Shown here: positions 1 to 64,000 of the stretch, piece by piece | How positions within the stretch are numbered: position 1 is the stretch's first letter | Layout of the letters: each line of letters opens with the position of its first letter | Notes under the pieces: generated by a model | What the model was told of the DNA's origin: nothing | Seen by the model: the letters and a program-made list of their open reading frames with translations, nothing else | The model's database searches: none | From: a virus | IMG/VR virus record: IMGVR_UViG_3300032050_010539 | Reading direction: 5' to 3' (one strand) | DNA length: 64,000 nt | Program-made: the position numbers and the translations under genes

Positions 1-2
1 TA

Positions 3-398
3 GTTGAAGATAGTCAGATAGAAAGTATATTAAATCTAGTCAAGCAAAAGATTAATCCCGGGTCTCTAGTAGTACCTAGAGTAGCTAATACAGGTGATAT
101 ACAGGATATAGTAGAGCAATTACCTGATGAGCTGGGTACGCCTACTAATCAAGTAGTAGGACAGGCCCCAGATGCTACAACTGGCCGAGCTATTATTAAC
201 CATTCTACTTCGTCTATACAAGTAGAACAAATAGCAAAGAATCAGGCACAAGCAATATTAAATACTAATCCCGACATAAATCCTGATACGCTATCTAATA
301 ATCAGATACTTGCTCTTGTTGACGTAGCCTTTGCGGTAGATTTTAACAGAGATCCATTTACTACTTCTATACGTAATTATATAAAAGTTCTGAAATAA
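3..398 (+). CDS. 3' part of a late-region protein (truncated by window start)
   Basis: Frame open from base 3 (VEDSQIESILNLVKQK...) to TAA at 396-398, followed by GGGAGAG RBS of the next gene. Confidence 0.7.
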   Translation, partial: VEDSQIESILNLVKQKINPGSLVVPRVANTGDIQDIVEQLPDELGTPTNQVVGQAPDATTGRAIINHSTSSIQVEQIAKNQAQAILNTNPDINPDTLSNNQILALVDVAFAVDFNRDPFTTSIRNYIKVLK

Positions 399-409
399 GG
401 GAGAGTCTA

Positions 410-1558
410 ATGAGATTACTGATATACATAGGTCAGTCTGTAACTATGAGATATCTAGTAGGTAAGATAGAGTCTGAGGTGACGGGTACTCTATCTATCA
501 CTGATAAGATAGTGACAGTGGGGCCCGCCCGTTCTAATCTACGAGATGTACTGACTATAATACAAGACAATAATACTATCTACACTAGGCCAGATGGCAC
601 GCCGACCTATAATGCCCCAGTGGCGCAGACGCTAACACGTCCGTTTAGTTGGGCCGCTGACGCAGAGGCGGCTGTGGTAGAGTACCTAGAGCAGGGTATA
701 GCGCCAGAGGTACAGCTTATACGTCGCACTGCGCTAGTCACATACATAGATAGCCTCATAGTAGAGGCAGTCAGATTAATTGATAATGACCTCATATTAG
801 AAACAGCAGCAGGAGACGTAAGAACGCCAGTCAACGAAGTACTCCAGATTACTACTGGGGTTCCATCTCGATGGAGTGATAGTATAATAGACCTGGAGGT
901 ATGGTTAGAATCTCTGGGCTCAGGTCGTTTCTACATAGATAGAATAGGAGACGCTACAACGATAGAGGCAGATATAGTCTATACTAGTCGGGGCCGTCAG
1001 ATAGTAGGTAGACTAGGGGATATAACTGTAACGATGCCAATAGAGACAGTAGAGAGCGTAAGACAAGGCGATAAGACGTGGTTTAATACCCGGCCGCCGC
1101 GGGGGCCCATAATTCCTAACCTAGGTCTACTCCGCGCTGCTACTAGATTTATACGAAATTACACAATAAATGAGACTATAGGCGCAGAGTTATACGAGAC
1201 GTATCTAATAGATGGTACTCGTATAAACAGCCGGGCCATGTATTTACAGGATGGCTGCATAGTATTGGCAAATGGGCCAGAGAGCTGGTGGGTCAGTGTA
1301 AGAGATGTAAGGTTACTGACGGCTACTATGTTCTCTGGTCTATCAGTTAATACGCTTATACCGTTAGGCAGGTCTATCCCGCAGGCTCGCACTGTGCCTA
1401 TACAATCATCTATAGGCGTAATATATAGAGAAGGTGACTATAAGCCCATATTCTTCTTATCTATAAGAGAATGGAGTAATATATTCATTCTTGCTACATA
1501 CGAGAATGATAATTACCTAGTAGCTAAAGAGGAGATTGGCCGAATTGAGTACTATTAA
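410..1558 (+). CDS. hypothetical virion/late protein, 382 aa
   Basis: Long ORF with RBS in the co-oriented cluster upstream of terminase. Confidence 0.7.
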   Translation: MRLLIYIGQSVTMRYLVGKIESEVTGTLSITDKIVTVGPARSNLRDVLTIIQDNNTIYTRPDGTPTYNAPVAQTLTRPFSWAADAEAAVVEYLEQGIAPEVQLIRRTALVTYIDSLIVEAVRLIDNDLILETAAGDVRTPVNEVLQITTGVPSRWSDSIIDLEVWLESLGSGRFYIDRIGDATTIEADIVYTSRGRQIVGRLGDITVTMPIETVESVRQGDKTWFNTRPPRGPIIPNLGLLRAATRFIRNYTINETIGAELYETYLIDGTRINSRAMYLQDGCIVLANGPESWWVSVRDVRLLTATMFSGLSVNTLIPLGRSIPQARTVPIQSSIGVIYREGDYKPIFFLSIREWSNIFILATYENDNYLVAKEEIGRIEYY

Positions 1559-2381
1559 ACCATGGCAAGAACTAGTAGCAGAACAACGGCGGCTCAACCC
1601 CGCGCGGCCTTATCAGCCGCAGGCAGGTCTATTTGAATATAAGGGCCTAGATGCACTAGTCATAGAGGCAGAGAGTTATACATGGGTAGGAATCCAGTGG
1701 CTGGGCGGCGATTTATGGGGCCGTCGCGGCTGGCAGGAGATAGCCGTATTTGTAAGAATAGATGGCCAGAGCTGGGCCAATAGGCGATATATCTACTTAC
1801 CAGTAGATTTAGTAGAGCATCTCCTGCCATATATACCAATGGTAGATAATGGTTATACACTACGTTATCCCTCAGCGGATGATCTAGTACCTATATTCAG
1901 TGGTAGGCTGGTGTTGTTAAGTAGTCAGGGTATACACCCCCTATTACCCGGCTGGTTATGGACTGGACGAGTGATATGGCCTTACTATGAATATCAACAC
2001 GTATCAGGTAATATAGCGCCGCCTAATACTCTCCAGTGGAGTAAGTTAAGACCTACTAATCTACTAGATCCCCTTGGTCCACCAAGCGTAGAGCAGATGA
2101 CGCGTACACTACCTAATCTAGTAGGTGAGTTACCCACTAGGTTAGAGGAACCCTGGATAGGAACGTATACGGGCTGGTCTACTATTAATTATGGTGAGGA
2201 GACTACGCTATATCAATATAGAGCCCAGACTCAGGAATTATTCCTACTAGATAGCCCTCCATTATTAGATAGTATTTTATACAAACAGCAGTGGTTAATT
2301 GATAAGGTGCGCCTCAGTCATAGTATTGTACAGGGCGTAGTTATACAGCAGACAGTAACAGCAACATTGAGATTATGGTAA
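1536..2381 (+). CDS. hypothetical late protein, 281 aa
   Basis: TTG start with GAGGAG RBS; overlaps both neighbours. Confidence 0.7.
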   Translation: MAELSTIKPWQELVAEQRRLNPARPYQPQAGLFEYKGLDALVIEAESYTWVGIQWLGGDLWGRRGWQEIAVFVRIDGQSWANRRYIYLPVDLVEHLLPYIPMVDNGYTLRYPSADDLVPIFSGRLVLLSSQGIHPLLPGWLWTGRVIWPYYEYQHVSGNIAPPNTLQWSKLRPTNLLDPLGPPSVEQMTRTLPNLVGELPTRLEEPWIGTYTGWSTINYGEETTLYQYRAQTQELFLLDSPPLLDSILYKQQWLIDKVRLSHSIVQGVVIQQTVTATLRLW

Positions 2382-2743
2382 CTAAGCTAGATCTAGTTAA
2401 GGATAGAGCTATTATACGAGGGGCCCTCTGGGATCTACTGACTATACTACGTCAGGGAGACCTAACAGCACTGCAGTGCCGGGGCCAGATACGAGATGGA
2501 GAGGATGGTGAGTTATTTGCTAACTTTGAGTTTGAGCCTCTAACTACAGTAGATAGAGATGGAGTGATCTACACACGTATTAAACCCTATCTAGGTGCCA
2601 CACGTACTAAGCAGATACCTACTACAGCACCGCGTCAGACATGGTTCTATGATATAGAGTTATATGATCCCCTCGATGATGATATAGTGTATAGAATCAT
2701 CGACGGCGCTGTAGAGAGCCGTCTAAACATAACATTACCTTAA
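2375..2743 (+). CDS. putative baseplate/tail-associated protein, 122 aa
   Basis: C-terminal WFYDIELYD...VYRIIDG pattern resembles small phage baseplate/tail adaptor proteins; structural context. Confidence 0.45.
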   Translation: MVTKLDLVKDRAIIRGALWDLLTILRQGDLTALQCRGQIRDGEDGELFANFEFEPLTTVDRDGVIYTRIKPYLGATRTKQIPTTAPRQTWFYDIELYDPLDDDIVYRIIDGAVESRLNITLP

Positions 2744-2744
2744 C

Positions 2745-3215
2745 ATGTACACAAGAGCACTATACTCCTTCCTACTATCTCAGATTAATACTAATCTAGT
2801 AGTCATTCTAATCAATCGGCCCGAGCTAGGTATAGGTACTGTATTAACCCCCACTGAGATAGATGCCCGCCTGAATATCACCATGGCTGAAGCAGCCCTC
2901 TGGGAGATTAGTGGTTATAGTAGATTCATCGTCACTACCCCAATCATCACTATCCCAACACGTACAGCACCCACTGCTAGTTTGGTTGCTACTGCTACAT
3001 TCACGCCATCAGGGGGGCCGATAGGGCCCTTCACTCATGCACTGGTAGTACGGGGGGCTAACCTAACTGGTGCCAGTCCAGCTAATGGTAATAACCGCGG
3101 TAGTAACGTGGGTACTGTAGTGCACATAGAAACCGTAGTTAGCGCACCACTCTCGGTAGCACCACCTGCAGTATACAATTGCACTATCAATTTACTGCTC
3201 AACGAGCAGACATGA
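2745..3215 (+). CDS. putative tail-associated protein, 156 aa
   Basis: EISGYSR...ATFTPSGGPIGPFTHALV pattern typical of small phage tail proteins; Thr/Gly/Ala-rich. Confidence 0.5.
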   Translation: MYTRALYSFLLSQINTNLVVILINRPELGIGTVLTPTEIDARLNITMAEAALWEISGYSRFIVTTPIITIPTRTAPTASLVATATFTPSGGPIGPFTHALVVRGANLTGASPANGNNRGSNVGTVVHIETVVSAPLSVAPPAVYNCTINLLLNEQT

Positions 3216-3389
3216 CTCCTATAGCTGCGACTTAGTAGAGAGGCCAGCAGGGTATAGTTCTGTGGCCTCCTCGACTGTTAGTTTTATTCATTCGCATATA
3301 ATAAAATTCCACCACCTCAATACTAAGCATAGTGCCAATTACTACACGAGCCGTGCTATAAACTTCCAAATCTAGAGTCAAGTACATGC

Positions 3390-4181
3390 GTGGTGCCTGC
3401 TATTAACCACATAGTGAGGGGCATACTACTAAAGCGTCGCTGTCTAAACTCATTATTCATTGTGATTAACCTCGAGTCATTAATTAGAACACGGGCCCCT
3501 GCGCTATTAGGCGCTCTGCCACTATTAGATTGGTGGATAATACAATTACTCAGTAGTACTGATTACCCTGTCGTAGTTCTCAATAGGGATATACATTCTG
3601 TTAGAGTGCCCGGCCCCTACGACATGATAGATAGTAGGGGTAATTTTATCATGCGCTCAGAATTAGATAGCTGGGGTCTAGAACCACTGCAGAGAGCCAT
3701 CCTCTCTACTAAGGCGGAGGGCAGTATAAGCGCATACGTACTGCGGTCAGGCAGCTCTAGTACTATTATAATCTACACTGCATTCTCTCGAGACAATAGT
3801 CTAGATCAAGAGGTACAATTAGAGGTCCCGCAGAATACAACGGTAGTAACTATCCGCTTCAATTCAACTGTGCCCTGGACACTACGCTATATAGAATCGC
3901 CCCCCCGCTTAGATGTACCAATACCAGATGAGTACATAGAGCTAGAGATAGACGCGGGCACTCATATTATGAGTACCATATCGTCTATATATCTGAATCC
4001 ATCACTACCAGTAAACACAATATCGGGCCCTGCAGCAATACACATGATACCCCAAGGTGACGTATTCTATGTCGCTATAAATGAGGATCCTAATTTAGTC
4101 AAGGCTATACAACCTGACATAGACATAATAGAATACACAGAGACTAAGAATATGTGTATGGAGGTGACACTTGGCGCGTAA
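3390..4181 (+). CDS. hypothetical protein (true start may be ~3623, MIDSRG)
   Basis: ORF abutting terminase; 5' end uncertain. Confidence 0.55.
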   Translation: MVPAINHIVRGILLKRRCLNSLFIVINLESLIRTRAPALLGALPLLDWWIIQLLSSTDYPVVVLNRDIHSVRVPGPYDMIDSRGNFIMRSELDSWGLEPLQRAILSTKAEGSISAYVLRSGSSSTIIIYTAFSRDNSLDQEVQLEVPQNTTVVTIRFNSTVPWTLRYIESPPRLDVPIPDEYIELEIDAGTHIMSTISSIYLNPSLPVNTISGPAAIHMIPQGDVFYVAINEDPNLVKAIQPDIDIIEYTETKNMCMEVTLGA

Positions 4182-5949
4182 ACGTAAGCTGGATCCAATA
4201 GAACTATTCGATGAGTTAGCGTATGAAGGCCTAGCTCAGGTTAAGACTGGGCACGTTATAGGTATAGTTGAATTTGCAGAGCAGTATCTACTGGCCCCCG
4301 GTGATACATTATTCCCGCCTCAGAGAGCTATACTGCGCGCTCTCTATAATGAGCCTCTACTAGAGGATGAGCTAGCTATACTACAACGATGGGCTGAGCA
4401 AGACGTAACCACCTGGGTACCAGACCGCTCCTACGTCAACATGGTACTAGAGTGTGGGCGACGAGGAGGTAAGAGCGTGCTAGCAAGTATATGCGTGCTC
4501 TACGAGTTCTATTGCCTTATTAACCTAGATAACCCAGCTAAGCACTATGGTCTCCTGAGTGGATCCCCTATAGCTATATTTGTTATAGCGCGAAGCGGGG
4601 CCCAGGTCAATGAGACGCTATTCGGCGCAATCAGGGGCTACGCTAGCCAGAGCGGGTACTTCAAGGGGCTAGTGAACAGTGGTCAGATAGAGATACTCAC
4701 GCAGGAGATACGTTGCCCGGCTAAAAATATAGCCATCTACGCTAAACACACTAACTCGCAGTCCCTAGTAGGTTACTCCCTTAAGATGTTGGTTCTAGAT
4801 GAGGCGGCCCGCTTCGAGTATAACGAGCTAGGGGAATCGAAGGCAGATGATATATGGAGTAACGTAGCTAAGGGGCTGAGTACCTTCGGGGATAAAGGTA
4901 AGAAGATAGCCATCAGTTCTGCTTGGGGTGAGGGGGACTACATACAGAATCTCTATAAGGTAGCGACACGCGATGCGCGCATGGTGGCATTCCGCCTACG
5001 CACCTGGGATATCAATCTACGACCAGAGGTCAGTGAGTATAGCCTCAAGAATAGTGAGGACTACATACGCGATCCCGTGACAGCAGCTCTGGAGTATGAG
5101 GGCATACGCTCTAGTAAGCACGGCTCCTTCTTCCAGAAGGAGTATATAGAGGAGGCAGTTAAGGGTCTCTCTTGTCTGGATGCACGTTCTATACCACTGG
5201 ATATAGCCAATGGGGATGATACACGCTATTACGTATCACTGCAGATAACTAGGCTAGAGAGACTCAGTGAGGGCCGCTCCTATCTACACGTAGACTACGG
5301 ACTCAAGAAGGATAGTGCCGCTATTGCCTTCGTAAGGAGCACTAAGCTAGAGGATGGTAGATGGGGCGTCATAGTAGATGGTCTACTAGTGTGGAAGCCC
5401 TATAGTGATAGAGATGGTAGAGGGAGGGGCATACAGCGTATAGTCTCCTACCTAGATATAGAGGAGAAGTTAGTGCAGATATGTCAGGCCCGCCATATTA
5501 GTCTCTGCTCATTTGACTCGTATCAATCTCAGTCCACTATACAACGACTACACGCCCACGGCATACGCTCTACTGAGATGAGTACCACTAATACAGCGCA
5601 GCTGAGTTACTATAACCTAACGCGACAACTACTCAATGAGGGGCGACTGATACTACCTCGCGATAGTACCTGGACGCATAGTCTGATGGCCGAGATGGGC
5701 GGTATATTACAACTGGCTAGTGGTAAGATAACTCACAACGAGCGGGCCAGCGGTAAGGACATAATAGATGCTGTAGTCAACGCTGTATTTAACTGCGTTA
5801 AGGAGGGCAGTACTCTCATGGGATTCAGTATGAGTTCTAGTGGCATCAAGAGTATCAGTAGCAAGACACTCAAGAAGAATAGAGAACTAACTACAGCTCG
5901 CGGTAAGGGGTTACTATTAGCAGCGCGTAAGCGGCGGCCCTCAATCTAA
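4171..5949 (+). CDS. terL: terminase large subunit
   Basis: Walker A CGRRGGKS, Walker B LVLDEAA, motif III ISSA, RNase H-like nuclease HVDYGLKKDSAA ... KDIIDAV. Confidence 0.92.
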   Translation: MARKRKLDPIELFDELAYEGLAQVKTGHVIGIVEFAEQYLLAPGDTLFPPQRAILRALYNEPLLEDELAILQRWAEQDVTTWVPDRSYVNMVLECGRRGGKSVLASICVLYEFYCLINLDNPAKHYGLLSGSPIAIFVIARSGAQVNETLFGAIRGYASQSGYFKGLVNSGQIEILTQEIRCPAKNIAIYAKHTNSQSLVGYSLKMLVLDEAARFEYNELGESKADDIWSNVAKGLSTFGDKGKKIAISSAWGEGDYIQNLYKVATRDARMVAFRLRTWDINLRPEVSEYSLKNSEDYIRDPVTAALEYEGIRSSKHGSFFQKEYIEEAVKGLSCLDARSIPLDIANGDDTRYYVSLQITRLERLSEGRSYLHVDYGLKKDSAAIAFVRSTKLEDGRWGVIVDGLLVWKPYSDRDGRGRGIQRIVSYLDIEEKLVQICQARHISLCSFDSYQSQSTIQRLHAHGIRSTEMSTTNTAQLSYYNLTRQLLNEGRLILPRDSTWTHSLMAEMGGILQLASGKITHNERASGKDIIDAVVNAVFNCVKEGSTLMGFSMSSSGIKSISSKTLKKNRELTTARGKGLLLAARKRRPSI

Positions 5950-6022
5950 TCATGTCCACAATAGATAAGCTCATCTCATCCATGATGTATTAAAAACTGT
6001 CCCCAGGCGCGCCATAACCATA

Positions 6023-6652
6023 ATGAAATTATCTCCAGTTATATTTGAGTTCCAGGAATTATTCAGCTCGTGGCGATACTACCTGTATATCACACCGCCG
6101 CGTTCTCTTCGTGGGGTCACGCCTGGCACCAGTCAAAGAATACATCTCCAGTCGACTATACCCCTACGTTTATTGCTGGCCCCCTGCGAGCCAGAGTATA
6201 TACCACTGGCCTATCCCCAGTACAGCACACCGCGAGCCAGTGAGGCATTCAGGCTAGAGAATGCCTATAAGATAGAGATCTGGAGATGGAGGCAACAATC
6301 TAAGGTACCAGGGCGCGTAGTCCAGGATTATCAGGAGTCATTAGTAGACACACGATACTGGTGGATAGGTATGTCTACCAGTCGCGAGCGTATAGAGATA
6401 ACACCAGTAAACAATATAATTAGTTTATTCGATTACCCCGATATACTAGCAGGCATCGTTGTTAAAGATGCACTGGGTGCTATTGTAGATTACACCGTCA
6501 AGGACCAGAGCACTAGCCGAGCAGAGCGCTTCAAGGCGGAGATAGAATTACCTAATAATGATCCCGTAGTAGTAGAATACGATACACCGGTAGTGCCGAT
6601 AGAGGTCTCCTATACAGATAAGGTCAGTGAACAGTGGAATCGGATCTACTAA
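6023..6652 (+). CDS. hypothetical late protein, 209 aa
   Basis: ORF between terL and the giant protein. Confidence 0.65.
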   Translation: MKLSPVIFEFQELFSSWRYYLYITPPRSLRGVTPGTSQRIHLQSTIPLRLLLAPCEPEYIPLAYPQYSTPRASEAFRLENAYKIEIWRWRQQSKVPGRVVQDYQESLVDTRYWWIGMSTSRERIEITPVNNIISLFDYPDILAGIVVKDALGAIVDYTVKDQSTSRAERFKAEIELPNNDPVVVEYDTPVVPIEVSYTDKVSEQWNRIY

Positions 6653-9600
6653 AACAAATAGAGGCGGCTAGTAAATACCCATCGGCTGGTGTTGGTTCAC
6701 TAGAGGGCTCCTCTAGCCGATTCGGCGTGTCATCTCTTAGTGAGACTCAGCGTTTTCTAAGAGATGCGCGCCCGAATAGTCTAGAGGCGGCCTTGTTCTC
6801 ACACAATAGGTTCCACTCGGATTTTACCCTAGAGTTATTACACGATACTTTTAATAAAGAGAGCTTCAGAGCAATAGGCCAAGAAAGACAGGATAAATTC
6901 TATCAGAGTATGAAGCCATATATAAAAATGGCAGAGGGTATATTTACTAATGAGATAGATCTATACGATGAGGTAGGTGGTACTGTCGTAGTCGACATGA
7001 CTATATCTAAGAGAGAGTCACAGGCATTAAAGGCAGCATCTAATAATCTAAATGTCATACCCTATACCGCTAATAAGGGCCAGGGGACTACGCTGATGCA
7101 CTCTAAGCTCGAGTTGATAACCAGAGAGGACGGTACTGATGTAGGTAGAGTACACACGGCCCCTTATATAACCGAGTACGGAACTAATGCCCTCGAGGTA
7201 GGAGCGGTAGTATCAGGTATCGCAGGAGCCGGCGCTATAATATCAGGCAGGGCCCCGCGACTAGGTATAGTAGGAGCTATAGCCGCCCCTCTACTCATGG
7301 GCGCTGGCGTAATGCTCAGGAATACTAATAGTAGTCTTCTTGATATAGGCCTTAAGTCTAATAAAAAGGATGTATTCTACGAAACCAGTAACCCTAAGTT
7401 TGTTACTGAACTCCGCACTTATATGCGTTCCCTAGCAGAGGGCAGGGAGCTAGATACTTCTCGCAATAGATTCATCTTAGGTGAGTCAGAGGCTATATTA
7501 GCCATGACCCGCGACGCGCAGAAGGCTAATGGCATAGTACTGAGCCCAGCAAGCTGGAGCCTAGCTCAAGCAAGAGATGATGATGGAAATATCATCAGCC
7601 GAGATAATAATTTAGATAGGAATCACTACGCCAGACTAGAGAACTTTGAGAACACTATAGTAGAGCGGGCCTCTGACATACCAATACTAATGGCTACTAG
7701 TGGCCAGGTAGATTCCAATGTACACCATCGTCTACATCAGGCCGGCGTTATAGCGGGCTCTAACGTAGGTACTCATTATAATAAACACCTATTTGAGAAT
7801 ATAGACGAGAAGGGCACCGATGCGCTTTATATGGGCACTCGACGTTTCAGTGCTCAACACAATAGGGAGATCATGATACGATTGACTAGCGAGGATGACC
7901 CCGCTGCCTTCGCGTATTATAAGGGCATGTTATTGTCTGATAATAAGTTCAACGTCTCCGATATAGAGATGACGCAGATGGGTTATACCAATAAGTCATT
8001 TATACGTGCTACTACTGGTACTACTATATCTCAGCTACCCAGCTTCCTGGGAGCCTCTCATTTCTATGAGGTGGCTATCAATAACGCAGCGCGCGCTCGA
8101 GTAAGCGGACACCTAGACTGGAGAGAATCATTAGAGTCTTATACCAATAGGCCGGGCATAGCCACACAGAACTACCTAGCGCGCGCTGCGCTAAATGGGG
8201 CCCCCAGTGTTGTGCCAGACCAGGTCCGCGATTACGATAGAGCTCTATTATCGCCAGGCCTAGGCTCTCTCATTAATGAATACACTATCATGGCCGGTTT
8301 TGGCAGGCTATATAAAGATGAGGTGGGGGCCCTACCTAGTATAGCGGGGGCCTTCGGTGCAGTACTAGATAGAACACTGACATACTACGGCACGTTCTTC
8401 GACTATGATGAGACGCGCGATAGTATGGTACCAGTGGCTGGTGTATACGAGAATGCGCTTACATTTGCTAGTAGCTTTGTAATGACTACAGCGGCCAGTA
8501 TGGGGCTATACTTCAGTATAGGTATACCCCTAGGTTACATAACTGCAGAACTAAATAAGTCGATGGTCCAGGGTACTATCGACAGCGCTGTACAGAAGAC
8601 AGCAGGAAAAAGATATCCTCAGCACTTACCTATACTAGACATTGCCCCCGTCGATAATTTCGAGTTAGCTAAATACATGCAAGAAGTTCAGGGGCTTAGC
8701 GGAGGCACCCTCGACAACTATTACACTAATCGTATAAATACACTGCCCGCTCTCAATAACCTATTTTATAGAGAGAGGGGGGCCACCTTCTTCGAGTATA
8801 TAACTAAGCCCTTCATACTAGATGTCATGAATCCCTATGAGAGAGGGAGTGCAGAGGACATTAAGCTAAGGCGCTCTGCGGATGCCTTCCATGATTCACT
8901 ACGGCGCCCTATTGGTCTAGAGACCACCTTTGAAGAGAGGTATAACCCAGTCTCGCGTGAGATGGAGCCATTCCTAGTGTCTCTCAGGGCTACTAACATA
9001 GGCTTTGAGAGACAACGAGAATTAGCAATACTAATTGACGAGGTAGGGGCTAGTCTACCTGCTGCACCCTGGCGCTGGGGATGGGGAGAGGGTAAGGAAG
9101 ACAGCCGCTCCTTCGTGAGTATGGCAGAGGTATTCAGCTTTAGTGAGATGGCAGAATCCTTCCATAGAATCTTAGGTACTGGAAGCCAGAGCCTCAACTA
9201 CATAGTCAGTAGTAGCGAGAATAACACTAGCGGTATGAAGGGCCTCCTCATGCGAGGGGGCGCTATGCTAGGAGGAGTGATGCGTTCTACTAAGGCGCGC
9301 CTCCAGGGCAATAACTTATTTATGGGTATAGGGCCCATAGCAACTACTAATCTAGCTGCAGAGTATAAGGAACTCATGAAGTTAGAGAGACAGATGTTAG
9401 TAGAGAACCTACTGACATGGGAGGTAGGCATTAACGGACAAGGTAGCCGTCAGATAGGTAATGTACAAACTCTGGAGCAGCGCCAGTTAGTTGCTAAGTT
9501 TGTAGATCAGCTGATAGTCTACAATCAGGCCATACAGAGTAGTCCCTACTATCAGCAGGCAGTACAACGGGCAGCGGGGGCCACGGCAGCTCAAGAGGAT

Positions 9601-12600
9601 CTATTCAGATTAATATCAGGGCGTAATAGTCGCTTCCTAACCTCATCGTTCTTCCGCAATAAGGGTATTATAGGTGCCTCTGTATTGGCTCTTATGAATG
9701 TACAGACTGGCCTAGCTAATATACTAGATGCCAGTGGGCCTAGTTTCCTGCGTTCTATTAACCTACAGTTCGGTGATGTCGACGTAGAGGAGGTACGCTA
9801 CAATAACCGCAATCTAATACTCGAAGGGCCCGTCATGGGGGCCGCTTATACAGCATTAGCAGTAGCCGGGGGTTATGTAGGTAGTGAGGTATTCGGCAGT
9901 ATGGCTATTAACCGGTATAGTCTCAGCGATGAGTTGTATGCCAGTGGTAACAGTCGTCTAATATCCGCAGAGGCAGAAGGAGTACTGAAGCGAGGCACTC
10001 TAGTCAAGAAGGGTAATAGATTTATGACGTGGGGTCTAACTACAGCAGCGCTACTATGGGCCCCCCGCGTCATCACTGGTGTAGGTAACTTTATAATGAA
10101 TATCTTCAACCGTATAACAGGGCAAGAGGGGCAGGTACTAGACGAGAACTACGCAACAGTAGGTAGTCTCCAGGCATGGAAACAATCAGTACTCAATAGG
10201 GTCAATACAGGCGGGCTAGTTGGCAATAGAACTGAGAGGACTTTAGAGGCATGGTCTGCATTCGTAGCAGGACGTATTAGTGCACACACACCAGTAGCAG
10301 CTATAAGTCAACGGGCCAAAACTATAGAGGTCTACGCGAGTCAGGCCCCCACGTCCTACATACAGTTCTTCATAGCGGAGTCACGGCGCCGTGGTTCTGA
10401 GATGGATAAGGGCGTATACAGTTATAGTATGGGGGTACAATCAGCACCTGTACTGGGTATCTCTATGAGCGTGTCAGCCCCGCTGGCCTTTGACGCTAAT
10501 AAGCCCTTCGCTGAGGCCTTCATATATAACCAGGAGAAGGATAACGTTATCAATTACATACAGAGCGCTGGTAATGTATCATTAGCAGTATCGTTAACGG
10601 CTGGGCTAGTTAGTCTGTCTGCTCTGTTACCAGAGTACGCGCGCTCTAAGATACTACGCGATCCTACGATAGGTGCGGGTGCGAAGGATCTCAGCAATAA
10701 GATGACTAACTTAGCAGCACTAGTAGATGACTGGGGCGGCCGGGCTATGAATGTACCCATAGCAGGTGCACGAACTGCGGTTGGTTCCTTCTGGCATTAC
10801 TCAGGTAAGGTAGTAGACACAATGGCGGGGTTCAGCTACGGGGCACTACAGGGATTCGACAAGCTAGATAGAAGACTAGCTAAGGTCATAGCTCTGAGTA
10901 ACTTTATTGTACCCCCTGTGCTAGGCGCACTATTTGGACTAACGGGCACGAGTCCACTAACAAGTTCCCTACTTGTAGGTACCTCTCTGGCCTTCGCATA
11001 TTCCTTCGCTATGAAGCACGATCCATGGCGTAAGAAGGTAGCGGCTCTACAATCTCGTGTAGCGAGAATAACAGGTATGGAGGATATTAGGATAAGCCGC
11101 GGTATGCATACGGGTCTACGCAGATGGCGGGCCTATCGTATGCCACTACTTCTTGGCACTATAGCGGCCCTATTCCAAACTAAGACTGGGTGGAACGTAA
11201 GTGAGGGCATGGACGACAATGTCATGACTCGACTAGCTACAGTAGGGCTCTATGCCGGCGTAAACGCTATGGCAGTAGTGGAACTAGGAGACCTCGGGCT
11301 AGACCCAGGCGCTACTATAGAGCGGTATCGTAGAATGAGGGCCAAGGTAGGTAAGATGCACCCACTGAACCCACTAGGTATGTGGCGTAAGCTACGTCTA
11401 GCTTCTCTTGAGAGAGACATACGGTCTGACTTTAATACTGTAGAGACCTACCTATCAGACTACCGTAATAATCGACGGGGCTACCATAGCTTCGATTTAC
11501 TAGATGAACACCTGAAGACAGTTCACGGCACAGCATACCATAATGCTATGAATGAACACGGCCGGCGCCCGTCTAACTTCCAGGTACGGGACATTATAGA
11601 CGAGGCAGGTAACTATAGACTAACAGATTACAGTGAGAACCTACGCACCCTAGTAGATAGCCGAGACTACCTCAAGTATAGAAACGCCAGAATACTGGGG
11701 CCCGGCGGTAGTAGACTATTGCGTTCTGCAGCGGCACTAGGCGCCGTGAACATAGCCGCTACTGCTCTTCTATTAGGTGTGGGTGCTATATTATCTAGTT
11801 CAGGTAATCAGGAGGAAGCAACAGCGGGCTTCTATAACGCTATGGATGACACGCCACTGGAGTTCGTGTCTAATGCATTCCGTCTAGTCACACGACGGGA
11901 TATAGCTGTGGCACAGGATCCCCTGGAGCCTCTGGTTGTAATGGCAGATGGCGCCTATAAGCGTAAGCGCGGCGTGCGCTTAATCAACCCCATAGAGAGC
12001 AGCGTAGGGCGTATGAGTACTGCAATAGATAACCTACGCAACAGCTTTGTATTAAATGCCAGTAACCCATTTATGAGTGTCCTAGTATTTGGTACTAGTG
12101 TACGAGAGGGAGAGCTAGGCTCGCGTCAGACCTTCTACATGCAGCTACAGTCTACTAACCAGGACATCAGTACGGCAGTATATTCTACAGCGCCAGCCTA
12201 TATGTTCAAGATGGTCAAGGCAGGGGCCATGGGCCAGCTATACGCGCGCGACTACCGTAAGGCTAATATAACTGATGCCTCGATGAATAACTTATCAGAG
12301 GATCAGCGCAAGTTTATGGCCATCAGCGTAGTCAGTCTAACAGCACGATTAGACCCATTGACTGATAAGAACCGCCGGCGCGTAACTAGCCCATTCAATA
12401 GAGCCAGCCTGGCCCTCTATAGAGCGGATCCGTTGATGAACATAGCGTTGAGTAGTCGCCTGCAGGTAATACGCAACTTCGCATATCAGCGGCCTGAGTC
12501 ATTAGTATCTGAGATGACTAATCTAGGTAATCCTGATGGTATGAATCCCCGGGATAGTAAAAAACCCAAGTCATATCTAGACACGCTAATTGCATCGCTG

Positions 12601-15330
12601 AGTAAGGGAGACATGCGACTGTTAGCAGAAACTGCATTCCCTAGTCTGGCATCCAGAGTGGCTAACCCCCTCAACTTCGTACAGTACGAGAACTTCATTA
12701 AGTACTCGTCGGAACGGCGTACAGGAGGTAGACGGGTAGATATATATGCTGCAGATGGAGACTGGCTGGAGATGGGCGCGCCTAGATCAATGAGGACAGA
12801 GGAGAGCAATATCCTGGGTATGATAGGGTCCTTCTTAGTTAACTTCTGGGGTAAGATACCACTAATCAACACACCCATTATGACGAGTCTAGCTGGGGGC
12901 GTTGCAGCCACTATGATTGCGGGCGCGATAGGCGCGATGATGAGTTTATTTGGCGTACTAGAGGGAGGGAGGCAGGCACGAGCCATAGATAACGTTATGA
13001 CTGAGCTGCGTGTTCTATGGGCCGGTGAGAGGGCGGAATACTTTGTTATAACGGCACCTCAGGCTAAGAGTCCCCTAGGAGAGAACCGTATGAAGTATGA
13101 GGTGAAGCGCGGCCGCTTCACTTATACGCTACACGCTAGTCCACCTGATGGCATGGGCGGAGAGGTAGGGAAGAGAATAGGTTATTTCCTCAATAGTTTT
13201 ATGAGTATGACTGCAAATGACGAGATGGATACTCTAATGGCACGCGTATACGATGCCCCTATTATAAACGAGAGCACTGTGCGCAGTATAACTGATAGGG
13301 ATGATCTAGTACGTAGATTAGTAGATAGTCTAGATGACACTATAAGCCGCGGGCCCGATAGCTTCCTAACTAAGATACTAAACCTACTAGATAGCGATAT
13401 ATCAATTAATAATGGGCCCGCCCCGTTCTCACAGAAGGCCTACTCACTACTAGGATTAAGCGAGGAGACATTCAAGATACAGTATGGAGATGCTGACTCA
13501 TTCCTAAGACGTCGTATACGCGAGGTCATCAAGGAGACGATAGAGCGCGAGGTTATACGTAAGATATCTCTTAACCCCGACCCTGGTGATGCCTTCATGA
13601 TATCATCACGCTTCCGTGGTCTGACATCAGACGAACAGATACGCATCATAAGCGCTAACGTACTAAATGAACTAGGCTTCCTATTTAAGGATATCAAGGA
13701 GAAGGCGCTGATAATGGCTGGGGCCACTACTGATATAGAAGTATTACGTAGTCGCAATCAGAGAGTAGAGGACTGGGCCAATAAGCAGGGTGGCATTATA
13801 GATATAGAGCGGAAGAAGGCACCTCAATGGAAGCGCATATTTCACTGGGATAGCGGTAAGGCCCCCATAGCTGACCCTTCAGAGATAAAGGTCTACCCAT
13901 TTTTTAAGGCGCGGCTCAGCGCACGGGGATCGCTTCAGGCATTAGGCGGCGGCATTATGACAGCCTGGGGTGGCATAGAGAGTCTAGATGTAGGTAGCGC
14001 ATTCATGAGACTCGGCCGATCTCAACGGGATGAGCTATACACTGAGGCAGAGAAACAGCTACTTGAGGAGCATGCCGGTATGACAGTGCGTAACTCCATA
14101 ACTGGTATAGTCACAGGTCTAGTGGCCGCTAAAGCAATAGGAGCTATAGGCGCGGCAGTCATAGGCGCCCCTCTAATAGCAGCAATAGGAGTGGTAGCAA
14201 TAGGTGTAGGTATAGCAACAGGACTATTTGCGTGGGGCTATAAACACCTAGAGGCAGTCACCAAGGGCGATGCCTGGCAGGACTTCAGTCAAGCTAGTGA
14301 GAGATTCTGGACCGGCGTAGATAGAGCTATAGGCGACATAATCGGAGATAAGATACCCGGCTTTCTATCACTAGGTAATGATCAGGTAAAGGGCGTCATT
14401 ACATCAGCTATAGGTACGGCACTAGGTGTAATGTCACTAGTCGGGGCGGCTGCAAGCTGGTTCAAAGGCGCGGGCTGGGGTCTAATAGCTAAATCAGGCC
14501 TGGGGGGCCTCCTAGGAGGAACGGCCATATCTGCTGTCCCAGGCGTACACGAGACACTGGCTCGTGGTAGTAGTGCCGCAGTAGAGGGTATGGGTAAGAT
14601 AACAGGGCTGAACATGTTTGTCACGCCAACAGATTATCTACTAGCGCGTTATAAAGAAGGGCCAGGCGGTATGACACTAGCTATGCCGGGGCGGGCCTTT
14701 CAATACAACGCGGATAGATGGGCCGAAGCTAGCAATGACTCTGCTGGTAATAGGACGGCAGCCATGCTGCTACCGACGCCTGCTGGAGGAGATAGTAACA
14801 TACAATTACTAGATCCATTCACAGAGAGAGAGATAGCACGACGGGCCCGTCTCTTCAACGTAGAGATATTCGGACAGACCAGCTGGGTCAAGTCAGCGCG
14901 GGCCAGTAGTGATTGGGGCTCCATAAAAATATACGCTAGGCAGCAGATGCTAGGCCAGTATAAGAACAACATAGCGGCTATTCGCGCTACTGTATCAGAC
15001 ACTATGAATAAGCTAGCCCAGTCAGCTACTCCTTATAGTGCAGAGGTGGCCCGTCTAGCCATAGCTGTCAGTAAGACAGTAGGCAGGCCTGCACCAGCTA
15101 CTCAATCTCGAGCCATTATAAGCAATAATGGTAACTTCAATCCCGAGCTCAAGGAGATAGCAGAGGAGGCAACACGGCGGGGCCATATAGCACTAATATC
15201 TCAGGAGACCAGCGCCGAGCAGAATGGTAATACAGTAACAGTCACAACAAGACCCAGTGACGATAATAGTCTCTGGGTCAATAGGTTAGATGGTAAACTT
15301 GATAGAGAGGCAATGCTACGCATGGGCTAG
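6634..15330 (+). CDS. giant 2898-aa virion-associated protein (tape-measure/ejection-protein-like)
   Basis: 8.7-kb open frame; many Gly/Ala-rich hydrophobic segments; late-region position; function inferred. Confidence 0.6.
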   Translation: MESDLLKQIEAASKYPSAGVGSLEGSSSRFGVSSLSETQRFLRDARPNSLEAALFSHNRFHSDFTLELLHDTFNKESFRAIGQERQDKFYQSMKPYIKMAEGIFTNEIDLYDEVGGTVVVDMTISKRESQALKAASNNLNVIPYTANKGQGTTLMHSKLELITREDGTDVGRVHTAPYITEYGTNALEVGAVVSGIAGAGAIISGRAPRLGIVGAIAAPLLMGAGVMLRNTNSSLLDIGLKSNKKDVFYETSNPKFVTELRTYMRSLAEGRELDTSRNRFILGESEAILAMTRDAQKANGIVLSPASWSLAQARDDDGNIISRDNNLDRNHYARLENFENTIVERASDIPILMATSGQVDSNVHHRLHQAGVIAGSNVGTHYNKHLFENIDEKGTDALYMGTRRFSAQHNREIMIRLTSEDDPAAFAYYKGMLLSDNKFNVSDIEMTQMGYTNKSFIRATTGTTISQLPSFLGASHFYEVAINNAARARVSGHLDWRESLESYTNRPGIATQNYLARAALNGAPSVVPDQVRDYDRALLSPGLGSLINEYTIMAGFGRLYKDEVGALPSIAGAFGAVLDRTLTYYGTFFDYDETRDSMVPVAGVYENALTFASSFVMTTAASMGLYFSIGIPLGYITAELNKSMVQGTIDSAVQKTAGKRYPQHLPILDIAPVDNFELAKYMQEVQGLSGGTLDNYYTNRINTLPALNNLFYRERGATFFEYITKPFILDVMNPYERGSAEDIKLRRSADAFHDSLRRPIGLETTFEERYNPVSREMEPFLVSLRATNIGFERQRELAILIDEVGASLPAAPWRWGWGEGKEDSRSFVSMAEVFSFSEMAESFHRILGTGSQSLNYIVSSSENNTSGMKGLLMRGGAMLGGVMRSTKARLQGNNLFMGIGPIATTNLAAEYKELMKLERQMLVENLLTWEVGINGQGSRQIGNVQTLEQRQLVAKFVDQLIVYNQAIQSSPYYQQAVQRAAGATAAQEDLFRLISGRNSRFLTSSFFRNKGIIGASVLALMNVQTGLANILDASGPSFLRSINLQFGDVDVEEVRYNNRNLILEGPVMGAAYTALAVAGGYVGSEVFGSMAINRYSLSDELYASGNSRLISAEAEGVLKRGTLVKKGNRFMTWGLTTAALLWAPRVITGVGNFIMNIFNRITGQEGQVLDENYATVGSLQAWKQSVLNRVNTGGLVGNRTERTLEAWSAFVAGRISAHTPVAAISQRAKTIEVYASQAPTSYIQFFIAESRRRGSEMDKGVYSYSMGVQSAPVLGISMSVSAPLAFDANKPFAEAFIYNQEKDNVINYIQSAGNVSLAVSLTAGLVSLSALLPEYARSKILRDPTIGAGAKDLSNKMTNLAALVDDWGGRAMNVPIAGARTAVGSFWHYSGKVVDTMAGFSYGALQGFDKLDRRLAKVIALSNFIVPPVLGALFGLTGTSPLTSSLLVGTSLAFAYSFAMKHDPWRKKVAALQSRVARITGMEDIRISRGMHTGLRRWRAYRMPLLLGTIAALFQTKTGWNVSEGMDDNVMTRLATVGLYAGVNAMAVVELGDLGLDPGATIERYRRMRAKVGKMHPLNPLGMWRKLRLASLERDIRSDFNTVETYLSDYRNNRRGYHSFDLLDEHLKTVHGTAYHNAMNEHGRRPSNFQVRDIIDEAGNYRLTDYSENLRTLVDSRDYLKYRNARILGPGGSRLLRSAAALGAVNIAATALLLGVGAILSSSGNQEEATAGFYNAMDDTPLEFVSNAFRLVTRRDIAVAQDPLEPLVVMADGAYKRKRGVRLINPIESSVGRMSTAIDNLRNSFVLNASNPFMSVLVFGTSVREGELGSRQTFYMQLQSTNQDISTAVYSTAPAYMFKMVKAGAMGQLYARDYRKANITDASMNNLSEDQRKFMAISVVSLTARLDPLTDKNRRRVTSPFNRASLALYRADPLMNIALSSRLQVIRNFAYQRPESLVSEMTNLGNPDGMNPRDSKKPKSYLDTLIASLSKGDMRLLAETAFPSLASRVANPLNFVQYENFIKYSSERRTGGRRVDIYAADGDWLEMGAPRSMRTEESNILGMIGSFLVNFWGKIPLINTPIMTSLAGGVAATMIAGAIGAMMSLFGVLEGGRQARAIDNVMTELRVLWAGERAEYFVITAPQAKSPLGENRMKYEVKRGRFTYTLHASPPDGMGGEVGKRIGYFLNSFMSMTANDEMDTLMARVYDAPIINESTVRSITDRDDLVRRLVDSLDDTISRGPDSFLTKILNLLDSDISINNGPAPFSQKAYSLLGLSEETFKIQYGDADSFLRRRIREVIKETIEREVIRKISLNPDPGDAFMISSRFRGLTSDEQIRIISANVLNELGFLFKDIKEKALIMAGATTDIEVLRSRNQRVEDWANKQGGIIDIERKKAPQWKRIFHWDSGKAPIADPSEIKVYPFFKARLSARGSLQALGGGIMTAWGGIESLDVGSAFMRLGRSQRDELYTEAEKQLLEEHAGMTVRNSITGIVTGLVAAKAIGAIGAAVIGAPLIAAIGVVAIGVGIATGLFAWGYKHLEAVTKGDAWQDFSQASERFWTGVDRAIGDIIGDKIPGFLSLGNDQVKGVITSAIGTALGVMSLVGAAASWFKGAGWGLIAKSGLGGLLGGTAISAVPGVHETLARGSSAAVEGMGKITGLNMFVTPTDYLLARYKEGPGGMTLAMPGRAFQYNADRWAEASNDSAGNRTAAMLLPTPAGGDSNIQLLDPFTEREIARRARLFNVEIFGQTSWVKSARASSDWGSIKIYARQQMLGQYKNNIAAIRATVSDTMNKLAQSATPYSAEVARLAIAVSKTVGRPAPATQSRAIISNNGNFNPELKEIAEEATRRGHIALISQETSAEQNGNTVTVTTRPSDDNSLWVNRLDGKLDREAMLRMG

Positions 15331-15411
15331 GCCCTCGTGTCAGGAATCCCCAGCATTATTAGCTTGACTCAATCTACCCTAATAAGCTAAGATGGAGGGA
15401 TGGACAAGCAT

Positions 15412-15446
15412 AGAGCCAGTACCCTTGCGGGTGCTGGCTCTTTTCT
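15412..15446 (+). terminator. intrinsic terminator at the convergence of the + and - gene blocks
   Basis: AGAGCCAGTACCC-TTGC-GGGTGCTGGCTCT hairpin followed by a T run. Confidence 0.65.
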
Positions 15447-15628
15447 AGCTTTGCATTATCGAGATTAGCCCTTTGCTTACGGCGTAGCTGTCGGGAAGAT
15501 TCATCCCTATGACTACGTTTTTATCTACACCATCAACGAACTAGCAAAACGTCAGGGGGGAGATAATCAAGACGGGAAGCGATAGGTAGAACGTTTAATG
15601 TCAAGCTGGGCAGTGTGACAACACTCAA

Positions 15629-15823
15629 CTAGCTTTTTGTAAACGTTATTTGAGATTCAGACACTTCTAACGTATTTAGAGGAATTAACCCCTCTAAACT
15701 ATAACCATCTTCTCCTTCAGGATTGGAATAATGTTCAACAATAGTACCCAAATCACTCTGACTTAAACCATACTCAGGTAAATCTTCAATTAAACGAACT
15801 TGGGTAAATAAACTAAATTTCAT
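15629..15823 (-). CDS. DUF4926-like small protein (host-type)
   Basis: FTQVRLIEDLPEYGL...GTIVEHY...GYSLE matches the DUF4926 pattern; AAGGAGG RBS. Confidence 0.7.
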   Translation of the reverse strand: MKFSLFTQVRLIEDLPEYGLSQSDLGTIVEHYSNPEGEDGYSLEGLIPLNTLEVSESQITFTKS

Positions 15824-16167
15824 GCTCTAACCTCCTTAGCAGTAGCGAATAAACTATGTTTATAGTGCTTCCGCACACCATCGCCATCGTCTACCTCAAG
15901 CATTCTATTGTTCCATCTGAGATACCTCCCGCCGTGATAGTTCGTTTTCAATGAGCTTACCTCTAATTTTCAGATGAAATGGGCGATGACTAGACCAGAT
16001 AATAGCGCAATAGATAAAGCCTATTCGAATGTCCTGATAGAAGGTATAACCGCATCTATCATAATTAATGGAACCACCTAGGCCAAATATAAATGTACTG
16101 ATGAATACATTGAGGCTATTATAAAGAAAGTATTCATCTAATATATGCGTGCTATATTGTGATGCCA

Positions 16168-16878
16168 CTATGCGAGGGGCTCCAACGTATTGAGGAGTGT
16201 CTTGGCCATCTGTATACGCCGGTAGATACGACTCGCTATAGCTGGATTCTCCTTGTTCACCTCCTCTATTACAATTTGCTTGAATCGGTCTATGGCCTCG
16301 AATTGCTTGACAGTCTCCATCAGTGCGCGCGCATCCTTCAGTAGTTGGCGCTGTTCCTGCAACATAGTTACCCATATTTCCTCCTTGACTTTCCTAGCCT
16401 TAATAAATGGCTCATCATCAGCCGACTCGAGAGCTATAATACCTGCTTTAAGATCATTGAATATAGTCTGTAGCTGCGTCTGAGTATCAAATACAGAGCC
16501 ATATGGATAGTTCACCCTTTCCATTATAGGCGCGCTTCTATAAGCGGTTATCCATTCACCTACCTCGCGCGCTGTAAGATCAACCCCGTGCATAGATAAG
16601 GCGCGGGATATATCGCTCTCACTGGAGCCCTTCTCTATTAACTGCACGACAAATTCTGTCATCCCACAAGCATCAATAGGATGGCGGAGAGCCACCTTAT
16701 AGTTATCCAGTGGTTCAGATATTACAGGGTCATTGAATAATCTCTCTAGAGCTACTAACCGCTCCCAGAGGGGCTGCCATTCAATAGTCCCTATAAGCTG
16801 CTTACTATCAAGTAGACTACCAAAGTCATCCTTCCAGTCCCGCAGTTCCTGCAGTATATTAGTGTAGTCTGCCATCAT
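16168..16878 (-). CDS. hypothetical helical protein, 236 aa
   Basis: ORF overlapping the upstream gene; possible HTH (SESDISRAL). Confidence 0.65.
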   Translation of the reverse strand: MMADYTNILQELRDWKDDFGSLLDSKQLIGTIEWQPLWERLVALERLFNDPVISEPLDNYKVALRHPIDACGMTEFVVQLIEKGSSESDISRALSMHGVDLTAREVGEWITAYRSAPIMERVNYPYGSVFDTQTQLQTIFNDLKAGIIALESADDEPFIKARKVKEEIWVTMLQEQRQLLKDARALMETVKQFEAIDRFKQIVIEEVNKENPAIASRIYRRIQMAKTLLNTLEPLA

Positions 16879-17305
16879 CTACCACGCTATTCAAGTAATC
16901 AGCGGCTGTATAGACATTACCCTCGACGATCTCAGGGATCTCGATGCGCTTATCCTCTTCCTCCATCTGCATACGAATATCAATGGGGCCTAATACAGGC
17001 ATGATATCAGGATTAATCAGATAATTAAGTAATTGGATAGCAAAAGCATCAAACTTACGCTTAATGGTACTACTATCTACATTAAGACCGCCCGCAATGT
17101 CATTGCGACTGCGCTGCGTAGCCCAGAGCCAGGCAGCATGCCTGTATATGTCCGGGCTAGTTCTCATAATTAAATACATGCACTTACGCACTGTCTCATA
17201 TGAGAATGTTCGATTGTAACAAGCAGACTCGAAATCAATCTGCTGATAGAACTTCTTACGCAGATAATTCTTTACTTCATCAAGCCAGGGGTTAGGTTTG
17301 GGCAT
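16859..17305 (-). CDS. HTH DNA-binding protein (sigma region-4-like)
   Basis: RSRNDIAGGLNVDSSTIKRK helix-turn-helix. Confidence 0.55.
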   Translation of the reverse strand: MPKPNPWLDEVKNYLRKKFYQQIDFESACYNRTFSYETVRKCMYLIMRTSPDIYRHAAWLWATQRSRNDIAGGLNVDSSTIKRKFDAFAIQLLNYLINPDIMPVLGPIDIRMQMEEEDKRIEIPEIVEGNVYTAADYLNSVVDDGRLH

Positions 17306-17354
17306 ACATATCCTCTATATACCCATTAATCTTATCGTACTAAATACCAGTATG

Positions 17355-18497
17355 TCAATTTAATAATCTATAGAGATCAAGTAGACTCTGATCCTCTGCG
17401 AGCTCAGGGTAACAATCATGGAGATAGGGACAAGGCTTACCAAAGGAATCGAGACAGGGACTATAATTATCCTCAGGGTAATGGTGAGGGTAGAAACCTG
17501 CTGTGATTAATTTGTGCGTGCCAAAGAATGAGGTTAATACGCGATCCATGATGCTGCGGTCAATAGGCGTTAGTACCAGACTACCCTCCCTGACGTTATA
17601 GATACCCATAGCATCAACGCGAGTGCCTGTCAATTTCTCATAGGCATAGGCATAGGCACAGAGCTGAGGGTTATACGCCAGCTTATCTGTAGTATAGGCA
17701 GACTTACTGGTCTTATAATCAACTATAGTTAGGCCATGAGAGGTGATTCCCACCCAGTCAATGAAGCCCAGGAGGTTGATACCGGCATCACCGCCGCAAT
17801 CAGTCGGCATGGGCACCTCATTTATAATAGTGCCGTCATTATATCCACTGATAGGTAACTCAACATAGATAGTGCGCTTAAACTCCTTAGGAGGAATAAA
17901 GGCCCGGCACAGGTTAAACGCGTCAGTCAGTGCACCAATAACATCAAGCTCAACATCCAATTCAGGATTAAGCATAAGCATATATTCATTAGCTGCATGC
18001 CGTAGAGCGAGGAGGGGCTCCTCTGCCTGTTTCCATGCAGTAGTAGACTGATAAGCGCTACTCACCTTACCGGCAGCGGTGCGTATGGCATCGGGACCCT
18101 TATAGTCAGCGCGGGCTCTGTTATGCAACACTGCATAACCATCTACTAGGCCCATTAAGTAACTAGAGATAGTGGTCTGGTCCGACGCAGGCGTATTAGA
18201 TACAATGACACCAGCGGCCATAAGCGCGCTTATGTAGGTCTCCTCGAGGCACTGCTCTAGATTATAATCATGTTCTACTTCAGGATCATAGTATAACTCG
18301 AGGGCCCCATGCACTAGGTTACCCAATAGAGTAGAGCGCGTAGCCCCACTCTTCCTATTGAGGTCAACGTATTTATGATAGAACTCCATCCCACAGCGGC
18401 GATATACGCGCAGTGCACTAACAGAGTAGTAGGGCGGGCGTTCTGCTACAGATCGACTAGTAATAATATTAGAGGTCATCGCTAACCTCTGCGCCAT
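17355..18497 (-). CDS. PD-(D/E)XK Cas4/RecB-like nuclease
   Basis: YSVSAL..Y..C, GNLVH, E...GFID...IVDYKT, QL.AY, three C-terminal Cys (PC....PCPY..DC). Confidence 0.85.
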   Translation of the reverse strand: MAQRLAMTSNIITSRSVAERPPYYSVSALRVYRRCGMEFYHKYVDLNRKSGATRSTLLGNLVHGALELYYDPEVEHDYNLEQCLEETYISALMAAGVIVSNTPASDQTTISSYLMGLVDGYAVLHNRARADYKGPDAIRTAAGKVSSAYQSTTAWKQAEEPLLALRHAANEYMLMLNPELDVELDVIGALTDAFNLCRAFIPPKEFKRTIYVELPISGYNDGTIINEVPMPTDCGGDAGINLLGFIDWVGITSHGLTIVDYKTSKSAYTTDKLAYNPQLCAYAYAYEKLTGTRVDAMGIYNVREGSLVLTPIDRSIMDRVLTSFFGTHKLITAGFYPHHYPEDNYSPCLDSFGKPCPYLHDCYPELAEDQSLLDLYRLLN

Positions 18498-19020
18498 AAT
18501 GAGCTAATAATACTGCCTCAGCCATACCATCATGGGGCTTGTGACAGAGAGAAGTCCTGAATAAATTAACAGCAGGATAGAGATTCACAGCAATAGATAC
18601 ACTGCGTGTCTTAGTAGGTTTATTATAGGTCCATTTGATAGGCGGGGTCATATCGGCATAGTGCGATTGCCACTCACGGGAATCTACTATTACATAATTC
18701 AGACCTATACCCTCCAATAGGCCAACTAGTCTCCCATAGTTAAACATAGTCTTAGCAGCAGAACCCAGACCCTGGCGCTGCTCCTTTCCCTCAACCATCT
18801 TGGGCCGGACTACTATCTGACGCTCAATAATAGTAAGATGAGGTTTATAATGAGACAGGTAATTCTTAATTACCCCCATGTTTATATCCTTATCAGACGT
18901 AGAGATTGGCATGATTCTAACATCAACTACATTATGGGTATCACCCTTTTGTAGTATACAAAGCCCCCCAGCTAAACCTGGGTCTATCCCACATATAAAT
19001 TTAATCAAGATAATCACCAA
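18469..19020 (-). CDS. RuvC-like Holliday junction resolvase
   Basis: GIDPGLAGG, IIERQ, F.YG...G, HDGMAEAVLLA. Confidence 0.85.
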   Translation of the reverse strand: MVIILIKFICGIDPGLAGGLCILQKGDTHNVVDVRIMPISTSDKDINMGVIKNYLSHYKPHLTIIERQIVVRPKMVEGKEQRQGLGSAAKTMFNYGRLVGLLEGIGLNYVIVDSREWQSHYADMTPPIKWTYNKPTKTRSVSIAVNLYPAVNLFRTSLCHKPHDGMAEAVLLAHYGAEVSDDL

Positions 19021-19068
19021 CTAATATATTATCATTATAGCACATAACGCCTGCTACACTGAGAATAA

Positions 19069-19266
19069 TTAATTGAATTGAAACAACCAGGGATTCCAAG
19101 TTAGTTCAGTATTATCATCTAACGTGACAACCACTTTGTTCTTATGATTAACGTAGGGGTTACCCTTCGTGTTATAACTATAACCCGCTGACTTAGGATA
19201 CGTTGATTGATATGCTATATTAGTAACTACTTTATTATTAATCTCATCACCTAGCTTGATGTGCAT
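19069..19266 (-). CDS. hypothetical protein, 65 aa
   Basis: ORF coupled to the radical SAM gene. Confidence 0.55.
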   Translation of the reverse strand: MHIKLGDEINNKVVTNIAYQSTYPKSAGYSYNTKGNPYVNHKNKVVVTLDDNTELTWNPWLFQFN

Positions 19267-20168
19267 GAGAAGCCTGCCTGGAAGTAATCGATTAGTGAAG
19301 TAGAGTCGAATGACGTGCGGTTATAACTACGACTAGTAGGAGCATACTGCTGCTTAACCGCATCAATATACATAGTGAACTGGAAGTCATCGCCCATATA
19401 GAAGCGGGCCCACCCCTCATCAGTGAATAAACGTCTGAGCTCTAACTGTTCGATAGCCAGGTTATCAAAGGAGAGATTACACCTGCCTATAAGAAAGGGT
19501 AGAGAACGCCGCCACTGCGCTATGCCTGCATCTACCTCAGGGCTATGATAATCTATACCGAAGCCGAAGTTCTTATAGCCTAGTACGAGTACCTTACTGG
19601 TTGCAGCACTGAGATTAACCAACTCATCGATTATACTAACGGGATGGATACCAGCGATTATGTGATACACGATGTTATCTGAGAGACGCAGTACTGATAT
19701 CAGACTGCTATAGTTACTACTAGTAATTGAGATGCCGAGGCCCCGCACTAACTCCCGGCTTACGATATCCTCTATTAGAGTATCGTAGCGATGTAGATGA
19801 CCTTGGTTAACAGTAATGTTAGCTATAAGCCCGCGGGCCTTAAGTTCTACTAGGTAATCCACTATATTAGGATGAGATAGTGGGTTACCACCTCCGTTTG
19901 CTAACTCGACCCCAGCAGGTATATCACTAAGGACATCGAGTAACCGTGTTAGGTCAGCGTGTTTACCATTACGAGTAGAACTCTCATGACAATATTTACA
20001 TCCCATATCACAGTAGTCAGTGATCTTAATATCTATAGAGCAGGGATAGGCGGGGCGGGCCCCAACCACACTTGTAGTACGAACCAGGGTACCATCAGCA
20101 TATAGAGTACACTCATAGTCACCATTGGTATAATGCGCTAAAGTTGTCGTTTCATTAAACTTATTCAT
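19251..20168 (-). CDS. radical SAM protein
   Basis: CxxxCxxC (CDMGCKYCHE), GGGNPLSHP motif. Confidence 0.9.
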   Translation of the reverse strand: MNKFNETTTLAHYTNGDYECTLYADGTLVRTTSVVGARPAYPCSIDIKITDYCDMGCKYCHESSTRNGKHADLTRLLDVLSDIPAGVELANGGGNPLSHPNIVDYLVELKARGLIANITVNQGHLHRYDTLIEDIVSRELVRGLGISITSSNYSSLISVLRLSDNIVYHIIAGIHPVSIIDELVNLSAATSKVLVLGYKNFGFGIDYHSPEVDAGIAQWRRSLPFLIGRCNLSFDNLAIEQLELRRLFTDEGWARFYMGDDFQFTMYIDAVKQQYAPTSRSYNRTSFDSTSLIDYFQAGFSCTSS

Positions 20169-20172
20169 AGAA

Positions 20173-20508
20173 TTACGGATAATCAGTATTAATCCCCATG
20201 ATCTCGCAGGCTTCGATTAATTTATCTATCCCCCCGAACCATCCGGCGGTAACATTAGAATGGCTCAACGTGCATCGGAGCTCTTCGATGAGGCATTCAC
20301 CTCTACGCTCTTCTGTGTAGGCTTCTGGAGAAGGATATAATTCGCATTCCCAATCTCCTACTTGACGGTGAGTATCAATATCAAACTTTTTGTTATCAAC
20401 CACTATATACTTTCGCCCGACTGATTTAATAGTTCCCCATGTACCATCCTCGTGGGGAATTACTGCCCATACCCTGGCCCCCTTTTTAATAAAGTCTTTT
20501 GGCAACAT
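20173..20508 (-). CDS. hypothetical SH3/beta-barrel protein (YorP-like)
   Basis: GTIKSVGRKYIVV motif; GAGG RBS. Confidence 0.55.
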   Translation of the reverse strand: MLPKDFIKKGARVWAVIPHEDGTWGTIKSVGRKYIVVDNKKFDIDTHRQVGDWECELYPSPEAYTEERRGECLIEELRCTLSHSNVTAGWFGGIDKLIEACEIMGINTDYP

Positions 20509-20557
20509 TTGATTTTCCTCTGGTAAATTAGTTTAGACGAGCTTTAGCTAGTGATAT

Positions 20558-21052
20558 CTAATTGCCCTTGTAAAAGAAGTCGCTAGCATACTCCATAACT
20601 GCTTTATTATCAATCACATAACTGTAGTCATTATCACTACCGGTTAGGATAAAGCTATAGGGCGAGAATAGATAACGCATCATCATATTTTTATTAGCTA
20701 CAATAGCATCGAGGAAGCCGTTCAACTCATTGGCATGATCCATGTAGCCGTCATTAAGACTTTCGTATTCGTCATATACTACATCCTCGGCAGTTACAGC
20801 AATACCCTCTGATAGCAGGTAGAGTATCATGTCATAGGCGTCTTTCATCCTATCGTTAGCGGCGAAGCCCGTGTATAAATAACTGGCCTTGGCTGCTATA
20901 GAACTCAGGATAATAGTATCAGAACCAAATTCGCCAATCTCGAAATGTATTAATTCAGGGATAGTAAGGCTAGTCTGACAGGGAATAGATATACTATGGG
21001 TGCTCGAACTATTAGTTTCAAATACACCCTGACGGACTTGAATGCTAAGCAT
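20558..21052 (-). CDS. hypothetical 'FETNSSSTHS' family protein
   Basis: N-terminal VRQGVFETNSSSTHS, KASYLYT, GYMDH, ILTGSDN motifs; GAGG RBS. Confidence 0.7.
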   Translation of the reverse strand: MLSIQVRQGVFETNSSSTHSISIPCQTSLTIPELIHFEIGEFGSDTIILSSIAAKASYLYTGFAANDRMKDAYDMILYLLSEGIAVTAEDVVYDEYESLNDGYMDHANELNGFLDAIVANKNMMMRYLFSPYSFILTGSDNDYSYVIDNKAVMEYASDFFYKGN

Positions 21053-21133
21053 AGAAACCTCTTAAGAAATTGTAGATCTACTTACGACGGGTTGACACTA
21101 GTCTCGACAACAGAGGCACGACAGTGAGGGCTA

Positions 21134-21214
21134 TCAGGTTAAGTCATTAAACAATAAGCCAATTATTGTAATAAGAGCGAGAGCCAGCCCTATAACTAAC
21201 GGTGCATTATCCAT
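21134..21214 (-). CDS. 26-aa single-TM peptide (MDNAPLVIGLALALITIIGLLFNDLT)
   Basis: Strong GGAGG RBS; hydrophobic; fills an intergenic gap. Confidence 0.45.
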   Translation of the reverse strand: MDNAPLVIGLALALITIIGLLFNDLT

Positions 21215-21273
21215 CTTAACCTCCCAGGATTATTAATAGTGATTTGACATTAACTCTAGTGGAATGGGGAGCG

Positions 21274-22075
21274 CTATCGTTTATCTGCGGCGAAGGCGCG
21301 TTGTGTTAGCTTAGCCATATCCCTAATAGCATCCCATCCTGCCTCACCATATTGAGATACAGCATATTGCTCAACAGCGAGTAGTATATCAGCTAACTCG
21401 CACTGCCTCAATAACGAATTAGTGGCCTCGCGACACTCGAGCAACTCCTCGTATATCTTATCCAGCGTATTAACAAAATATTTAGGGATAGGACTAGAGT
21501 GATAGCCCGGCTGGAAGGAGTCATTAACTGCTATACTAAAGCGGGGCTCAGCTATACCAGTGCCATAGTACCACCAGTGGTCCTCATAAGAGCGCTTACC
21601 ATAAGAACCCAGCTCTAGATTCAATGGGGTATAAATTATATCTGTCTCATTGTCACAACGCACAAACTTGAGATTATGTGGATTAATGTAATGTAGCATC
21701 CACTGGTATGCATCACGACAGATAGTATCTTCAGTCATACCAGGCATACCCTTATACACGAATAACTCTAGTTTCATGAAGTAAGGGCGGCTATAATCAT
21801 CATTATCCAGTGGACGAAAGCACGGCGTAATAGCTTGCAGTGCGTCACCTGCCTGATAATGTCCATTTATCGCATTATAGATGAAGGTCTGTTCTGCGCT
21901 ACCTACCAGCACAAAAGAGTCGTAACAGCTATAGGAGGCCTGACTGTTAGGCTCTGGTGAGGTTATAGAGCCGATATCGCGAGGGCACGACCCATTTTAG
22001 ATCGACTATTCTATAGCCCTTCTGTTTATAGTACTCCTGCGCTTCTACTAAATAGCGGTAATTAATAGTAAACAT
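21274..22075 (-). CDS. class II aminoacyl-tRNA-synthetase-like catalytic domain fused to a MazG-like domain; +1 frameshift at ~21983
   Basis: SAEQ, TPCFR, FMKLELF, ELGSYG, GTGIAEPR (SerRS-like motifs 2/3); C-terminal KIYEELLE...CELAD; first 31 codons (22075-21983) are in another frame. Confidence 0.7.
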
Positions 22076-22079
22076 TTGA

Positions 22080-22421
22080 TTAGTCCTTAATTAATAGAAC
22101 GTTTCTTTCTTGATAATACGCTAGGCGGCCCTCGCAAAATTGAATTACAGAGCTAGGTTGAGCCTTAAGCACCTTTTCTACCTTGGCATTGTCAAAGAAG
22201 CGCACATCCTTATTTATAAAGTTAGGAGATAATAGGTCGTTGATCTCTATGAAGATACGCGGAAGTAATTCAAGTAAAGAGGCGGGCGGCTCCTCCTCGA
22301 TTACTCTCTCACATAGAGCTGCATCCATCTGACAGAGATACACATGGAATGGCTTATTAGGGTACTCTTTCATCAGATACTCTAGATTAAGACTAATAAG
22401 CATAGATAGGTTAGCAGACAT
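22080..22421 (-). CDS. hypothetical protein, 113 aa
   Basis: Tightly packed ORF. Confidence 0.6.
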   Translation of the reverse strand: MSANLSMLISLNLEYLMKEYPNKPFHVYLCQMDAALCERVIEEEPPASLLELLPRIFIEINDLLSPNFINKDVRFFDNAKVEKVLKAQPSSVIQFCEGRLAYYQERNVLLIKD

Positions 22422-22911
22422 TAAATAATCTCCTGTTAATATCAGATGATAGGAAGGCCTCTAACCAGACAGGGCGGGGCTCTATAAGATAACAGGCCCG
22501 CGCTGCGATAAGAGGATGATAGAAGTAAGGTAAAAACTCTAGCTGAGCTAGTGCCTCTATATGATGAGGCGTAGCTATACCTCTATGATCTAGTATACCC
22601 AGGGTAGGGTAGCGCTCGTGATATATATTTAGGTTATAGTTGTGCAGATACTCAGTAGTATCTAGACAGTACCAGGCAGCGCCAGAGCGGGGCCGCTCCA
22701 TATCAGATAGGTAGCCTGTTATAATCGGCGGGCCCTCACTATCCTCACATAGATACTCTATGGCACGTCTATACATACGCCACTCCTGGGCCCAACTCGA
22801 CTGTAGTGTTATAGTAACAGCACTATAGCGGCCATCAGCGTAACGCCCTACATAATAGGGGTATATCATACAATCGCGAGCTGGTATACTCACGTGATAA
22901 TTAGTCATCAC
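22411..22911 (-). CDS. hypothetical protein, 166 aa
   Basis: Coupled to the primase stop. Confidence 0.6.
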   Translation of the reverse strand: MMTNYHVSIPARDCMIYPYYVGRYADGRYSAVTITLQSSWAQEWRMYRRAIEYLCEDSEGPPIITGYLSDMERPRSGAAWYCLDTTEYLHNYNLNIYHERYPTLGILDHRGIATPHHIEALAQLEFLPYFYHPLIAARACYLIEPRPVWLEAFLSSDINRRLFNVC

Positions 22912-24101
22912 GATCCAAATAGTAGAGAGGCATATTCAAGGGGCCCTAATTGATTATCTACATAAGGAGCCAGTAGCCCTAAGGGGGAATGAGTGGCAGT
23001 TAATACCCGCAATATATCTACGTGATGACTAATGTCGGGCCCCCATTGAGCTAGTAAATCATCTACGAATAGTATGCGGTTAGCATTAATAGTATCAGCA
23101 GCATTAACGCGAGGCTCTGCTACCAACCACTCATTAATATCCTTATAATCAGCAACCATATACGTCATAAGCTCAGCTAATGGTAAGTTAATCTGCAGCT
23201 GAACTAGTTGAGGTATGATACGCACCCAGCTCTTATATACGCCAGCATGAGTAGGATGATCATCGCTATACTTATCTGAGTCGAATATAAATGTGATATG
23301 ACGGAAGGGCTTGAATTTACTGGTGTGACATAATAGATACTCCAGACCCAATAACCCCACTACAGGTAAACCACGACCTACTAGTGATGTGGCATCAGGC
23401 GGGCCCTCAACTATATATAGCTCGCGAGCTGGGTGCTTACTATACTCCTTAAGACAATGTTCTAGATAGAGATAGCGCTTACTATTAATAGCGGCCCGCG
23501 TATCCTTATAACGGGGGGCCCTCTCACTACTACCTATATAGCGACCAACCATATGGACTAGATGACCTCGTGTATCTCGTATAGGGAATATAATGCGTTC
23601 CCTATAGTAATCCTCGCCGTCCTCCTTAATCAGACCCTCGCGGGCTAATGCCTCATGATCTATATCGAATTGACGTAGACCACCAGGAGGAGCATACCCT
23701 ATACCAATACTACGAGCTAGATCGAGAGACCAGCCCCGCCGTAGTATATAATCCTGAGCAGCAGGCGTAGTATCAAGATAATAGTGATAGGCCTCTAGCG
23801 CGCTCTCTAGTACTATACTGCGAGCATCCATAACCTCGCGGGCCTGACGTATACCGGCGCGGGCCTCTAACTGTTGCATAGCCCCAGCATAATCAAGCTT
23901 AGTATGCCAACGCCAGGCATTAACCAGGCCCATACCTGCGTTCAACTCACAACTAGTCCTCCAGCACTTCATATAGTGCGGATATACACTCAGCTTACCG
24001 CGGCCCCCACAAGCAGGACAATCATTAGTACCATGCCGTAGATTTAGTAGCTCTGGTATAGTTAGCCGCTCCATTATCAGTTGTTCATTCTCTCTCGTCA
24101 C
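22908..24101 (-). CDS. dnaG: DnaG-type DNA primase
   Basis: Zn finger CPACGG...CWRTSC, RIIFPIRD..G..V...GR, PRYK, TOPRIM VEGPPD, FDSD, KDINE. Confidence 0.88.
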   Translation of the reverse strand: MTRENEQLIMERLTIPELLNLRHGTNDCPACGGRGKLSVYPHYMKCWRTSCELNAGMGLVNAWRWHTKLDYAGAMQQLEARAGIRQAREVMDARSIVLESALEAYHYYLDTTPAAQDYILRRGWSLDLARSIGIGYAPPGGLRQFDIDHEALAREGLIKEDGEDYYRERIIFPIRDTRGHLVHMVGRYIGSSERAPRYKDTRAAINSKRYLYLEHCLKEYSKHPARELYIVEGPPDATSLVGRGLPVVGLLGLEYLLCHTSKFKPFRHITFIFDSDKYSDDHPTHAGVYKSWVRIIPQLVQLQINLPLAELMTYMVADYKDINEWLVAEPRVNAADTINANRILFVDDLLAQWGPDISHHVDILRVLTATHSPLGLLAPYVDNQLGPLEYASLLFGS

Positions 24102-24345
24102 CGCTCTCCGTATATTGTATGAATGCCCTATAATAACTAAGCTTGAACTTAAACATTAATACATATTGCCTGTTAATGGCAAGATGCTCGAGATAAGTGA
24201 TGTCACTTACCCGTAGCCCATTCCATAAGAATATCTCGGTCAACATACCTCACCCACGTCATCCATACTTCCGTTCTTAAGGGATACCTTCGACATGGTT
24301 CAGGCCATATATTTATATCTCGTCTATCGCGCCACATATCGCCCT

Positions 24346-24516
24346 CTAATATAAATTGCATACTTCCAGTCTGTAATAAAACAAAGCAAGTTCGAAAGAA
24401 TTACAATCATAAAACTTACGCATTAAGTGATATACCTCAATGGGGGGTTCAGGCATAAACATAGAGGCCTTCAGCTTATTGTGCAGAGTCCAATCGTTAT
24501 GATTAATAGTATTCAT
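24346..24516 (-). CDS. array micro-protein (last unit, MNTINHNDWTLHNKL...FYYRL)
   Basis: Hand translation, 56 aa; array motifs. Confidence 0.55.
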   Translation of the reverse strand: MNTINHNDWTLHNKLKASMFMPEPPIEVYHLMRKFYDCNSFELALFYYRLEVCNLY

Positions 24517-24689
24517 TCAAACAAACCTTTATGATTCAATCTAGAGTAAAACGAACCGACATGATTCCTGCTCATTAAATAAGAGCGGGTTACTAAGTAA
24601 TTTGCAGGCTCAATAAGTATAAAGGCCTTAAGCTTATTGTGTAGAGACCAATCATTAATCATAATCATCTTCATTGAAATCATCTTCAT
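24513..24689 (-). CDS. array micro-protein (W.LHNKL type)
   Basis: MKMIS...WSLHNKL...FYSRL. Confidence 0.5.
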   Translation of the reverse strand: MKMISMKMIMINDWSLHNKLKAFILIEPANYLVTRSYLMSRNHVGSFYSRLNHKGLFE

Positions 24690-24842
24690 TGAAATAACCG
24701 CCCTTATGTATAATGTCATCCTTACTCATTCTCATCTAAAATGTGTTAGACAATTCACTTACCAGTCTATAGTAAAACTGGTCGACAGAGGTAATAAGTA
24801 TAGAGGCCTTCAGCTTATTGTGCAGAATCCAAATATTACAAT

Positions 24843-25028
24843 TTAGTCTTCATCGAAATAATTGTATAGCAGTCTATAGTAAAATTGATCTATAAAAGTA
24901 ATAAGTATAGAGGCCTTGAGCTTATTGTCGATAGTCCAGTCGTAAAGCGAACCCAATTTGAAATAATCATTATTACACAGAACCCAATTATTATATAAAA
25001 TCCAATAAGTAGAAATTCTCTTCATCAA
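24843..25028 (-). CDS. array micro-protein
   Basis: WTIDNKL...FYYRL...YFDED. Confidence 0.55.
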   Translation of the reverse strand: MMKRISTYWILYNNWVLCNNDYFKLGSLYDWTIDNKLKASILITFIDQFYYRLLYNYFDED

Positions 25029-25091
25029 AACAAACCCTTATGATTCAATCTAGAGTAAAACGAACCGACCTTATTAAATAAGACCAGGTTA

Positions 25092-25358
25092 CTAAGTAAT
25101 TTGCCCCAACGAAAGACTCAATAAGCATAGAGGCTTTTTATTATTTGTCTCAGTGGAAGGTTCAGTAATAAGTATAGAAGCTTTAAGCTTATTGTGTAGA
25201 GTCCAATCACACAAACTCTTATGACCCAATCTAGAATAAAACAAACCGACATAGTACCTGCTCATTAAATAAGACCAGATACCATAATTTGCCTTAACGG
25301 AAGGCTCAATAAGCATAAAGGCCTCAAAGGTCCAATCATTAATCATAATCATCTTCAT
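25092..25358 (-). CDS. array micro-protein (two fused units)
   Basis: FYSRL followed by a second WTLHNKL block. Confidence 0.45.
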   Translation of the reverse strand: MKMIMINDWTFEAFMLIEPSVKANYGIWSYLMSRYYVGLFYSRLGHKSLCDWTLHNKLKASILITEPSTETNNKKPLCLLSLSLGQIT

Positions 25359-25477
25359 CGAAATAACCGTCCTCATTTAGAATAATAAACCAATAAAACC
25401 GGGTTACTAAATAATTTGCCCCAACGGAAAACTCAAGCATAGGGGCCTTAATAAGCTTATTGTGCAGAGACCAATCA

Positions 25478-25651
25478 TTAATCATCTTCATCGAAATAAT
25501 CATCTTTATATAGAATGTCGTATATCGCAGCTCTTAGTCTATAGTAAAACCCGCCGGTAGAGATAATAAGTGTACGGGCCTTTAACTTATTGTTGAGAGT
25601 CCAGTCGTAAAACAAAGCAAGTTTAAAAACTTTACAATTAACCATCTTCAT
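25478..25651 (-). CDS. array micro-protein
   Basis: MKMVNC...WTLNNKL...FYYRL...YFDEDD. Confidence 0.55.
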   Translation of the reverse strand: MKMVNCKVFKLALFYDWTLNNKLKARTLIISTGGFYYRLRAAIYDILYKDDYFDEDD

Positions 25652-25815
25652 AAAATGCAACTCTTATGATTCAATCTAGAGTAAAACGAACCGACATAAT
25701 ACCTGCCCATTAAATAAGACTCGGTTACTAAGTAATTTGCCCCAACGGAAAACTCAATAAGCATAGAGGCCTCAAGCTTATTGTGCAGAGACCAATAATC
25801 ATTAATCATCTTCAT
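25648..25815 (-). CDS. array micro-protein
   Basis: MKMINDYWSLHNKL...FYSRL. Confidence 0.55.
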   Translation of the reverse strand: MKMINDYWSLHNKLEASMLIEFSVGANYLVTESYLMGRYYVGSFYSRLNHKSCIL

Positions 25816-26080
25816 CGAAATAACCGTCCTCATATTCATCAAATTGGCCATCCTCAAGATAATAACCGCCCTCATCTAGAATATCATCTTTATCTAGGAT
25901 GTTTTCTAACATATTTATCAATCTACAGTAAAACCGGAAGATAGAGCCGCAACACTTGCTTAGTTTAGGAGTATAAATCTCGAAACCCATCTCTTCATAA
26001 TAATGAAACAAGCGCAAGGCATTGAGATAATCATTATTCAAAATCCAAGGTAACAGACAATCGTTAGAAACATTCTTCAT
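25802..26080 (-). CDS. array micro-protein with triplicated acidic tail
   Basis: FYCRL...LDKDDILDEGGYYLEDGQFDEYEDGYFDEDD. Confidence 0.55.
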   Translation of the reverse strand: MKNVSNDCLLPWILNNDYLNALRLFHYYEEMGFEIYTPKLSKCCGSIFRFYCRLINMLENILDKDDILDEGGYYLEDGQFDEYEDGYFDEDD

Positions 26081-26126
26081 TGAAATAACCGTCCTTATAT
26101 AAAATATCATTCTTATTCATCCTCAT

Positions 26127-26312
26127 CTAGAATGTTATGTATAACACACTTACCAGTCTATAATAAAACTGGTCGACAGAGATAATAAGTATAGAGGTCT
26201 TCAACTTATTGTGCAGAGTCCGAAAGTAATTTGCCCCAACGGAAGGCTCAATAAGCATAGAAGCTCTAAGCTTATTGTTTAGAGTCCACCCTTCACATAT
26301 AATCATCTTCAC
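26127..26312 (-). CDS. array micro-protein
   Basis: WTLNNKL...FYYRL. Confidence 0.5.
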   Translation of the reverse strand: MKMIICEGWTLNNKLRASMLIEPSVGANYFRTLHNKLKTSILIISVDQFYYRLVSVLYITF

Positions 26313-26358
26313 TAGAATAACCGTCCTTATGTATAAAGTAATCCTTATTCATTCTCAT

Positions 26359-26550
26359 CTAGAATGTGTTAGACAGTCTATAGTAAAACAGGTCTACAGA
26401 GGTAATAAGTATAAAGGCCTTCAGCTTATTGTGCATAATAAAGGCAAATTTGAAAGATTTATAGCTTACTAAATCATTTATCTCAGCGAAAGACTCAGTA
26501 GTAAGTATAAGGTTATTATGTGTAATCCAATATTTAGAGATAGTGTTCAT
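26359..26550 (-). CDS. array micro-protein
   Basis: WITHNNL...HNKL...FYYRL. Confidence 0.5.
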   Translation of the reverse strand: MNTISKYWITHNNLILTTESFAEINDLVSYKSFKFAFIMHNKLKAFILITSVDLFYYRLSNTF

Positions 26551-26731
26551 TAAAGTAATCATCCTCATTTAGAATATCACTCTCATCTAGAGCGTTATAT
26601 ATAAAAGCCACTAGTCTATAGTAAAGCCGGTTGATAGAGCACTTGCTTAATTCAGGAATATGACTCTCGAGGCCCACATCCTCATAATAATAAAACAAGT
26701 AATTAAGCTTGTTACAACTAATTGCTCTCAT
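26534..26731 (-). CDS. array micro-protein (MRAIS type)
   Basis: FYYYE..IPEL..LYYRL..EDDYF. Confidence 0.55.
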   Translation of the reverse strand: MRAISCNKLNYLFYYYEDVGLESHIPELSKCSINRLYYRLVAFIYNALDESDILNEDDYFNEHYL

Positions 26732-26931
26732 TGAAGTAATCGCCCCCCATTCAGAAAGCCATATATCCCAAATTCTCCCATTCTATAATAAAACCAGGCG
26801 AGTCCCCCAGGACTATAAGCAAAATACAATTTACCTAATAATACCTGTAGGTCAACAGACGGATCAGTAATAGGTATAGGTATATTTAACCTATTACGTG
26901 GGGCCCATTTGCTACAATTAATTATCTTCAT
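26728..26931 (-). CDS. array micro-protein (LLGKLYF type)
   Basis: WAPRN..PITDP..AWFYYR. Confidence 0.55.
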   Translation of the reverse strand: MKIINCSKWAPRNRLNIPIPITDPSVDLQVLLGKLYFAYSPGGLAWFYYRMGEFGIYGFLNGGRLLQ

Positions 26932-27127
26932 CGAAATAATCATCCTCATCTAGAATGTTATATAACACATCTCCTAATCTATGATAAAATACGTTGATAG
27001 GAACATGTAACTTGTTCAATTCAGGGATATAGACCTCGATACCCATGTTTTCATAGTAGTAACGATAAGACCATAGATGGTATTTTCTATTACGAGGAGC
27101 CCAATTATTACAACTAATCATCTTCAT
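26918..27127 (-). CDS. array micro-protein
   Basis: WAPRN..IPEL..FYHRL..YFDEDN. Confidence 0.6.
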   Translation of the reverse strand: MKMISCNNWAPRNRKYHLWSYRYYYENMGIEVYIPELNKLHVPINVFYHRLGDVLYNILDEDDYFDEDN

Positions 27128-27305
27128 CGAAATAATCGTCCTTATCTAGAGCGCTATATAATCTAGAGTAGAACGAACGGACGTAGAACCTGCTTATTAA
27201 ATAAAACCTAGGTACTAAGCCGGTTGTTCTAACGGAAGGCTCAATAAGCATAGAGGCTCTAAGCTTATTGTGTAGAGTCAACTCATCACATATAATAGTC
27301 TTCAT
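27114..27305 (-). CDS. array micro-protein
   Basis: TLHNKL..FYSRL..YFDEDD. Confidence 0.55.
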   Translation of the reverse strand: MKTIICDELTLHNKLRASMLIEPSVRTTGLVPRFYLISRFYVRSFYSRLYSALDKDDYFDEDD

Positions 27306-27508
27306 AAAAACATACTCCTACCCAGTCTGAAGTAAAACAAAGATGTCGAAGCAGACACCCCCACCCAAAAAATACTGTAATGCGTAGCGAGGTTGAAATA
27401 ATTATGATTATAATACTTTCTTACATTTATATCAGTGGAAGGCTCTCTACTAGATATAGATACCCTAAGTTTGTTATTAAGCATAGGCCAATAACTAATC
27501 ATCTTCAT
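27302..27508 (-). CDS. array micro-protein
   Basis: MKMISYWPMLNNKL..FYFRL. Confidence 0.55.
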   Translation of the reverse strand: MKMISYWPMLNNKLRVSISSREPSTDINVRKYYNHNYFNLATHYSIFWVGVSASTSLFYFRLGRSMFL

Positions 27509-27803
27509 CGAAATAATTATCCTCATATAGAATGTCGTATATCGTAGCTTTTAGTCTATAGTAAAACCCGCCGGTAGATAATAACTTTAGCTTATTCTTG
27601 GGAGTCCAGTCGTAAAACAAAGCAAGTTTGAAAACGTTACAATTAATCATCTTTATAGAATATATACTTATTTACTATGTCACATACCAGTCTATAATAA
27701 AATCGGTCGACAGCATAAAACCTTAATTCAGGAGTATAGGTATCGATATCCATACGCTCACAATAATAAAAGAAGTAATTAAGCTTGTTATAACTAATTG
27801 CCC

Positions 27804-28004
27804 TCATTGAGGTAACCGCCCCCCATAAAGGCCATATAACCCAAATCCTCCCAGCCTATAATAAAACCAGGCGAGTCTCCCAGGACTACAAGCAAAATAC
27901 AATTTACCTAATAATCCTTGTAGGTCAACAGACGGATCAGTAATAGGTATAGGTATATTCAAGTTATTACGTGGGGCCCAATTGTTACAATTAATCATCT
28001 TCAT
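27804..28004 (-). CDS. array micro-protein (LLGKLYF type)
   Basis: Near-copy of 26728-26931. Confidence 0.55.
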   Translation of the reverse strand: MKMINCNNWAPRNNLNIPIPITDPSVDLQGLLGKLYFACSPGRLAWFYYRLGGFGLYGLYGGRLPQ

Positions 28005-28209
28005 TAAAGTAATTGTCCTCATATAGAATGCTATACAACACTACTCCCGCTAGTCTATGGTAAAACCTGGCAGGCCCCCCAGCGTTATAAGTATGAAAGT
28101 TATAGTTATAGAAACTGTAGTATAAACTATCACTGTCTACTAAAATCGACGGGTCAGTGATATATGTATTTAGTTTACTACGTGAAGGCCAACCATTAAT
28201 CATCTTCAT
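27991..28209 (-). CDS. array micro-protein
   Basis: ITDP..LYY.FY..GGPARFYHRL..YFNEDD. Confidence 0.55.
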   Translation of the reverse strand: MKMINGWPSRSKLNTYITDPSILVDSDSLYYSFYNYNFHTYNAGGPARFYHRLAGVVLYSILYEDNYFNEDD

Positions 28210-28386
28210 CGAAATATAACAATCTATGGTAAAATCAAACAGTCCCTCCTCTAGAATCATCAAGATAGAAGTTATAGAATAACTTATTATCTGCTATCAG
28301 AGGGTTAGTAATGGGTACAGGTGCATTCCATGCATACGAAACCCATTCAATATCACGCGGAGCCCAACCGTTAGAATTAATTATCT

Positions 28387-28569
28387 TCATAGAAATAATG
28401 ATAGGTTACGGTAAACGCAAGCGACTCCTCCGGCACTATAAGTGTGAAATTTATAGTATAAATAATTACGGTTTGCTATCAACGGGTTGGTAATAGGTAC
28501 AGGTATATCCCGTATATGCGCAGCCCTTCTATTACGAGAGGCCCAATTGTTACAATTAATCATCTTCAT
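28387..28569 (-). CDS. array micro-protein
   Basis: WASRN..PITNP..YSAGGVACVYRN. Confidence 0.55.
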   Translation of the reverse strand: MKMINCNNWASRNRRAAHIRDIPVPITNPLIANRNYLYYKFHTYSAGGVACVYRNLSLFL

Positions 28570-28714
28570 CGAAATAATCATCCTCATTCAAAGGTAACAC
28601 TACTGCTCCTGCCAGTCTATAATAAAACATAGTGAGCCCCCAATAAACTCTAATAGGCATAGATATATTCAACTTATGACGTGGGACCCATTTGTTACTA
28701 CCAACTATCTTCAT
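28556..28714 (-). CDS. array micro-protein (52 aa, below ORF-track cutoff)
   Basis: MKIVGSNKWVPRH...FYYRL...YFDEDD by hand translation. Confidence 0.55.
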   Translation of the reverse strand: MKIVGSNKWVPRHKLNISMPIRVYWGLTMFYYRLAGAVVLPLNEDDYFDEDD

Positions 28715-28886
28715 AGAAATCGTCCTTAGCGAACAGTGTCAGTCTATAATAAAATAACATGATAGAAGTTTTGTAGTGGTAACGATAAAAGCTATAGTAT
28801 AAACTATCACTGTTTGCTAAAACCGACGGGTCAGCAGCAAGTATATTCAACTCATTACGTAAAGGCCAATTGTTAATAATCTTCAT
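28698..28886 (-). CDS. array micro-protein
   Basis: WPLRN..FYYRL..DFYEDS. Confidence 0.55.
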   Translation of the reverse strand: MKIINNWPLRNELNILAADPSVLANSDSLYYSFYRYHYKTSIMLFYYRLTLFAKDDFYEDSW

Positions 28887-29067
28887 CGAAATATAACAAT
28901 CTATAGTAAAACCAAGCAGGCCCTCCACCATGATAAAGATAGAAGTTATAGAATAACTTATTATTATCTGCTACTGGAGGAACAATAATAGGTACAGGTG
29001 CATTCCATTCATACGGAGCCCATTTAATAGTACGCGGAGCCCAATCATTACAATCAATCATCTTCAT
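28873..29067 (-). CDS. array micro-protein
   Basis: WAPR..WAPY..GGPAWFYYRL..YFDEDY. Confidence 0.6.
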   Translation of the reverse strand: MKMIDCNDWAPRTIKWAPYEWNAPVPIIVPPVADNNKLFYNFYLYHGGGPAWFYYRLLYFDEDY

Positions 29068-29344
29068 AGAAATAATCCCCCTCCCCTAGAAAGTCATATA
29101 ACAAACATGCTAGTTTATAATAAAACAAGTCGATAGGAACATGTAACTTGTCTAATTCAGGGATATAGGCCCCGAGACCCATGCTTTCATAGTAGTAACG
29201 ATAGAACCATAGATAGTATAGATTATCACCATTTGGTAAAATCGGTGGGTCAGTAATAGGTATCGGTATACTCAACTTATTACGTGCAGTCCAACAATCG
29301 TTATTACTATGAGGCGCCCAATTGTTACAATTAATCATCTTCAT
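29054..29344 (-). CDS. array micro-protein (96 aa)
   Basis: WAPH..PITDP..IPEL..FYYKL..FYEDD. Confidence 0.6.
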   Translation of the reverse strand: MKMINCNNWAPHSNNDCWTARNKLSIPIPITDPPILPNGDNLYYLWFYRYYYESMGLGAYIPELDKLHVPIDLFYYKLACLLYDFLGEGDYFYEDD

Positions 29345-29571
29345 AGAAGTAATAATAGGTTGTAGTTATCTTCATCTAGAAAGCTATACAACACTACTCC
29401 TACTAGTCTATTGTAAAATTTGGCGGGCCCTCCATCATGATAAAAATAGAAGTTATAGAATAACTTATTATCTGCTATTGGAGGGACAGCAGTAGGTACA
29501 TATGCCCCCCATCCAGACGGAGCCCATTTAATATTACGCAGAGCCCAATTATTACAATTAATCTTCTTCAT
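29341..29571 (-). CDS. array micro-protein
   Basis: WALRN..GGPAKFYNRL..LDED. Confidence 0.6.
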   Translation of the reverse strand: MKKINCNNWALRNIKWAPSGWGAYVPTAVPPIADNKLFYNFYFYHDGGPAKFYNRLVGVVLYSFLDEDNYNLLLLL

Positions 29572-29755
29572 AAAAATAATGATAGGTTATATTACGGTAA
29601 ACGCAAGCGACTCCTCCGGCACTATAAGTGTGAAAGTTATAGTATAAATAATTATGGTTTACTATTAACGGGTTAGTAATAGGTATGGGTGCGGCCTCTT
29701 CATACGGAACCGGCTTATTACGAGGAGCCCAATCGTTACAATTAATCTTCTTCAT
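29558..29755 (-). CDS. array micro-protein
   Basis: WAPRN..PITNP..FYEED. Confidence 0.6.
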   Translation of the reverse strand: MKKINCNDWAPRNKPVPYEEAAPIPITNPLIVNHNYLYYNFHTYSAGGVACVYRNITYHYFYEED

Positions 29756-29933
29756 AGAAGTAATATTCTGCCCCTGTCAGTATATAATAAAACATATCAA
29801 GCCCCCCAGTATCATTATAAACATAAAAACTATCGTATAAATTATCAATGCTCATTAGAGGCGGATTAGTGGTAGGTATGTATGGAGTCCACGCATAACG
29901 AGGAGCCCAATTGTTAGAATTAATCTTCTTCAT
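29742..29933 (-). CDS. array micro-protein
   Basis: MKKINSNNWAPRY..FYEED. Confidence 0.6.
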   Translation of the reverse strand: MKKINSNNWAPRYAWTPYIPTTNPPLMSIDNLYDSFYVYNDTGGLDMFYYILTGAEYYFYEED

Positions 29934-30159
29934 CGAAATAAGTGTCCTCATATAGAATGTTGTATAGCACACTGAAATAACCACCCTCATTTAGAATGTT
30001 ATATAACATATATGACAGTCTATGATAAAACCAGACGAGTCTCTCAGGATTATAAGCAAAAAAGCATAATCCCTGTAGGCCAACAGGCGGGTTAGTAATA
30101 GGTATAAGTATACTCGACTGATTACGTGGGGCCCAATTGTTAGAATTAATCTTCTTCAT
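29920..30159 (-). CDS. array micro-protein
   Basis: WAPRN..FYHRL..duplicated LYNIL..YFDEED. Confidence 0.6.
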   Translation of the reverse strand: MKKINSNNWAPRNQSSILIPITNPPVGLQGLCFFAYNPERLVWFYHRLSYMLYNILNEGGYFSVLYNILYEDTYFDEED

Positions 30160-30355
30160 CGAAATAATTGTCCTTATATAGAATATATAATACTATTCCC
30201 GACAGTCTATAGTAAAATATAGCAAGTCCTCTAGAATTATAAAGATAGAAGCTATAGTATAAATTATTGATATTTGCTACTGGCGGGGCAGTGATAGGTA
30301 TAGGTGCAATCCATTCACTACACGGGGCCCAGCAATTTGGATTAATTGTTTTCAT
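30146..30355 (-). CDS. array micro-protein
   Basis: WAPC..FYYRL..YFDEED. Confidence 0.6.
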   Translation of the reverse strand: MKTINPNCWAPCSEWIAPIPITAPPVANINNLYYSFYLYNSRGLAIFYYRLSGIVLYILYKDNYFDEED

Positions 30356-30595
30356 AGAGATAGTTATCCTCAGCTAAAATATCAATATCCTGTCTGTAGT
30401 AAAACGCCTTGAAATAAAAGAAGTTGATAGAGACATATAACTTGTGTAATTCAAGGGTATAGGCCCCATATATACTTATCTGCCATGTGTATACACAGTC
30501 TATAGTAAAATCGGTCGACAGCATAAAACCTTAATTCAGGAGTATAGGTATCGAGACCCTCAACAAAATAAAAAAAGTAATTAAGCCTGTTACAT

Positions 30596-30823
30596 CTAAT
30601 CGCTCTCATTGAAGTAATCACCCCCCAAGCTTAAGGTCTCATTCAGAAAGTGATATATCACAAATTCTCCCAGTCTATAATAAAACCAGGCGAGTCTTCC
30701 AGGACTATAAGCAAAATACAATTTGCCTAATAACCCCTGTAGGTCAATAGGCGGGTCAGTAATAGGTATAGGTATATTCAAGTGATTACGTGGGGCCCAG
30801 TCATTACAATTAATTATCTTCAT
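30596..30823 (-). CDS. array micro-protein (LLGKLYF type)
   Basis: Third copy of the 26728/27804 type. Confidence 0.55.
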   Translation of the reverse strand: MKIINCNDWAPRNHLNIPIPITDPPIDLQGLLGKLYFAYSPGRLAWFYYRLGEFVIYHFLNETLSLGGDYFNESD

Positions 30824-30862
30824 CGAAATAATCATCCTCACCTAAAATATCAATATACCAGT

Positions 30863-31090
30863 CTATGTTAAAGAGCGCTGATAAAAACGCAGGTTATAAT
30901 AAAACAAGTCGATAGAAAAATATAACTTGTCTAATTCAAGAGTATAGGCCCCAATTATAATTTCATAGAACCATGTATAATATAAATTATCGCCGTTTGC
31001 TAGAATCGCTGGGTCAGTAATGGATTTAGATATAGACATATGTGGACCCCAATTACTACTAAGCCAACCATTACAATTAATAATCTTCAT
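30863..31090 (-). CDS. array micro-protein
   Basis: ITDP..NLYY..LELDKL..FYY. Confidence 0.5.
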   Translation of the reverse strand: MKIINCNGWLSSNWGPHMSISKSITDPAILANGDNLYYTWFYEIIIGAYTLELDKLYFSIDLFYYNLRFYQRSLT

Positions 31091-31283
31091 AGAGATAATC
31101 ATCCTCATCTAATGATAGTTTACGGTAAAACCAAGCAAGCCCTTGATTATTATAAGTATGAAACTTATAGTATAAATTATGACCACTTGTTATCAGAGGA
31201 TCAGTAATAGGTACAAGTTCACCCCAATATGGAGCCCATCTAGTATTACGAGGAGCCCAATCATTAGAATTAATAATCTTCAT
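31077..31283 (-). CDS. array micro-protein
   Basis: WAPRN..WAPY..PITDP..LDEDDYLYEDY. Confidence 0.6.
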   Translation of the reverse strand: MKIINSNDWAPRNTRWAPYWGELVPITDPLITSGHNLYYKFHTYNNQGLAWFYRKLSLDEDDYLYEDY

Positions 31284-31446
31284 CGAAATAGTCCCCCTCA
31301 TCTAGAATGTTATATAATACATTTCCTGCCAGTCTATAGTAAAACTTGGCGGGCCCCCCAGCATTAACGTAGTAGTAGACCCATTCGCGATACGGCGCCC
31401 ATTTCTCATTATGGGGCGCCCAACAGTTTGTATTAATCTCTTTCAT
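31270..31446 (-). CDS. array micro-protein (first unit, 58 aa)
   Basis: MKEINTNCWAPHN...FYYRL...LDEGDYFDEDY by hand translation. Confidence 0.6.
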   Translation of the reverse strand: MKEINTNCWAPHNEKWAPYREWVYYYVNAGGPAKFYYRLAGNVLYNILDEGDYFDEDY

Positions 31447-31849
31447 CAAATGCCTCCTTTTTTACTGGACGTAAAACCGACTTTTTCTTATAAGCAACCA
31501 CCATTAAATACACCTCTAACAAAGCCTCAATAAGAGACTCCTGCCGAGAACCAAAACAGCGTGAAGTCTTGGAAGGATCAGGATTCACGCTGACCTGCAC
31601 AGTATAACTATTAGGTAATCGTTGGATGACCCAACCATAGCCAAAGCTATCTAGACGCATTTGGAAAAAATAGATCAACTTAGCAAGCGACCCCCGATCT
31701 AACAAAAAGGGATCAGGATCAGAGGTAGAGATAGAAATCCAATCACCCCAAGATAGTTGGATAAAAAAGGTATTCCGAAAAGTACCCACTCCATACCCAC
31801 AAATGTGAGGCTCAGACTTGACCCAATCGTGCAAAAATTCAGTAAGCAT
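31433..31849 (-). CDS. hypothetical protein, 138 aa, lead gene of the array
   Basis: GGAGGG RBS; ends FDERD* overlapping the first array ATG by 14 nt. Confidence 0.7.
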   Translation of the reverse strand: MLTEFLHDWVKSEPHICGYGVGTFRNTFFIQLSWGDWISISTSDPDPFLLDRGSLAKLIYFFQMRLDSFGYGWVIQRLPNSYTVQVSVNPDPSKTSRCFGSRQESLIEALLEVYLMVVAYKKKSVLRPVKKEAFDERD

Positions 31850-32003
31850 TTATACCCTCCGTATAGATGACAATATGTTGTACCACATACTGTTATTTCA
31901 GTTGTCCTGAAATAACAGTATAACTAATTATTCTTATCATCAATAAGAATAGACTAACTAGCAAAAGAATACTCGTTAAGATACTTTATGTCTAATTAAT
32001 TAA

Positions 32004-32330
32004 TTAAAATTGTTGAATAATAACGCCCCCCTCAAATTTAATTACTGTTGTTCTGTCTTCTAGATAAGTAATAGCAGATGACTCTACATCATTCTCATCC
32101 TCATCATCTTCTGGTATAAAGCCATAATGTTCGGCCGCTTCTAGTGCGCTAGAGTATTCTGAATATTCACACTGCATAGCGACTCTATCAAATTCGATAG
32201 ATTTATCAAGGTCATCCTCTAAATCTTCTAGATACCCAACTAAAGCCTCAGCGCCCGACCATGACCAATCAGCATTACCATCTTCTTTGAGTAGCTTGAT
32301 TGCCTTATCGGTGCTTATATTTTGGTGCAT
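32004..32330 (-). CDS. acidic phage hypothetical protein, 108 aa
   Basis: WSWSGAEALVGYLE...EFDRVAMQCEYSEY, a common phage family pattern. Confidence 0.65.
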   Translation of the reverse strand: MHQNISTDKAIKLLKEDGNADWSWSGAEALVGYLEDLEDDLDKSIEFDRVAMQCEYSEYSSALEAAEHYGFIPEDDEDENDVESSAITYLEDRTTVIKFEGGVIIQQF

Positions 32331-32381
32331 TTTATTTTTCTCTTAAATTAACAATAGCGAATAACCAAAGTATATCTACTG

Positions 32382-32416
32382 AAAAATAGCCCCCCTGCAC
32401 TTTGGCAGGGGGGCTA
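32382..32416 (-). terminator. intrinsic terminator
   Basis: TAGCCCCCCTGC / GCAGGGGGGCTA hairpin with TTTTT on the - strand. Confidence 0.75.
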
Positions 32417-32451
32417 CTAATAATAGATGAAAGGTTTTACCTCACAGTAGT

Positions 32452-32736
32452 TCACCCATTGTTATCAAATAGGTTTCTATAGGCCTGGTATACGGCATCA
32501 GGTGCCTCCTCGTCATTGTATTGTTGAGCCAACTTGTATATAGATAAGAAGCTCAATAGATTAGGGCGGTAGTTAGGGATAATACAATAACCACCCTTAA
32601 TCCATTTAACACACGCGAGACGGCGAGTACCATAAAACCAGCAGAAGATCTCGTCGCCAAGAGTCGTACGAGATTGATATGGTTCGCGAAAGTCAGATAT
32701 ACGCCCCCGCAAGTATCTAAGTAAATCGAACATCAT
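32452..32736 (-). CDS. hypothetical protein, 94 aa
   Basis: Coupled to the helicase stop. Confidence 0.55.
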   Translation of the reverse strand: MMFDLLRYLRGRISDFREPYQSRTTLGDEIFCWFYGTRRLACVKWIKGGYCIIPNYRPNLLSFLSIYKLAQQYNDEEAPDAVYQAYRNLFDNNG

Positions 32737-33911
32737 AATTTAGTACCTAACTGATTATAGAATTTAAGGATAGAAGGCTCTATATAGCAACTATCACAGA
32801 AGGTAGATCGTGTACCTATCAGGCGGAGGCCGCTATAATGACGTACACGACTAAGAATAGTATAGAGGCCCCCGCTGAGCCAACGTAAATTACTGAGACG
32901 AGCCTGTACGTTATTAAGCGTAAGCCCCTGACTACGATGAACAGTGAGGGCGTAGCCCAGTCTAACGGGTAAGTAGTGGCAGCGGCCCAGTAGCTTGTTA
33001 GTGCCGAGCTCTTTATTATCTCGTGTTACGTATTCAATGATAGTCTCCTGACCGGTACGTTCTACTGTCACCAGTATAGTGTTAGTCATGAGCTCCTTGA
33101 CTATAGCGATATCGCCATTAGCATACGCAGGTAGTCTGTTACGAAGTAGAATAACGCGCGCGCCCTTCCTCAGCTCTACTGATTCGGGTATTTGGCTCCA
33201 CTCAGGAGCGGCCCTACACCCCTTCGGTATAACGTAGTTCTTAGTGTAGAGGCGACTAGGCCCTTCTAGTTGTGCTAAGTGCACGGCGTTATATCTATCT
33301 ACACTATCATTAGTAGTCAGGATAGTAGTGCCCGCGTAGTTATCATCGATCTGATTGACAAACTCTACATTATCCATGAACCAATCTACTGCTTCCTGAG
33401 GCCGCCCTTCTCTTACGCTAGTCAGTGCCTGTATAAAGCCGGGGTCACTCTGGCGCCTGACCTCTCGTAAGTACTGTATATCGAAGCTCTGCAGGCAGTC
33501 TGTTTGATAGACTGGCGTGCTAGTGACCTTCTTATCTGGTACTAGTGGTAACTGACAGAAGTCCCCCACGAGTAGGAGATTCATATTTATGTTACTCTTC
33601 TCCATTACGTGATGGATAATAGTTAGTTGCGGGCCATGTAACATACTGATCTCGTCTATGACTAGGGTATCGAAAAGATTAGATATAGCCCGTAGCTTAG
33701 TGGCCAGCGCTCCACTGGAAGCAGCGCGTAATAGGCTAGTAGTGTCGAAAAACTGGAGGGCCGCGTGAACAGTAGTACCGCCTGCATTAATAGCGCTCAC
33801 GCCGGTACTACTAGTGATGAGGGCCTTACTCAAACTCTGTATGTATGTTGTTTTACCACTCCCTGCTGGACCCAGCAGCATCTGATAGGGGCCGTTGAAC
33901 GTTATCTGCAT
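32733..33911 (-). CDS. Pif1/RecD-like SF1B DNA helicase
   Basis: GPAGSGKT, STGVSA, IDEISM, GDFCQL, RRQSD, YALTVHRSQGLTL, YTILSRV. Confidence 0.92.
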   Translation of the reverse strand: MQITFNGPYQMLLGPAGSGKTTYIQSLSKALITSSTGVSAINAGGTTVHAALQFFDTTSLLRAASSGALATKLRAISNLFDTLVIDEISMLHGPQLTIIHHVMEKSNINMNLLLVGDFCQLPLVPDKKVTSTPVYQTDCLQSFDIQYLREVRRQSDPGFIQALTSVREGRPQEAVDWFMDNVEFVNQIDDNYAGTTILTTNDSVDRYNAVHLAQLEGPSRLYTKNYVIPKGCRAAPEWSQIPESVELRKGARVILLRNRLPAYANGDIAIVKELMTNTILVTVERTGQETIIEYVTRDNKELGTNKLLGRCHYLPVRLGYALTVHRSQGLTLNNVQARLSNLRWLSGGLYTILSRVRHYSGLRLIGTRSTFCDSCYIEPSILKFYNQLGTKL

Positions 33912-34308
33912 CTAATCTCCGTATAGTCCTAATTGTTTTACTCCATCGGTCCATCTCGCATTCGAGATAGGTAATCAACTCGGCCCGCGCGGATTTCAAA
34001 TGCTTATGACTATGAGGAGTACTAACATCACACCGCTCAATAACTGATAGGTGTCCCTTCTGTCTTACTAGATAGTTACCATAACCTGTTACACTGGCGG
34101 GCCTAATAGCGCGGGCTACGCGGATACTAGCCTTATAATCTGCGCGCCCCTTCTTCAGGTAATTAAGTAATCTACTCTGCTGCGTCATAAAACTTAGACT
34201 AGACTGCCTATCATGCGCCACGGCCGCGAGATAATCAGTCACACCTATATAAGAATCGGGGCCCTTATATATAACGTAGTACCACGGTCTATTATCTAGA
34301 ATTGACAT
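33853..34308 (-). CDS. hypothetical protein, 151 aa
   Basis: Packed ORF. Confidence 0.55.
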   Translation of the reverse strand: MSILDNRPWYYVIYKGPDSYIGVTDYLAAVAHDRQSSLSFMTQQSRLLNYLKKGRADYKASIRVARAIRPASVTGYGNYLVRQKGHLSVIERCDVSTPHSHKHLKSARAELITYLECEMDRWSKTIRTIRRLDADNVQRPLSDAAGSSREW

Positions 34309-34879
34309 AAATCTTAAGCAATCTCTCTAGTGCCCTCTTCAAGTCTGATACTCTGCGGTAGTCATTAACTATGTCTATATAATGAACGCCCGCCCCATTA
34401 AGGCGAGCCAGACGGTCTTTAATAGCCTGATAGTTAACATCACTACTCAGTACCTGCTCAGACGAGCGGCTTATATTGATTACTATACAACATCTATTAA
34501 TCAATGTAGATAGCATACTCTCTATTACCTCTACCTCCTCCAGGTTGCGTAGGGACAATAGAACAGTAGGTATACCCTCGCTGATATGGTGCTGTATCTC
34601 AGTCCGCATCATACGACTAGAGAAGTAGGGGTCATTCTCTCTCATGAAGTGATAGAGATTAACCATGAACTGATTCATGGTTATATTCATACCATTGGGC
34701 GTATACTCTTTGTATACTGTTGTATCGAGGGCCCCCTCTGGCAATCCATAGTATTTCTCTGTGAAGCGCTTCCATGGAGCTATAGGATGAATCTCCTCTA
34801 CCCCCAGTAACTTAGATAAACATTTAGAGGCTTCAGTCTTACCTGAACCACTTAGACCATGAATAATAATAAAGAACAT
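34292..34879 (-). CDS. P-loop (deoxy)nucleoside monophosphate kinase-like protein
   Basis: N-terminal GLSGSGKT; A.P.K and LR..EE motifs of phage dNMP kinases. Confidence 0.65.
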   Translation of the reverse strand: MFFIIIHGLSGSGKTEASKCLSKLLGVEEIHPIAPWKRFTEKYYGLPEGALDTTVYKEYTPNGMNITMNQFMVNLYHFMRENDPYFSSRMMRTEIQHHISEGIPTVLLSLRNLEEVEVIESMLSTLINRCCIVINISRSSEQVLSSDVNYQAIKDRLARLNGAGVHYIDIVNDYRRVSDLKRALERLLKIYVNSR

Positions 34880-34896
34880 AAGTAGTCATGCAAGGA

Positions 34897-34925
34897 TTGA
34901 CAATTTTAGAAGTCTCTGATAAAAT
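34897..34925 (+). promoter_or_regulatory. sigma70-type promoter for the tRNA-like RNA
   Basis: TTGACA-N17-TAAAAT ending 6 nt before the RNA 5' end. Confidence 0.8.
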
Positions 34926-34931
34926 TGAAAT

Positions 34932-35131
34932 GCTAGAGTAGCTTGGTAGCTAAAGGCTGAAACGGAGCCTTCAACCGAAAAGGGACTTAATACAAAAAAT
35001 ACCTTTGTTTTTTGTTTCAAAACTGAAATTTGCGAATCCACCGAACTTGGCAAAGATTGAGTGAGGGAAGGGCGTTTCGTCAGGAGTAGATTTAATTAAG
35101 TTTTGCGGGTTCAATTCCCGTCTCTAGTACC
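34932..35131 (+). ncRNA. ~200-nt tRNA-like structured RNA with a ~130-nt insert in the variable-arm position
   Basis: Acceptor GCTAGAG/CTCTAGT+A, T-arm GCGGG-TTCAATT-CCCGT, D-like TAGCT-TGGT-AGCTA, hairpin AAGGCT/AGCCTT, long-range helix ACTTAAT/ATTAAGT. Confidence 0.65.
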
Positions 35132-35170
35132 TATTAAATTATGCCACCAGTCACGAGTTAATAAATTCAT

Positions 35171-35443
35171 TTAATACTCATTGAGTCGCATTTTTAGATT
35201 CTTCAGTTTTTCAAGTTTTCTTTCAGTTTGTTTAATTGCTTTAAGTCTCTTTTCTTCAAAGACTTTTTGAGCTTCTGTTTCCGTTAGCACATACTCTTTT
35301 GAGGTAAATCCGTCTAGCATTAACATATTAAATTTACGGGGATTATCCGGGGAAAATACCCCATGGCAGATTTTTCCATTGCACTTTATAATGCCACTTG
35401 TCAAAGCGTATTTTGTGACATAAACTGTAATTGTTTCGTCCAT
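35171..35443 (-). CDS. hypothetical phage protein, 90 aa
   Basis: VYVTKYALTSGI motif; AGGAG RBS. Confidence 0.65.
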   Translation of the reverse strand: MDETITVYVTKYALTSGIIKCNGKICHGVFSPDNPRKFNMLMLDGFTSKEYVLTETEAQKVFEEKRLKAIKQTERKLEKLKNLKMRLNEY

Positions 35444-35472
35444 TGATTTACTCCTATGGTTATTATTTTTAG

Positions 35473-35554
35473 TGGGTTAGGCTGGGTTTGCACCAGCGTG
35501 GAATTACTCTACAGATTTACAGTCTGTCGCCTTCGACTACTCGGCCACTAACCC
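35473..35554 (-). tRNA. trnY: tRNA-Tyr(GTA)
   Basis: GGGTTAG/CTAACCC acceptor, anticodon arm ACAGA-CTGTAAA-TCTGT, long variable arm, T-arm GCTGG-TGCAAAC-CCAGC (atypical T-loop). Confidence 0.88.
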
Positions 35555-35566
35555 TTGTTTAGATTT

Positions 35567-35595
35567 ATCTTACCATAATTCTTAATGCCTGTCAA
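35567..35595 (-). promoter_or_regulatory. sigma70-type promoter for tRNA-Tyr
   Basis: TTGACA-N17-TAAGAT. Confidence 0.75.
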
Positions 35596-36057
35596 TCATG
35601 GTTTTTGATTTTCTTGATTCTTTTGAGATTCTTGCAAATTGAGAAGTTGAAGCACAGCTTCATCTGCGTCTTTACGCGCCATACTACAAGTCCATAGTCT
35701 TTGTTCATTGCGCTTAATAATGATAATTTCTGTATCAGAAACTGAACAAACTAAATCATTTTTCTGTTTTATTAGTTGATTAAGAGATTCTATTCGTTGC
35801 TTTTGTTCTAATTCAGAAACGGGTTGAGGTTTTTCTCCGTACTCTTGTGTAGAGAAAACAATAGCTAACATAAAACTTTTTGTTTCTTTAAACTGAAACC
35901 GAATAATCTGCCAACTAAATTCACCATCAGGTTCTAATTCTCGATTCCAAATATTTAGAAAGGTCTGTAAATAACCTTCTAATCCTTTTTGAGTTTGACG
36001 GTTTTTATTAATATCACTGACTAAAAATCCCGTATCTAACAGAATATTTGACTTCAT
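35596..36057 (-). CDS. host-like protein resembling the C-terminal domain of type IIG/N-6 DNA methylase R-M enzymes
   Basis: IIIIKRNEQRLWTCSMARKDADE motif; AT-rich, host-like codon use. Confidence 0.45.
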   Translation of the reverse strand: MKSNILLDTGFLVSDINKNRQTQKGLEGYLQTFLNIWNRELEPDGEFSWQIIRFQFKETKSFMLAIVFSTQEYGEKPQPVSELEQKQRIESLNQLIKQKNDLVCSVSDTEIIIIKRNEQRLWTCSMARKDADEAVLQLLNLQESQKNQENQKP

Positions 36058-36299
36058 TTGCTGCCAATACCTCGAAGATAGTCTTTATTAGTGGCTAAGT
36101 CCCCCGGTCCGCCATCGACACAACCAATATATTCTTTGGCTGCTTCATAGAATGAAATCGTTTTTTCTTCAGTGAGTTCTTTCTTCTCTGCCTTAAATTG
36201 CAAGAATTTAATAAAGTCGATTACTTCTTGCTGTTGTTGGGGAGTGAGGGCGTTTAGTTTTTCTAAGATGGTTTGTGAGTGAGTGGTTGCTGATATCAT
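36054..36299 (-). CDS. DUF2281-like antitoxin
   Basis: LEKLNALTPQQQQEVIDFIKFL and IGCVDGGPGDLATNKDYL.G.G motifs of cyanobacterial antitoxins. Confidence 0.7.
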   Translation of the reverse strand: MISATTHSQTILEKLNALTPQQQQEVIDFIKFLQFKAEKKELTEEKTISFYEAAKEYIGCVDGGPGDLATNKDYLRGIGSK

Positions 36300-36430
36300 G
36301 GGTTAATTCTCTTGGGGGTTCTTCTGACTGACTGTCTTGAATAGAGTAAGAGTAAGAATATCAAGGATTTAACAGTTCTACATAAAACATATTGTGACTC
36401 CGATTAATTTTACATATAAAGTTTTAATGT

Positions 36431-36736
36431 TTATTCATTGCCAAGATACCATTGCTTATCACTAAGAAACCAGAAAAACATTCCTTTGCAAGAATTAGTA
36501 CAGTCTTTCTCAGATATTAATTCTTGCCATAAACGAAAACATTCAAAAAATTGCTCCCATCCATAAGGAACATCTTCTTTAAGATTAGTCCAAATAATAG
36601 ATAGATACCTTTCGATAAGATTGCGTATTGTTAAGATTAAAGAGTGTGGTTTTATTCCCATCTCTTTTAGTTCTGCTTTGGTTAATTTCTTTCTTAGAAA
36701 TTGATCGATCTTTTTATCTAGTTGCGTTTGATTCAT
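36431..36736 (-). CDS. hypothetical protein, 101 aa (12 nt downstream of a CRISPR-like repeat)
   Basis: ORF track; AT-rich island. Confidence 0.6.
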   Translation of the reverse strand: MNQTQLDKKIDQFLRKKLTKAELKEMGIKPHSLILTIRNLIERYLSIIWTNLKEDVPYGWEQFFECFRLWQELISEKDCTNSCKGMFFWFLSDKQWYLGNE

Positions 36737-36748
36737 TGTTTAGTATCA

Positions 36749-36785
36749 GTTTCAATCCCTAATAAAGCTTAAACTTAATTGTTTC
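36749..36785 (-). CRISPR. solitary degenerate CRISPR repeat (type I-D-like)
   Basis: GAAACAATTAAGTTTAAGCTTTATTAGGGATTGAAAC, 37 nt ending in ATTGAAAC. Confidence 0.65.
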
Positions 36786-36799
36786 TTTTTCCTTAATAT

Positions 36800-37066
36800 T
36801 TAATCTTCTCCCCAATCTGGGTAGTATTGTAAATAGACAGCTTGTCGCTCGATAGCTTCCTTCTCAAGCTTTTCAATTTCTTCGTCATCGAAGTCGTGGT
36901 CCCAAATTAGAGAATCAAGAAACTGGTCTTCTTTCTCTATAAACAATTCCTTCTTAACCATAAAATCTTGGCAACCATAAGACATCCCTCCGCTTTTCCC
37001 TATAAAAATAAGCGCATTGTCTTCAACGGTCGCCAAAAACTCTTTTAATTGTTTTGCAGTAATCAC
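36800..37066 (-). CDS. small acidic protein, 88 aa, between CRISPR-like repeats (Acr candidate)
   Basis: AGGAG RBS with GTG start; D/E-rich. Confidence 0.6.
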   Translation of the reverse strand: MITAKQLKEFLATVEDNALIFIGKSGGMSYGCQDFMVKKELFIEKEDQFLDSLIWDHDFDDEEIEKLEKEAIERQAVYLQYYPDWGED

Positions 37067-37133
37067 TTTGTGTCTCCTAAATAAAAAGTTATCTTATCAA
37101 TATTCGGATTGGGAATCTACCATAATTCAATCA

Positions 37134-37251
37134 GTTTCAATCTCTAGTAGGGTTTAAAACTAATACACAATAACACCTACTATTAACCAATTACGTTGAG
37201 TATGATAATGGTGAATCTCAAACCCTACTAGGGATTGAGATTAATTCTAAC
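37134..37251 (-). CRISPR. mini-array: degenerate repeat (37215-37251) / 44-nt spacer / degenerate repeat (37134-37170)
   Basis: GTTAGAATTAATCTCAATCCCTAGTAGGGTTTGAGAT and TTGTGTATTAGTTTTAAACCCTACTAGAGATTGAAAC; CCCTA/TAG(G/A)G hairpin core. Confidence 0.62.
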
Positions 37252-37272
37252 ACAATTTCTAATGTCTGTTAA
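37244..37272 (-). promoter_or_regulatory. sigma70-type promoter reading into the repeat cluster
   Basis: TTAACA-N17-TAGAAT. Confidence 0.6.
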
Positions 37273-37277
37273 TAACT

Positions 37278-37541
37278 ATGGCTAAGAAGAAGAGCTTCAC
37301 TTTTAAGAAAGAGCACAAGGATCCGGACGGAGGGCTAACAGCTAAGGGCCGCGCTGATTACAATCGCGCTACTGGCTCTAACCTGAAGCCCCCTGCCCCT
37401 AATCCCAAGAACAAGACGGATGCGGCCCGCCGTAAGAGCTTCTGTGCGCGTAGCGCAGGCCAGGCGGATATGCACGATATAGACTGTCGCAAGACACCTA
37501 ACAAGCGCTTATGCAAGGCCCGCAAGGCATGGGCATGCTAG
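37278..37541 (+). CDS. DUF6321-like basic phage protein
   Basis: GGLTAKGRA.YNRATGSNLK.P...RRKSFCARS motif. Confidence 0.75.
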   Translation: MAKKKSFTFKKEHKDPDGGLTAKGRADYNRATGSNLKPPAPNPKNKTDAARRKSFCARSAGQADMHDIDCRKTPNKRLCKARKAWAC

Positions 37542-37554
37542 GACAGCGCTAGTG

Positions 37555-38997
37555 TCAAGTAGTGAATACAGTGACGTGATCACCACCGTATGTATCAGTG
37601 GCTATCCTAATGCGCGCCTCACTCTGAGAGTGGAACCAGCCCTGTGGATCCACGAAGTCAATTATAGGTGGGTTACGCTTACCCTCTTTAACGCGTAAGG
37701 CCCGGCCCACCTTTTGAATCATAGATACACCGTCTACTCCTCCCTTACCGCCGGCGGCCATTATAATACTACCAATAGAGCGTATGCTTACACCTAGGCT
37801 CAAGATACCCTCACTGGCTATAGCGCCAGATATAGAGCCCGCTGACAGCTGGTCCAGTACATTGGTTATGTTAGTACTCTTACCATGAATAATGGGTAGA
37901 GATGTGCCCAGCGCCTCTAGCTCAGTCAGTACGTTAAGGGCCTGACTGGCAGGATTCTTCTTCTTACTACTAGTACCTACCTTACGTACTAGGATGAGCA
38001 CAGGCCCATAGCCGTCTTTTATCAGTCGGCATGCGTGCCTTGCTATAAGGGCATTGCGGGCTCTATTATTAACTATGACGCTATCGTATAGCTGATTATA
38101 GAGATATGGTGTGAAGGGCTTATTGAATGAGCTGTGCGTTACTGCACCGGGAGGAGCTGGATAGAACTCGAACTTAGGTTGCATAATGACACCGCTCTCG
38201 ATGAGAGTAGTCTCTTGATACTCTGCGAGAAGAGGGCCGAATATAGCCTCCATCATCTTAGGGCGAGTAGGTGTAGCAGTCATGCCAATCTTATAACACG
38301 CGTTGACTAATGACAGAGCAGTAGTGATACCACTTACATTCATATAGGTATGCGCCTCATCGAACACAGCGACCTCAATACCAGAGAGCCACTCTATATA
38401 GCGTCTATCGCCCCGTTTAATACGCTCATAGAGAGTATCTACGGTAGCGATAGTCATAGCTCCAATATCATCATTACCATCTCCTACTAGCCCAGGAGAG
38501 AGGCCCGCCCACTCCTGCACATCCTCTGCCATCTGGTAGAGTAGACGTACGGTAGGTACTACTATGAGTCGGCGGGCCTCGAAGTACTTCATCAGCGTAG
38601 CAATAACAGCGCTCTTCCCATAACCAGTAGCAGCCCGCACGTAGCCCCGGTAGCCCCGTAATATGCTAGTTATTGCCTCTCGTTGGTCGAGACGTAGTCT
38701 AGCGTCTATAACGGGATCGAGTAGAGTTGGTCGGGGGGGCAATTCTAGAGTAGCGGTATGGCCAGCCCGTCGTAGTAACTCCATATAAAGAGGGAGGAGG
38801 CCCGCCAATAAGCGATAGCCTCCTTGCCCATCTGGATAATAGAGAGGGTAATGAGCGGGTATAGCTAGGAGTTCAATAGGAAGAATACCCGCTATAGAGC
38901 GGGCTTCCTCTACGTCTAGCACTGCACAGAGATGTCTATGACAGTCTGGCAGTAGTTCTGGTATATAGGCCCAGTTACCATCTACTCGTATTATCAT
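37555..38997 (-). CDS. uvsW: UvsW-like SF2 helicase
   Basis: LRLDQ, ATGYGKS, VPT..L..Q, DEAH, GMTATP, QKVGRALR. Confidence 0.85.
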   Translation of the reverse strand: MIIRVDGNWAYIPELLPDCHRHLCAVLDVEEARSIAGILPIELLAIPAHYPLYYPDGQGGYRLLAGLLPLYMELLRRAGHTATLELPPRPTLLDPVIDARLRLDQREAITSILRGYRGYVRAATGYGKSAVIATLMKYFEARRLIVVPTVRLLYQMAEDVQEWAGLSPGLVGDGNDDIGAMTIATVDTLYERIKRGDRRYIEWLSGIEVAVFDEAHTYMNVSGITTALSLVNACYKIGMTATPTRPKMMEAIFGPLLAEYQETTLIESGVIMQPKFEFYPAPPGAVTHSSFNKPFTPYLYNQLYDSVIVNNRARNALIARHACRLIKDGYGPVLILVRKVGTSSKKKNPASQALNVLTELEALGTSLPIIHGKSTNITNVLDQLSAGSISGAIASEGILSLGVSIRSIGSIIMAAGGKGGVDGVSMIQKVGRALRVKEGKRNPPIIDFVDPQGWFHSQSEARIRIATDTYGGDHVTVFTT

Positions 38998-40160
38998 TCG
39001 GCCCAGGGGTTCCCATTAATCTCAATTGTCTCTTCTTCTACAATTTCCGCAGGACACGGGCCAGCACTCTTTGTGTTACTAAAGTCACCCTCATTGAGAA
39101 CATTAATCTCACCAGTAGGATTAATCTGCTGCCAGTACTTGCGTGCCGTCTTAATAGCCCCTAAGTCAGGAATCTCCTTAACTGCGAAGTTTAGTGATGC
39201 CTTGGGGTTCTTATCTTCTGGATTAGGCGGTACGATACTAATGATAATAGTCTGAAAATAAGGGCTCATCTTCATTGCAATAGTATCGCGTTTGCCAACA
39301 GGGGCATTATTGAAGTCCTTGCTGTGCTTGTAGATGAGATTATTGACCATGGCTTCATAACCAACACTAGTCCACTGTTTAGTTGAGGCATCCCAGATAC
39401 CACGACGAGTAGACTTTGCCTTGAGGGGAATAATTAGGATGAAGCCAGTATCATCCATGAGTTCTTTCACTGTATAGTCATTGAAGGTAGATGTGACCTT
39501 GCCTCCCTTATTGGACAATACTCGAGTGGTGAAGCCTGTAACATAGAAGATAATCTGGCCCGTCGGGCTACAGGTAACAGGGCGGTCCTTACCTTCTACC
39601 TCTTGACTATGTAGGCCTGCGCGAATACATTCACTACAGGTCATGCCCTTCTTACCAACTAGACCTAGCTTATCGACAATAGGTAGAGGGCGATTGGGTG
39701 GATCTCCATATTCAGTTACGCCCTTGAGACATACGTTCTCAGGGAGGGCCTGGATTAGTTTAATACTACCATCAGGATAGGTACGCTTATATCCCACACT
39801 ATTACAGAAGCGCACATATTTACTATTAGCTTCATCCCAATAGCTGTGGTCTAACTGCGCCTGGTGCTGTAGTATTACGCCCTGTAACCGTACAATCACA
39901 CCATTCACGCCCTCGAATTGTTCGAATAACTTCTGGTCATCCTGGCCTGGGTAGGCCCAGCGCATCTCTTGGCTATCTTGATAACTAGCGCTATTAAGAC
40001 GGCGGACGACAATATCCTTAGGCAGCGAGGTAAAGAATGTATTGGGACTACTCTTCGATGTATTGATATCAATAGTATCAGTGATGGTATTGATATCAAT
40101 GTTCAGTTCAGTAGCTAAACTAAGATAATCGTTATCGACATTAAGTAATAAATCAGACAT
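38994..40160 (-). CDS. hypothetical protein, possible ssDNA-binding protein
   Basis: Replication cluster; Cys motifs; acidic tail ending in an aromatic residue (EEETIEINGNPWAE). Confidence 0.45.
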   Translation of the reverse strand: MSDLLLNVDNDYLSLATELNIDINTITDTIDINTSKSSPNTFFTSLPKDIVVRRLNSASYQDSQEMRWAYPGQDDQKLFEQFEGVNGVIVRLQGVILQHQAQLDHSYWDEANSKYVRFCNSVGYKRTYPDGSIKLIQALPENVCLKGVTEYGDPPNRPLPIVDKLGLVGKKGMTCSECIRAGLHSQEVEGKDRPVTCSPTGQIIFYVTGFTTRVLSNKGGKVTSTFNDYTVKELMDDTGFILIIPLKAKSTRRGIWDASTKQWTSVGYEAMVNNLIYKHSKDFNNAPVGKRDTIAMKMSPYFQTIIISIVPPNPEDKNPKASLNFAVKEIPDLGAIKTARKYWQQINPTGEINVLNEGDFSNTKSAGPCPAEIVEEETIEINGNPWAE

Positions 40161-40271
40161 ATTCGTGTAATTGTATGTGGTGTATATCTGGTTTAGGTGA
40201 ACCAGTAACCTTATAGACGCGACTAATCAATGCGATAGCCGTAGTTATGCGGCAGGAGCCAGCACTCGGTC

Positions 40272-40958
40272 CTAGTTCAGAAGTGTATCAAGAAAGGCGA
40301 GGTCGTCTTCTGATGGGGTGGGCCCCACTCTAGCTATCCACTCCTCTAGCGCTAGTACCAGCCAGCTAGAGCGTGGGCCACCTGCTCTAACACAGGCAGC
40401 TACTCTCTCTATAGCAACACCTATACTATCAGTGCGGCTATTAGACATCAATGCTACATATACCTCACTATCTAGGTTAAGTATGTGGCGGGCCCCGCGA
40501 CCCAGGCGTACTCGGTTACTCCGAGTGCTAGGCTCGACCCAATCTGCTGGCTTACCAGTCTCCTTATAGAGCAGGCTAAGTATTAATAGCTCTGCTCCCA
40601 GGCGACGAGGGGCCATATGATAGGCTCGCCATAGATTAAGGCGCCCCTGCTGCGTGAGTACGCCCCCTACCTTATTCAGGATAGCCTGATACTGATTGGG
40701 GTCTACCTCATAACTTGTACCGCGAGCGGCCCATGCAACTGGTATCCTATCGAAGACGAGATAGGCGGTGTTACCCTCTACCTGTGTTACATGATCGATA
40801 GCAGGGGGCCCCTCCCATATAACCACCACTGGCTCTAGGAAGTTACCCCACTCGAGACAGGTCGCATCGTGTCCTACTAGAGGAGTAATACCCTGCTGCC
40901 GCAAGTGATAGTTGAGTAGAGTGACAGGTGTAGTAGTCAGGTATATCACTGCAGCCAC
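40272..40958 (-). CDS. hypothetical protein, possibly clamp-loader delta-like subunit
   Basis: Directly downstream of the DnaX-like gene; function inferred from context only. Confidence 0.4.
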   Translation of the reverse strand: MAAVIYLTTTPVTLLNYHLRQQGITPLVGHDATCLEWGNFLEPVVVIWEGPPAIDHVTQVEGNTAYLVFDRIPVAWAARGTSYEVDPNQYQAILNKVGGVLTQQGRLNLWRAYHMAPRRLGAELLILSLLYKETGKPADWVEPSTRSNRVRLGRGARHILNLDSEVYVALMSNSRTDSIGVAIERVAACVRAGGPRSSWLVLALEEWIARVGPTPSEDDLAFLDTLLN

Positions 40959-42049
40959 CTCAGTCCCGTACCTCGAGTTAATAGCAGGGGTACGGGGGGC
41001 ACCACACTAGTACCCAGATGGGCTAGTAGAACAGCCTCTAGTGGGTACGACTTATTACCCCACCAGCGAGCCAGGTCAGCAAGTAATCGTTCTATAGAGG
41101 GATTAGGTCCAGTAATTCTATTAATGATATCCTCCACTAGAAGGCCCGCGATTACCTCCCCATTAACGTCGAGTCGCCACATCTTGATATAAGCGCGGAC
41201 GGTTCTCACATCACTAAGGGCCAGGGCGCTCCAGAATGCAGCTCGGCCCTCTACAGTAGCGCCACCTGCTAGTTCATCATAAACTAGGTCATAGGTGATA
41301 TCCTCTACTGTATTAACTAGTAATAGTCGCTCTAGAAGAGACCATGCTCTACCAGCGCTACCGGCCAGTTTAACGAGGGCCTGAGCTGCCTCCAGCTCTA
41401 TGTTCATTATATCACAAATACGCCCTGCCATATCATCAATGGGAGGATTAGATAGCGGTACCTCTAAGCAGCGGCGCTCTATGGCCTGGCTCGTCACCTT
41501 ATTAGTCATTAGCTTCTGCTTATCCATAGTGCACAGGATCCAACTGGTATGATTGGGTCCGAACTCAATGGCCTCTAGTAATAGAGATGCCAGCTCAGGG
41601 CTGATACGTTGAAATTCATCGAGGATGATGAACTGGCGATACTGATCTTCTCTATCCCCTACTATTATAGGACTCGCATAGGCTATTTCCAAGTAGCGCT
41701 CTATATGAGGCCGGGCCTCAGTAGGGCTACTGATAGTATAGTGATAAATATTAGTGGTATCGGTACCCAGACATACGGGGCACTCACCGCAGCCCTCCCA
41801 GCTACCGGGCTCACGATTAGGACAGAGAGTGCTACGAGCATATAGTAGGGCTAGTGTAGTCTTACCGCAACCAGGCGGGCCCCACATTAACATATTCCCT
41901 GCTGAGTAAACATTATTACCTGCCGAGCTATGTAGATTTCTGCTGATAAGAGCCTTAACTAGCGAGATGGCCAATCCGCCACCTACATAGTCAGCTAGTC
42001 GGCGGGGCCTATGTTCATTAGATAGGCTATTAGTCATGGGGACGCACAC
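40946..42049 (-). CDS. dnaX: DNA polymerase III gamma/tau-like clamp loader (start probably 42037)
   Basis: HRPRRLADYVG, GPPGCGKTT, Zn module C...CGECPVC, ILDEFQ, IERRC. Confidence 0.85.
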   Translation of the reverse strand: MCVPMTNSLSNEHRPRRLADYVGGGLAISLVKALISRNLHSSAGNNVYSAGNMLMWGPPGCGKTTLALLYARSTLCPNREPGSWEGCGECPVCLGTDTTNIYHYTISSPTEARPHIERYLEIAYASPIIVGDREDQYRQFIILDEFQRISPELASLLLEAIEFGPNHTSWILCTMDKQKLMTNKVTSQAIERRCLEVPLSNPPIDDMAGRICDIMNIELEAAQALVKLAGSAGRAWSLLERLLLVNTVEDITYDLVYDELAGGATVEGRAAFWSALALSDVRTVRAYIKMWRLDVNGEVIAGLLVEDIINRITGPNPSIERLLADLARWWGNKSYPLEAVLLAHLGTSVVPPVPLLLTRGTGLRWLQ

Positions 42050-42200
42050 AGATAATACATACTAGGGTGAAAACTATGACGATAATTGTACCTATCTCCA
42101 GAAGAGTGAACCCCTGTTTAGCAACGTCAATAGTACGTTCAGTAAGACCATAGATGGCCCCAATTAATAGATACCAGTACGCTAGATTCTTAGTATTCAT
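42030..42200 (-). CDS. 56-aa membrane peptide with prepilin-like GFTLLE motif
   Basis: MNTKNLAYWYLLIGAIYGLTERTIDVAKQGFTLLEIGTIIVIVFTLVCIICVRPHD; fills the gap exactly. Confidence 0.55.
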   Translation of the reverse strand: MNTKNLAYWYLLIGAIYGLTERTIDVAKQGFTLLEIGTIIVIVFTLVCIICVRPHD

Positions 42201-42205
42201 ATAAA

Positions 42206-42469
42206 CTAAACAATAATAGTGATGTGTCCTTCTTGATTATCATGGGGCAGTAGATTGCGCGCAATACTCCAGATCAACTTAGTCTCCTCGATATTAAAAT
42301 TAGCGGATATCATGTACGTGTCAGTAACGTCAGAGTTATAGAGAGGCGCTAGGAGACAGGGTTGATTATTATCATGCCAATAGTAGACGACGATACTCTT
42401 GATACCCAGAGAGCGCAACTTATTGAATAAGGCAGCCCGCTCTGTGACATGTTTATTTTGTGTTTGCAT
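42206..42469 (-). CDS. hypothetical protein, 87 aa
   Basis: Packed ORF. Confidence 0.55.
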   Translation of the reverse strand: MQTQNKHVTERAALFNKLRSLGIKSIVVYYWHDNNQPCLLAPLYNSDVTDTYMISANFNIEETKLIWSIARNLLPHDNQEGHITIIV

Positions 42470-43208
42470 AGTTCAGTATCTCTTGCTTAATGATATTTAT
42501 ATCCTTCCTGAAGTACCACATCATACTACCTACAGGGACGGGGTTCCACATACGAGTCTTAACTACCTTATCGATGTCACTATCTCGCAGGGCTTTCTTA
42601 CTGCGAAGTAGGGCCTCGAGGTCACGTTTAACATCCTCTTCATCTATAGTAGTCTTATAGAAGACACCTCTCTCTACCTCTATTGGATTAAACGTAGTTA
42701 CAGTAGGATGGCCCCGCCAGTTATAGACAGCCCCTCTGTAATTGGCTATAGTGGCGTCGAGACCGTGTATGGCCTTAACTGCTTCGCTACCTGCTAGTAA
42801 TAGAGGTACGCCAGTTGGTAGTGCTGTGAGCTCAGGGAGTAGCCAGGTATCCCGACAGCGGGAGCGATGAATATCTTTAACTGTCTTGTCTCGAGGGGAG
42901 CACTTTATAGCATTAGTGAAATACACTAACTTATTAATGGGGGGCCCATCCCACGTGGGGTCACACTCTATAGCCCAATATAAGCAACGCCGGAGGAAGG
43001 CCCCGGCGCCACTAGTATCTTCACTGTTAGTGCCGGGAGCGAGGCTCATCTTAGTGGCCTCCTCACGTTTACCAGGATAGGCTGAGATAGCTACTAGTAT
43101 TACATCTTCAATAGGTTTCTCAGACTGACCACTCACTGCCTGCCTAGTAGATAGACTACATACAGTACACTGCGGGTTGAATTGTACGGCTTGGTATAAC
43201 GCTGTCAT
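42453..43208 (-). CDS. uracil-DNA glycosylase (family 4-like, Fe-S)
   Basis: CTVCSL, YPGKREE, GAG..L, YFTNAIKC, C...WLL.EL, TFNP. Confidence 0.8.
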   Translation of the reverse strand: MTALYQAVQFNPQCTVCSLSTRQAVSGQSEKPIEDVILVAISAYPGKREEATKMSLAPGTNSEDTSGAGAFLRRCLYWAIECDPTWDGPPINKLVYFTNAIKCSPRDKTVKDIHRSRCRDTWLLPELTALPTGVPLLLAGSEAVKAIHGLDATIANYRGAVYNWRGHPTVTTFNPIEVERGVFYKTTIDEEDVKRDLEALLRSKKALRDSDIDKVVKTRMWNPVPVGSMMWYFRKDINIIKQEILNYANTK

Positions 43209-44581
43209 TGAAAAACTGGGCCTGAAACCCCGCCCTCCGCTATCGCTAAAGGGCGGCTTTATACAAGTTAGTGAGAAACAATTAAACCGTTAGAACGACG
43301 AATTAACTGAATCTTGCTAACAACTATTTGTCCCAATCGTTTCCAACTGGTATCGCTTACAGATAGCTGTTTTTCGGTATCTCCACTAACATAACCAATC
43401 CCTTTGGGAGAAGAAACTAAATCTCCTTTACGGAACCCATGTCTTGTGGTAGAGCCACCATATTTACGTCGTTTACCACCTTTAGAAAAAACCATCAGGT
43501 GAAGTTGACGACGACTAATAGGAGGACGTTTGATAATAGCAAAGGGAGCGTTTGTTACTTTAACAGAACCCTTCCAATCATGTCCATGTCCATTATAAGT
43601 ATGGAATGGCAAATAATCTAAAAAGTGAAAACAGGCAAGAGCAATTCCATCGTTAGCATGACTTTCGGGTGATTGTTCTGCTTTATTTTTAGACTTTTCT
43701 AGTCGCAAATGTTTTCTGAGATTAGAAGTTTGCCAACCAAAGCGAGTATGGACTGTTGCAAACTGAGACAGTTGCTCAATAGTCCATTTCTGTCCAACCA
43801 TAACCGGCGAAAAACCTTTTCCAGACTTAGCTCCTTTCCTGCCCGAAGTTAAATCAACATCAGCTTTAACGTACTCAAAATAAATATCGGTAATTGGATA
43901 GATTTTGGTTAGTTCGGAAACGACTCGAAGTTCAAGTTGACGATTAGCTCTGATTGAAGGGGCCAACTTAGATTTTCTTCTGTTGGAGAATCGTTTTTGT
44001 CTATGCGCCCGTGACTTAAAAGGAATGTGGCGGTTGATACGCCGTCCCCTTCTACCCCGTCGCATTAATCGCCGATTATCCATGCGTTCTCTTACTCGCT
44101 TAAAGGGAAGTTCTAAGTGAGCTTTCCAGAGAGTGAAAAGAGAGGATTGAACGCCAATTCCAGAGAATAATTTACCCGGGTCAATACCAATGGCAATCGG
44201 TTGGGTTTTACTATCGGAAGGCTCGGTGATTAACTGGACATAGAAAATATCTAAGTCGTTGAATTTACCGATAGCTTTTCCTTCCTTAATCCACCGTCTA
44301 GCCCGACTAGGTTTAGTCGGCATTAACGGTTTTCCGTCTTTTGAGATTACAGGTACTCTTTGCATGGGAGATAATCCTTAAGAGTAAAGTTTAAGTCCCT
44401 TAGCCCACCAAACAAACTATGTCTTGTCTTACAACGTCTCACCAATGAGACTTAGAGGGAATCCGAACTAGGGAAGTATTCAGAGGTCTGTAAGATTGTT
44501 CGGCTCAACGGGCTAGTCTCTACTTGCGTTGCCTAAATTGGTCTAGGCAAGCCCCGTCTCTTTTAGGGTGGGGTTAGTGAC
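43209..44581 (-). mobile_element. IS200/IS605-superfamily OMEGA element (omegaRNA + isrB, no tnpA)
   Basis: 5' end GTCACTAACCCC-hairpin; distal GC hairpin plus TTTTTCA abutting ATGA. Confidence 0.85.
43268..44365 (-). CDS. isrB: IsrB RNA-guided nickase (RRXRR family without HNH)
   Basis: PLMP domain, RuvC-I GIDPG, Arg-rich bridge helix RRLMRRGRRGRR, RuvC-II YFE, RuvC-III SHANDG; no HNH; 365 aa. Confidence 0.88.
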   Translation of the reverse strand: MQRVPVISKDGKPLMPTKPSRARRWIKEGKAIGKFNDLDIFYVQLITEPSDSKTQPIAIGIDPGKLFSGIGVQSSLFTLWKAHLELPFKRVRERMDNRRLMRRGRRGRRINRHIPFKSRAHRQKRFSNRRKSKLAPSIRANRQLELRVVSELTKIYPITDIYFEYVKADVDLTSGRKGAKSGKGFSPVMVGQKWTIEQLSQFATVHTRFGWQTSNLRKHLRLEKSKNKAEQSPESHANDGIALACFHFLDYLPFHTYNGHGHDWKGSVKVTNAPFAIIKRPPISRRQLHLMVFSKGGKRRKYGGSTTRHGFRKGDLVSSPKGIGYVSGDTEKQLSVSDTSWKRLGQIVVSKIQLIRRSNGLIVSH

Positions 44582-44600
44582 CAGTTAGCTGGACATAGAA
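44380..44600 (-). ncRNA. omegaRNA 1 (scaffold from 44581; guide from the flank 44582-~44600)
   Basis: Conserved ~200-nt block upstream of isrB, present three times in the window. Confidence 0.8.
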
Positions 44601-44720
44601 AATATCTAAGTCGTTGAATTTGCCGATAGCTTTTCCTTCCTTAATCCACCGTCTGGCCCGACTGGGTTTGGTGGGCATTAACGGCTTTCCGTCTTTTGAG
44701 ATAACAGGAACTCTTGCCAT
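44582..44720 (-). pseudogene. isrB: truncated isrB (5' ~46 codons)
   Basis: MARVPVISKDGKPLMPTKP...DIFYVQLT cut off by the end of element 1. Confidence 0.85.
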
Positions 44721-44734
44721 GGAGATAATCCTTA

Positions 44735-44955
44735 AGAGTAAAGTTAAAGTCCCTTTCCGCAACACAATCAAGATGTCTTGTCTAACAACGTCTCACCAAT
44801 GAGACTTAGAGGGAATCCGAACTAGGGAAGTATTCGGAAGTCTGTGCCAGATTGTGTCTCGATGCGGTAGTCTCTACTTGCGTCGCCTAAATTGGTCTAG
44901 GCAAGCCCTACCCTAAAAAGGACGGGGTTAGTGACACTCCAGATATAGGGTAGGG
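44735..44955 (-). ncRNA. omegaRNA 2 (scaffold from 44935)
   Basis: Homologous to omegaRNA 1 and 3. Confidence 0.75.
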
Positions 44956-45103
44956 CTACAGACAATCCCAGAGATAGAGTAGGGTTAATGACCATTATCA
45001 GCCCTGTCCTTTTAGGGTAGAGTTAGTGACAGATCTTGCTCCTGTCTTTTTAGGGCGGGGTTAGTGACATTTACTCCTGTCGCCCTAAGGCGGGATTAGT
45101 GAC
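44936..45103 (-). repeat. five tandem degenerate copies (28-38 bp) of the omegaRNA 5' end/hairpin
   Basis: GTC(A)..(A)CCC...hairpin units starting at 45103, 45068, 45030, 44992, 44963. Confidence 0.75.
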
Positions 45104-46185
45104 TAAGTCTGAATTTCGAAGCTTTCGGGATCTATGCCTTTATTGAATTCGATTACAGCTTCGCGGGCTGAGGTGTGCTTGGGATCAACACGTACTGCAT
45201 GGTAGTCATTAGTGCTGGGGCAACGCATGGTTAGGATATGCGCGTCCTCGCCACCGAAGTCACCACGGATGATGTGTAACTCGTACTCATTACCGTAACC
45301 TACGTAGCTAGTAGTATTATAGGTGCTGATGATCTCACTATCCAGGCGCGATAGAATATTCTCGTAGCCCAGCGCCTCAATGAGAATACGGCGATGCTCA
45401 GAGTTCATGCCCTTCTCATCATCAAGTAACCATTTGGGATCCCAGGTGGAGCTATGACACTGCATGAAGGCCGGTAACGGGGTACCGTGCCATAACCACA
45501 ATTCAACGCCATCAGAGAACTTAATTGCGGGCTCACCATCGCAATGAATATCGCCGTCCAGAGTATAATGTACCTTGGGCCGCTCACATACAATACATAA
45601 CTCCTCATAGGTGTATACCCACGATAAGTTTTCAGCAATGAGCATGTACTTATCGTAATCCTCCATAGTCACGCCGAGTACCTCGACGCTGAAGTTAGCG
45701 AATGCAGCAAAGCTCATACGGCACTCGTAAGAGAAGTGACCATTAGCAATATAATTGCTACACTCCTTATCCTTAATAGGATCAATGGGGCCCCGCTCTG
45801 CAACGTAAGCATCGACGAGTTTCTGGAGTACAGCCTCGTTCTTAGGAGTAGCGGGCTTACGCTTAAAGAACTCCTTGATTAATGTGAGTTCAGTCTTAGT
45901 AAACTTAGTTTTAGTCTTATTACCCTTAACGATACTCTGCTCTTCCTTCTCAGCTTTATTGAGAAGAGCAATAATACTGGCCGCCATGATGGGCGAGCTA
46001 GTGAAGATAGTACGCGGACAGTCGAGATCTCCTAAGTCACAGTGTTTCTTGAGTAGGGCATATAGTTCAGTAACTGCTTGGCGGGCTAGCACTTTATCGA
46101 AGGGGCGATCCACCATACGGATCCAGCGCTCCTTGTAGGTAGGAATTAGCTTTTCATGTTCCGGAGTTAATTCAAGATAAGTCAT
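45103..46185 (-). CDS. DUF6745-like protein
   Basis: CIVCERP...HCDGEPAI.FSDG..LW.WHG, N.EHRRILIE..GYE, MRCPST...RVDP motifs. Confidence 0.8.
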   Translation of the reverse strand: MTYLELTPEHEKLIPTYKERWIRMVDRPFDKVLARQAVTELYALLKKHCDLGDLDCPRTIFTSSPIMAASIIALLNKAEKEEQSIVKGNKTKTKFTKTELTLIKEFFKRKPATPKNEAVLQKLVDAYVAERGPIDPIKDKECSNYIANGHFSYECRMSFAAFANFSVEVLGVTMEDYDKYMLIAENLSWVYTYEELCIVCERPKVHYTLDGDIHCDGEPAIKFSDGVELWLWHGTPLPAFMQCHSSTWDPKWLLDDEKGMNSEHRRILIEALGYENILSRLDSEIISTYNTTSYVGYGNEYELHIIRGDFGGEDAHILTMRCPSTNDYHAVRVDPKHTSAREAVIEFNKGIDPESFEIQT

Positions 46186-46944
46186 TGAAAAATTAGGTTT
46201 GAAATCCCGCCCCTTAGCGATAGTGGAGGGCGGCTTTACATAAATTAATAAGAAACAATTAAAACGCTAGAACGACGAATTAACTGAATCTTGCTAACAG
46301 TTATCTATTCCAATTGTCTCCAACTGGTATCGCTTACAGATAGCTGTTTTTCCATTAACATAACCAAGTCTTTACTTGTCTTTTGCCCCTGTCCAAAATT
46401 TCTGCTTCCACACAGATATTTCAGCCTTTTTGATGGCAATTTCCCATTCTAAGTCGACTATTTCTCGCTCGAGTTCAACAATTTTACTATTAACTCGCTT
46501 TAAATCGGCGATAATTTCTTGTTTATTGCGTCTATCGTAGATAGTCAGTTCATCCTTTTGTAATTTCTCAAGAATAGAGTCTAGGAAAGCGGTTAAATTG
46601 GCCGAGGGATTGTCTATATTACCTAGACGCATCAATACCTGTACCGCTTTGACAACGTCTTGCTCATAAGCTTCTCTAGAGGGGTAATCTTGGGGTTTTT
46701 TGAGATTTAAATCGTCAATGATATTCATAGGAGATAATCCTTAAAAGTAAAGTTAATGTCCCTTCCCGCAACACAATCAAGATGTCTTGTCTAACAACGC
46801 TTTACCAATAAAGCTTAGAGGGAATCCGAACTAGGGAAGTATTCAGAGGTCTGTGCCAGATTATGTCTCAATGCGGTAGTCTCTACTTGCGTTGCCTAAA
46901 TTGGTCTAGGTAAGCCCTACCCTAAAAAGGACGGGGTTAGTGAC
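46186..46944 (-). mobile_element. non-autonomous IsrB-derived element carrying a 118-aa cargo ORF
   Basis: omegaRNA + unrelated ORF + frameshifted isrB 3' remnant (46246-46370) + distal end TTTTTCA|ATGA. Confidence 0.8.
46372..46728 (-). CDS. cargo coiled-coil protein, 118 aa
   Basis: Starts at the isrB start position (AGGATTATCTCC-N-ATG); no IsrB motifs. Confidence 0.7.
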   Translation of the reverse strand: MNIIDDLNLKKPQDYPSREAYEQDVVKAVQVLMRLGNIDNPSANLTAFLDSILEKLQKDELTIYDRRNKQEIIADLKRVNSKIVELEREIVDLEWEIAIKKAEISVWKQKFWTGAKDK

Positions 46945-46962
46945 ACTCATTCGCCAAAAAGG
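46743..46962 (-). ncRNA. omegaRNA 3 (scaffold from 46944)
   Basis: Homologous to omegaRNA 1 and 2. Confidence 0.75.
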
Positions 46963-46979
46963 CCGGCACTAGGCCGGCC
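46956..46979 (-). terminator. intrinsic terminator
   Basis: GGCCGGC/GCCGGCC hairpin followed by TTTTT. Confidence 0.65.
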
Positions 46980-47004
46980 ACGGTAGAGGTTGCGGTAATT
47001 AGTA

Positions 47005-47379
47005 CTAGTCAGCTACAGAGCGAAAACCAGAAGGAGTATACTCTTGCTGAATACCGATCTTGTAGAGCCCCTGCTTAAAGATAATGGGACCGTGTTCTTC
47101 GTGCTGAAGACGGGCCGTACTAGCATTTACGCGGAGGTACAGAGTACCACTATCATCAATACGGAAGAGTTCAGCAGCCTTATTTTCACCGATGATTGCA
47201 TTGTTGTTGCCCGTTTCAATAGGAACAACCTGATGTTTATGGCCAGTGACTTCACCGTATGCTAAGACAGTATTATCAACACGAGTAGCTTTCGATAAGT
47301 CGATGCTGTCTTCTGGAATACGTTGAATAAGTACGTCACCTTGACGAGCGAATTTACTGAAAGTAGGAATAGTAGACAT
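47005..47379 (-). CDS. RQGDV/GEVTGH-H family protein (usual partner of DUF6745)
   Basis: RQGDVLI, LAYGEVTGHKH, L.HEEH, G.Y....QQEY. Confidence 0.75.
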   Translation of the reverse strand: MSTIPTFSKFARQGDVLIQRIPEDSIDLSKATRVDNTVLAYGEVTGHKHQVVPIETGNNNAIIGENKAAELFRIDDSGTLYLRVNASTARLQHEEHGPIIFKQGLYKIGIQQEYTPSGFRSVAD

Positions 47380-47474
47380 TGATTATAACTCCGAGAATTT
47401 ACTGACCCCACGGACTGGGGATATTGACATTAACCTAGTTTTTATTAAACCGGGTTGACTAGAAACCCGGGCTG

Positions 47475-48563
47475 TTACCTTACTACGGTAACATTCTCAG
47501 TGAGTAGAGCTCTAGTAGATAAACCATTAACCTCCTTCTCTAGGAGAAGTATAGATATAGTCTTATCTCCTATTATAAAGGCTCTAACAGTAAGTTGGAT
47601 AGGTCCCTCCCCTCGTAGGACTGCTGTAAGATCACAGGCCCGCAGATTAATAGAGGCCTCACCAGTAATAGTGCACGGTATAGAGGCGGGCTCCCCTGCA
47701 CCCTTCACTAATAGATTATTATTATTAGTGAAGTGCAGTTGTATGGCCTGCCCCACACTGGCTCCTGTACTCTGCCAATTGATAGCACCCAATAGTAATC
47801 GAGTATCAACTGTAGTTGATGCACGGAACTCAGCATCAGGTGCTCTATCGAAGTGGGGTATCTTATCTGCTTCCTTACCGGTGAGTATAGAGAGGGAGCC
47901 CCGCGCGCTATCTAATATTAGTCGACGAGGAGCGCGGCCCACTGATAAGGTGAGGGGACTCTCTAGATAAGATACTAACTGAAGCTGACGGGAGGTCAGG
48001 TTAGCAGACCAACGAGCAATTGGGTTATCAGCCCACGATACCTGTACATAGGCACTAGCCGCTACACGACGAGTAAGAGAACAGCCATCAGGCGTGATAT
48101 CCAGACGTATGTAATTCTCCTTACTCTTATAGTCAGTTATAAGACGCATAGCCCCGGCTATCAGATTACTCTCTAGTATGCCCTCACTCTCTAGTACCAC
48201 AGGAGTAGCAGGGGAGCCATTATAGATAGGAGTAGAGTTAGTACCATATGCACCTAGTCTATAGACTATTTTATCCTCTTCTATATCGATAACAAGCGAG
48301 GTGGGTGTACCCATACGACAAGTTAGATTAAGGAGGGGCCCGCCAGGTACTAGGATATCTGCATCATCTGCCTGCACTGGTAGTTTGAGTACTAGGCTAT
48401 GAGAGCCCAGGTGATTACCACTCAGTTGCATTTGTCCTTTACTTATAGTCATACGCACACAAGATGCGTCAGCTCGCGGGCTGTCTTTATCTAGGCAGGA
48501 CACTACTGCCTTTAATGCGGCTACGTACTGAGGTACATTAATTTGGGCTACCGATACTGTCAT
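47475..48563 (-). CDS. DNA sliding clamp (DnaN/beta-like)
   Basis: 362 aa, alternating alpha/beta pattern, ILVPG..LL motif; replication cluster with a DnaX-like loader. Confidence 0.55.
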   Translation of the reverse strand: MTVSVAQINVPQYVAALKAVVSCLDKDSPRADASCVRMTISKGQMQLSGNHLGSHSLVLKLPVQADDADILVPGGPLLNLTCRMGTPTSLVIDIEEDKIVYRLGAYGTNSTPIYNGSPATPVVLESEGILESNLIAGAMRLITDYKSKENYIRLDITPDGCSLTRRVAASAYVQVSWADNPIARWSANLTSRQLQLVSYLESPLTLSVGRAPRRLILDSARGSLSILTGKEADKIPHFDRAPDAEFRASTTVDTRLLLGAINWQSTGASVGQAIQLHFTNNNNLLVKGAGEPASIPCTITGEASINLRACDLTAVLRGEGPIQLTVRAFIIGDKTISILLLEKEVNGLSTRALLTENVTVVR

Positions 48564-49104
48564 TGCCGTCGTTATCAGGATCTATATTGAATGAAGAGAA
48601 GTCCATGATATCCATATTATCACCGTCGAGGGTAATGCCCTGATTGATTAGAGCTTCTATGGCCTCTCTTCTCTTATCCTTTGCGTAGCTTTCAGTATAG
48701 CTATTGAGTACATGCACAGCACGCCACACTCGACTTAGGAACTTATCCATCTTCTCCTTATTTAACGTAGCGTAGTTAAAGGCGGCCCTGTACTCTAACA
48801 CTATAGCTACATCATTTGGGTCATGTTTTATATAAGCATAGAGATAACCAAAGTCCAGCACTAGGGCCATATGGTCAGACATAACCAACATATCCACATG
48901 ACTCATTGGATTAAACTGTACCCATTCGTAACGAAACTCACCTATACCGGTATCACTTACGATATCCAGATAACTCCTATCATTAATAGCTACCTGCTGG
49001 GCAAAATCATCTGTTAGTGGGAAGTTACTTAATGAAGCCTCGATGGCCTTCATGGGGTTATATAGCCCCAGTAATCGTAATATTTTATCCATTAATGTGA
49101 CCAA
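48538..49104 (-). CDS. hypothetical protein, 188 aa
   Basis: Packed ORF with acidic tail. Confidence 0.6.
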   Translation of the reverse strand: MVTLMDKILRLLGLYNPMKAIEASLSNFPLTDDFAQQVAINDRSYLDIVSDTGIGEFRYEWVQFNPMSHVDMLVMSDHMALVLDFGYLYAYIKHDPNDVAIVLEYRAAFNYATLNKEKMDKFLSRVWRAVHVLNSYTESYAKDKRREAIEALINQGITLDGDNMDIMDFSSFNIDPDNDGNDSIGSPN

Positions 49105-50054
49105 TAGCGGTGTATATTTGGCTTAGCCCGGCATGGTATATCGGAGCCCAGCACATCCTTAAGTATATAGTTACCTGCGCTCTCCATCTGATATAATGCA
49201 GCAGCGGCATAACGTTGTGCCAGCATAAACTCATCGAGCTGCTGACCAGTATAGTAGTCCTGATCCAAGATAGGTACTACTCGAGAGTTAACTACCTGCC
49301 ATGCTACATAGCCCGGCACTAGTAGATTGATTTCATCGTGAGTAGCGTTGATAATACTAGCCCGCCGTTCTCCTGCATCTATAGTCTCTATAGCCTGCCT
49401 TACTCGCGGTAGTGAGATCTTCAGCATCTCACTACCTGAGCTCTGGATAACAGAATTAACTGCCTTTCGCCGCGTAGTACTTTTACCAGCTATACCCTTA
49501 GCATTATCCTCATTGACATTGATGAAGCGGCCCATAGCGCTACGAACCCATCGAGTACGGGAACATAGGCTCCCCGTAATCTCAATCCAGGTATAGAGGC
49601 CATGGAAACCTGTGAAGTACTGCTTGAGTAGACGCCCTGCCTCCTTGTCATCACAATTGAGGTCTGCTGCTAAACTACTAGCGCTACCGCCATATATCAC
49701 TTTGAAGTTCATGATCTTACCCTTCTTCCGCCAGGGCGAGATGACAGGATCATCTGCACTCACAGTCCAGGGCTCGTTTACCATGCGCCGTTCTATATCC
49801 TTATTCAGGAACGTACTAGCGACTAGATGCTGATCTACCTTGGGGTCAGTATAGGTTAGACCCTCAGGCGACAGGGGGAGGGGCCGTATACCTCTATGGT
49901 ACTCATCTTCGAGTACGTAAATCTCTGTAATAGCAGAATCCTTACTGAAGGCCCCCGCCAATCTTAATTCTTGACTCGAGAAGTCTACGCTTACCCATGC
50001 ATAGCCTGGTGGGGCCTGCAGAGCAAAGCGACTATTCATCTTTATTTTCGTCAT
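49092..50054 (-). CDS. polA: family A DNA polymerase, C-terminal polymerase part
   Basis: Motif A DFSSQELR, motif B RKKGKIMNFKVIYG, NSVIQS, motif C THDEI. Confidence 0.9.
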   Translation of the reverse strand: MTKIKMNSRFALQAPPGYAWVSVDFSSQELRLAGAFSKDSAITEIYVLEDEYHRGIRPLPLSPEGLTYTDPKVDQHLVASTFLNKDIERRMVNEPWTVSADDPVISPWRKKGKIMNFKVIYGGSASSLAADLNCDDKEAGRLLKQYFTGFHGLYTWIEITGSLCSRTRWVRSAMGRFINVNEDNAKGIAGKSTTRRKAVNSVIQSSGSEMLKISLPRVRQAIETIDAGERRASIINATHDEINLLVPGYVAWQVVNSRVVPILDQDYYTGQQLDEFMLAQRYAAAALYQMESAGNYILKDVLGSDIPCRAKPNIHRYWSH

Positions 50055-50184
50055 GCCTATATTGACTGAGGTCTATTACTCTAACCCTACCAGTATTAAC
50101 ATCATATAATAATGCCGTATCCTTCTCAGAGGGATAACGGTTGGCTAGTATACCGCGTAATCGTTTATTACTAATTGTCTTCAA
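50032..50184 (-). CDS. 50-aa ORF bridging the two polymerase halves
   Basis: GAGGAGG RBS with TTG start; MKTISNKRLRGILANRYPSEKDTALLYDVNTGRVRVIDLSQYRHDENKDE. Confidence 0.5.
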   Translation of the reverse strand: MKTISNKRLRGILANRYPSEKDTALLYDVNTGRVRVIDLSQYRHDENKDE

Positions 50185-51445
50185 ACAAACTATCCTCCTC
50201 TATATCTACCATCAGCTCAACATTACTAATCTGCTGTGCATTGAATTTATTAGTATCTCCGCTACTAGAACTACTCATACGGCCTGTACTGGTGCCGATG
50301 GTCTGGTAACGGGCGTGGACATTACCTGTGCGCGGGTTAATAAGGGCCGCCCAGTTAGTACTAACCATCTTGGTCAGCTTCTTATATCGCAGTAGATCTG
50401 ATATAACCTGAATACCCAGGTCGCGTATACCCTCCTCATTAGTGGCGCCATCCTCGTCATCCTCGCTATCTAGTTCCCGCAGCACTGTTTCTAGTGTCTT
50501 CTGCTGCAGGTTATCTAGCTCAACGGGGAGGAGCTTCTGGATACGACTCACTAAGGCAGTGGGGTTGTTCAATAGGACCGTTATCTTATCAGGTACTACT
50601 AGAGTCACCTGAGGGGCCCCCGAGTTCCAATCGACTACCTGATCTACGCTGAAGTCGAAGTGAGCACTCATACGCAGCTTATAATTATCTAGCTCTGATT
50701 GAGCTGTACTCAGAAAGTTGCCCATGACATTCATGTTAATGGGCAATCCATTCCATTCCATGCGCGCTATTTCCATAAAGGCGGCCTGGTCTATCTCTTC
50801 TACTTGGGGCATCTCATAGGTATAGAGTAATTCATTGCGTAGTAGAGTATAGGCCTCTAGCAGGAGGCTAGTGTAATTAGAATTACGAGGGGCCCCTACA
50901 TCTAGAGCGGCGTACTGTAATTGAGCGGGTGTTAACTCACCTGACCAGTCACTACTAGCGAGTTCCTTATTCAAAGGAGTATCTAGTATATCACGTACTA
51001 GACTACCATAAGAATAGCCTCTAGTACGGCCCGCCTTGAATCCAGTAGCAGCGCCTATCTGCTGAAATAGCACCATAGCGCAGTATATATTATCAGGCCA
51101 TACGCCCCACGTAGCTTGCGTTACTAGGGCTTCGAAGCGTGCGTTGAAACAGACCTTCCTGACACTATTATCAAGCCATATGTCCCGTATCTCAGTAGGC
51201 CAGTCTAGGGCGCGGAGATCAATCACATACGGTATTGTATTACCGGGCCAGTTAATTTGTAGCAGGCGGGCTACTAACGTATGGGGATCCAGTGCACTAG
51301 CTTGGGGCCCCCATGTTTCTACATCTGCATAGGTTTCATAGTCCATAGCGAGTAGAGGGCGGCCCCTTAGTTCTAGTAGTAGTGCATCTAGCTCCTCTCG
51401 AGTAGTGATATACTCTAGGTCAATTAGATCAGTATTAACTCTCAT
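50171..51445 (-). CDS. polA: family A DNA polymerase, N-terminal part (3'-5' exonuclease + thumb)
   Basis: ExoI DYET, ExoII FNARFE, ExoIII YAALDV, ME.NG, TGRMSS..NAQQI. Confidence 0.88.
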   Translation of the reverse strand: MRVNTDLIDLEYITTREELDALLLELRGRPLLAMDYETYADVETWGPQASALDPHTLVARLLQINWPGNTIPYVIDLRALDWPTEIRDIWLDNSVRKVCFNARFEALVTQATWGVWPDNIYCAMVLFQQIGAATGFKAGRTRGYSYGSLVRDILDTPLNKELASSDWSGELTPAQLQYAALDVGAPRNSNYTSLLLEAYTLLRNELLYTYEMPQVEEIDQAAFMEIARMEWNGLPINMNVMGNFLSTAQSELDNYKLRMSAHFDFSVDQVVDWNSGAPQVTLVVPDKITVLLNNPTALVSRIQKLLPVELDNLQQKTLETVLRELDSEDDEDGATNEEGIRDLGIQVISDLLRYKKLTKMVSTNWAALINPRTGNVHARYQTIGTSTGRMSSSSSGDTNKFNAQQISNVELMVDIEEDSLFEDN

Positions 51446-52086
51446 ACACCACTCGAGCCGAAGCCGCGGGGGCCCCGCGCAGTAGCACCTAAGTCAACCT
51501 CATCTCGTACGAGATACTTAGATAAGTCCCCCATATCGGCTACCAGTTCGAATGTGAATTGGGCAATACGGGCCCCATCACCGAATAGATGAACATCGCA
51601 ACTTCTATTCTCTAGTAGCACTAGGATCTCCCCTACGTATGTCTCCATATCATCGAGGCCCGGCGTATTAGCTACACTAATACCATGCTTAGCTAATCCT
51701 GAGCGGGGCTGGATACGACCAATACGCACTAGGCGACCTATACCCATCTCTACTAACTTATCCTGAGTTTCTTCAGGTAAACCAGGCGAGGTTACATAGA
51801 AGCCTGTATGGACAGGGACAGATTGACCTGGCAGCAGGACATAGAAGCCCTTCTCATCGAGTAGGCATGTTTCTAGTGCATCTTTTATATGACTATGCTC
51901 TACGAGACTCCCATTAACGAATAGATCACTCTCAGACTCTAACATTTTCTGTAGTGATAGATGCTTTAAGAGACACTCAGCTACGAACTTATGCTCTTCT
52001 GTGACGCGGGCCTTAAGATCATACCCACCATCCCGACTATTATTCTTAGTAGGGAGATAACGGTCTGCGGTAACGAATGTTTTCAT
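51442..52086 (-). CDS. dut: trimeric dUTPase with insertions (start probably 52086)
   Basis: GGYDL, IQPRSGLA, NTPG.DD..YVGEI, RIAQ, RGPRGFGSSG. Confidence 0.88.
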   Translation of the reverse strand: MKTFVTADRYLPTKNNSRDGGYDLKARVTEEHKFVAECLLKHLSLQKMLESESDLFVNGSLVEHSHIKDALETCLLDEKGFYVLLPGQSVPVHTGFYVTSPGLPEETQDKLVEMGIGRLVRIGRIQPRSGLAKHGISVANTPGLDDMETYVGEILVLLENRSCDVHLFGDGARIAQFTFELVADMGDLSKYLVRDEVDLGATARGPRGFGSSGV

Positions 52087-52138
52087 AAAAAAGACCTGTC
52101 TAGACAGGTCAGGTAATAAGTAAGAATAAGGATTATAT

Positions 52139-52348
52139 CTAGTGTGAACTATCTCGGTGTTTACCCATACCGAAAGCCCCCATGGAGCCTGCAGCGAGAT
52201 CACGAAATATGTTCATTGCCATTTCGATAATCTGTGTCTGCTCTGGACTAATAGTACGATGAGTACTAAAAACAGCAAGAAATAAAGAGCATGAAGCACA
52301 ACCTAATGCTAGGTAGAATGCAAGAGCAGTATCAGAAATGCGAGGCAT
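52139..52348 (-). CDS. small membrane protein, 69 aa
   Basis: N-terminal TM helix; packed ORF. Confidence 0.5.
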   Translation of the reverse strand: MPRISDTALAFYLALGCASCSLFLAVFSTHRTISPEQTQIIEMAMNIFRDLAAGSMGAFGMGKHRDSSH

Positions 52349-52350
52349 GG

Positions 52351-53022
52351 TTAATAACGCGATAGGACGTGCTGAATGATACGATGACGTTGAATATCCT
52401 CTGGTTCGAAGCGTGTTATAGCTACATCATCAAGGCCCACAAATCTATGTAGCGCATCAGCTAGACCATTAGGTGCGCTAAGCTCTCCTAAATCAGCCTG
52501 TCCCAAATCGCCTATTACTACTACCTTACTGTTCTCAGCAACACGAGTTAATACTGCCTTGAGCCCATTGATAGATATGTTCTGGGCCTCATCTACTATG
52601 ATTAGCGAGTTACGAAAGGAGCGGCCCCGAATGAGGCTAACTACTGTAGGAATAATATACTCATTCTCGATAGCGGCCTTAGCATCCCCCTCACTCATGA
52701 AGGTTATTAGATTATCCAGCACAGGCGCCGCGAGGGGCCATATCTTCTCTAGTAGAGAGCCCTTGAGATAACCGACATCACGCTCATCCTTAACACCAAC
52801 ATTAGGTCGTACGTATATAATTCTCTCTAGCCCATTCTCAGGCGCATTAATCATAGTAATAGCAGTATGAAGTGCAAGTAGCGTCTTACCGCATCCTGGC
52901 ACCCCATTGGCTATGGTTATTGTATTGCGCTTGATGTTCTTAACAAATGCGCGCTGGTTTTCTGTAGCTGGGCGAATGAGAGTATGCGTACGGAAGACGG
53001 GGCCTGCGTTGTTTCTTCGCAT
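52351..53022 (-). CDS. phoH: PhoH-like ATPase
   Basis: GVPGCGKT, GYLKG, RGRSF, DEAQN, GDLGQAD, DIQRH. Confidence 0.93.
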   Translation of the reverse strand: MRRNNAGPVFRTHTLIRPATENQRAFVKNIKRNTITIANGVPGCGKTLLALHTAITMINAPENGLERIIYVRPNVGVKDERDVGYLKGSLLEKIWPLAAPVLDNLITFMSEGDAKAAIENEYIIPTVVSLIRGRSFRNSLIIVDEAQNISINGLKAVLTRVAENSKVVVIGDLGQADLGELSAPNGLADALHRFVGLDDVAITRFEPEDIQRHRIIQHVLSRY

Positions 53023-53079
53023 GATAATGGTTTCAAGACAACCATTATCAAGTCATGCAGCAGGCCCCTAAGTGTAGGA

Positions 53080-53895
53080 CTAACAACTCACGCCTACGCT
53101 CTGGAACTCACGCACTACAGGTTCTGCAACGGACACGCGATTGTGAATCATTTGCATCAGGTAGTGCTGTAAGTTATCCTCTGTGTAGGGTAGGCGTACC
53201 AGGATTTCATTGCCCAGTGAGTTAGTTAGAGTATGAACTAAGTGGATCTTATCCACTTCACGGTATCCCTCTTCGACATAACTGAAGAAGCGATATTCTG
53301 ACACCTTCACCATACCGTAGTCAACCGACAGTACGTGCTGAGGCTGTACTTCCACATCGGACATAACACCCTGATCTGGGCACAGCGAAATAATCCAGTC
53401 CAGACTGCCTAGACGCAGAGGTTCGTCATTCTGTGTAACCACAGTACCAGGCGTCACTACACTATGCCACTGGCCATTATTATTCCAGGACGCGCGCTTA
53501 TAAAGCACGATGTTACCGTCATAGGTAAGGGCTACCTCCTTACTAGCCACTAGATGTTGTAGATCTGCGGTAATCTTCTGGTCGACTGATTGCAACTTAG
53601 TCAGAAAATTAAGGATAGGGGTATAGTCGTACCCCTGGTCAATGAGCTGACTAAGGCGTTGACTCATACTTGGTGTTAGACGCATATTCTTGTAGTAATA
53701 CGCGTTATTTCGCCACGTAACACTATAATCAGTAGCGCTTTGTAGTGGGTGGCTATCAAATTCAAAGTCAATATTGCGCGCTAGTGCATCAGATAACTGA
53801 TTAAAGAGTGTCGGATAGGTGGGTTTGTCGACAGTAATAACGCTATCCCCATCGAAAAAGGATAGGCTATTACTCAACTGGACATAATTAAACAT
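53080..53895 (-). CDS. rIIB: rIIB-like protein
   Basis: PILNFL..L, LTYDG..VLYK, V.V.P..V.SV motifs; directly after rIIA. Confidence 0.7.
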   Translation of the reverse strand: MFNYVQLSNSLSFFDGDSVITVDKPTYPTLFNQLSDALARNIDFEFDSHPLQSATDYSVTWRNNAYYYKNMRLTPSMSQRLSQLIDQGYDYTPILNFLTKLQSVDQKITADLQHLVASKEVALTYDGNIVLYKRASWNNNGQWHSVVTPGTVVTQNDEPLRLGSLDWIISLCPDQGVMSDVEVQPQHVLSVDYGMVKVSEYRFFSYVEEGYREVDKIHLVHTLTNSLGNEILVRLPYTEDNLQHYLMQMIHNRVSVAEPVVREFQSVGVSC

Positions 53896-53923
53896 TAGGA
53901 ATCTCCACTTAGTTTATATTGAG

Positions 53924-56317
53924 TTAGGCAACAACTTGGTCCAACGGACTAGGCCCTCCCAAGCTATTGCCCTGCACCTTGTAGTAAGCACTAATTAAGG
54001 GCATTATAGTATTAGTATCTACTACTTGGCTTTTAGTGTACTCTAGAAATGCACAGGCATCATAATAATCACCTAGTAGGTATTTAAGCCATACTATACA
54101 TCTATTACTGCCAGCAGATTCATAAAGTCTCTTTCTTACATCACCATCTGCAGCTATTAAGCCATTGTCTATTAAATGCTGCATAAACATCCAGTAGCCA
54201 TCATCTATTAGAGCCCGGACATTCTTATTGAAGTGTTCAGGATAGGGATAGGTTCTTATAAATGTCTGGATATCAGATAGTGGCCAAGCAGTAGTGCGCG
54301 ATAGATATAGGTTATCAGCCCCATATTTTGCAGCTAGTTCATCGTGTTTATCCCTAGCCCACGTGTCTATATCGCGCCACTCGGGATAATGAACAGCAAT
54401 AATCTCAGCCTGTCTAGGTGTCAGATAATATAGATTACTACTATCATCAGCATAATTCCAGTAAGTATATACACCACAATGCGTACAACTAGCACAATAC
54501 ACTGCCTTAGTTGGCAGATCACGATAGTCGACTACAGACAGGTGATTGTATATATCCTTAGCATAACGGGAGATATACGATTTATTAACTATGCGAATAC
54601 CGCGCAGGTCGCTTACTCGTAAAGAATCGACTTTCTGTCCCTCTTGCTCCTGATCCTGATCCTGATCCTGCTTTCTCAGCTTTAAAGGTTTGATAGGTTT
54701 AATTAGGCCTGTTACACTCTGGAAGAAGCGTATATAGGGCCACGTGGTGTGAGCCCGCTCCTCTAAGTCTGTATTAGATAATATATCAGCCCAATCCTCA
54801 CACTCAGTTACGTCTATCCATAAGATAGGTGTATAATTTGGTATACCAGTAGTAGCGCGAATACTTCTAGCATTATAGTGCCCGCGAGTTACAACTACTG
54901 CTACCCTTTGTATGTCTTCCAAGGTAATGCTATACGCCATACTTTCTATAACATTATCTGTTTTACATACAACACAAGTATTAGCATTTAGGCTTCCTGG
55001 CACTCGCGAATTATAACGGCGTATATTACGAAGCACACGATACGTATTATACCATTTCCCTTCGTTCATGTCTTCAGAACAGCCTATTAACCGCAGATTT
55101 CTACTACTCTTTACTATAAGGTGAATAGGTAATATAGTATTATCAACTGGCCCTGCTGGTTCATCCATAACGTTAATTTTAGTATTACAGTAGCGTGTAC
55201 CTCTCCATGTAAAGTACTTATCACCCAGATACCACTTGTTTATGACACCAGTTGCTTTGGTTAACGAATCGCACGCCTCTATTTCTGCCTGTCTTCTGTC
55301 AACTAGATCTTTGATAGCGTTAAGAGATAACTCCTTCAGCTTCTCAATATTAGACTCTGACCACGCGAGGGTCTCGCGTTGTGGGGGCAGCTCCAGATAA
55401 CCTATGGGTACTGGAATGATGACAGAATCAACAACATTATATGTCTGCTCCCAATTAGGATCTGTATTGTAGAGATTTATGGAGTACCCCTGTTCCTTTA
55501 GATAGGTAATAATAGTATCAAATACCTTACTATCTGAAATAGTGTAAGGTATACCGCCGATAGTAAAGCACAGCAGTGTGTATTTACGTTTACAAAAGGC
55601 CTTACTAATAAAGGGGCCGGGCGCGCCATATTCGTAGTCATAATCATTACGGTAATCCAATAGGCGACGAGTAGTCTCACCTCCCGTATCCTCAGGATTA
55701 TAGATATTAGTAACGGCGCGGGACCACATTACTATACTCATAACCTCATTATAACACTGACGACGGTTGTGTTGTTCTACGATAGGAATGGCCACACGCG
55801 TGCCACTGCTGTCATTGGAGGGCCGACTATTTAATAGGGCAGCAGTAGGCATGCCATTATTAAGAGAACAGGCATAGATATACTCTATACCATTATGGAT
55901 AGTCGTGACTGTAAATTGACTAGCGATAGCATAGGGGCTCTTGCTACCCAGGCCGTATCCGCCGCACTGAATATTATCACCTCGCTTAGTGCTAGTCATA
56001 AATGTAAAGAAACCCGGCGCACGTTCAGGACTAATACCGATGCCATAATCACGAATGATGAGCTGGTTAGACTGCGGCTCTAAAGAACTTATAGCTGGTA
56101 ATGTAATGTCAACGGGATGATTAGGGCGCCCCGCCTCGACATTAGCATCGACAGCATTAGTGAATATCTCACGTATGACAGCCGTTAGCTTATTAGTATA
56201 CATGCGGGAGGTCAATACCTCCATTAGGAGGCGCACACCTACCTCATCGGTAGGGAGCTGATAATTAACTAGACTCACATTAGTGTTAACAGTGTCTAGA
56301 TTCTTACATAATTCCAT
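53924..56317 (-). CDS. rIIA: rIIA-like protein (N-terminal GHKL ATPase)
   Basis: MYTNK..AVIREI..NAVDA, IRDYGIGI, STKR, GGYGLGSKSP. Confidence 0.85.
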   Translation of the reverse strand: MELCKNLDTVNTNVSLVNYQLPTDEVGVRLLMEVLTSRMYTNKLTAVIREIFTNAVDANVEAGRPNHPVDITLPAISSLEPQSNQLIIRDYGIGISPERAPGFFTFMTSTKRGDNIQCGGYGLGSKSPYAIASQFTVTTIHNGIEYIYACSLNNGMPTAALLNSRPSNDSSGTRVAIPIVEQHNRRQCYNEVMSIVMWSRAVTNIYNPEDTGGETTRRLLDYRNDYDYEYGAPGPFISKAFCKRKYTLLCFTIGGIPYTISDSKVFDTIITYLKEQGYSINLYNTDPNWEQTYNVVDSVIIPVPIGYLELPPQRETLAWSESNIEKLKELSLNAIKDLVDRRQAEIEACDSLTKATGVINKWYLGDKYFTWRGTRYCNTKINVMDEPAGPVDNTILPIHLIVKSSRNLRLIGCSEDMNEGKWYNTYRVLRNIRRYNSRVPGSLNANTCVVCKTDNVIESMAYSITLEDIQRVAVVVTRGHYNARSIRATTGIPNYTPILWIDVTECEDWADILSNTDLEERAHTTWPYIRFFQSVTGLIKPIKPLKLRKQDQDQDQEQEGQKVDSLRVSDLRGIRIVNKSYISRYAKDIYNHLSVVDYRDLPTKAVYCASCTHCGVYTYWNYADDSSNLYYLTPRQAEIIAVHYPEWRDIDTWARDKHDELAAKYGADNLYLSRTTAWPLSDIQTFIRTYPYPEHFNKNVRALIDDGYWMFMQHLIDNGLIAADGDVRKRLYESAGSNRCIVWLKYLLGDYYDACAFLEYTKSQVVDTNTIMPLISAYYKVQGNSLGGPSPLDQVVA

Positions 56318-56368
56318 ACAATAAAGCCCCTCTAACGGAGGGGCGGTGTAGTTAATTAATTGTTGTGT

Positions 56369-57415
56369 TTAGATAGAATCCCAACCGTCTACTACCTTAG
56401 CGGGGTTACGGTATATAACACCACTCTCAAAGAAGTTATCTCGAGTGATGGAGTCTTCACCAGTAGTAGCGGCGAATCTATCAAGGTGGGCGTAGGGATT
56501 GCGGCTATACTGGCGCCCCTCAAATACAATAGGTAAGCCTATTGCGCGGGCTCTAATATTACATAGATACTTAGCATATTGTTCAATAGTAGTAGCACTA
56601 ATACCATTCACACCAAGTCCAATATGGAGGCCCCATTCAATCTCATACTCAGCGGCCTTACGGAATAGATCCATAATCTCATCCGTATCCCACATGAGTG
56701 TACCCTCAGCTAGGCCGGTACGAATTATATTAGCGATTAATTTAAGGTGGGTCTGTTCATCACGCTCGATGAGCTTAATGATATCAGCTGTAGCGGACAT
56801 ATAGCGCTCATTAGCTATAGCGTAGAATAAGCGGAAGCCCGGAAAGAAGTATATACCCTCTAGTAAGAAATCAGCAACTATACTAATAGTATAATTCTCC
56901 ATAGTCATATCATGAATATACCTATCATAGAGACTCTGGATATACTCACAGCGCCTCAATAACACAGAATCCTCCCGCCATAACTCGTAGATATAATCTC
57001 GCTTATCCGTGGGGATTACAGTCTCGATAATATATGCGTATGACTGAGAGTGTACCTGTTCCTGTGATAACTGCTCGCCCATACATATACTAACCTCAGG
57101 TGCAGTAATAACAGGCATAAGTAGCGGTAACACGCGGGTCTGTAGACTATCCAAGAAAGTGAGATAGGATAACATACCATCGAAGGCCCGCCTCATATTA
57201 GGGGGCATCGTGACATAGTTATTAATATCAGGCGTGAGATCAGTAGCTTGAGGAATCCATATATTGGCCCTCATCTCTGTAAAGAGATGGCTGGCCCATT
57301 TGTATTTGACATCCTTTAGATTAATGATATTAGTGGGGTTACCACCAAATAATCTACGCTTCTGGGGGCTATCGTCACCATTGGGATTAAAGATAGGGGG
57401 GAGATGTACTTGCAT
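56369..57415 (-). CDS. nrdB: ribonucleotide reductase class I beta subunit
   Basis: W.P, LDSLQ, QEQVHSQSY, LEGIYF, IERDEQTH, NFFE. Confidence 0.93.
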   Translation of the reverse strand: MQVHLPPIFNPNGDDSPQKRRLFGGNPTNIINLKDVKYKWASHLFTEMRANIWIPQATDLTPDINNYVTMPPNMRRAFDGMLSYLTFLDSLQTRVLPLLMPVITAPEVSICMGEQLSQEQVHSQSYAYIIETVIPTDKRDYIYELWREDSVLLRRCEYIQSLYDRYIHDMTMENYTISIVADFLLEGIYFFPGFRLFYAIANERYMSATADIIKLIERDEQTHLKLIANIIRTGLAEGTLMWDTDEIMDLFRKAAEYEIEWGLHIGLGVNGISATTIEQYAKYLCNIRARAIGLPIVFEGRQYSRNPYAHLDRFAATTGEDSITRDNFFESGVIYRNPAKVVDGWDSI

Positions 57416-57419
57416 TAAT

Positions 57420-58214
57420 TTAACGTGGCTTAACCACGAATTGATATGGCTCGGGCCCCTCTGCTTTCAACAATACGTGACTGCTAGGTACGGTAGTATT
57501 GGCAGTAGAGCACAGTATATGAAGAGTATCAGCAGTTAGAGGTAACGAGGCACGTCTCTCAATTAATAAACTCTGGAGGGGTACTTCTAGTAGGAAATCT
57601 TCTATCTCTTCTAGAGTGGCATAACGCTGCTGATCTATAAAATATAGATCATATATTAAGAATATACCACTATATCTACCCCATACTACTAGATCTCCGC
57701 CCCATGCGCGCATACACGCTGATATAGTCGTGGTGTCATAATCAATACTTACGGGGCCAGAACCAAATACACCATCTATAACGTATAGAGCGCAGTCTTG
57801 ACCGAGGGGTAACTCATACCAACTATACATACCCAGGGCCCGCGCTTTGCTATAATCACTGCACTCGGTAAGGCGCGGGGCAGGTATAATAGCAGGCAGA
57901 GCCGTAGTAAGATAATCAATAGCTAGTTCCTGACTGACATCGTCTCCTAGTTGATAATTAGTGAAATTAGGAGGGGTCTGTAATATTAACCCCTGACTAG
58001 TATGGCCATTGTAACTACGTATCTTAACTCTATAGCCAGCTTTATAGGGCCCTAGCCCATTCCGTAGAATAGAGCCAGGGGCCACATAAATACATAGACT
58101 ACCGACTGCAAACAGTCCGCGTTGCACTATTACCTGGCGATGTTTAATTATAGCCAGCTCTATTGTATTGCCGAGAGGGCGGAGGGCACGGATCTCATCA
58201 ATATAAGCGTGCAT
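57420..58214 (-). CDS. RNA-ligase (DRB0094-family)-like protein, apparently degenerate
   Basis: N-terminal IELA...V.V..G.F.VG.LCIY, SQGLIL, GDDVS..L; motif I KxDG absent (YELPLG). Confidence 0.5.
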   Translation of the reverse strand: MHAYIDEIRALRPLGNTIELAIIKHRQVIVQRGLFAVGSLCIYVAPGSILRNGLGPYKAGYRVKIRSYNGHTSQGLILQTPPNFTNYQLGDDVSQELAIDYLTTALPAIIPAPRLTECSDYSKARALGMYSWYELPLGQDCALYVIDGVFGSGPVSIDYDTTTISACMRAWGGDLVVWGRYSGIFLIYDLYFIDQQRYATLEEIEDFLLEVPLQSLLIERRASLPLTADTLHILCSTANTTVPSSHVLLKAEGPEPYQFVVKPR

Positions 58215-58776
58215 CTTGGGGTGCTTTAGGTTCTACATTCGTGATTAAGCTCAACTCCTCTTTGAACTCAGCGGCTAGTTCTTGAAGCTCATCATCGAGC
58301 TCCTCCTCCTCCTCGTCGTCATAATCAGGTAACTCGAGTACCCAAGTAGTAGCAAGGCCCATTAACTTAGTAAACTTAGCATAGGCCTTCTGCCCATCCG
58401 GGTCACCTACTGTACGAGGGAGGGCCTTATAGACTAAGCTCCGGAGAGCCTGAAAGTCATCTCGACTGAGGATATTAAACTCGAAATCGGGGGCCTCTGG
58501 TAACTCAATAGTTAGTAGAATATCACGCAATAGAGCTAACTGAAGGGGCACATTACGGCGGGTACTATGTACAACATCTAGTAGAGTCTTACGCTCTAGT
58601 CTGTCATAGAAGGCTTTAGTAGCTAGCTCAGGTGTCTTATCCCCGGCTGCTACTGAGTTAATGAGAGTAGTGACATAACAATTGTCTTCTGCACCGAGTA
58701 GACTGATAGCGACATCAGTAGTGACTACCTTACCGGCGACCATATTAAAGACGTTACGTACGAGTTGATTATCCAT
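58198..58776 (-). CDS. hypothetical protein with acidic C-terminus (start probably 58776)
   Basis: GGAG RBS before MDNQ; DDEEEEELDDE tract. Confidence 0.6.
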   Translation of the reverse strand: MDNQLVRNVFNMVAGKVVTTDVAISLLGAEDNCYVTTLINSVAAGDKTPELATKAFYDRLERKTLLDVVHSTRRNVPLQLALLRDILLTIELPEAPDFEFNILSRDDFQALRSLVYKALPRTVGDPDGQKAYAKFTKLMGLATTWVLELPDYDDEEEEELDDELQELAAEFKEELSLITNVEPKAPQDARLY

Positions 58777-58828
58777 ATATCTCCAGATAGTGACAAAAAG
58801 GGGCGGCTCTCGCCACCCCAAGTAGGTG

Positions 58829-59077
58829 TTAGTGATTAGGTGGGGTCGTTGACTCTAGACCCCAATTCTTCTTGATGATAGCCTTGTATAGATTATCTCT
58901 AATCATTGCTTGCCTCATCATATCCTTGAGCATATGGCGAGTCTGCTCTAGCGACATCTTATCAATAGTATCTGCCGTAGCGCGCAGCCGTAATTCTTGC
59001 TCAAGTGTTAGTGAATTTGTATCCTTCGTATCCATTGGTACTTCTCCTAGTTTAACTAGCGCAGGATTGGCACTCAT
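58829..59077 (-). CDS. nblA: phycobilisome degradation protein NblA (RBS-supported start at 59035)
   Basis: LTLEQEL.L......KMSLEQ....L.DM.RQ.MIRDN.YK..IK..WGL signature. Confidence 0.92.
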   Translation of the reverse strand: MSANPALVKLGEVPMDTKDTNSLTLEQELRLRATADTIDKMSLEQTRHMLKDMMRQAMIRDNLYKAIIKKNWGLESTTPPNH

Positions 59078-61280
59078 TCTTCTCAGTTACCTTATCCTGC
59101 CATATACTCCGCACGTAATATAATGTCTTGAGGCCCTCACGCCACGCCTGCAGATAGACATCATTTAGATCCTTAGCAGTGGTTACGTAGTCGAGGCCAT
59201 AGGCATGTTCATTGAAGTTGAATAACAACTCAGTGCTGAGACCAGTATCTATCCATTTCTGAATAACTGCTGCAGCAGAGACTACGACACTGGGATGAGT
59301 ATAGCGGCTCTCTTGATAAAAGTGAAATGCTTCCTTGATATAGAGTGGGACAATGGTATTAATGCCCGCCCCATTCTTATCAATGGTAAGACGAGAGAAG
59401 ACAGGTAAGAAGGAGGCTGTGGTGCCCTGTACCAACGAGGTGCTGGAGTTAGGAGCAGTAGCCAGGATGTGAGAATTACGAATACCCGATACGATTATAC
59501 GCTCCATAAGGGCATACCATCTCTCGGGGTCGGTGCTATTATTGCTGACCCACTCCTTATCACGACCGCCTAGGATAAGACCCTTACTCCACTCACTACC
59601 AGGGAATGCAGGATAGGCCCCGCGCTCCTCTGCTAGTTCTACACTAGCCTGAGTAGTATAGAAGCAGATGTCTTCGAATAGTTTCTCTATGACATCGAGA
59701 TCCTGATACTTAAGGTGTCTAATAGCTAACCAGTCAGCCAGTCCCATGACACCTACACCTATGGTACGATAGCGGTTTACATGAGCGCGAGCCTCATAAG
59801 TAGGGCTAGTAGTAAGATCACATGCGGCATCTAATAGACGAACAGCCATACGGCTGACATCAGCCATCTCATCGTCAGTAATACGAGGTAATACTAACGA
59901 CAGAAGCATACAGCAATGTGAGTAGCTGCTATTGAATAAACTATATGACTCAACGCATAGGTTTACTCCACCGATAATACCCTCATGCTTATTAGGGTTA
60001 AGCGCATTAATGCGGTCTTTAAAAGCCACATAAGGAGTACCTGTCTCAAGTAGGAGCATCAGCATCTTCTTCCATATAGCCTTAGCGCTGACCTTTTTAA
60101 CTACGTCGAGCGGAGGAGCGGAGGAGTTGATATACGTTTCGATGACGTGATAGGCATTGGTAAATTCATCGCCGTACATATCAGCTAATTGATATCCAAA
60201 TACATTCTTGATTTCAGTAGGGCACACTAGGTACCAGTCCTCATCGAGAATTACTCGACGCATGAACTCATCAGAGATAATGAATTGCAGCAGGATATCA
60301 CGAGCCTTCGTATGTTCACTACCAGCATCACCCCGCAGGTCCATGTACTCAAGGAGGTCAGCATGCCATACGTCTATACCTACGGTACAGGCCCCTGCGC
60401 GTACACCGCGTTGATTAGTAGCGACGATGGTAGCATTGATAATCTTAATCCAAGGGCATACACCGCCACTGGCGCCCTTCTTCTTACGAATACGACTACC
60501 GCGGGCCCGCACCTTACTAATGCGTACGCCTACCCCACCGCCATTAGCACTCATTGCTGCTAGCTGAGAGATATTATCGAAGATACTCTCGCGACTATCA
60601 TCGATATCGATTATATGACAACTACTGAGGCTACCATCGGCCTGACGCAGATTACTCATAAGAGGAGTGGCCAGGCTGATCTTACCGAGGCTGAGTAGGT
60701 CATAGGTCTTATGAGCAAAGGTCATGCGCTCGTGGGCGGGCTCCAGCATACTGAGTAGTAGTGCTTGTGTTAGCCACATCTCCTGTAGTAACTCACCCTC
60801 TAGGAGATAACGCGAGACGAGAAGATCAGCGCCGCTTATATCAAAGCGCATATCGCGCTCTGGGTCTATCCAGGTGCCGGCTTCAGCAATGTCATTAGTA
60901 CTATACAAGTCTAAGAAGTTCTTTATTAGGTCTCCTTCATAGAAGCCCTCAGACCTCAGGTACTCGAAGGCCACTGGATAATTACCATAGAGATAGCCGC
61001 GGCGGGCCTTAACCTTACGCCGCCAATCCCACATACGAAGGCGACCACTGACCTTCAGCCAATCAGGGTAATGCAAATCGGCTAATTCAGCTGCTGATCT
61101 AATCAGACCATTCTGTATCGCTTCTGTAGTGATATCATCATTAAAGCGACGACTAAGTCGCCGAGATAACTTATAGGGATCTACCTCTAGGCCCTCGCAG
61201 GCCCAGTTAATTACCTCGATAGCGCGATTGGGATCATACGGGCTTACTCTACCATCTGTGTGTATAACGTTGATTTGCAT
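59052..61280 (-). CDS. nrdA: ribonucleotide reductase class I alpha subunit
   Basis: N-terminal ATP cone, ATP.M.N, SSC, GGGVG, Q.G.R.GA, NLCVE, APNSSTS, KTLYY, C-terminal CQSC. Confidence 0.95.
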   Translation of the reverse strand: MQINVIHTDGRVSPYDPNRAIEVINWACEGLEVDPYKLSRRLSRRFNDDITTEAIQNGLIRSAAELADLHYPDWLKVSGRLRMWDWRRKVKARRGYLYGNYPVAFEYLRSEGFYEGDLIKNFLDLYSTNDIAEAGTWIDPERDMRFDISGADLLVSRYLLEGELLQEMWLTQALLLSMLEPAHERMTFAHKTYDLLSLGKISLATPLMSNLRQADGSLSSCHIIDIDDSRESIFDNISQLAAMSANGGGVGVRISKVRARGSRIRKKKGASGGVCPWIKIINATIVATNQRGVRAGACTVGIDVWHADLLEYMDLRGDAGSEHTKARDILLQFIISDEFMRRVILDEDWYLVCPTEIKNVFGYQLADMYGDEFTNAYHVIETYINSSAPPLDVVKKVSAKAIWKKMLMLLLETGTPYVAFKDRINALNPNKHEGIIGGVNLCVESYSLFNSSYSHCCMLLSLVLPRITDDEMADVSRMAVRLLDAACDLTTSPTYEARAHVNRYRTIGVGVMGLADWLAIRHLKYQDLDVIEKLFEDICFYTTQASVELAEERGAYPAFPGSEWSKGLILGGRDKEWVSNNSTDPERWYALMERIIVSGIRNSHILATAPNSSTSLVQGTTASFLPVFSRLTIDKNGAGINTIVPLYIKEAFHFYQESRYTHPSVVVSAAAVIQKWIDTGLSTELLFNFNEHAYGLDYVTTAKDLNDVYLQAWREGLKTLYYVRSIWQDKVTEKNECQSCAS

Positions 61281-61281
61281 A

Positions 61282-61716
61282 TTATTGTTGCTGGCTGTTT
61301 CTTATGCTATTTAATAGATCGAGCCGTTCTTGCTCTTCTGCAAACTCCTCAGTAGACAGATCTACCTCTCTACGGAACTCTTCCTCTAGTGTGCTATCTA
61401 CGATAGTTAGTCGTCCATCAAATAGAGCTGGAGCACCAGTAGGAGTATAATTATTGTTAATCCCCATACTAACATCACTGCCCATATCACTATGCCCATC
61501 AGTATGACGCGGGACACTATAGAAAATGTCATTCCTAGATTGCTGGGGCATATAACCCGCATCCTTAAGATGCTTACTCATATACTCATTGATAACTTGC
61601 AGAGCCTGCTTGAGACTAGCTATACTACTTGTCAACTCTGATAGCGTCATATTCGCTAATTGTGCCTTATTCGGTGGTGTCACCTTATACTGAGGTTGTG
61701 TTGTCTTGTTTGTCAT
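61282..61716 (-). CDS. hypothetical protein, 144 aa
   Basis: Packed ORF. Confidence 0.6.
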   Translation of the reverse strand: MTNKTTQPQYKVTPPNKAQLANMTLSELTSSIASLKQALQVINEYMSKHLKDAGYMPQQSRNDIFYSVPRHTDGHSDMGSDVSMGINNNYTPTGAPALFDGRLTIVDSTLEEEFRREVDLSTEEFAEEQERLDLLNSIRNSQQQ

Positions 61717-62771
61717 ACATGCTCGTCGTTAATTGTTTCTTCGGTGTCATCACCTGCTGCGTTGTCTTGGTACTCCGACAACTGACTGTAAATAGAATCT
61801 AGCATACTCTGGTTAATACCAGCACGAACTGCTGCTAGGCCCTGAAACTTAGTACCATCAGGTAGGGTATAGAAGGCCCCACTACGAGTAACTATACCAG
61901 TCTTAACAGCCTGACGTACAATGTCGCCCACTAGATCCACGCCCGCCAGCAGGTTCCCATTGGGGCCTGTATAGGGTAATAGTAAATCTAACTCTGCCTC
62001 ACGAAAGGGGATAGCTACTCTATTCTTAGTGTTCTTGACTGTAATAGTCATACCAGTTATAACGCCCCGCTGTTTAAGGGGATCTCCTCGTCCTAGCCGT
62101 AGTTGTATAGCAGCATTATAGGCCAGGGCCTTACCACCAGTGGAGCCGACGGGGGCCCCATAACTACCTACCTTAGTGCGATACTGATTAATCAACACTA
62201 CGGTAGCACCAGTCTTATTAGCAGCATTAACTACTTGAGGTAACTTCTTACTAAGCAGACGGGCCAATTGAGCAACAGTAGCATCAGCAGAGCCCTTCTC
62301 CATCTCAACAGCGGATATCATATTCGCTACTGAATCAATAACGACTATTTTGACTAGACCACTGTTTAATAGAGTAATAAGACTATCCATACCCTCCTCC
62401 CCTGTATCGGGGCGGAACATGGCTATCCGATCCATATCCATACCCATCATCCTGGCATAACCAACCTCGAATGACTTCTCGTGATCTAACCACGCTGCCC
62501 AGTATCCCTTAGCCTGTAATAGACTAACGCACTGTTTCATAAGTGTGGTCTTACCTACACTAGTCTCACCTGCAATCTCTACTATTTTACCTGCGGGCCA
62601 CCCACCTCCTAATACATAGTCCAATGAGAATATACCACTGGGTATAAAAGTAGTAGGCTCGATAGAACTAGTAGAGCCGAGGCCCCCCATGTAATTAAGG
62701 CACTTTGCTCTAAGCTCAGTATCTAGCTTTCGAGCAAGCTTAAGTTGCTCTGAGATTTCATTCTTAGCCAT
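61713..62771 (-). CDS. recA: RecA recombinase
   Basis: SG...LD..LGGG.P.G.IVEI.G...GKTT, IDSVA, INQYR.K.G, GG.AL. Confidence 0.93.
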   Translation of the reverse strand: MAKNEISEQLKLARKLDTELRAKCLNYMGGLGSTSSIEPTTFIPSGIFSLDYVLGGGWPAGKIVEIAGETSVGKTTLMKQCVSLLQAKGYWAAWLDHEKSFEVGYARMMGMDMDRIAMFRPDTGEEGMDSLITLLNSGLVKIVVIDSVANMISAVEMEKGSADATVAQLARLLSKKLPQVVNAANKTGATVVLINQYRTKVGSYGAPVGSTGGKALAYNAAIQLRLGRGDPLKQRGVITGMTITVKNTKNRVAIPFREAELDLLLPYTGPNGNLLAGVDLVGDIVRQAVKTGIVTRSGAFYTLPDGTKFQGLAAVRAGINQSMLDSIYSQLSEYQDNAAGDDTEETINDEHV

Positions 62772-62854
62772 ATTTATATCTCAATAAATTAACACTCCGC
62801 TCACGCGCGCTGCAAGACTAATCGTATAGCCAGAGAACGCGCGGGGCTCTATTT

Positions 62855-63349
62855 CTAATTGTGGGCCTCTACCGTATCTGCAAATAACATAGCATCAAGT
62901 GCACGTATCATTGTATATTTATGCGGCGTGAGTAAACCTGACATAACTATAGTAACCAGAAGTATTATAATAGTCTCAAGATAAATACAAGGGCGACGCC
63001 GATACCTAGATAAGCTAATGGTTTTATAAATAGGCACGACGTCAGATAATACCATGTCCCCTACCACCATGTCTTCTATGCGGCGCAGGAACAGGGCAAG
63101 GTTATTCGTCTTATCTATCTTCTGTATATGGATAAGCCTATATACGGCGGGCAAGGATATAATAGGTATATCCCTTGCACCATTAGTATCAGTAATAGTA
63201 AAGGTAGCGCACTCCTTAGGATTTAGCGCCTCTGTGCTACGGAGGCCTAATACATTGAGTATGTCGTCCTTTACAAACCAGGGTTGCTTACATTTGATAA
63301 TTACCCGTATCACGGTACTATTAAAGATGTAAGTTCTTATGTTAGGCAT
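62855..63349 (-). CDS. Bro-N domain antirepressor-like protein
   Basis: F....IRVI.....PWFV..D...VLGL...IIS...VYRLI. Confidence 0.8.
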   Translation of the reverse strand: MPNIRTYIFNSTVIRVIIKCKQPWFVKDDILNVLGLRSTEALNPKECATFTITDTNGARDIPIISLPAVYRLIHIQKIDKTNNLALFLRRIEDMVVGDMVLSDVVPIYKTISLSRYRRRPCIYLETIIILLVTIVMSGLLTPHKYTMIRALDAMLFADTVEAHN

Positions 63350-63432
63350 GGTTTATTAGATTACAGGCTATGGAGTGAAGAGCCTATCATTAACCATTAT
63401 TCTTTATGTGGTCTAATAGAGCCATAATTAGC

Positions 63433-63960
63433 CTAAGTAGTAAGCTTTGGTTTTATCCATAACGTCGATCCATCAGATGTCCAGCATAGAATCGCAAGCT
63501 CAGGCCACTTCATCTGCAGAGCTCGGAGCTCTGCAGATGAGAATACTGACTCCTGCCCTTCGTATCCAAGGATTTCATCTAAAGGCTTAACCTGATTGTT
63601 ACTGATATCATTGTTGTAAGCTAATGTGTGGGTTTTATTATCCATGCCGCGGATAGATAGCAACCACTTCTCGAAATCATCCGTAGGGCAATTATTATCC
63701 TCTAGAATTACAGCTAGATCATCTGCTGATACCCACAGTCTATCTGACTCCATGAGCTTTGAGTAAATACTACAATTGAGTACCTCCCCTAAGGACACAG
63801 CGTCTATATACACATTACTGTTATCAGCTAGTCCGTATACAACCCTGTCATTATAAATTGCCTTTAATTCTTCCTTGACATCCTCACCGCCGTAAACGGA
63901 CGGTGATTCCCAAACCTCACGATTTAGGTTTCTGCTTCTTTCCCTTGCGGGGTTCCGCAC
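63433..63960 (-). CDS. hypothetical protein, up to 175 aa
   Basis: ORF track; start uncertain. Confidence 0.55.
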   Translation of the reverse strand: MRNPARERSRNLNREVWESPSVYGGEDVKEELKAIYNDRVVYGLADNSNVYIDAVSLGEVLNCSIYSKLMESDRLWVSADDLAVILEDNNCPTDDFEKWLLSIRGMDNKTHTLAYNNDISNNQVKPLDEILGYEGQESVFSSAELRALQMKWPELAILCWTSDGSTLWIKPKLTT

Positions 63961-64000
63961 CTGCCTTAACAGATTTACTCTGTTCTGGTCTTATGGTCGC

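Follow-up and report, generated by a model that had tools for sequence, protein, structure and literature searches.

Closest described systems

The nearest relatives of the locus are gp137-gp157 of Microcystis phage Ma-LMM01 and the corresponding ORFs of MaMV-DC, MaMV-DH01 and MaMV-DL/CH, which share its family, its position between a 138-aa gene and the primase, and its junction. In the public Ma-LMM01 and MaMV records these genes are labelled only 'hypothetical protein', and none of the papers searched, which did not include the Ma-LMM01 genome paper (PMC2258655), gives an account of the array. The window analysed here, a 64,000-nt stretch of phage DNA, comes from a relative of Ma-LMM01. Its array shows about 88% nucleotide identity to the Ma-LMM01 and MaMV arrays where alignable, and contains 36 units versus 21-28 in these cultured isolates.

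In Staphylococcus aureus, the lpl (tandem lipoprotein) cluster is described as tandem paralogues in which the conserved unit combines the 3' end of one ORF with the 5' end of the next around a variable centre, with junction recombination shuffling the genes (Tsuru and Kobayashi 2008, PMC2568036). The array likewise has a conserved unit spanning the gene boundary and a variable centre, whereas lpl is bacterial, has much larger genes and far fewer copies, and separates its genes by an intergenic spacer where the array has a dual-coded overlap; the two are unrelated in sequence. Coupled overlapping genes of prokaryotic and phage operons (ATGA or longer overlaps) resemble the array in having a stop in or beside the next start and an SD-like motif in the upstream coding sequence. 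Unlike usual coupled genes, the array repeats a fixed 14-nt overlap about 20-35 times in series between paralogues, and within it both frames specify conserved residues.

Poxvirus gene accordions (K3L amplification) and T4-like hyperplastic regions, including the internal-protein locus, are defined by their counter-defence role. As in those loci, the number and content of small genes vary between conserved flanks, but the array copies are old and diverged, with orthologues of their own, and do not reflect recent amplification. Prochlorosin-type RiPP families share with the array a cyanobacterial setting and numerous short paralogous peptides that are partly conserved and partly variable. In contrast to prochlorosins, which are scattered, the array is tandem, lacks a leader/core layout, and has no adjoining lanthionine synthetase or other recognised maturase.

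Content and family of the array

The array lies on the minus strand within a string of replication genes, with the gene for a RecD-like helicase on one side and that for the primase on the other. The sequence-only reading had proposed about 35 units between the 138-aa gene and the primase, and the count came to 36 consecutive ATG-start ORFs of 50-102 aa accompanied by one remnant. Matches to phrog_4393 at E<=0.001 fall in 32 places, every one within the array. All units are assigned to phrog_4393 ("unknown function"), and they are the counterparts of the annotated hypothetical proteins gp137-gp157 of Ma-LMM01. The earlier remark that no named family was known is outdated; the family is already known from public genomes and PHROGs, where it is uncharacterised. 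The features are as follows.

31433-31849 (-): 138-aa gene upstream of the array, without family match; its final codons, F-D-E-R-D-stop, form an array-type junction with a 14-nt overlap with the U01 start
24346-31446 (-): whole array, 36 open units and one remnant, all phrog_4393
31270-31446 (-): U01, 58 aa, W-A-P type, acidic tail
31077-31283 (-): U02, 68 aa
30863-31090 (-): U03, 75 aa, extra L-E-L-D-K-L module, no acidic tail; a 39-nt gap separates it from the M-K start of U04
30596-30823 (-): U04, 75 aa, cassette A
30451-30609 (-): U05, 52 aa, cassette B, M-R-A-I type, without W-A-P-R-N and P-I-T-D-P modules
30342-30524 (-): U06, 60 aa, atypical N-terminus
30146-30355 (-): U07, 69 aa, canonical unit, chosen for folding
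29920-30159 (-): U08, 79 aa, Y-N-I-L segment duplicated internally
29742-29933 (-): U09, 63 aa
29558-29755 (-): U10, 65 aa
29341-29571 (-): U11, 76 aa, altered tail, 4-nt ATGA overlap into U12
29054-29344 (-): U12, 96 aa, composite, Y-I-P-E-L-D-K-L module, second unit folded
28873-29067 (-): U13, 64 aa
28698-28886 (-): U14, 62 aa
28556-28714 (-): U15, 52 aa
28550-28582 (-): perfect match to the junction consensus, comprising tail codons, stop, and the next start with an SD-like G-A-G-G-A directly before it
28387-28569 (-): U16, 60 aa, no acidic tail
28235-28390 (-): U17, 51 aa, truncated; its F-Y-Y-R-L end was lost through a frameshift and now sits in another frame
27991-28209 (-): U18, 72 aa
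27804-28004 (-): U19, 66 aa, cassette A copy; a 1-nt shift gives G-G-R-L-P-Q in place of the acidic tail
27643-27807 (-): U20, 54 aa, cassette B copy
27495-27650 (-): U21, 51 aa, cassette C
27302-27508 (-): U22, 68 aa
27114-27305 (-): U23, 63 aa, L-H-N-K-L type, acidic tail
26918-27127 (-): U24, 69 aa
26728-26931 (-): U25, 67 aa, cassette A copy, 0.90 identity with U19
26534-26731 (-): U26, 65 aa, M-R-A-I type
26359-26550 (-): U27, 63 aa, divergent
26127-26306 (-): U28, 59 aa, divergent
25802-26110 (-): U29, 102 aa, long acidic tail; an inner M-K may be the true start
25648-25815 (-): U30, 55 aa, W-S-L-H-N-K-L type, no tail
25478-25651 (-): U31, 57 aa, cassette C copy
25339-25491 (-): U32, 50 aa
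25092-25358 (-): U33, 88 aa, unit fused with part of another
24843-25025 (-): U34, 60 aa
24736-24849 (-): start-less unit remnant, 37 aa
24513-24674 (-): U35, 53 aa
24346-24516 (-): U36, 56 aa, final recognisable unit
24085-24246 (-): 53-aa ORF between array and primase (ORF133 in MaMV-DC), overlapping the primase start
22908-24101 (-): DnaG-type primase, downstream flank, 94-99% amino acid identity across relatives
19251-20168 (-): radical SAM gene, 4 kb downstream of the array

All the ordered blocks listed earlier are present: M-K-x-I-N-C/S-N-x-W-A-P-R-N or W-T/S-L-H-N-K-L first, followed by P-I-T-D/N-P, L-Y-Y-x-F-Y, G-G-x-A-x-F-Y-Y-R-L and L-Y-N-I-L-D-E-D-D-Y-F-D-E-D-D. The proposed Tyr/Trp/Pro richness held for Tyr (10.6%, twice the share in other window genes) and Trp, with Asn and Phe also enriched, but failed for Pro (4.6% versus 5.0% in other window genes). 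The acidic tail is strongly developed in 16 of the 36 units and is not so in the other 20. Given these 20 units and the frameshifted, fused and start-less ones, the family does not depend on one fixed architecture. On the array's strand, 4 kb upstream of it, is a phage tRNA-Tyr gene; paired with the Tyr-rich array, it is only suggestive as a hint of array translation.

Junctions and protein-level constraint

A single ~35-nt DNA motif, read in two frames, largely underlies both the acidic tail block and the M-(K/R)-M-I-I-S-M-K-M-I-N block, so these are not independent. The conserved junction motif extends over ~35-70 nt and recurs every ~200 nt through the array. Chaining of units by overlapping stop and start codons, as anticipated, was borne out: a stop/start overlap of 14 nt links units, and the frame moves +1 from unit to unit. 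Across nine genomes, the exact 14-nt overlap occurs at 154 of about 247 junctions and a 4-nt overlap at 14, while an SD-like motif is present at 169 of 256. Each unit end would thereby supply an SD-like G-A-G-G-A and the next ATG 14 nt (sometimes 4) before the stop, a layout on which ribosomes could restart on the following unit. A ribosome ending one unit could re-initiate at the next with a +1 frame step, and neighbouring units may in this way be translationally coupled.

The units stay open and are constrained in the peptide frame, and appear to be real protein-coding genes. The dN/dS, calculated from DNA-guided alignments to three relatives, was 0.48-0.49 in the called frame, compared with 0.61-0.75 and 1.02-1.07 in the other two. 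Across eight relatives, none of 408 changed codons became a stop in the called frame, whereas the other frames gained 9 stops among 384 changes and 20 among 346; counted per unit, the net indel length was divisible by three 11 times and was not twice. These comparisons with relatives are not mutually independent. The 94 units examined all (94 of 94) keep the Tyr of F-Y-Y-R-L, written 49 times as TAT and 45 times as TAC; its Leu is kept in 91 of 94 through four codons, and the Pro and Ala of W-A-P each use several synonymous codons. Per-column pN was 0-0.03 at W19, F44, Y45, F55, Y56 and L59, whereas in linkers pN about equalled pS; the tail D-D-Y-F displayed a pS of 0.3-0.75 against a pN of ~0.1. 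Aromatic and hydrophobic residues at a small number of positions (W, F-Y, F-Y-x-R-L) are therefore near-fixed, while the linkers are almost neutral.

These values bear on whether the region is non-coding repeat DNA, such as origin iterons or a packaging or recombination signal, with incidental ORFs. Its AT-richness (35% GC versus ~45%), regularly spaced motif and location among replication genes would suit such DNA. Conversely, the constraint is frame-specific, indels are mostly in frame, and fixed residues are kept through synonymous variety; dN/dS is not near 1, frameshifts are non-random, and conservation is not confined to the DNA level. Stop-to-stop segments of at least 50 aa total 2729 aa on the minus strand versus 1167 aa on the plus strand, a 2.3-fold difference in long-ORF content. 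In addition, 7 kb is far larger than known iteron sets, the cumulative GC skew has no inflection at the array, and no Rfam match was obtained. The non-coding interpretation is disfavoured and scarcely credible.

Overall purifying selection is weak (omega about 0.5). Substitutions at codon positions 1/2/3 numbered 50/52/73 (p = 0.06, one orthologue per unit). Array GC by codon position is flat (0.38, 0.32 and 0.36), a pattern from which other window genes differ, and GC3 lies below that of other genes.

Plasticity, distribution and possible role

Complete arrays in nine genomes contain 21-38 units, and the flanks are 94-99% identical at the amino acid level between relatives with differing unit number. 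At ~75% nucleotide identity, 275 units fall into 117 clusters, and unit order is a mosaic of shared cassettes, with A-B-C occurring twice in the window. For 25 of the 36 window units, the best match in another genome has 0.85-0.99 identity, while the best within-genome paralogue is mostly below 0.8; for the remaining 11, the eight arrays compared hold nothing that matches at >=0.85 identity. Most units are thus old paralogues, each represented by an orthologue elsewhere. The suggested gene accordion stands as regards expansion, contraction and shuffling and falls as regards recent amplification of one gene; the strict term does not fit because of this orthology.

The units could instead be coding yet largely dispensable, a tandem duplication propagating itself through an easily recombining junction under weak selection, with no specific targets. 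The low constraint, near-neutral linkers, flat and low-GC3 composition, broken or fused units, and the wide differences in unit content between otherwise near-identical phages are consistent with this. It is nonetheless unlikely, considering the absence of stops among changed called-frame codons, the motif residues fixed through synonymous change, the distinct orthologous lineages, and the retention of at least 21 units in all nine complete arrays.

Among 50,697 phage records, the family is confined to those of Fukuivirus. When 1.84 billion proteins were searched exhaustively with a profile, 77 representatives were returned; apart from one repeat protein, a spurious match, all are small. Pattern-based scanning of 185,579 prokaryote genomes, done twice, gave no family member. 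The family appears to be lineage-specific, limited to Ma-LMM01-type (Fukuivirus) Microcystis myophages.

In Ma-LMM01, gp137-gp157 are transcribed in cluster 2/B5, that of the middle genes; their log2 values at the later two time points are about 7.3-9.8, compared with ~10.9 for the primase (PMC5780444, Table S3). Folding yielded only low-confidence helix, with a pLDDT of 62.7 for U07 and 51.0 for U12. The anti-defence, nucleic-acid-mimic and RiPP roles put forward in the sequence-only reading are guesses.

In the T4 IP locus, internal proteins are packaged in the virion. By analogy, M-K-x-I-N-C-N-x-W could direct packaging, and the body could be injected to counter host defence, in keeping with an N-terminus conserved ahead of a variable body and a locus hyperplastic between close relatives. 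This is very unlikely: the Ma-LMM01 genes cluster with middle (replication) and not late genes, the N-terminus is dissimilar to known capsid-targeting sequences and its conservation is partly forced by overlap with the preceding tail, and neither Pfam nor PHROG annotation indicates a virion protein. Middle expression and the position between helicase and primase would suit action at the replisome, where the acidic-aromatic C-terminus might mimic the acidic tail of single-strand-binding proteins (SSB) and compete for partners; the tail, often aromatic near its end, is under protein-level constraint. A single conserved target, however, does not explain 117 clusters, 20 units lack a strongly acidic tail, and no homology to replication proteins was found, making this role highly improbable.

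Comparably improbable is that the units are RiPP precursors whose aromatics would be modified by a phage-encoded maturase, for example the radical SAM protein. The abundance of small, aromatic-rich peptides in which conserved flanks enclose a variable middle would fit, as would a radical SAM gene on the same strand and gene string whose weak best matches include peptide maturases. That protein is, however, generic (Pfam 32.7 bits; all NCBIfam matches far under cut-offs), shows no detected SPASM or peptide-recognition domain, and is separated from the array by the primase and four further ORFs. The units gave no Pfam match to a Nif11 or NHLP leader, conservation covers N-terminus, core and tail and does not follow a leader and hypervariable core, and no protease, transporter or other maturase was recognised among the ORFs scanned against Pfam.

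The explanation we favour, and regard as reasonably probable, is a lineage-specific tandem coding family, chained and recombining at its junctions, within the Fukuivirus replication-gene string. As the conserved junction covers both the 3' end of a gene and the 5' end of its successor, whole variable bodies would be exchangeable with frames intact. Unequal or ectopic recombination inside the junction could add, drop or swap whole bodies, and would yield arrays of 21-38 units from shared cassettes. As a more tentative guess, possible but short of probable, the units may be small binding proteins of mid-infection, in which an aromatic helix, in many units joined by an acidic-aromatic tail, would be the conserved common part, and the variable segments would be aimed at host targets that themselves vary, for instance Microcystis defence proteins.

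Setting and modular make-up of the array

The parent IMG/VR virus record is 78 kb long with an estimated completeness of 46% (CheckV), and the window shares ~88% DNA identity over alignable parts with Ma-LMM01, MaMV-DC, MaMV-DH01 and MaMV-DL/CH of the genus Fukuivirus. On the minus strand of 24346-31446, 36 consecutive ATG-started ORFs of 50-102 aa (units U01-U36, numbered from the 138-aa gene towards the primase) are accompanied by a start-less remnant at 24736-24849, with U17 frameshifted and U33 a fusion. The array is flanked on one side by a DnaG-type primase and on the other by the small 138-aa gene, followed by a RecD-like helicase. Its GC content is ~35%, against ~45% in the surroundings. 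The counterpart in Ma-LMM01 is gp137-gp157, and in other isolates the matching runs are annotated "hypothetical protein".

Features of the window around the array
6634-15330, plus strand: single ORF of 2898 aa, no Pfam match at E<=0.001
19251-20168, minus strand: radical SAM protein of 305 aa, Ma-LMM01 gp128 'Fe-S oxidoreductase', a generic assignment
20173-20508: phage ProQ C-terminal-like protein, adjoining the radical SAM gene
22908-24101, minus strand: primase
24346-31446, minus strand: array
31433-31849, minus strand: 138-aa gene
35001-37000: second stretch of low GC (34-35%) and negative AT skew, in which small ORFs and the tRNA lie, outside the array family phrog_4393
35472-35554, minus strand: tRNA-Tyr, anticodon GTA, on the array's strand and 4 kb upstream of it, the sole tRNA of the window

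The gap between primase and array is an insertion site in relatives, carrying two transposase genes (gp135-136) in Ma-LMM01 (locus L001, 5251-7009) and three unrelated genes (153L-155L) in MaMV-DL01 (locus L002, 817-2118) and DH01. The window holds neither the transposase genes nor genes of the 153L-155L type in this gap.

The ordered blocks described in the sequence-only reading were recovered in the order proposed. The units are modular, and the subset of modules differs from unit to unit: the N-terminal M-K-x-I-N-C/S-N-x-W-A-P-R-N (or W-S/T-L-H-N-K-L) is followed by P-I-T-D-P, L-Y-Y-x-F-Y, in some units a Y-I-P-E-L-x-K-L insert, then the F-Y-Y-R-L core, L-Y-N-I-L and the acidic-aromatic tail. 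That reading had called the peptides rich in Tyr, Trp and Pro; Tyr (10.6% in the array family) and Trp are enriched, with Asn and Phe, at about twice the level of other window genes, but Pro is not. The acidic-aromatic tail, presented there as common to the units, is strongly acidic in 16 of 36 and not general to all. Tandem Repeats Finder reported no period on the scale of the array, owing to the divergence of the units and their variable length. The array also displays a polarity, with the side of the 138-aa gene (27500-31446) holding mostly W-A-P-R-N units with acidic tails and the primase side (24346-27500) mostly tail-less W-S/T-L-H-N-K-L units, including the fused and start-less ones.

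Coding constraint and the overlapping junction

Comparison with related genomes, using nucleotide alignments made independently of the ORF calls, gave a unit-interior dN/dS of 0.48-0.49 for the called frame; the two alternative frames reached 0.61-0.75 and 1.02-1.07, and each of three relatives showed the same. Across eight relatives, changed codons produced stops in 0 of 408 cases in the called frame, compared with 9 of 384 and 20 of 346 in the others, and net indels per unit were divisible by three in 11 of the 13 instances. The minus strand carries 2729 aa in long stop-free segments, the plus strand 1167 aa. Two measures are less marked: substitutions at codon positions 1, 2 and 3 numbered 50, 52 and 73 (one orthologue per unit; p = 0.06), and GC is flat over codon positions in the array units. 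A non-coding tandem repeat, such as replication-origin iterons, was considered for the locus, and Rfam gave no match on the array; this explanation is ruled against by the frame-specific dN/dS, the avoidance of stops and the in-frame indels.

Resolved by block, as the sequence-only reading had proposed, the motif columns are constrained and the linkers are not, with pN of 0-0.03 at profile columns W19, F44, Y45, F55, Y56 and L59 and pN about equal to pS in the linker columns. The Tyr of F-Y-Y-R-L is present in all 94 units compared (codons TAT 49, TAC 45), its Leu is kept in 91 of 94 through four codons, and the Pro and Ala of W-A-P each use several synonymous codons. In the tail columns D-D-Y-F, pS of 0.3-0.75 greatly exceeds pN of about 0.1, indicating that selection on the tail acts at the protein level and not just on a ribosome-binding site. 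The coding tests agree, but the constraint is weak overall and the relatives compared share phylogenetic history. On this basis we take the units to be genuine genes in which a few residues are strongly constrained and the linkers evolve fast.

The DNA around each stop codon, here termed the junction, accounts for two of these blocks at once, as the tail …Y-N-I-L-D-E-D-D-Y-F-D-E-D-D-stop and the start M-R-M-I-I-S-M-K-M-I-N-C-N are two frame readings of one motif, in which the T-A-A that ends one unit falls within the I-N codons of its successor. Of about 247 junctions in nine genomes, 154 overlap by exactly 14 nt (A-T-G-A-A-G-A-T-G-A-T-T-A-A) and 14 have a 4-nt A-T-G-A overlap; among the 34 window junctions the corresponding counts are 17 and 7. 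The 14-nt overlap implies a +1 frame step per unit, in agreement with the rotating frames observed. Information content in the nine genomes peaks from about -12 to +25 relative to the start codon, and a Shine-Dalgarno-like motif occurs in 169 of 256 units; its usual form is G-A-G-G-A, located in the D-E-D-D codons ~11 nt ahead of the M-K start. The 3' end of the 138-aa gene is the same junction and overlaps U01. Upstream stops thus overlap or abut downstream starts on the same strand, as in overlapping genes of the translationally coupled kind, and the units would be translated in a chain through these junctions. The junction may couple translation, and it offers a site for cassette exchange. 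Whatever its function, the locus offers a clear case, exceptional in its length, of a junction encoding conserved residues in two frames.

Family range and variation between genomes

The sequence-only reading had recognized no named family for these peptides, a claim contradicted by the PHROGs profiles: all eight units tested match phrog_4393 ("unknown function"; E-values 6e-27 to 6e-7), and the 32 places in the genome that match this profile all lie within the array. About 4% of the phage genome is given over to this family. A word-indexed search retrieved 150 small proteins, of which the 12 examined were all Ma-LMM01-like, and an exhaustive profile search of 1.84 billion representative proteins returned 77 matches, all but one of 46-97 aa. 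The exception, a 343-aa match (P0184), was rejected as an unrelated repeat protein. Among 50,697 phage records, matches occur only in nine Fukuivirus records, and neither a junction-pattern scan nor a single-protein scan found a match in 185,579 prokaryote species genomes. The family is thus lineage-specific, belonging to one phage genus. Publication of the Ma-LMM01 genome made these genes public, and PHROGs groups them, so their existence is not a discovery. No description of the array was found in the literature covered on these phages, to which the Ma-LMM01 genome paper did not belong.

Fourteen further loci were taken from IMG/VR with the 138-aa gene as anchor, and nine arrays were complete, meaning that both flanks are present. 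These contain 21 (MaMV-DC), 23 (Ma-LMM01), 27, 28, 30, 34, 36 (window), 38 and 38 units, in genomes whose primase proteins are 94-99% identical. Clustering all 275 units from these nine arrays at about 75% nucleotide identity gave 117 clusters. When each array is spelled out by the clusters of its successive units, a mosaic of cassettes held in common emerges, with fairly stable ends, a reshuffled middle and duplications; the window carries the recurring unit types A, B and C in that order twice, plus a third copy of A. The end cassettes are the most position-conserved across genomes. Overall, the array is more variable between strains than almost anything around it.

Twenty-five of the 36 window units are 0.85-0.99 identical to their best match in another genome, whereas for 32 of 36 the best paralogue within the window is less than 0.8 identical, and 11 of 36 have no close match in the eight other arrays. 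As matches in other genomes are closer than paralogues, most units are long-established paralogues, each with orthologues of its own, rather than products of recent amplification. The gene accordion of the sequence-only reading therefore holds for copy number, which varies between close relatives, but not for recent near-identical amplification of one gene. The poxvirus K3L accordion is defined by recent near-identical copies, and the array shares its varying copy number but not the recency of its copies. Another likeness is the S. aureus lpl tandem paralogue cluster (PMC2568036), which has a conserved 3'-end/5'-end junction flanking a variable centre; here too the junction flanks a variable centre, and units are reassorted among the nine genomes. 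From this mosaic pattern, and by analogy with lpl, we infer that units are probably reshuffled by recombination in the junction. A largely dispensable, self-propagating duplication is a rival explanation that we consider unlikely. The most likely reading of the array is a tandem family of genes for small proteins, particular to this lineage.

Expression, candidate functions and significance

At the RNA level, in the close relative Ma-LMM01, the array is transcribed with middle genes: in the infection transcriptome gp137-gp157 fall in cluster 2, subclass B5, the middle class that also includes primase and helicase, with log2 values of about 7.3-9.8 at the two later time points and about 10.9 for primase (PMC5780444, Table S3). 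A role at the replisome, with which this shared class and the adjoining primase would fit, is a rival reading that we consider unlikely. Promoter-like sites in the array are modestly enriched (58 vs 38 +/- 5), but many lie on recurrent Tyr/Asn codons, so no conclusion on internal promoters is drawn. Recurrent examples with T-T-T-A-T-A, 16 nt and T-A-T-A-A-T lie inside units on such codons at 29814-29841, 30236-30263 and 31149-31176 (minus strand). The predicted middle-gene -10 boxes of gp150 and gp156 are of a sequence kind like the T-A-T-A-A-T matches of the array (PMC5780444, Table S3). The tRNA-Tyr (GTA) is 93-94% conserved across all nine Fukuivirus records, and the Ma-LMM01 annotation also names it tRNA-Tyr; its proximity to a Tyr-rich family is suggestive, no more, of translation demand.

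AlphaFold2 predicted, for U07 (106 aligned sequences; pLDDT 62.7), one helix at residues 29-61 and a disordered N-terminal half; at this low confidence the helix would span the aromatic core and the L-Y-N-I-L segment. U12 (38 sequences) reached a pLDDT of 51.0. Pfam returned only sub-threshold chance matches on the units and the 138-aa gene, NCBIfam had no match for the 138-aa gene, and the ESM Atlas feature search scored at chance level (0.80). A membrane helix was dropped after a hand Kyte-Doolittle estimate, in which the U07 core was borderline hydrophobic and others, such as U01, were not.

T4-type internal proteins are expressed late and packaged into the virion, and the prohead protease cleaves their N-terminal capsid-targeting sequence. 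Packaged internal proteins of this type are a rival reading that we consider unlikely; the N-terminus of the units is conserved and resembles no known signal, and the Ma-LMM01 orthologues belong to the middle class. For RiPP precursors, the other alternative raised from the sequence, a radical SAM gene lies 4 kb downstream of the array on the same strand, with primase and four further ORFs intervening; its product reaches none of the NCBIfam cut-offs, and neither a SPASM nor a recognition domain was detected in it. The precursor layout of a leader or follower with a hypervariable core was rejected, as constrained columns are spread over the N-terminus, aromatic core and tail.

Our best guess, offered tentatively, is that the units are small proteins that bind host targets, sharing a helix and tail and differing in the parts that face the target. 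Microcystis hosts have among the largest defence repertoires known. A more specific proposal, which we consider unlikely, is a recombination-shuffled library of small binding proteins, each neutralising a different member of the Microcystis defence or toxin-antitoxin systems, in which the dual-coded junction would act both as translational coupler and as a recombination handle for swapping variants in populations.

The contribution of this analysis is the characterisation of already public genes; what is new is the protein-level selection, the dual-frame nature of two "conserved blocks", the mosaic variation over 21-38 units and the restriction to a single genus. Among cultured systems, phages of the Ma-LMM01 type are the principal model for the control of toxic Microcystis blooms by viruses. 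Should the units prove to be host-interaction proteins, the locus would serve as a natural marker for how phages and hosts are matched in blooms, and new small inhibitors could be drawn from it.

Follow-up and report, generated by a model that had tools for sequence, protein, structure and literature searches.

We identified a gene for a tRNA-shaped RNA of about 198 nucleotides in Microcystis phages, where it lies behind its own promoter in a mobile accessory cassette that is shared by two unrelated phage lineages. The RNA is strongly constrained across nearly all of its length and carries a ten-codon reading frame in which every variable site is silent. Judged from its sequence features, the best explanation may be a minimal, tmRNA-like RNA that is not charged with alanine, a reading that we favor only tentatively. 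A preliminary description had taken the RNA for an undescribed tRNA mimic, and it is indeed missing from Rfam, from the default output of ARAGORN, from the annotation of GenBank phage records and from the results of our literature searches. Features of the RNA, its variants and its genomic setting are described below.

Locus, promoter and RNA architecture

The DNA analyzed (the window, 64,000 nucleotides) is a piece of a 78-kb IMG/VR contig whose nearest phages are Ma-LMM01 and MaMV-DC, Microcystis phages of the genus Fukuivirus. The RNA gene is on the plus strand and is flanked by genes that are all on the minus strand. The Fukuivirus copy adjoins a tRNA-Tyr and a dNMP-kinase-like gene, and for the latter, which lies upstream, we found no connection to tRNA repair. 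The promoter is the best sigma-70-type site of the region and matches in type that of the neighboring tRNA-Tyr. Its -10 element stops 6 nucleotides upstream of G1 (34932), and transcription is predicted to start at 34932 or at most 2 nucleotides away. The elements of the locus are as follows.

34870–35134, plus strand: cassette of promoter and RNA gene (~245 bp), left edge between about 34870 and 34893; the sole stretch that aligns between carrier groups A and B (see below).
34897–34925, plus strand: sigma-70-type promoter, TTGACA, 17 nucleotides and TAAAAT with a TG extension; 11/12 consensus positions, with the -35 element nearly invariant across variants.
34897–34902, plus strand: -35 element TTGACA.
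34920–34925, plus strand: -10 element TAAAAT, with TG upstream.
34932–35129, plus strand: tRNA-shaped RNA of ~198 nucleotides from G1 to the discriminator A73, as supported by ARAGORN (introns allowed) and by folding; pi 0.018 without the hairpin loop.
34932–34938, plus strand: 5' strand of the acceptor stem, GCUAGAG, pairing with 35122–35128; G1.U72 present.
34940–34951, plus strand: short D-arm, AGCU, loop UGGU, AGCU (4-bp stem); C11 to U retains the pair.
34953–34971, plus strand: anticodon-position hairpin with loop GAAACGG (34959–34965); loop positions 2–6 invariant, first and last variable.
34985–34991 with 35095–35101, plus strand: insert-closing helix ACUUAAU/AUUAAGU, present in the minimum-free-energy fold.
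34992–35015, plus strand: A-run/U-run hairpin with a hypervariable 8-nucleotide loop (pi 0.26); supported by A-U/G.U switches and by the matched loss of one base from each strand.
35032–35064, plus strand: tag-like frame GCG AAU CCA CCG AAC UUG GCA AAG AUU GAG UGA (ANPPNLAKIE and stop); four variable sites, all silent.
35073–35078, plus strand: CGUUUC, potential long-range partner of loop nucleotides 34959–34964 (pseudoknot or P2-like helix); duplex -7.6 kcal/mol.
35105–35121, plus strand: T-arm, GCGGG, loop UUCAAUU, CCCGU; C188 to U retains the pair, and the T-loop has an A/G change at position 57.
35122–35129, plus strand: 3' strand of the acceptor stem and A73; overlaps the 3' copy of the direct repeat AGUACCU.

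The promoter, acceptor stem, D-arm, GAAACGG loop, closure of the insert, frame and T-arm all lie where the preliminary description had placed them. In the modeled fold, the ends of the RNA resemble the upper half of a tRNA (7-bp acceptor stem, T-arm and D-loop with GG), and a domain of ~110–130 nucleotides replaces the decoding part. The nucleotides directly after A73 are CC (35130–31), and CCA is thus only partly encoded. Pair 3:70 is U-A, so the G3.U70 pair is absent; the sole G.U pair, 1:72, is replaced by A-U in 4/32 distinct sequences. The D-arm can alternatively be drawn as a 3-bp stem with an 11-nucleotide loop. The GAAACGG loop has A at position 33 and thus no U33. In one circulating lineage (five contigs, including one genome rated 100% complete) the 3' acceptor strand is destroyed and the rest of the RNA is intact.

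We also considered an acceptor stem extended by two pairs, in which the G.U would become the third pair, and rejected it: that G varies to A, an added pair is A.C in 6/32 distinct 300-nucleotide sequences (the window included), and C or U would have to serve as the discriminator.

Detection by RNA finders and database searches

At gathering scores no Rfam family matched the RNA, and the neighboring tRNA-Tyr alone was found. At E up to 10 the Rfam tmRNA model aligned to the T-arm and T-loop only, with 13 bits, and there was no other relevant match; the Rfam tRNA model (RF00005) likewise left the RNA unmatched. ARAGORN with default settings found the neighboring tRNA-Tyr and called neither a tRNA nor a tmRNA at the RNA, where its tmRNA mode also found nothing. 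When introns were allowed, it called 34932–35131 as tRNA-Pro(ggg) with a 105-nucleotide intron at position 34/35. The sole other such call in the 64-kb window was the true tRNA-Tyr, and five shuffles of the window yielded zero calls; this specificity argues that the tRNA likeness is not due to chance. Rfam and default ARAGORN, two of the checks that the preliminary description had proposed, miss the RNA, and ARAGORN calls it once introns are permitted. The RNA is unannotated in five GenBank isolate records (Ma-LMM01, MaMV-DC, -DH01, -CH01 and -DL01), and literature searches yielded no mention of it.

A distant blastn search of 50,697 phage records gave matches in Fukuivirus only, with one copy per record, and on this count we rejected an origin of the insert as a MITE or other repeat. 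Pattern scans of viral contigs and metagenomes returned only copies of 91–100% identity, nhmmer over the collected loci found no diverged copy (every copy found is at least 91% identical), and a search for contigs encoding the RNA returned identical copies only. Neither the viral-contig pattern scans nor nhmmer revealed other insert types with the same RNA ends. When 185,579 species genomes were scanned with a frame-specific pattern, three phage-like MAG contigs and one chance site (L085) were recovered; four matches to our first search pattern lie in coding DNA and are also chance. Mimicry of CRISPR repeats was considered and dropped, the common GAAAC/GUUUC motifs being too short to have meaning.

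A mobile cassette in two phage lineages

Carrier loci are split into two groups by their flanks. Group A is Fukuivirus, with genomes of 162–182 kb. The genomes of group B are 83–90 kb (rated 91–100% complete), and in these the RNA gene directly follows the gene for a 965-aa primase/helicase that has no homologue in Fukuivirus and only remote matches elsewhere. Alignment between the groups is limited to ~240–265 bp (window positions 34870/34893–35134), at 91–97% identity. The cassette is present in about 20 group-B contigs, and 18 others carry the exact empty site. Among Fukuivirus, two contigs are without it, L058 (a clean deletion) and L054, and exact empty sites are thus known in both phage backgrounds. 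The empty group-B site reads ...ATAAATA followed by CCTAATGATC..., and at the occupied site a 7-bp direct repeat, AGTACCT, is found at both ends of the cassette, its 3' copy being the RNA's own 3' end.

With its own promoter, its presence or absence at the same site and its occurrence in unrelated genomes, the unit of promoter and RNA is a mobile accessory (moron-like) cassette. The Ma-LMM01-type copy includes the first ~60 nucleotides or so of the gene that follows the cassette in group B, which suggests transfer from group B to Fukuivirus. We found no SmpB gene in the eight phage genomes searched (three Fukuivirus and five group-B), so that any tmRNA-like function would need the SmpB protein of the host.

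Sequence constraint

We aligned 32 distinct 300-nucleotide sequences, extending from 60 nucleotides upstream through 40 nucleotides downstream of the RNA, and measured diversity as pi. Without the hairpin loop the RNA has a pi of 0.018, compared with 0.108 for the spacer of its own promoter (the non-hexamer positions) and 0.26 for the 8-nucleotide hairpin loop. The body of the RNA is thus ~6 times less diverse than the spacer, and the loop is 15 times more diverse than the body. RNA, spacer and loop have been transferred together, so the conservation of the RNA body cannot be put down to recent spread alone. Across Fukuivirus loci, the RNA is 97–99.5% identical to the window, versus 91–94% for third positions of codons in the gene next to it. 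Nearly the entire RNA is invariant; the frame is not unique in this respect, and conservation of the insert equals that of the tRNA-like ends.

Covariation and competing folds

The 52 proposed base pairs show standard pairing in 99.3% of alignment cells, and changes within stems mostly preserve pairing (G1.U to A-U, C11 to U, A23 to G, C188 to U and C193 to U). In the acceptor stem, the variants include both the change at G1.U and a series from A6-U through G.U to G-C. Two pairs have undergone double changes: A6:U192 has become G:C in the L066 group, and G28:C147 has become A:U in L070; for the latter pair, L048 and L069 show A.C as an intermediate state. In L056, four changes that occur together are ambiguous. 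The covariation that the preliminary description had looked to thus consists of two compensatory pairs, with shuffle controls exceeded weakly; the closing helix ACUUAAU/AUUAAGU is invariant on both strands and hence uninformative either way. Among the hairpins that had been proposed within the insert, the A-run/U-run hairpin is supported by its matched deletion and pair switches, whereas UUUCA/UGAAA and UUUGC/GCAAA lack comparative support.

The pair G28:C147 is part of a 6–7-bp helix that could form between loop nucleotides GAAACG (34959–64) and CGUUUC (35073–78). In RNA numbering it joins 28–33 to 142–147, or 27–33 to 142–148 at its longer extent, and it is the 'anticodon stem' of the ARAGORN call. 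Two folds compete for these nucleotides. In the first, a nested fold of -53.4 kcal/mol, the RNA forms a cloverleaf with the insert at the position of the variable arm, and the loop could engage in a pseudoknot. In the second, of -48.1 kcal/mol, a P2-like long-range helix forms and the insert falls at the position of the anticodon loop. The nested fold gives the local anticodon-position hairpin an advantage of 5 kcal/mol, and diversity among the variants is too low to discriminate between the two. The giant variable arm of the preliminary description fits the first fold, with the second as its competitor. By analogy, the second fold suggests the topology of tmRNA, with the insert where tmRNA has its mRNA-like domain; helix 2a of tmRNA is the equivalent of the anticodon stem (PMC1168896).

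The ten-codon reading frame

Four sites of the frame vary among the 32 distinct sequences: 35034 G>U (GCG to GCU), 35043 G>A (CCG to CCA), 35049 G>A (UUG to UUA) and 35063 G>A (the stop, UGA to UAA). Peptide and stop are retained at all four, with both phage backgrounds sampled, and every real copy retains the peptide ANPPNLAKIE. Variation is seen at 3 of the 10 third codon positions, compared with 0 of the 20 first and second positions. The contigs were found via patterns outside the frame and thus were not selected for it. In a permutation test that covered every stop-terminated window of 11 codons in the three frames, the family-wise p is 0.005 under a uniform null and 0.009 when substitution types are kept; under the strictest null, in which four G substitutions inside the frame are given, p is 0.04. 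As a coding signal, variation at four sites that are all G substitutions is suggestive, not conclusive. A minus-strand ORF at 34971–35114, which shares third positions with the frame, was rejected, having lost its start and acquired a frameshift and several replacements.

In the same frame just upstream of GCG there are non-silent changes (C87U and U93C), and indels of the Ma-LMM01 type shift the frame there. The frame has no conserved start codon, and the sole upstream UUG is lost in most variants. The upstream changes and the lack of a conserved start codon make ordinary initiation unlikely. If it is read, the frame would thus start without an ordinary initiation site, like the frames of tmRNAs. 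Its first codons, GCG (Ala) and AAU (Asn), fit the resume codon of tmRNA, which usually specifies alanine (PMC1168896). The peptide ends in KIE (...AKIE) and has no hydrophobic ...LAA degron. The silent-only variation of this frame and the predicted helix between 34959–64 and 35073–78, with its one compensatory change, are the features that appear to be new here.

A possible mechanism

If the RNA works as a minimal tmRNA-like molecule, the host would transcribe it as a stable RNA of ~198 nucleotides, and host enzymes would trim the 3' end and add CCA. It would then be charged by a host aminoacyl-tRNA synthetase that does not need a normal anticodon, and probably not by AlaRS, since there is no G3.U70. 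LeuRS is a candidate on the grounds of A73 and class-II-like features, as is ValRS, for which the invariant A35-C36-like bases of the loop and A73 would speak. The charged RNA would enter stalled ribosomes, which would resume at GCG (35032), append ANPPNLAKIE and be released at UGA or UAA. Given a tag without a hydrophobic ...LAA end, such rescue would not condemn the tagged protein. Ribosomes would be freed with their products spared, which could benefit a phage whose host has many defences that cut mRNA and tRNA. The fully specified form of this proposal is a non-alanine trans-translation RNA, a mobile tRNA-mRNA hybrid that is charged by LeuRS, ValRS or another synthetase and appends a non-degradative peptide at stalled or defence-damaged ribosomes; stated with all of these particulars, we consider it doubtful.

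Several features stand against a tmRNA-like reading. The G3.U70 pair is missing, and position 1 is either G or A. The RNA may form a D-stem and, locally, an anticodon-like hairpin, and there is a hairpin only where a PK1-type pseudoknot would be expected. The family models fail, the tag ends in KIE, one lineage has a broken acceptor stem, and no SmpB gene was found in the eight phage genomes searched. Moreover, the coding signal consists of four G-substitution sites in an RNA that is invariant almost throughout. The minimal tmRNA analogue that the preliminary description had offered as one option has therefore gained a frame with silent-only variation and a long-range helix of suitable topology, and has against it the absence of G3.U70 and of matches to family models. 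The reservation expressed there that the RNA is short for a tmRNA can be dropped, as 198 nucleotides are acceptable in view of the 202-bp tmRNA sequence of Carsonella (PMC4131195).

Alternative explanations

The main rival, and a real possibility, is the decoy idea of the preliminary description, in which the RNA is an untranslated tRNA mimic whose top half and invariant anticodon-position loop titrate a host factor, with the frame as a by-product. Candidate targets include an anticodon nuclease or other tRNA-targeting toxin, a synthetase, SmpB and EF-Tu. The tRNA-like core is real, as judged by ARAGORN with introns allowed and by the shuffles, and loop positions 2–6 are invariant while 1 and 7 vary, as would be seen in an anticodon loop recognized by a protein. 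Constraint that covers the whole RNA beyond the frame also agrees with a mimic, as does the lineage that has a broken acceptor stem and keeps the remaining RNA intact. In addition, the gene resembles counter-defence genes in its accessory and mobile nature (about half of the group-B genomes have it, and it is missing from two Fukuivirus contigs), and there is a precedent in the TLD-only tmRNA of mycobacteriophage DS6A, for which titration of SmpB, and thereby interference with trans-translation in the host, has been proposed (PMC4131195). Silent-only variation of the frame (0/20 vs 3/10) is left unexplained by a mimic, however, and GAAACGG, with A at 33, is unlike any natural anticodon loop. 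The loop may also pair with 35073–78, as one compensatory change suggests, and would then be hidden from a protein. The same codon-phased variation is unexpected if the insert is an antisense RNA, aptamer or regulator carried on a tRNA scaffold, with the ends providing processing and stability (RNase P/Z, CCA addition and nuclease resistance). Conservation of the insert equal to that of the ends would be consistent with such a payload, and the small RNAs of the T4 tRNA region offer a parallel (PMC3014915), but our analysis identified no target, and a single insert type was found with these ends. We regard this explanation as improbable.

Mobility itself could be taken to indicate a selfish or decaying element, namely an insertion-disrupted tRNA gene that spreads by recombination and looks conserved as a result of recent spread. 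Polymorphism for presence and absence, the 7-bp direct repeat, transfer between unrelated phages and the existence of deleted and damaged copies are all in keeping with this. The higher diversity of the spacer (6 times) and of the hairpin loop (15 times) relative to the RNA body nevertheless excludes recency alone, changes in stems mostly preserve pairing and include two compensatory pairs, and the insert is not a repeat, with one copy per phage record; we consider this origin very improbable. The same constraint and compensatory pairs oppose the case that the preliminary description had named as its refutation, a tRNA pseudogene with a random insertion and no covariation. Hardly credible, in our view, is a tRNA-Pro(GGG) from which a 105-nucleotide intron is spliced to yield a decoding tRNA, as the ARAGORN label with introns allowed would have it. 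The spliced loop, CGGGGCG, would have neither U33 nor a purine at 37, and G34 changes to A or U in variants, altering the predicted 'anticodon'. Among bacteria, no tRNA introns other than group I introns are known, and 105 nucleotides are far below the size of a group I intron. No Rfam intron family matched at E up to 10, in agreement with the preliminary description, which had seen no group I core.

Implications

If the RNA is charged and translated, it would represent a second and much simpler form of ribosome rescue by a tRNA-mRNA hybrid, and the first tmRNA analogue outside the SsrA family. Phages would then be trading this form of rescue as a 245-bp cassette with a tag unlike a degradation signal, and would control ribosome rescue with their own proteins spared from proteolysis. 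Such a system would bear on how the frame is chosen in trans-translation and on how phages cope with hosts, like Microcystis, in which RNA-cutting defences are numerous. Without translation, the RNA would still be a clean case of a tRNA mimic, mobile and strongly constrained, in phages of a cyanobacterium that forms blooms and produces toxins. Isolates exist in culture (Ma-LMM01 and the MaMV series), and comparison is possible between natural genomes that have the cassette and those that lack it.

Comparison with known systems

The interruption near the anticodon and the cyanobacterial setting recall the cyanobacterial tRNA genes with group I introns (tRNA-Leu UAA and tRNA-fMet). However, the insert comprises 105–130 nucleotides as against about 200 or more for a group I core, it has no such core and no Rfam match, and its removal yields no working anticodon loop. 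Class II tRNAs (Leu, Ser, Tyr and Sec) share with the ARAGORN fold a 3-bp D-stem, an 11-nucleotide D-loop with GG, a long extra arm and A73, and the nested fold puts the insert exactly at the position of their variable arm. In contrast to class II tRNAs, the RNA has no usable anticodon loop, carries 110–130 extra nucleotides rather than 13–21, and is unmatched by the Rfam tRNA model.

Among phage RNAs, RNAC and RNAD of T4 are stable and tRNA-like in nature. T4 encodes these small RNAs, whose function is unknown, in its tRNA region (PMC3014915), and the Fukuivirus copy, next to tRNA-Tyr, is similarly a small phage RNA beside tRNA genes. Neither T4 RNA is known to have a conserved frame or to belong to a mobile cassette. 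Phage-encoded tmRNAs are known from the mycobacteriophage Bxz1 group and Bacillus phage G, as is the TLD-only form (PMC4131195). Like the TLD-only tmRNA of DS6A, our RNA is phage-encoded, tRNA-like and non-decoding, but it lacks G3.U70 and has a conserved insert of 110–130 nucleotides with a frame.

Every tmRNA known to us belongs to one family and accepts alanine. The RNA described here differs from tmRNA (SsrA, RF00023) in lacking the G3.U70 identity element for alanine and the pseudoknots PK1–PK4, with a hairpin of hypervariable loop at the position of PK1. The RNA could also fold a D-stem and a local hairpin resembling an anticodon arm, whereas tmRNA has neither. There are ~25 nucleotides between the long-range helix and the T-arm, and the tag ends in KIE, whereas tmRNA tags end in a hydrophobic degron. 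With alanine identity, family models, pseudoknots and degron all failing, we do not file the RNA as SsrA. It shares with tmRNA the acceptor stem, the T-arm with a canonical T-loop and A73, and a putative long-range helix could replace the anticodon stem. Further likenesses are an internal frame without a start codon that begins with Ala and Asn, a stop just before the 3' strand of this putative helix, and a hairpin upstream of the frame, where tmRNA has PK1. In size it is close to the smallest tmRNAs, and like some tmRNAs it is borne by phages (PMC4131195, PMC1168896). Among known systems, the way in which the RNA is proposed to work would by analogy most resemble that of tmRNA.

Rearrangements within the RNA gene

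The 5' part of the gene for the tRNA-shaped RNA seems to be a recombination point. We identified an inserted block of 1.27 kb in one Fukuivirus lineage, located between the gene for a dNMP-kinase-like protein and the cassette, the mobile unit of promoter and RNA gene. The far end of this block carries a diverged duplicate (approximately 89% identical) of the cassette promoter and the first 37 nucleotides of the RNA, in which the promoter has no -35 element, and the partial duplicate is followed by a terminator-like hairpin. The block also holds four small ORFs, none of which belongs to a known family. The 3' end of the RNA is altered in one lineage of group B, the 83-90-kb phages unrelated to Fukuivirus that carry the cassette immediately after a primase/helicase gene. 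Here GGGGAC takes the place of CTAGTACC, a change that destroys the acceptor stem as well as AGTACCT, the direct repeat bounding the cassette, while the remaining RNA and its 10-codon reading frame are intact. This lineage includes an 88-kb genome rated 100% complete. The locations of these two features are as follows.

L038:3410-4660, also in L008, L012, L021 and L071: 1.27-kb inserted block
L044:9020-9040, also in L011, L013, L031 and L033: altered 3' end of the RNA

The hypervariable loop of the A-run/U-run hairpin (window 35000-35007) occurs in two main versions, TACCTTTG and TAAAGTTA, the latter being approximately the reverse complement of the former. Such a relation would be expected if a quasi-palindrome had been flipped by template switching.

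Sequences exchanged besides the cassette or adjacent to it

Besides the cassette, group-B phages and MaMV-type Fukuiviruses have one more stretch in common, with 79-81% identity, which is a second exchanged module. The features considered here are listed below, with window coordinates where no locus is named.

L028:3789-4646 and L023:5104-5960: common stretch of approximately 850 bp, located over small genes arranged in tandem (PHROG family 23556)
35171-35443, minus strand: 90-aa ORF (PHROG 22725), between the cassette and tRNA-Tyr
35472-35554, minus strand: tRNA-Tyr(GUA) gene, a true class-II tRNA
35595-35567, minus strand: promoter of tRNA-Tyr, TTGACA-17-TAAGAT with a TG extension
36749-37251, minus strand: CRISPR-repeat-like units ending in ATTGAAAC, between small ORFs

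The tRNA-Tyr gene, which has its own promoter, is convergent with the gene for the tRNA-shaped RNA. Among five isolate records it is annotated only in Ma-LMM01 and is absent from the annotation of MaMV-DC, -DH01, -CH01, and -DL01. Ma-LMM01 lacks the 90-aa ORF and carries group-B-derived sequence there instead.

The cassette was also found in group-B context on contigs binned to unrelated bacteria, namely L082 and L084 (Crocinitomicaceae MAG) and L083 (Acidimicrobium MAG), all three of which are most likely mis-binned phage DNA. As for the CRISPR-repeat-like units, the sequence they have in common with the tRNA-shaped RNA is confined to the motif GAAAC.

Follow-up and report, generated by a model that had tools for sequence, protein, structure and literature searches.

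Organisation of the locus

The locus described here lies in a 64,000-nucleotide stretch of viral DNA (IMG/VR record IMGVR_UViG_3300032050_010539), hereafter the window. Three co-oriented 37-nt repeat-like units (U1, U2 and U3), all intergenic and all read on the minus strand, are arranged in the order repeat, 44 nt, repeat, 88-aa acidic ORF, repeat, 101-aa ORF; an earlier sequence-only reading had described both the units and this layout correctly. The features are listed below from the divergent neighbouring gene leftwards, with unit identities given relative to the Microcystis type I-D repeat that the same reading had named.

37278..37541, plus strand: DUF6321 gene, divergent; in sibling phages the native S1 copy directly precedes it
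37244..37272, minus strand: sigma70-type promoter, TTAACA-N17-TAGAAT with an upstream TG (10/12 matches)
37215..37251, minus strand: U1, first repeat-like unit (29/37)
37171..37214, minus strand: S1, 44-nt spacer between U1 and U2, copied from intergenic DNA native to sibling phages
37134..37170, minus strand: U2, second repeat-like unit (28/37)
37067..37133, minus strand: 5′ UTR of the 88-aa ORF; its ribosome-binding site, AGGAG, precedes the GTG start by 8 nt
36800..37066, minus strand: 88-aa acidic ORF (pI 4.24), no family match
36749..36785, minus strand: U3, solitary repeat (29/37)
36431..36736, minus strand: 101-aa ORF, from a protein family with over 100 members, no match to a known family
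36054..36299, minus strand: 81-aa ORF, next gene of the same putative transcription unit, weak DUF2281 match below the Pfam cut-off
35596..36057, minus strand: 153-aa homologue of Ma-LMM01 gp163 (phrog_36071, profile positions 65–203 of 208)
35473..35554, minus strand: tRNA-Tyr, downstream in the same direction; directly after the promoter in L188-type relatives

As the sequence-only reading had noted for the window, no cas operon accompanies the units: the 78-kb phage fragment (~46% of the genome) yielded no Cas6, Cas10d, Csc2 or TnpB/Cas12 domain, and in it the repeat-like units lie outside any CRISPR-cas locus. An Rfam search returned no family at the units, the only nearby hit being the tRNA-Tyr.

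The units resemble the type I-D repeat of Microcystis

The named repeat proved to be authentic. It is present letter for letter in a Microcystis novacekii genome (L069:836-872:-) and occurs in 13/17 Microcystis genomes, in arrays of up to 174 copies; in one of the genomes (G002) the array is located directly behind a full type I-D operon, Cas10d-Csc2-Csc1-Cas3′-Cas6-Cas4-Cas1d-Cas2. A single base separates the named repeat from the I-D repeat published for FACHB-524 (PMC11855584, Table 1), the strain that hosts the closest cultured phages. U1, U2 and U3 are all similar to this repeat of arrays adjoining a type I-D cas operon, and the counts of 29, 28 and 29 of 37 that had been made by hand were reproduced exactly. 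The top repeat score in the shuffled window (n=200) was 25/37, compared to 28–29/37 for the three units, and beyond them the best site of the window reached 22/37. U2 matches the FACHB-524 form of the repeat at 29/37 positions (8/8 in the handle, 11/18 in the 5′ part), while U3 scores 28–29/37 against the host repeat versus 34/37 against the repeat of phage-borne arrays (see below). Among themselves, the units are only 24/37 alike.

The host-type repeat combines a hairpin (CCCT-N3-AGGG) with a single-stranded 8-nt handle, ATTGAAAC, and the three units deviate from this design in different ways. In U1 the stem is retained and lengthened, and the handle is both changed (5/8) and paired, being buried in an extended 7+4-bp stem; the core of the unit is a near-perfect palindrome, with a predicted fold of -12.8 kcal/mol (z -3.8). 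U1 begins with 13 nt of native phage sequence and passes into repeat sequence at the microhomology AATTAATC. The sibling form of U1 (L144) is closer to the repeat, at 32/37, and the 17-nt core is inverted in the window form. The possibility that U1 lies in the opposite orientation was rejected, as the sibling form matches in the same direction as U2 and U3. The U1-derived 5′ handle that S1 would inherit differs from ATTGAAAC at two positions in siblings and at three in the window.

U2 and U3, conversely, are the two units that end in ATTGAAAC, intact and terminal, and it is their stems that are weakened. One G-to-A change in U2 creates a stem mismatch and the 5′ half of this unit is degenerate (predicted fold -2.1 kcal/mol), while the U3 stem is preserved solely via G-U pairs; the predicted folds of both are no better than those of shuffled sequences. 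U1 and U2 of the window are also predicted to pair together in a 24-bp stem, which could mask both hairpins. When the solitary units are compared, most retain all positions of the 8-nt handle (8/8), in contrast to a drifting 5′ half; the handle and the 3′ stem arm are the best-preserved parts. At the level of sequence, this conservation of the handle fits the part that Cas6 and Cas5 would bind.

A resident phage promoter lies at the head of the locus

The sigma70-type promoter is the only minus-strand promoter-like site between 35900 and 37700. Its -10 box is inside U1 (unit positions 3–8), so that transcription is predicted to start within U1, just 5′ of the hairpin. The units had initially been credited with a promoter of their own; the promoter itself holds up, but its occurrence in relatives marks it as the phage group's resident leftward promoter: the same promoter is found without repeats in Ma-LMM01, L149 and L188. 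It is followed by gp163 in Ma-LMM01 and by tRNA-Tyr in other relatives without repeats (L188 type). The gp163 promoter of Ma-LMM01 has been predicted and assigned to the middle class, with expression from 3 h (PMC5780444 supplement). In the window the 153-aa gp163 homologue, which lacks the first ~64 residues of gp163, is the original first gene behind this promoter. The stretch from U1 to the 101-aa ORF yielded no further promoter on the minus strand, and from its sequence the locus looks like a single transcription unit. U1 and U2 lie within 250 bp of the promoter, the distance used for selection in PMC10651486; U3 is ~460 nt downstream and has no promoter of its own.

The two small ORFs are conserved genes

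The 88-aa and 101-aa ORFs had been proposed as anti-CRISPR (Acr) candidates. They are real, conserved small genes, one of them strongly acidic, but no search links either to an anti-CRISPR: neither matched a profile in Pfam, PHROGs, NCBIfam or PDB, a protein atlas gave no lead, and no homology to a known Acr family emerged from these profile and atlas searches. An anti-CRISPR role is a candidate function at most. With these queries no homologues were detected in 17 Microcystis genomes. The AlphaFold models have low pLDDT values (56.8 for the 88-aa and 58.7 for the 101-aa protein), too low for a fold search. By eye, and without further backing, the 101-aa protein may contain a helix-turn-helix.

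Both genes also occur in other phages of Microcystis. The ORF-proximal part of the 88-aa 5′ UTR accompanies the ORF in L149, which lacks U1 and U2, and in L158, which belongs to another phage type where the ORF is found just upstream of a C2c8 nuclease gene; the 30 nt that directly follow U2 are the counterpart of the beginning of spacer S2 in a relative, L147. Members of the 101-aa family in other Microcystis phages are encoded directly behind, or within, CRISPR arrays and on the same strand. At several loci a repeat ends close to a start codon: 12 nt before it for U3 of the window, 0 nt in L142 and 5 nt in L147. Phages of the L144 type carry both small genes with no repeat between them.

S1 is a copy of sibling-phage DNA

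The native counterpart of S1 is located upstream of the DUF6321 gene in three sibling lineages without repeats (L187, L188-type and L193). The L188/L193 target is identical to the window S1 at 43/44 positions, and to the S1 copy of L190 at 44/44; the L187 target is identical to the window S1 at 42/44, with a mismatch at position 4. The window S1 is mismatched at position 8 to every target found. Carrier genomes contain a single S1 copy, which lies inside the mini-array, and the native-place copy is absent; S1 thus matches related viruses but not its carrier. The Microcystis I-D PAM is GTH (PMC7648086). The 5′ flank of the L187 target, GTT, fits this PAM, while the L188-type and L193 targets, two of the three target lineages, are flanked by ATT and have no PAM. 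Each target type therefore shows either a PAM change or a seed change, a pattern that is anecdotal because only three target variants were seen.

S1, like S2 of L147, is 44 nt long, outside the range typical of the system: spacers of living arrays are mostly 33–37 nt, and the characterised Microcystis I-D system uses 35-nt spacers (PMC7648086). Neither S1 nor S2 has a match in 17 Microcystis genomes, and the cultured-phage collection contains no S1 target beyond the carriers themselves. A seed search of the I-D locus of G002 and of three C2c8 loci with S1, S2 and the sequences following U2 and U3 found no match. The initial proposal of decoy crRNAs or a mini-array was sound as far as it rested on type I-D-like repeats in a cas-less phage. 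The 44-nt piece, however, is not arbitrary filler: being a copy of intergenic DNA of siblings, it points to an anti-rival guide rather than, or besides, a decoy.

Repeats and arrays in related phages

U1 and U2 are absent from Ma-LMM01, MaMV-DC and L149, and U3 is absent from L144. The U1-S1-U2 block is retained in three different downstream contexts; in L147 it is extended to U1-S1-U2-S2-U3′. Approximately 30 IMG/VR contigs of other uncultured Microcystis phages carry arrays of 1–26 such repeats with 101 unique spacers, which are common at the trailer end and different at the leader end. One of these spacers matches the C2c8 gene of a rival phage (36/36, 5′ GTC). For the spacers of the larger phage arrays (L140, L150 and L179), no protospacer was found in cultured phages or in the 78-kb fragment. 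The arrays in uncultured Microcystis phages adjoin a type V-U2 C2c8 nuclease, and the same nuclease, at 92–93% identity, is encoded between cas6 and the I-D array in some hosts. We rejected, as the main reading, an IS insertion as the source of the TnpB-like gene beside the arrays, because the promoter and ribosome site upstream are common to the two nuclease types and because both score as C2c8 above the curated cut-off; an IS origin of this gene is a less likely alternative.

Within the same phage genus, MaMV-CH02 and its relatives have a 39-nt spacer enclosed by two perfect copies of the host repeat. The spacer matches the Ma-LMM01 promoter at 39/39 positions with a 5′ GTT, whereas the carrier's version of this promoter is mismatched at four sites, spacer positions 7–10. 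The genus has at least one more promoter-driven solitary I-D repeat, in Ma-LMM01. Small ORFs between repeats are found in the window, L142, L147, L153–L156 and a host locus, the ORFs of L153–L156, and of L174, lying within arrays. A chimeric repeat in a host genome indicates that array-to-array recombination happens. U3 had been listed together with U1 and U2; it is indeed I-D-like with an intact handle, but it appears to be a leftover terminal repeat that came from phage-borne arrays along with the 101-aa gene, this pair being homologous to the last repeat and trailing gene of such living arrays.

A putative cas-less mini-array directed at rival phages

Our preferred reading, which we hold tentatively and at a probability of roughly 0.4, is that the locus is a cas-less phage mini-array, partly decayed, that relies on the I-D proteins of the host and is probably aimed at rival phages. 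From its sequence it looks more like a borrowed anti-rival weapon (or decoy) than a proven RNA anti-CRISPR. Starting from the observed homologies, layout, spacer–target relation and host system, we infer the following course of events. The locus would have been assembled from pieces of cas-less, phage-carried CRISPR arrays that depend on host type I-D proteins: U1-S1-U2 would be a mini-array inserted directly behind the resident middle-gene promoter, with sibling Ma-LMM01-like phages, and specifically the DNA upstream of their DUF6321 gene, as the source of S1, and U3 would be the surviving last repeat of a larger phage-borne array that arrived together with the 101-aa gene trailing it. The operon transcript would begin within U1, and host Cas6d would cut each unit 8 nt before its end; the U1-S1-U2 piece, loaded into host I-D Cascade, would then serve as a guide against co-infecting siblings, and cleavage at U3 would also release the ORF messages. 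Given the wear of the units (the changed handle and inverted core of U1, the weakened stem of U2 and the extra mismatch in S1) the guide is probably weak today, and the present RNA may act on rivals or on host immunity mainly by occupying Cas6d and Cas7d. The degenerate repeats, the 44-nt length of the spacer and the missing PAM in two of the three target lineages count against a guide, as does the timing of a middle-class promoter (from 3 h), which is late for defence against co-infection.

Such occupancy is the whole of the function if the units are Racr-type decoys, with Cas6d binding the hairpins and Cas7d assembling on the flanking RNA so that dead-end complexes drain the I-D system and S1 guides nothing. 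Solitary or near-solitary units in a cas-less phage, directly behind a promoter, are the defining SRU layout (PMC10651486), and several further points suit this account, which we consider doubtful but the strongest of the alternatives: the handle and 3′ stem arm are the parts best kept, Ma-LMM01 provides another promoter-driven solitary I-D repeat in the same genus, and the odd spacer length and altered handle are better suited to an aberrant complex than to a working guide. The supplement of PMC10651486 lists I-D candidates from viral contigs, but the passages of that study covered here name no I-D Racr among the tested candidates. In addition, the promoter is not specific to the units, the position of U3 is accounted for by descent from an array trailer, the predicted hairpins of U2 and U3 are weak and the exact match of S1 to sibling-phage DNA is left unexplained. 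It is unlikely, in our judgement, that the units are inert scars, left by recombination between phage genomes and the arrays of hosts or other phages and carried along with accessory genes. Their low mutual similarity (24/37) and individual patterns of wear, junctions at microhomologies, the patchwork of an island that varies between close relatives, the array-to-array recombination evidenced by the chimeric host repeat and the shuffle-like predicted folds of U2 and U3 would all be expected of scars; retention of the U1-S1-U2 block across three downstream contexts, handles that stay intact in almost every solitary unit despite drifting 5′ halves, and the repeated placement of repeats just before start codons would not.

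This placement is the basis of a different proposal, in which the repeats are processing signals that Cas6d cuts to yield the 88-aa and 101-aa messages, tying expression to I-D-active hosts. Repeats end 0–12 nt before start codons at several loci, ORFs sit inside arrays in L153–L156 and L174, and no internal promoters were found. However, U2 is 67 nt away from the 88-aa ORF, the ORF's own UTR is present without U2 in other phages, L144-type phages carry the same two genes with no intervening repeat, and we know of no natural precedent for operon processing by Cas6d-cut repeats; we rate this proposal as improbable. We place the same low confidence in its generalisation, whereby Microcystis phage arrays double as expression platforms from which host Cas6d yields both guide RNAs and near-leaderless messages, so that the interleaved genes would be made solely in cells with an active type I-D system. 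Finally, S1 might act as a Cracr-type guide: by partial pairing with a promoter of the host, for instance the cas operon promoter, it would turn Cascade into a repressor of immunity. Viral Cracr arrays consist of one or two fixed spacers enclosed by degenerate repeats (preprint 10.1101/2024.10.29.618823), and Microcystis I-D Cascade is able to repress a promoter (PMC7648086). Yet a Cracr calls for at least nine PAM-proximal matches to a host cas or toxin promoter, and the sequences of this locus have no seed match in the G002 I-D locus (the sole complete I-D locus examined) or the three C2c8 loci; the lack of S1 and S2 matches in the 17 Microcystis genomes and the match of S1 to phage rather than host DNA also speak against such a guide, making it by far the least credible account. 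What favours the anti-rival mini-array is the host-like sequence of the units, the origin of S1 together with its absence from the carrier's native site, the parallel cases in MaMV-CH02 and in other Microcystis phages, the match of U3 and its gene to phage-borne arrays, the kept handles and the layout as one apparent transcription unit.

Significance

Microcystis forms toxic blooms, and Ma-LMM01-like phages are its best-studied viruses. Infection succeeds even though the I-D arrays of the hosts are very large. If the units work, this phage group would engage the host I-D system via RNA, either against siblings or to blunt immunity. The question is open to experiment with a cultured pair, M. 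aeruginosa FACHB-524 and either MaMV-DH01 or MaMV-CH01, two phages whose copy of this cassette is 97–100% identical, and the Microcystis I-D system is already functional in E. coli (PMC7648086); the literature, as far as we covered it, contained no experimental test of a type I-D RNA anti-CRISPR or phage mini-array. The wider picture, with living phage arrays beside C2c8, the same nuclease in host I-D loci and spacers directed at rivals, would make Microcystis blooms a natural arena of phage-versus-phage CRISPR warfare.

Comparison with known systems

Virus-borne mini-CRISPR arrays that act in conflicts between related viruses have been described for archaeal viruses (reviewed in PMC11656645). 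Like them, the putative mini-array of the window belongs to a virus that has no cas genes, encloses one or two spacers in host-like repeats, has a spacer that matches close relatives while the carrier lacks the target, and presumably depends on host Cas proteins. Unlike the archaeal-virus arrays, it belongs to a bacterial host and to type I-D, its repeats are degenerate (78% identical to the host repeat), its spacer is 44 nt rather than about 35 nt long, and it opens a protein-coding operon in which another solitary repeat separates two genes.

With the Racrs and SRUs of PMC10651486 the locus shares repeat-like hairpins in a phage without cas genes, their position behind a promoter and the conservation of the Cas6-binding part. 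It differs from them in that two units bracket a spacer with a plausible target and in that the promoter is a resident gene promoter; to judge from the covered part of that study's table, U1–U3 are also too diverged for its high-identity search. A trait shared with viral Cracr arrays is that fixed pseudo-spacers, in some cases a series of two or three (as in L147), lie between degenerate repeats. Cracrs match host cas or toxin promoters and are known from types V-A, I-F, I-E, I-C and I-B (preprint 10.1101/2024.10.29.618823), whereas the window locus is of type I-D and no host match was found.

Cyanophage-borne CRISPR loci include the array of Nostoc phage N-1 (PMC4916379) and the type V-U2 locus of vB_AphaS-CL131 (PMC6293099). 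Unlike these, the window lacks a nuclease of its own, and its repeats number only three, all worn. Its relatives in uncultured Microcystis phages, like CL131, pair an array with a C2c8 (V-U2) nuclease; their repeat is close to the host I-D repeat, while the repeats of CL131 are unlike those of its host.

Repeat units and the host type I-D repeat

The sequence-only reading had placed three degenerate type I-D-like repeats in this cassette, and we confirmed all three on the minus strand, in the following arrangement:

37251-37215, minus strand: U1, 37-nt repeat-like unit behind the promoter
Between U1 and U2, minus strand: S1, 44-nt spacer
37170-37134, minus strand: U2, 37-nt repeat-like unit, followed by the 88-aa ORF
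36785-36749, minus strand: U3, 37-nt repeat-like unit, followed by the 101-aa ORF
36054-36299, minus strand: 81-aa ORF

The similarity to the Microcystis repeat named in that reading held at 29, 28 and 29 of 37 positions; no other site in the window exceeds 22/37, and the maximum across 200 shuffles was 25. This repeat is genuine: it has an exact copy in a Microcystis novacekii genome and is found in 13 of 17 Microcystis genomes, with up to 174 copies in an array, and in one of them (G002) a complete type I-D operon immediately precedes the array. In FACHB-524, host of the cassette-bearing cultured phages, the repeat differs by one base and is assigned to the I-D cluster, with 200 spacers (PMC11855584). 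Arrays of Nostoc, Fischerella and Calothrix also commonly contain the repeat core ending in ATTGAAAC.

In the host, the repeat forms a small hairpin (-5.3 kcal/mol) whose 3′ tail is left unpaired. U1 differs by three changes, which give it a longer stem of 7+4 bp (-12.8 kcal/mol, z -3.8) and leave its handle, the last 8 nt of the repeat, paired. In U2 the handle is intact and a single stem position is mismatched; U3 also retains the handle, and its stem depends on G-U pairs to hold. Sibling contigs carry U1 at 32/37; relative to them, the 17-nt palindromic core of U1 is inverted in the window, which gives U1 greater complementarity to U2, and the two can pair over long range in a 24-bp stem. 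Across twelve units that are solitary or terminal, drawn from several phages, most keep the handle at 8/8, while the 5′ 18 nt match at just 9-15.

Phage background and promoter

The source is a Ma-LMM01-like Microcystis myophage of the genus Fukuivirus, the window being the minus strand of a 78-kb IMG/VR fragment (~46% complete). Region 35500-38500 is 94-97% identical to Ma-LMM01, MaMV-DC, MaMV-CH01, MaMV-DL01/02 and MaMV-DH01. Among these relatives the cassette is present only in MaMV-CH01, MaMV-DL01/02 and MaMV-DH01; comparison of the same region in Ma-LMM01 and MaMV-DC found none. The 78-kb fragment, about 46% of the genome, yielded no Cas6, Cas10d, Csc2 or TnpB/Cas12 domain, in agreement with the earlier view of I-D-like repeats without a cas operon in the window.

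That part of the earlier interpretation stands; the promoter, by contrast, does not belong to the array. TTAACA-N17-TAGAAT with an upstream TG is the sole minus-strand promoter-like site in the area, and it is shared by relatives that have no repeat. It lies ahead of gp163 in Ma-LMM01, predicted there as a middle promoter with expression from 3 h (PMC5780444 supplement), and in L188-type contigs a tRNA-Tyr follows it directly. The first 13 nt of U1 are native phage sequence, the repeat portion starting at a shared AATTAATC; since these 13 nt include the -10 box, transcription should start within U1, immediately 5′ of the hairpin.

Spacer S1 and a second repeat locus

S1 has no match in the cultured phages except the carriers. 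Scanning IMG/VR with its core returned eleven contigs, and in three lineages (L187; L188/L189/L191/L194; L193) the 44 nt stand repeat-free, between the start of a DUF6321 gene and the leftward promoter. In those lineages S1 is native phage sequence; in carrier genomes it is confined to the mini-array. The S1 of one mini-array contig (L190) matches L188 at 44/44, and the window copy has one additional change, at position 8. Immediately 5′ of the native S1, L187 reads GTT and the other two lineages read ATT; the L187 sequence is also altered at position 4. The Microcystis I-D PAM is GTH (PMC7648086).

A second locus in the genus displays this carrier-versus-relative spacer pattern more cleanly. 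In Ma-LMM01 a strong promoter leads into a solitary host repeat at 36/37 (L196:330-445, 35.7 kb). In the same place MaMV-CH02 carries two perfect host repeats flanking a 39-nt spacer (L143:2440-2640), a form read directly in this phage and assigned by spacer match in MaMV-CH01 and MaMV-DL01/02. The spacer is identical to the Ma-LMM01 promoter over 39/39 positions, next to a 5′ GTT, while CH02's own promoter copy has four seed mismatches, at spacer positions 7-10. The Ma-LMM01 repeat is adjoined by two annotated 56-bp repeat units with 70-nt spacing.

Phage-borne arrays and C2c8 nucleases

The 101-aa ORF has more than 100 relatives. Some, of 95 aa, are found in another, uncultured Microcystis phage type with tape-measure, NlpC/P60 and tail genes, where the gene comes after a same-strand CRISPR array whose repeat matches U3 at 34/37. 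From this likeness and layout, U3 and the 101-aa gene probably come from such arrays. Their repeat occurs in thirty IMG/VR contigs, at 1 to 26 copies per array. Among their 101 unique spacers, those near the trailer are held in common and those near the leader differ, a mark of ongoing acquisition.

Upstream of most of these arrays lies a 627-aa TnpB-like gene; a conserved 98-nt gap separates it from 3-26 repeats close to the host type I-D repeat, with spacer turnover at the leader end. An alternative 567-aa nuclease, 29% identical to it, is paired with a separate array built on a second, 36-nt repeat type; this array begins within the 3′ end of the gene and is followed by a small I-D-like array. 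Both proteins score as type V-U2 C2c8, above the NCBIfam cut-off, and share one promoter and ribosome site; a V-U2 locus has already been described in a cyanophage (PMC6293099). One I-D-like spacer matches the 567-aa gene of a rival phage variant at 36/36 (5′ flank GTC in two contigs, GCT in two), and a spacer of the second-type array in L176 overlaps one of the I-D-like array in L140.

C2c8 loci and related genes in phage contigs and host genomes
627-aa C2c8 with array: L138, L140 (e.g. 1312-3904), L141, L150, L153-L160, L162, L165, L166, L168, L169, L172, L175, L178, L179
567-aa C2c8: L139:1877-3828; L142:875-2725; L176
Host C2c8: L182 (genome G009), L183 (G014), L184 (G013)
Gene with the C-terminal domain of the 101-aa ORF: L138:5699-5812; L144:5208-5396; L147:4959-5162

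The C2c8 of three host genomes is 92-93% identical to the phage 627-aa form and lies between a I-D cas6 (94% identical to that of G002) and an array, the place occupied in G002 by cas4-cas1-cas2. The first one or two repeats of this array are of phage type and the remainder canonical, with one chimeric repeat, which suggests that phage and host arrays have exchanged sequence. In G009, two small ORFs separate the first repeat from the rest. An uncultured siphophage-like contig shares 336 nt (L139:7953-8288), at 96% identity, with a gene annotated as hypothetical in Ma-LMM01-like phages, which shows a recent exchange of DNA between the two phage types.

ORFs and island structure

The reading frames of the 88-aa and 101-aa ORFs stay unbroken in homologues as distant as 71% and 56% identity, and both ORFs are real genes. 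The 88-aa protein is strongly acidic; neither matched a known family or solved structure, and predicted models were poor. Both are anti-CRISPR candidates by context. Because the 88-aa ORF lies immediately upstream of the nuclease in several array-bearing phages, the window order 88-aa ORF/U3/101-aa ORF corresponds to 88-aa ORF/nuclease and array/95-aa ORF, with a single repeat left of the central part.

Among relatives the island varies as a patchwork. L144-type contigs have U1-S1-U2 and both ORFs with no U3; L147 has U1-S1-U2-S2-U3′ and then other ORFs, with a further solitary repeat 5 nt ahead of a 62-aa ORF; and L149 and Ma-LMM01 lack U1 and U2. Repeats directly before ORFs recur: besides L147, L142 has one repeat abutting the start codon of an HNH-like ORF and a further one ahead of the 95-aa ORF, and in L153-L156 and L174 the array encloses the 95-aa ORF.

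About 1.3 kb further down the island, a second gene carries the same C-terminal domain as the 101-aa ORF (residues 41-101), and in other family members a hydrophobic segment replaces the N-terminal half. The 81-aa ORF has a weak DUF2281 match and overlaps by 4 nt the start of a truncated gp163 homologue, which has lost the first ~64 residues relative to Ma-LMM01. The Ma-LMM01 gp163 start resembles the C-terminal end of the 101-aa ORF, and this likeness looks like a recombination scar.

Possible functions

We infer all steps past the DNA level. Our leading reading, at a probability of about 0.4, is a host-dependent mini-array whose spacer is directed against sibling phages, together with a remnant terminal repeat; both would have partly decayed. 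The 44-nt length of S1 and the absence of a PAM in two lineages weigh against a working guide. That the repeats act purely as decoys is a serious rival, at about one chance in four, and so is an inert relic, slightly less probable again. We consider an operon punctuated by Cas6 cleavage improbable, and it is compatible with the other readings. A host-directed regulatory guide is very improbable: no support was found, S1 is unmatched in 17 host genomes, and its counterpart is sibling-phage DNA.

A mini-array aimed at siblings, the reading we prefer, has precedent. The locus is one of the cas-less repeats and mini-arrays already known from viruses, and the distribution of S1 is that reported for virus-borne mini-arrays aimed at relatives.

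Follow-up and report, generated by a model that had tools for sequence, protein, structure and literature searches.

The gp175–gp174 interval of the phage genome analysed here appears to hold a lineage-specific, non-autonomous chimera of an IsrB element that arose from rearrangement at an IsrB hot-spot, a reading to which we assign a probability of roughly two in three. The window, i.e. the whole stretch of 64,000 nucleotides that was analysed, is part of a 78-kb IMG/VR virus record with an estimated completeness of 46%. It belongs to an Ma-LMM01-like Microcystis phage of the genus Fukuivirus, and positions 42400–48600 are 93% identical to MaMV-CH01/02, MaMV-DH01, MaMV-DC, and Ma-LMM01. All of the genes treated here are on the minus strand, on which a full-length omegaRNA is followed by a 118-aa ORF predicted to be helical, the decayed 3' remnant of isrB, the intact distal end, and the start codon ATGA, in this order (Table 1). 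Sequence comparisons suggest that a host gene was captured, that the resident IsrB element decayed, and that non-homologous repair then put an omegaRNA in the place of the gene's leader in a single lineage.

Table 1. Features at the gp175–gp174 interval and in the neighbouring isrB region (positions in the window)
Feature	Position	Strand	Remarks
Intrinsic terminator hairpin of the gp175 homologue (47379–47005)	46961–46979	-	7 G-C pairs then TTTTT; T-run 46960–46956; kept in all sister phages
Guide position of omegaRNA 3, TTTTTGGCGAATGAGT	46945–46960	-	16 nt
OmegaRNA 3 scaffold, HEARO-type	46730–46944	-	Complete: element end GTCAC to ...GGATTATCTCC
118-aa ORF, predicted helical ('cargo'), host-derived Microcystis gene	46372–46728	-	OmegaRNA junction within TATG microhomology
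Deletion junction GACAAGTAAAGAC	46368–46380	-	Last remnant of an older 71-nt omegaRNA stub; gives the ORF its stop codon
Decayed isrB 3' fragment	46245–46367	-	123 nt; ~85% identical to isrB nucleotides 968–1098; in-frame stop
Distal element end	46186–46244	-	59 nt, G+C hairpin, 3' terminus TTTTTCA
ATGA: target-adjacent motif and start codon of the DUF6745 gene (46185–45103)	46182–46185	-	
Intact IsrB, 365 aa	43268–44365	-	Sole candidate trans-acting nickase in the record
OmegaRNA 1, cognate to the intact IsrB	44367–44581	-	Different lineage, ~80% identical to omegaRNA 3
OmegaRNA 2, then 131-nt isrB 5' stub (44720–44590)	44721–44935	-	

Architecture of the locus and its guide RNA scaffold

A repeat of ~219 nt was found in three copies (44367–44585, 44721–44939, and 46730–46948), and the isrB 3' end is duplicated together with the distal end (46186–46367 matches 43209–43398). 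The third copy of the repeat terminates in ...AAGGATTATCTCC-T-ATG and continues as the 118-aa ORF. As the host copies show, the element itself starts with GTCAC at 46944, and the GAGT at 46948–46945 belongs to the flank. The omegaRNA–gene unit measures 759 nt from GTCAC to TTTTTCA, has both element ends intact, and is without a nuclease; omegaRNA 3 is not located directly upstream of an iscB or isrB ORF, and the host-derived 118-aa ORF is found there instead. The structure claimed in an earlier note made from this sequence, i.e. an omegaRNA, an isrB-like ribosome-binding context, an unrelated 118-aa ORF, a decayed isrB 3' fragment, and an intact distal end, is present in every part on the minus strand.

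In the neighbouring isrB region (44367–44720), omegaRNA 1 and the intact isrB lie directly after the 131-nt isrB 5' stub of the omegaRNA 2 element. Because omegaRNA 1 directly follows this stub, the guide of the only intact system is isrB coding sequence.

All three repeat copies match the Rfam family HEARO (RF02033) over model positions 1–211 at scores of 27–32 bits (E 5e-4 to 7e-3), which are below the gathering score of 83 bits. OmegaRNA 3 reaches 27.4 bits (E 0.007), and the two isrB-adjacent copies score similarly (29–32 bits). When 57 aligned cyanobacterial isrB upstream regions were analysed with RNAalifold, 42 consensus pairs were obtained, 35 of which show compensatory double changes; omegaRNA 3 retains 40 of the 42, and the copies that precede intact isrB genes mostly retain 40–42. 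OmegaRNA 3 is also 94–95% identical, without indels, to the omegaRNAs of five comparison loci (L107, L108, L103, L106, and L015); those of L107, L108, L103, and L015 precede intact isrB. The nearest are those of L107 and L106 (94.5–95.4%).

The ORF at 44365–43268 matches RRXRR (1.2e-52) and no HNH family in Pfam. Residues 2–361 align end to end with the solved DtIsrB (8DMB, E 3e-43), and the IDPG, FEYV, and HAND motifs are visible. With its N-terminal PLMP/RRXRR region, split RuvC, full-length similarity, and no HNH insert, the product is predicted to be an IsrB nickase. It is encoded 2.4 kb from omegaRNA 3. In L103, IsrB proteins 97% identical to the resident IsrB pair with omegaRNAs 95% identical to omegaRNA 3. 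Because the scaffold is intact and such near-identical pairs exist in L103, loading of omegaRNA 3 by the resident IsrB in trans is plausible. The intactness of omegaRNA 3 is no proof of selection, because the copy is young, although the undecayed state would also fit selection for function.

Two further features of the element family were observed. Short omegaRNA 5' stubs, each consisting of GTCACTAA, the first hairpin, and ~10 variable bases, form tandem arrays of three to five units upstream of phage omegaRNA copies at two insertion sites (window 44940–45111 on the minus strand, L005 1880–1980, L107, L106, L108, and L103); such arrays are absent from the host omegaRNA copies. The loops of three element hairpins, namely the first and second omegaRNA hairpins and the distal-end hairpin, are reverse-complemented between lineages with their stems unchanged (window 46920–46940, 44560–44580, and 43225–43255; L004 4300–4321), and Blast matches these loops in opposite orientation. 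This pattern suggests that hairpin flipping has been recurrent in the family.

The captured gene and the alleles of its site

Close homologues of the 118-aa protein are confined to Microcystis phages and Microcystis chromosomes. The chromosomal copies, located at two different chromosomal places, are 90–96% identical to the phage gene in nucleotide sequence, and no omegaRNA or isrB piece was found near them. An exhaustive profile-free search identified distant relatives (25–44% identical and mostly 105–147 aa in size), and those with a named source are from Microcystaceae, Cyanothece, and Allocoleopsis. The three of these distant loci that were inspected have no neighbouring genes in common and contain no IsrB gene. 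No significant match of the ORF was detected in Pfam, PHROG, or PADLOC; a Pfam match to DUF3287 (E 0.005) was below the family cut-off and was disregarded, and the label DUF1822, which is attached to the MaMV-DH01 homologue in GenBank, was not reproduced by Pfam. The protein is predicted to be all-helical (AlphaFold2, mean pLDDT 73). A Foldseek search of the model against the PDB gave no match at E <= 0.001, the Atlas structure matches were only generic long helices with no informative or nucleic-acid-binding fold, and the scores of a language-model look-up (0.82) were within the noise range.

The pairwise dN/dS values of the gene (0.3–0.86) indicate weak constraint. Host copies often carry in-frame internal deletions or a ~100-nt insertion (L013/L014 4001–4423; L017 3001–3255; proteins P0019–P0024), suggesting that the gene family is decaying or dispensable in Microcystis. 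In a 146-aa phage variant (L015 2501–2941), the reading frame continues into the omegaRNA stub, and part of the protein tail is encoded by former guide RNA sequence.

Four allele types of the gp175|gp174 interval were distinguished among sister phages and contigs. Type A is empty and is found in Ma-LMM01 and in G018, the contig that holds L107; megablast coverage, as opposed to the allele sequence itself, suggests that MaMV-DC is also of this type. Type B/E (CH02, DH01, DL01, L008, L015, and L016) consists of the terminator, a leader, the gene (120–146 aa), a 71-nt omegaRNA 5' stub joined to isrB nucleotides 968–1098, and the distal end. Type C (L018–L020) has the same leader, the 118-aa gene, and the isrB 3' piece with no stub. 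Type D, comprising the full omegaRNA, the 118-aa gene, and the isrB 3' piece, is that of the window and of L009 and L010, two contigs from other samples with 98.6–100% identity to the window. The deletion junction that removed the stub is common to types C and D, and the stub is retained in B and E.

The native leader of types B/E and C is about 50–62 nt long. Because it also precedes a host chromosomal copy (L017) with no element nearby, leader and gene both represent the host type, the upstream omegaRNA being the derived state. The same copy led us to reject the idea, raised by short resemblances, that the native leader is itself a decayed omegaRNA.

The type C allele of L018 is 97.1% identical to the window over 1925 nt, a stretch that begins one base ahead of the ATG, spans the gene, the isrB piece, gp174, and the stub array, and extends into omegaRNA 2; L018 matches the window again upstream of 46951. 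Since L018 matches on both sides, the replacement of the 60 nt leader by 221 nt (46950–46730) is the only structural difference between the two. At the deletion junction, there are four G-to-A differences in 19 nt between window 46368–46386 and L018 635–653, although L018 is otherwise 97% identical.

The replacing 221 nt are made up of AT, GAGT, and the 215-nt omegaRNA scaffold, joined to the gene at the TATG microhomology. In the host, the element begins exactly at GTCAC, and the flanks before it are unrelated. At the neighbouring gp174|UDG site, the sequence in front of the phage copies is ...CTATATCTGGAGT, and L107 and L106 share the GAGT|GTCAC flank (junction CTCCTATGCC). Because GAGT precedes omegaRNA 3 as it does in L107 and L106, the omegaRNA piece seems to have been copied together with four bases of donor flank, an identity expected by chance at a probability of ~1 in 256. 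The two bases (AT) at the left junction are without explanation. We infer from these junctions, which are typical of non-homologous or microhomology-mediated repair and unlike those left by transposition, that the swap came about by such repair. An alternative route, in which a full element inserts at the ATGA of the gene itself and deletions follow, needs three events, is less parsimonious, and leaves the GAGT flank and the loss of the leader unexplained.

The history of the chimera can be proposed in seven steps, of which steps 1–3 and 5–7 rest on the comparisons, and step 4 and the consequences are what we infer. First, a small Microcystis gene preceded by its own leader would have occupied the gp175–gp174 site, and the ATGA start codon of gp174 would have served as the insertion point of an IsrB element. 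Second, this element would have collapsed to a miniature in which omegaRNA nucleotides 1–71 were joined to isrB nucleotides 968–1098 and the distal end, as in B/E-type alleles. Third, a deletion would have taken out the stub, giving the C-type. Fourth, in the ancestor of the window, the 60 nt leader may have been replaced by 221 nt from an omegaRNA of the gp174|UDG-site kind, including its GAGT flank, joined at TATG. The product is, fifth, the 759-nt unit with both ends, a structurally intact omegaRNA, and no nuclease, which, sixth, was found at this locus only and, seventh, carries a guide with no natural target. As consequences, the gene would be read by upstream read-through with an isrB ribosome-binding context, and omegaRNA 3, if made, could be bound by IsrB in trans. 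The type D arrangement was recovered in at least three contigs that were assembled separately and come from different samples, and is therefore not deleterious.

A further locus with mixed content was observed in MaMV-DL01. At gp172|gp170 (L006 505–1340), only element fragments (an isrB 3' piece and ~70 nt of omegaRNA) are present around a 192-aa ORF, an arrangement suggestive of a further degraded IsrB element that contains foreign sequence.

Targets of the guide and mobility of the unit

The guide position of omegaRNA 3 is composed of the terminator T-run, GGCGA shared with sister alleles, AT, and GAGT, the last being identical to the flank of the phage omegaRNA at the gp174|UDG site. The guide begins in the T-run of the strong terminator of the gp175 homologue, which leaves no space for an intervening promoter, so that transcription must pass through the terminator for a guide-bearing RNA to be produced; no site resembling a promoter was detected in the region.

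At all 32 distinct insertion sites in host and phage loci, the distal end has ATGA behind it, in agreement with NTGA, the published IsrB motif (as cited in PMC11237433), and with the reported jump of a host IsrB element into phage Mic1. In this phage, these four bases invariably serve as the start codon of the gene that comes next (UDG, DUF6745, or the gp170 homologue; window 43205–43208 and 46182–46185). The LMM01-type empty allele differs in sequence and reads ...GCATAAGAAAATGT, with ATGT and not ATGA. The two inspected empty alleles read ...GCATAAGAAAATGTCT, without the ATGA motif, so that empty alleles would be refractory to insertion or nicking here. Their gp174 starts with ATGTCTACC and not ATGACT (L005 about 4065–4094; L154 2985–3000). 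The B, C, and E alleles mismatch the six scaffold-proximal bases of the guide, which would be its seed by analogy with Cas9-like enzymes.

The predicted empty site consists of ...GGCGAATGAGT directly followed by ATGA, the guide-matching allele being written ...GGCGAATGAGTATGAC... This site was not found in IMG/VR or in JGI metagenomes; the left-flank pattern gave no match in IMG/VR and two in JGI metagenomes, both of which were unrelated chance matches. A search of one sister phage contig and four complete genomes of sister phages gave no site with <=3 mismatches and NTGA, no target of the guide was found elsewhere in the window, and in 17 host genomes the guide matches with <=2 mismatches were no more numerous than those of the reversed-pattern control. 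The earlier note had taken the guide to target the empty site; no natural allele, phage site, or host site matches it, the known empty alleles are without ATGA, and the reconstructed 'empty site' is valid only as the donor joint left by excision of the element. Population drive into the known naive alleles is not supported by these comparisons. Of the proposed supply of IsrB in trans from 43268, what stands is a plausible loader at 2.4 kb; the drive of the cargo through phage populations is unsupported.

The link between the omegaRNA and the gene was not seen to recur. We found 41 omegaRNA matches in 17 Microcystis genomes, and isrB, intact or degraded, comes next after every omegaRNA with a complete and readable 3' end in these genomes and in the phage and metagenome loci, with type D as the only exception. 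The omegaRNA–gene junction (tail TTTAAGG) has no match in IMG/VR, a search that possibly did not cover near-identical records. No second locus of the unit was found, and the junction was seen only in the window, L009, and L010, which represent the same locus. The proposal of a non-autonomous, cargo-carrying OMEGA element thus holds in so far as this is a nuclease-less derivative with an intact-looking omegaRNA, both ends, and a foreign ORF; the gene has not spread as cargo. Nor did it enter as such, for sister phages have the host gene at the same site with its native leader and either the 71-nt stub downstream or no omegaRNA.

It is unlikely, but conceivable, that the unit works as a non-autonomous OMEGA element with a passenger, in which a host Y1 transposase excises GTCAC...TTTTTCA, IsrB acting in trans nicks the joint, and recombination with an occupied sister genome restores both element and gene. 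Both ends and the scaffold are intact, the 97%-identical IsrB proteins of L103 pair with a 95%-identical omegaRNA, all 32 sites have ATGA after the distal end, and nuclease-less elements whose omegaRNAs rely on a trans nuclease have been described (10.1101/2023.03.14.532601). Y1 transposases are encoded by all 17 Microcystis genomes (3–22 matches each), which does not imply that they recognize these ends. However, no transposase is present in the 78-kb phage record (46% complete) and no cognate host transposase was picked out, no second copy of the unit was found, the guide starts inside a strong terminator T-run with no promoter room, IsrB only nicks, and the junction from which the unit originated is not a transposition product. 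Such a process would be restorative homing, since the donor joint ...GAATGAGT|ATGAC... matches guide 3 and has ATGA by construction; the gene would then hitch-hike on the retention system of the element, with no spread into naive alleles. That the complete chain is in operation, with read-through omegaRNA 3 loading the resident IsrB, a nick at the donor joint after excision by a host transposase, and the element and gene copied back from sister genomes, we regard as rather improbable.

The omegaRNA might instead have been taken over as a structured 5' leader that gives the host-derived gene phage-timed read-through and the Shine-Dalgarno context of isrB (AAGGA); IsrB binding to such a leader may even tie translation of the gene to IsrB levels. 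We hold this to be highly unlikely: the native promoter-bearing leader was indeed lost, the gene starts exactly at the isrB start position, and the arrangement is retained in several samples, but the dN/dS values of 0.3–0.86 point to weak constraint and the region has no promoter-like site. A role of the 118-aa protein as a new omegaRNA-binding partner replacing IsrB, suggested by its position directly after the omegaRNA and by nothing else, is extremely improbable, since all other family members in phages and cyanobacteria are without an adjacent omegaRNA, the copies in Microcystis and other cyanobacterial chromosomes have neither omegaRNA nor isrB nearby, host and distant homologues stand alone in the homologue search that the earlier note had called for, sister phages have the gene with its own leader, and no nucleic-acid-binding fold was found in the predicted structure.

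Relation to known systems and implications

In the reading that we prefer, a locally rearranged chimera, the locus shares its RNA scaffold, its ends, and the ATGA (NTGA-type) motif with IsrB–omegaRNA (OMEGA) elements of the IS200/IS605 (ISC) group (8DMB; RF02033). It differs from them in that the nuclease ORF has been replaced from the start codon by an unrelated host gene, leaving 123 nt of the isrB 3' end. Nuclease-less miniature derivatives of IS200/IS605 elements (PATE-like) that keep the omegaRNA and need a nuclease in trans have been reported (Meers et al., 10.1101/2023.03.14.532601). Like these, the locus has both ends, a guide RNA gene, no nuclease, and a possible trans supplier in the same genome; unlike them, it has a protein-coding passenger and a non-transpositional junction, and it occupies a single locus in one phage lineage and is not multicopy.

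Exchange of such an element between Microcystis and phages is seen in the jump of a host IsrB element into gp49 of cyanophage Mic1 at ATGA (PMC11237433); the genus of the host, the insertion motif, and the type of element (isrB flanked by about 207 nt on its upstream and 59 nt on its downstream side) are as in the present case. In that case a complete element disrupts a phage gene, whereas here a degraded element is fused to a captured host gene. In T-even phages, free-standing homing endonuclease genes co-convert neighbouring genes (reviewed in PMC13565253), which is the concept behind the earlier note, i.e. a nuclease system that takes linked DNA into competitors. In contrast to T-even homing, no competitor allele has the target here, and the known empty alleles are without the motif.

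It is clear that IsrB elements pass from Microcystis to its phages or the reverse, in each case with insertion before ATGA. Nuclease-less omegaRNA elements are already known; a passenger gene in the place of the nuclease would, if true, show that OMEGA elements have cargo capacity, and a cargo-carrying OMEGA element would be one step in the direction of RNA-guided gene drives that occur naturally in viruses. The locus is a well-documented rearrangement at an IsrB hot-spot and not evidence of cargo drive. A functioning passenger element, if true, would be a natural RNA-guided nickase system that stabilizes a non-nuclease gene in a phage genome, and the locus provides a ready-made natural substrate for IsrB trans-loading and nickase restorative homing.
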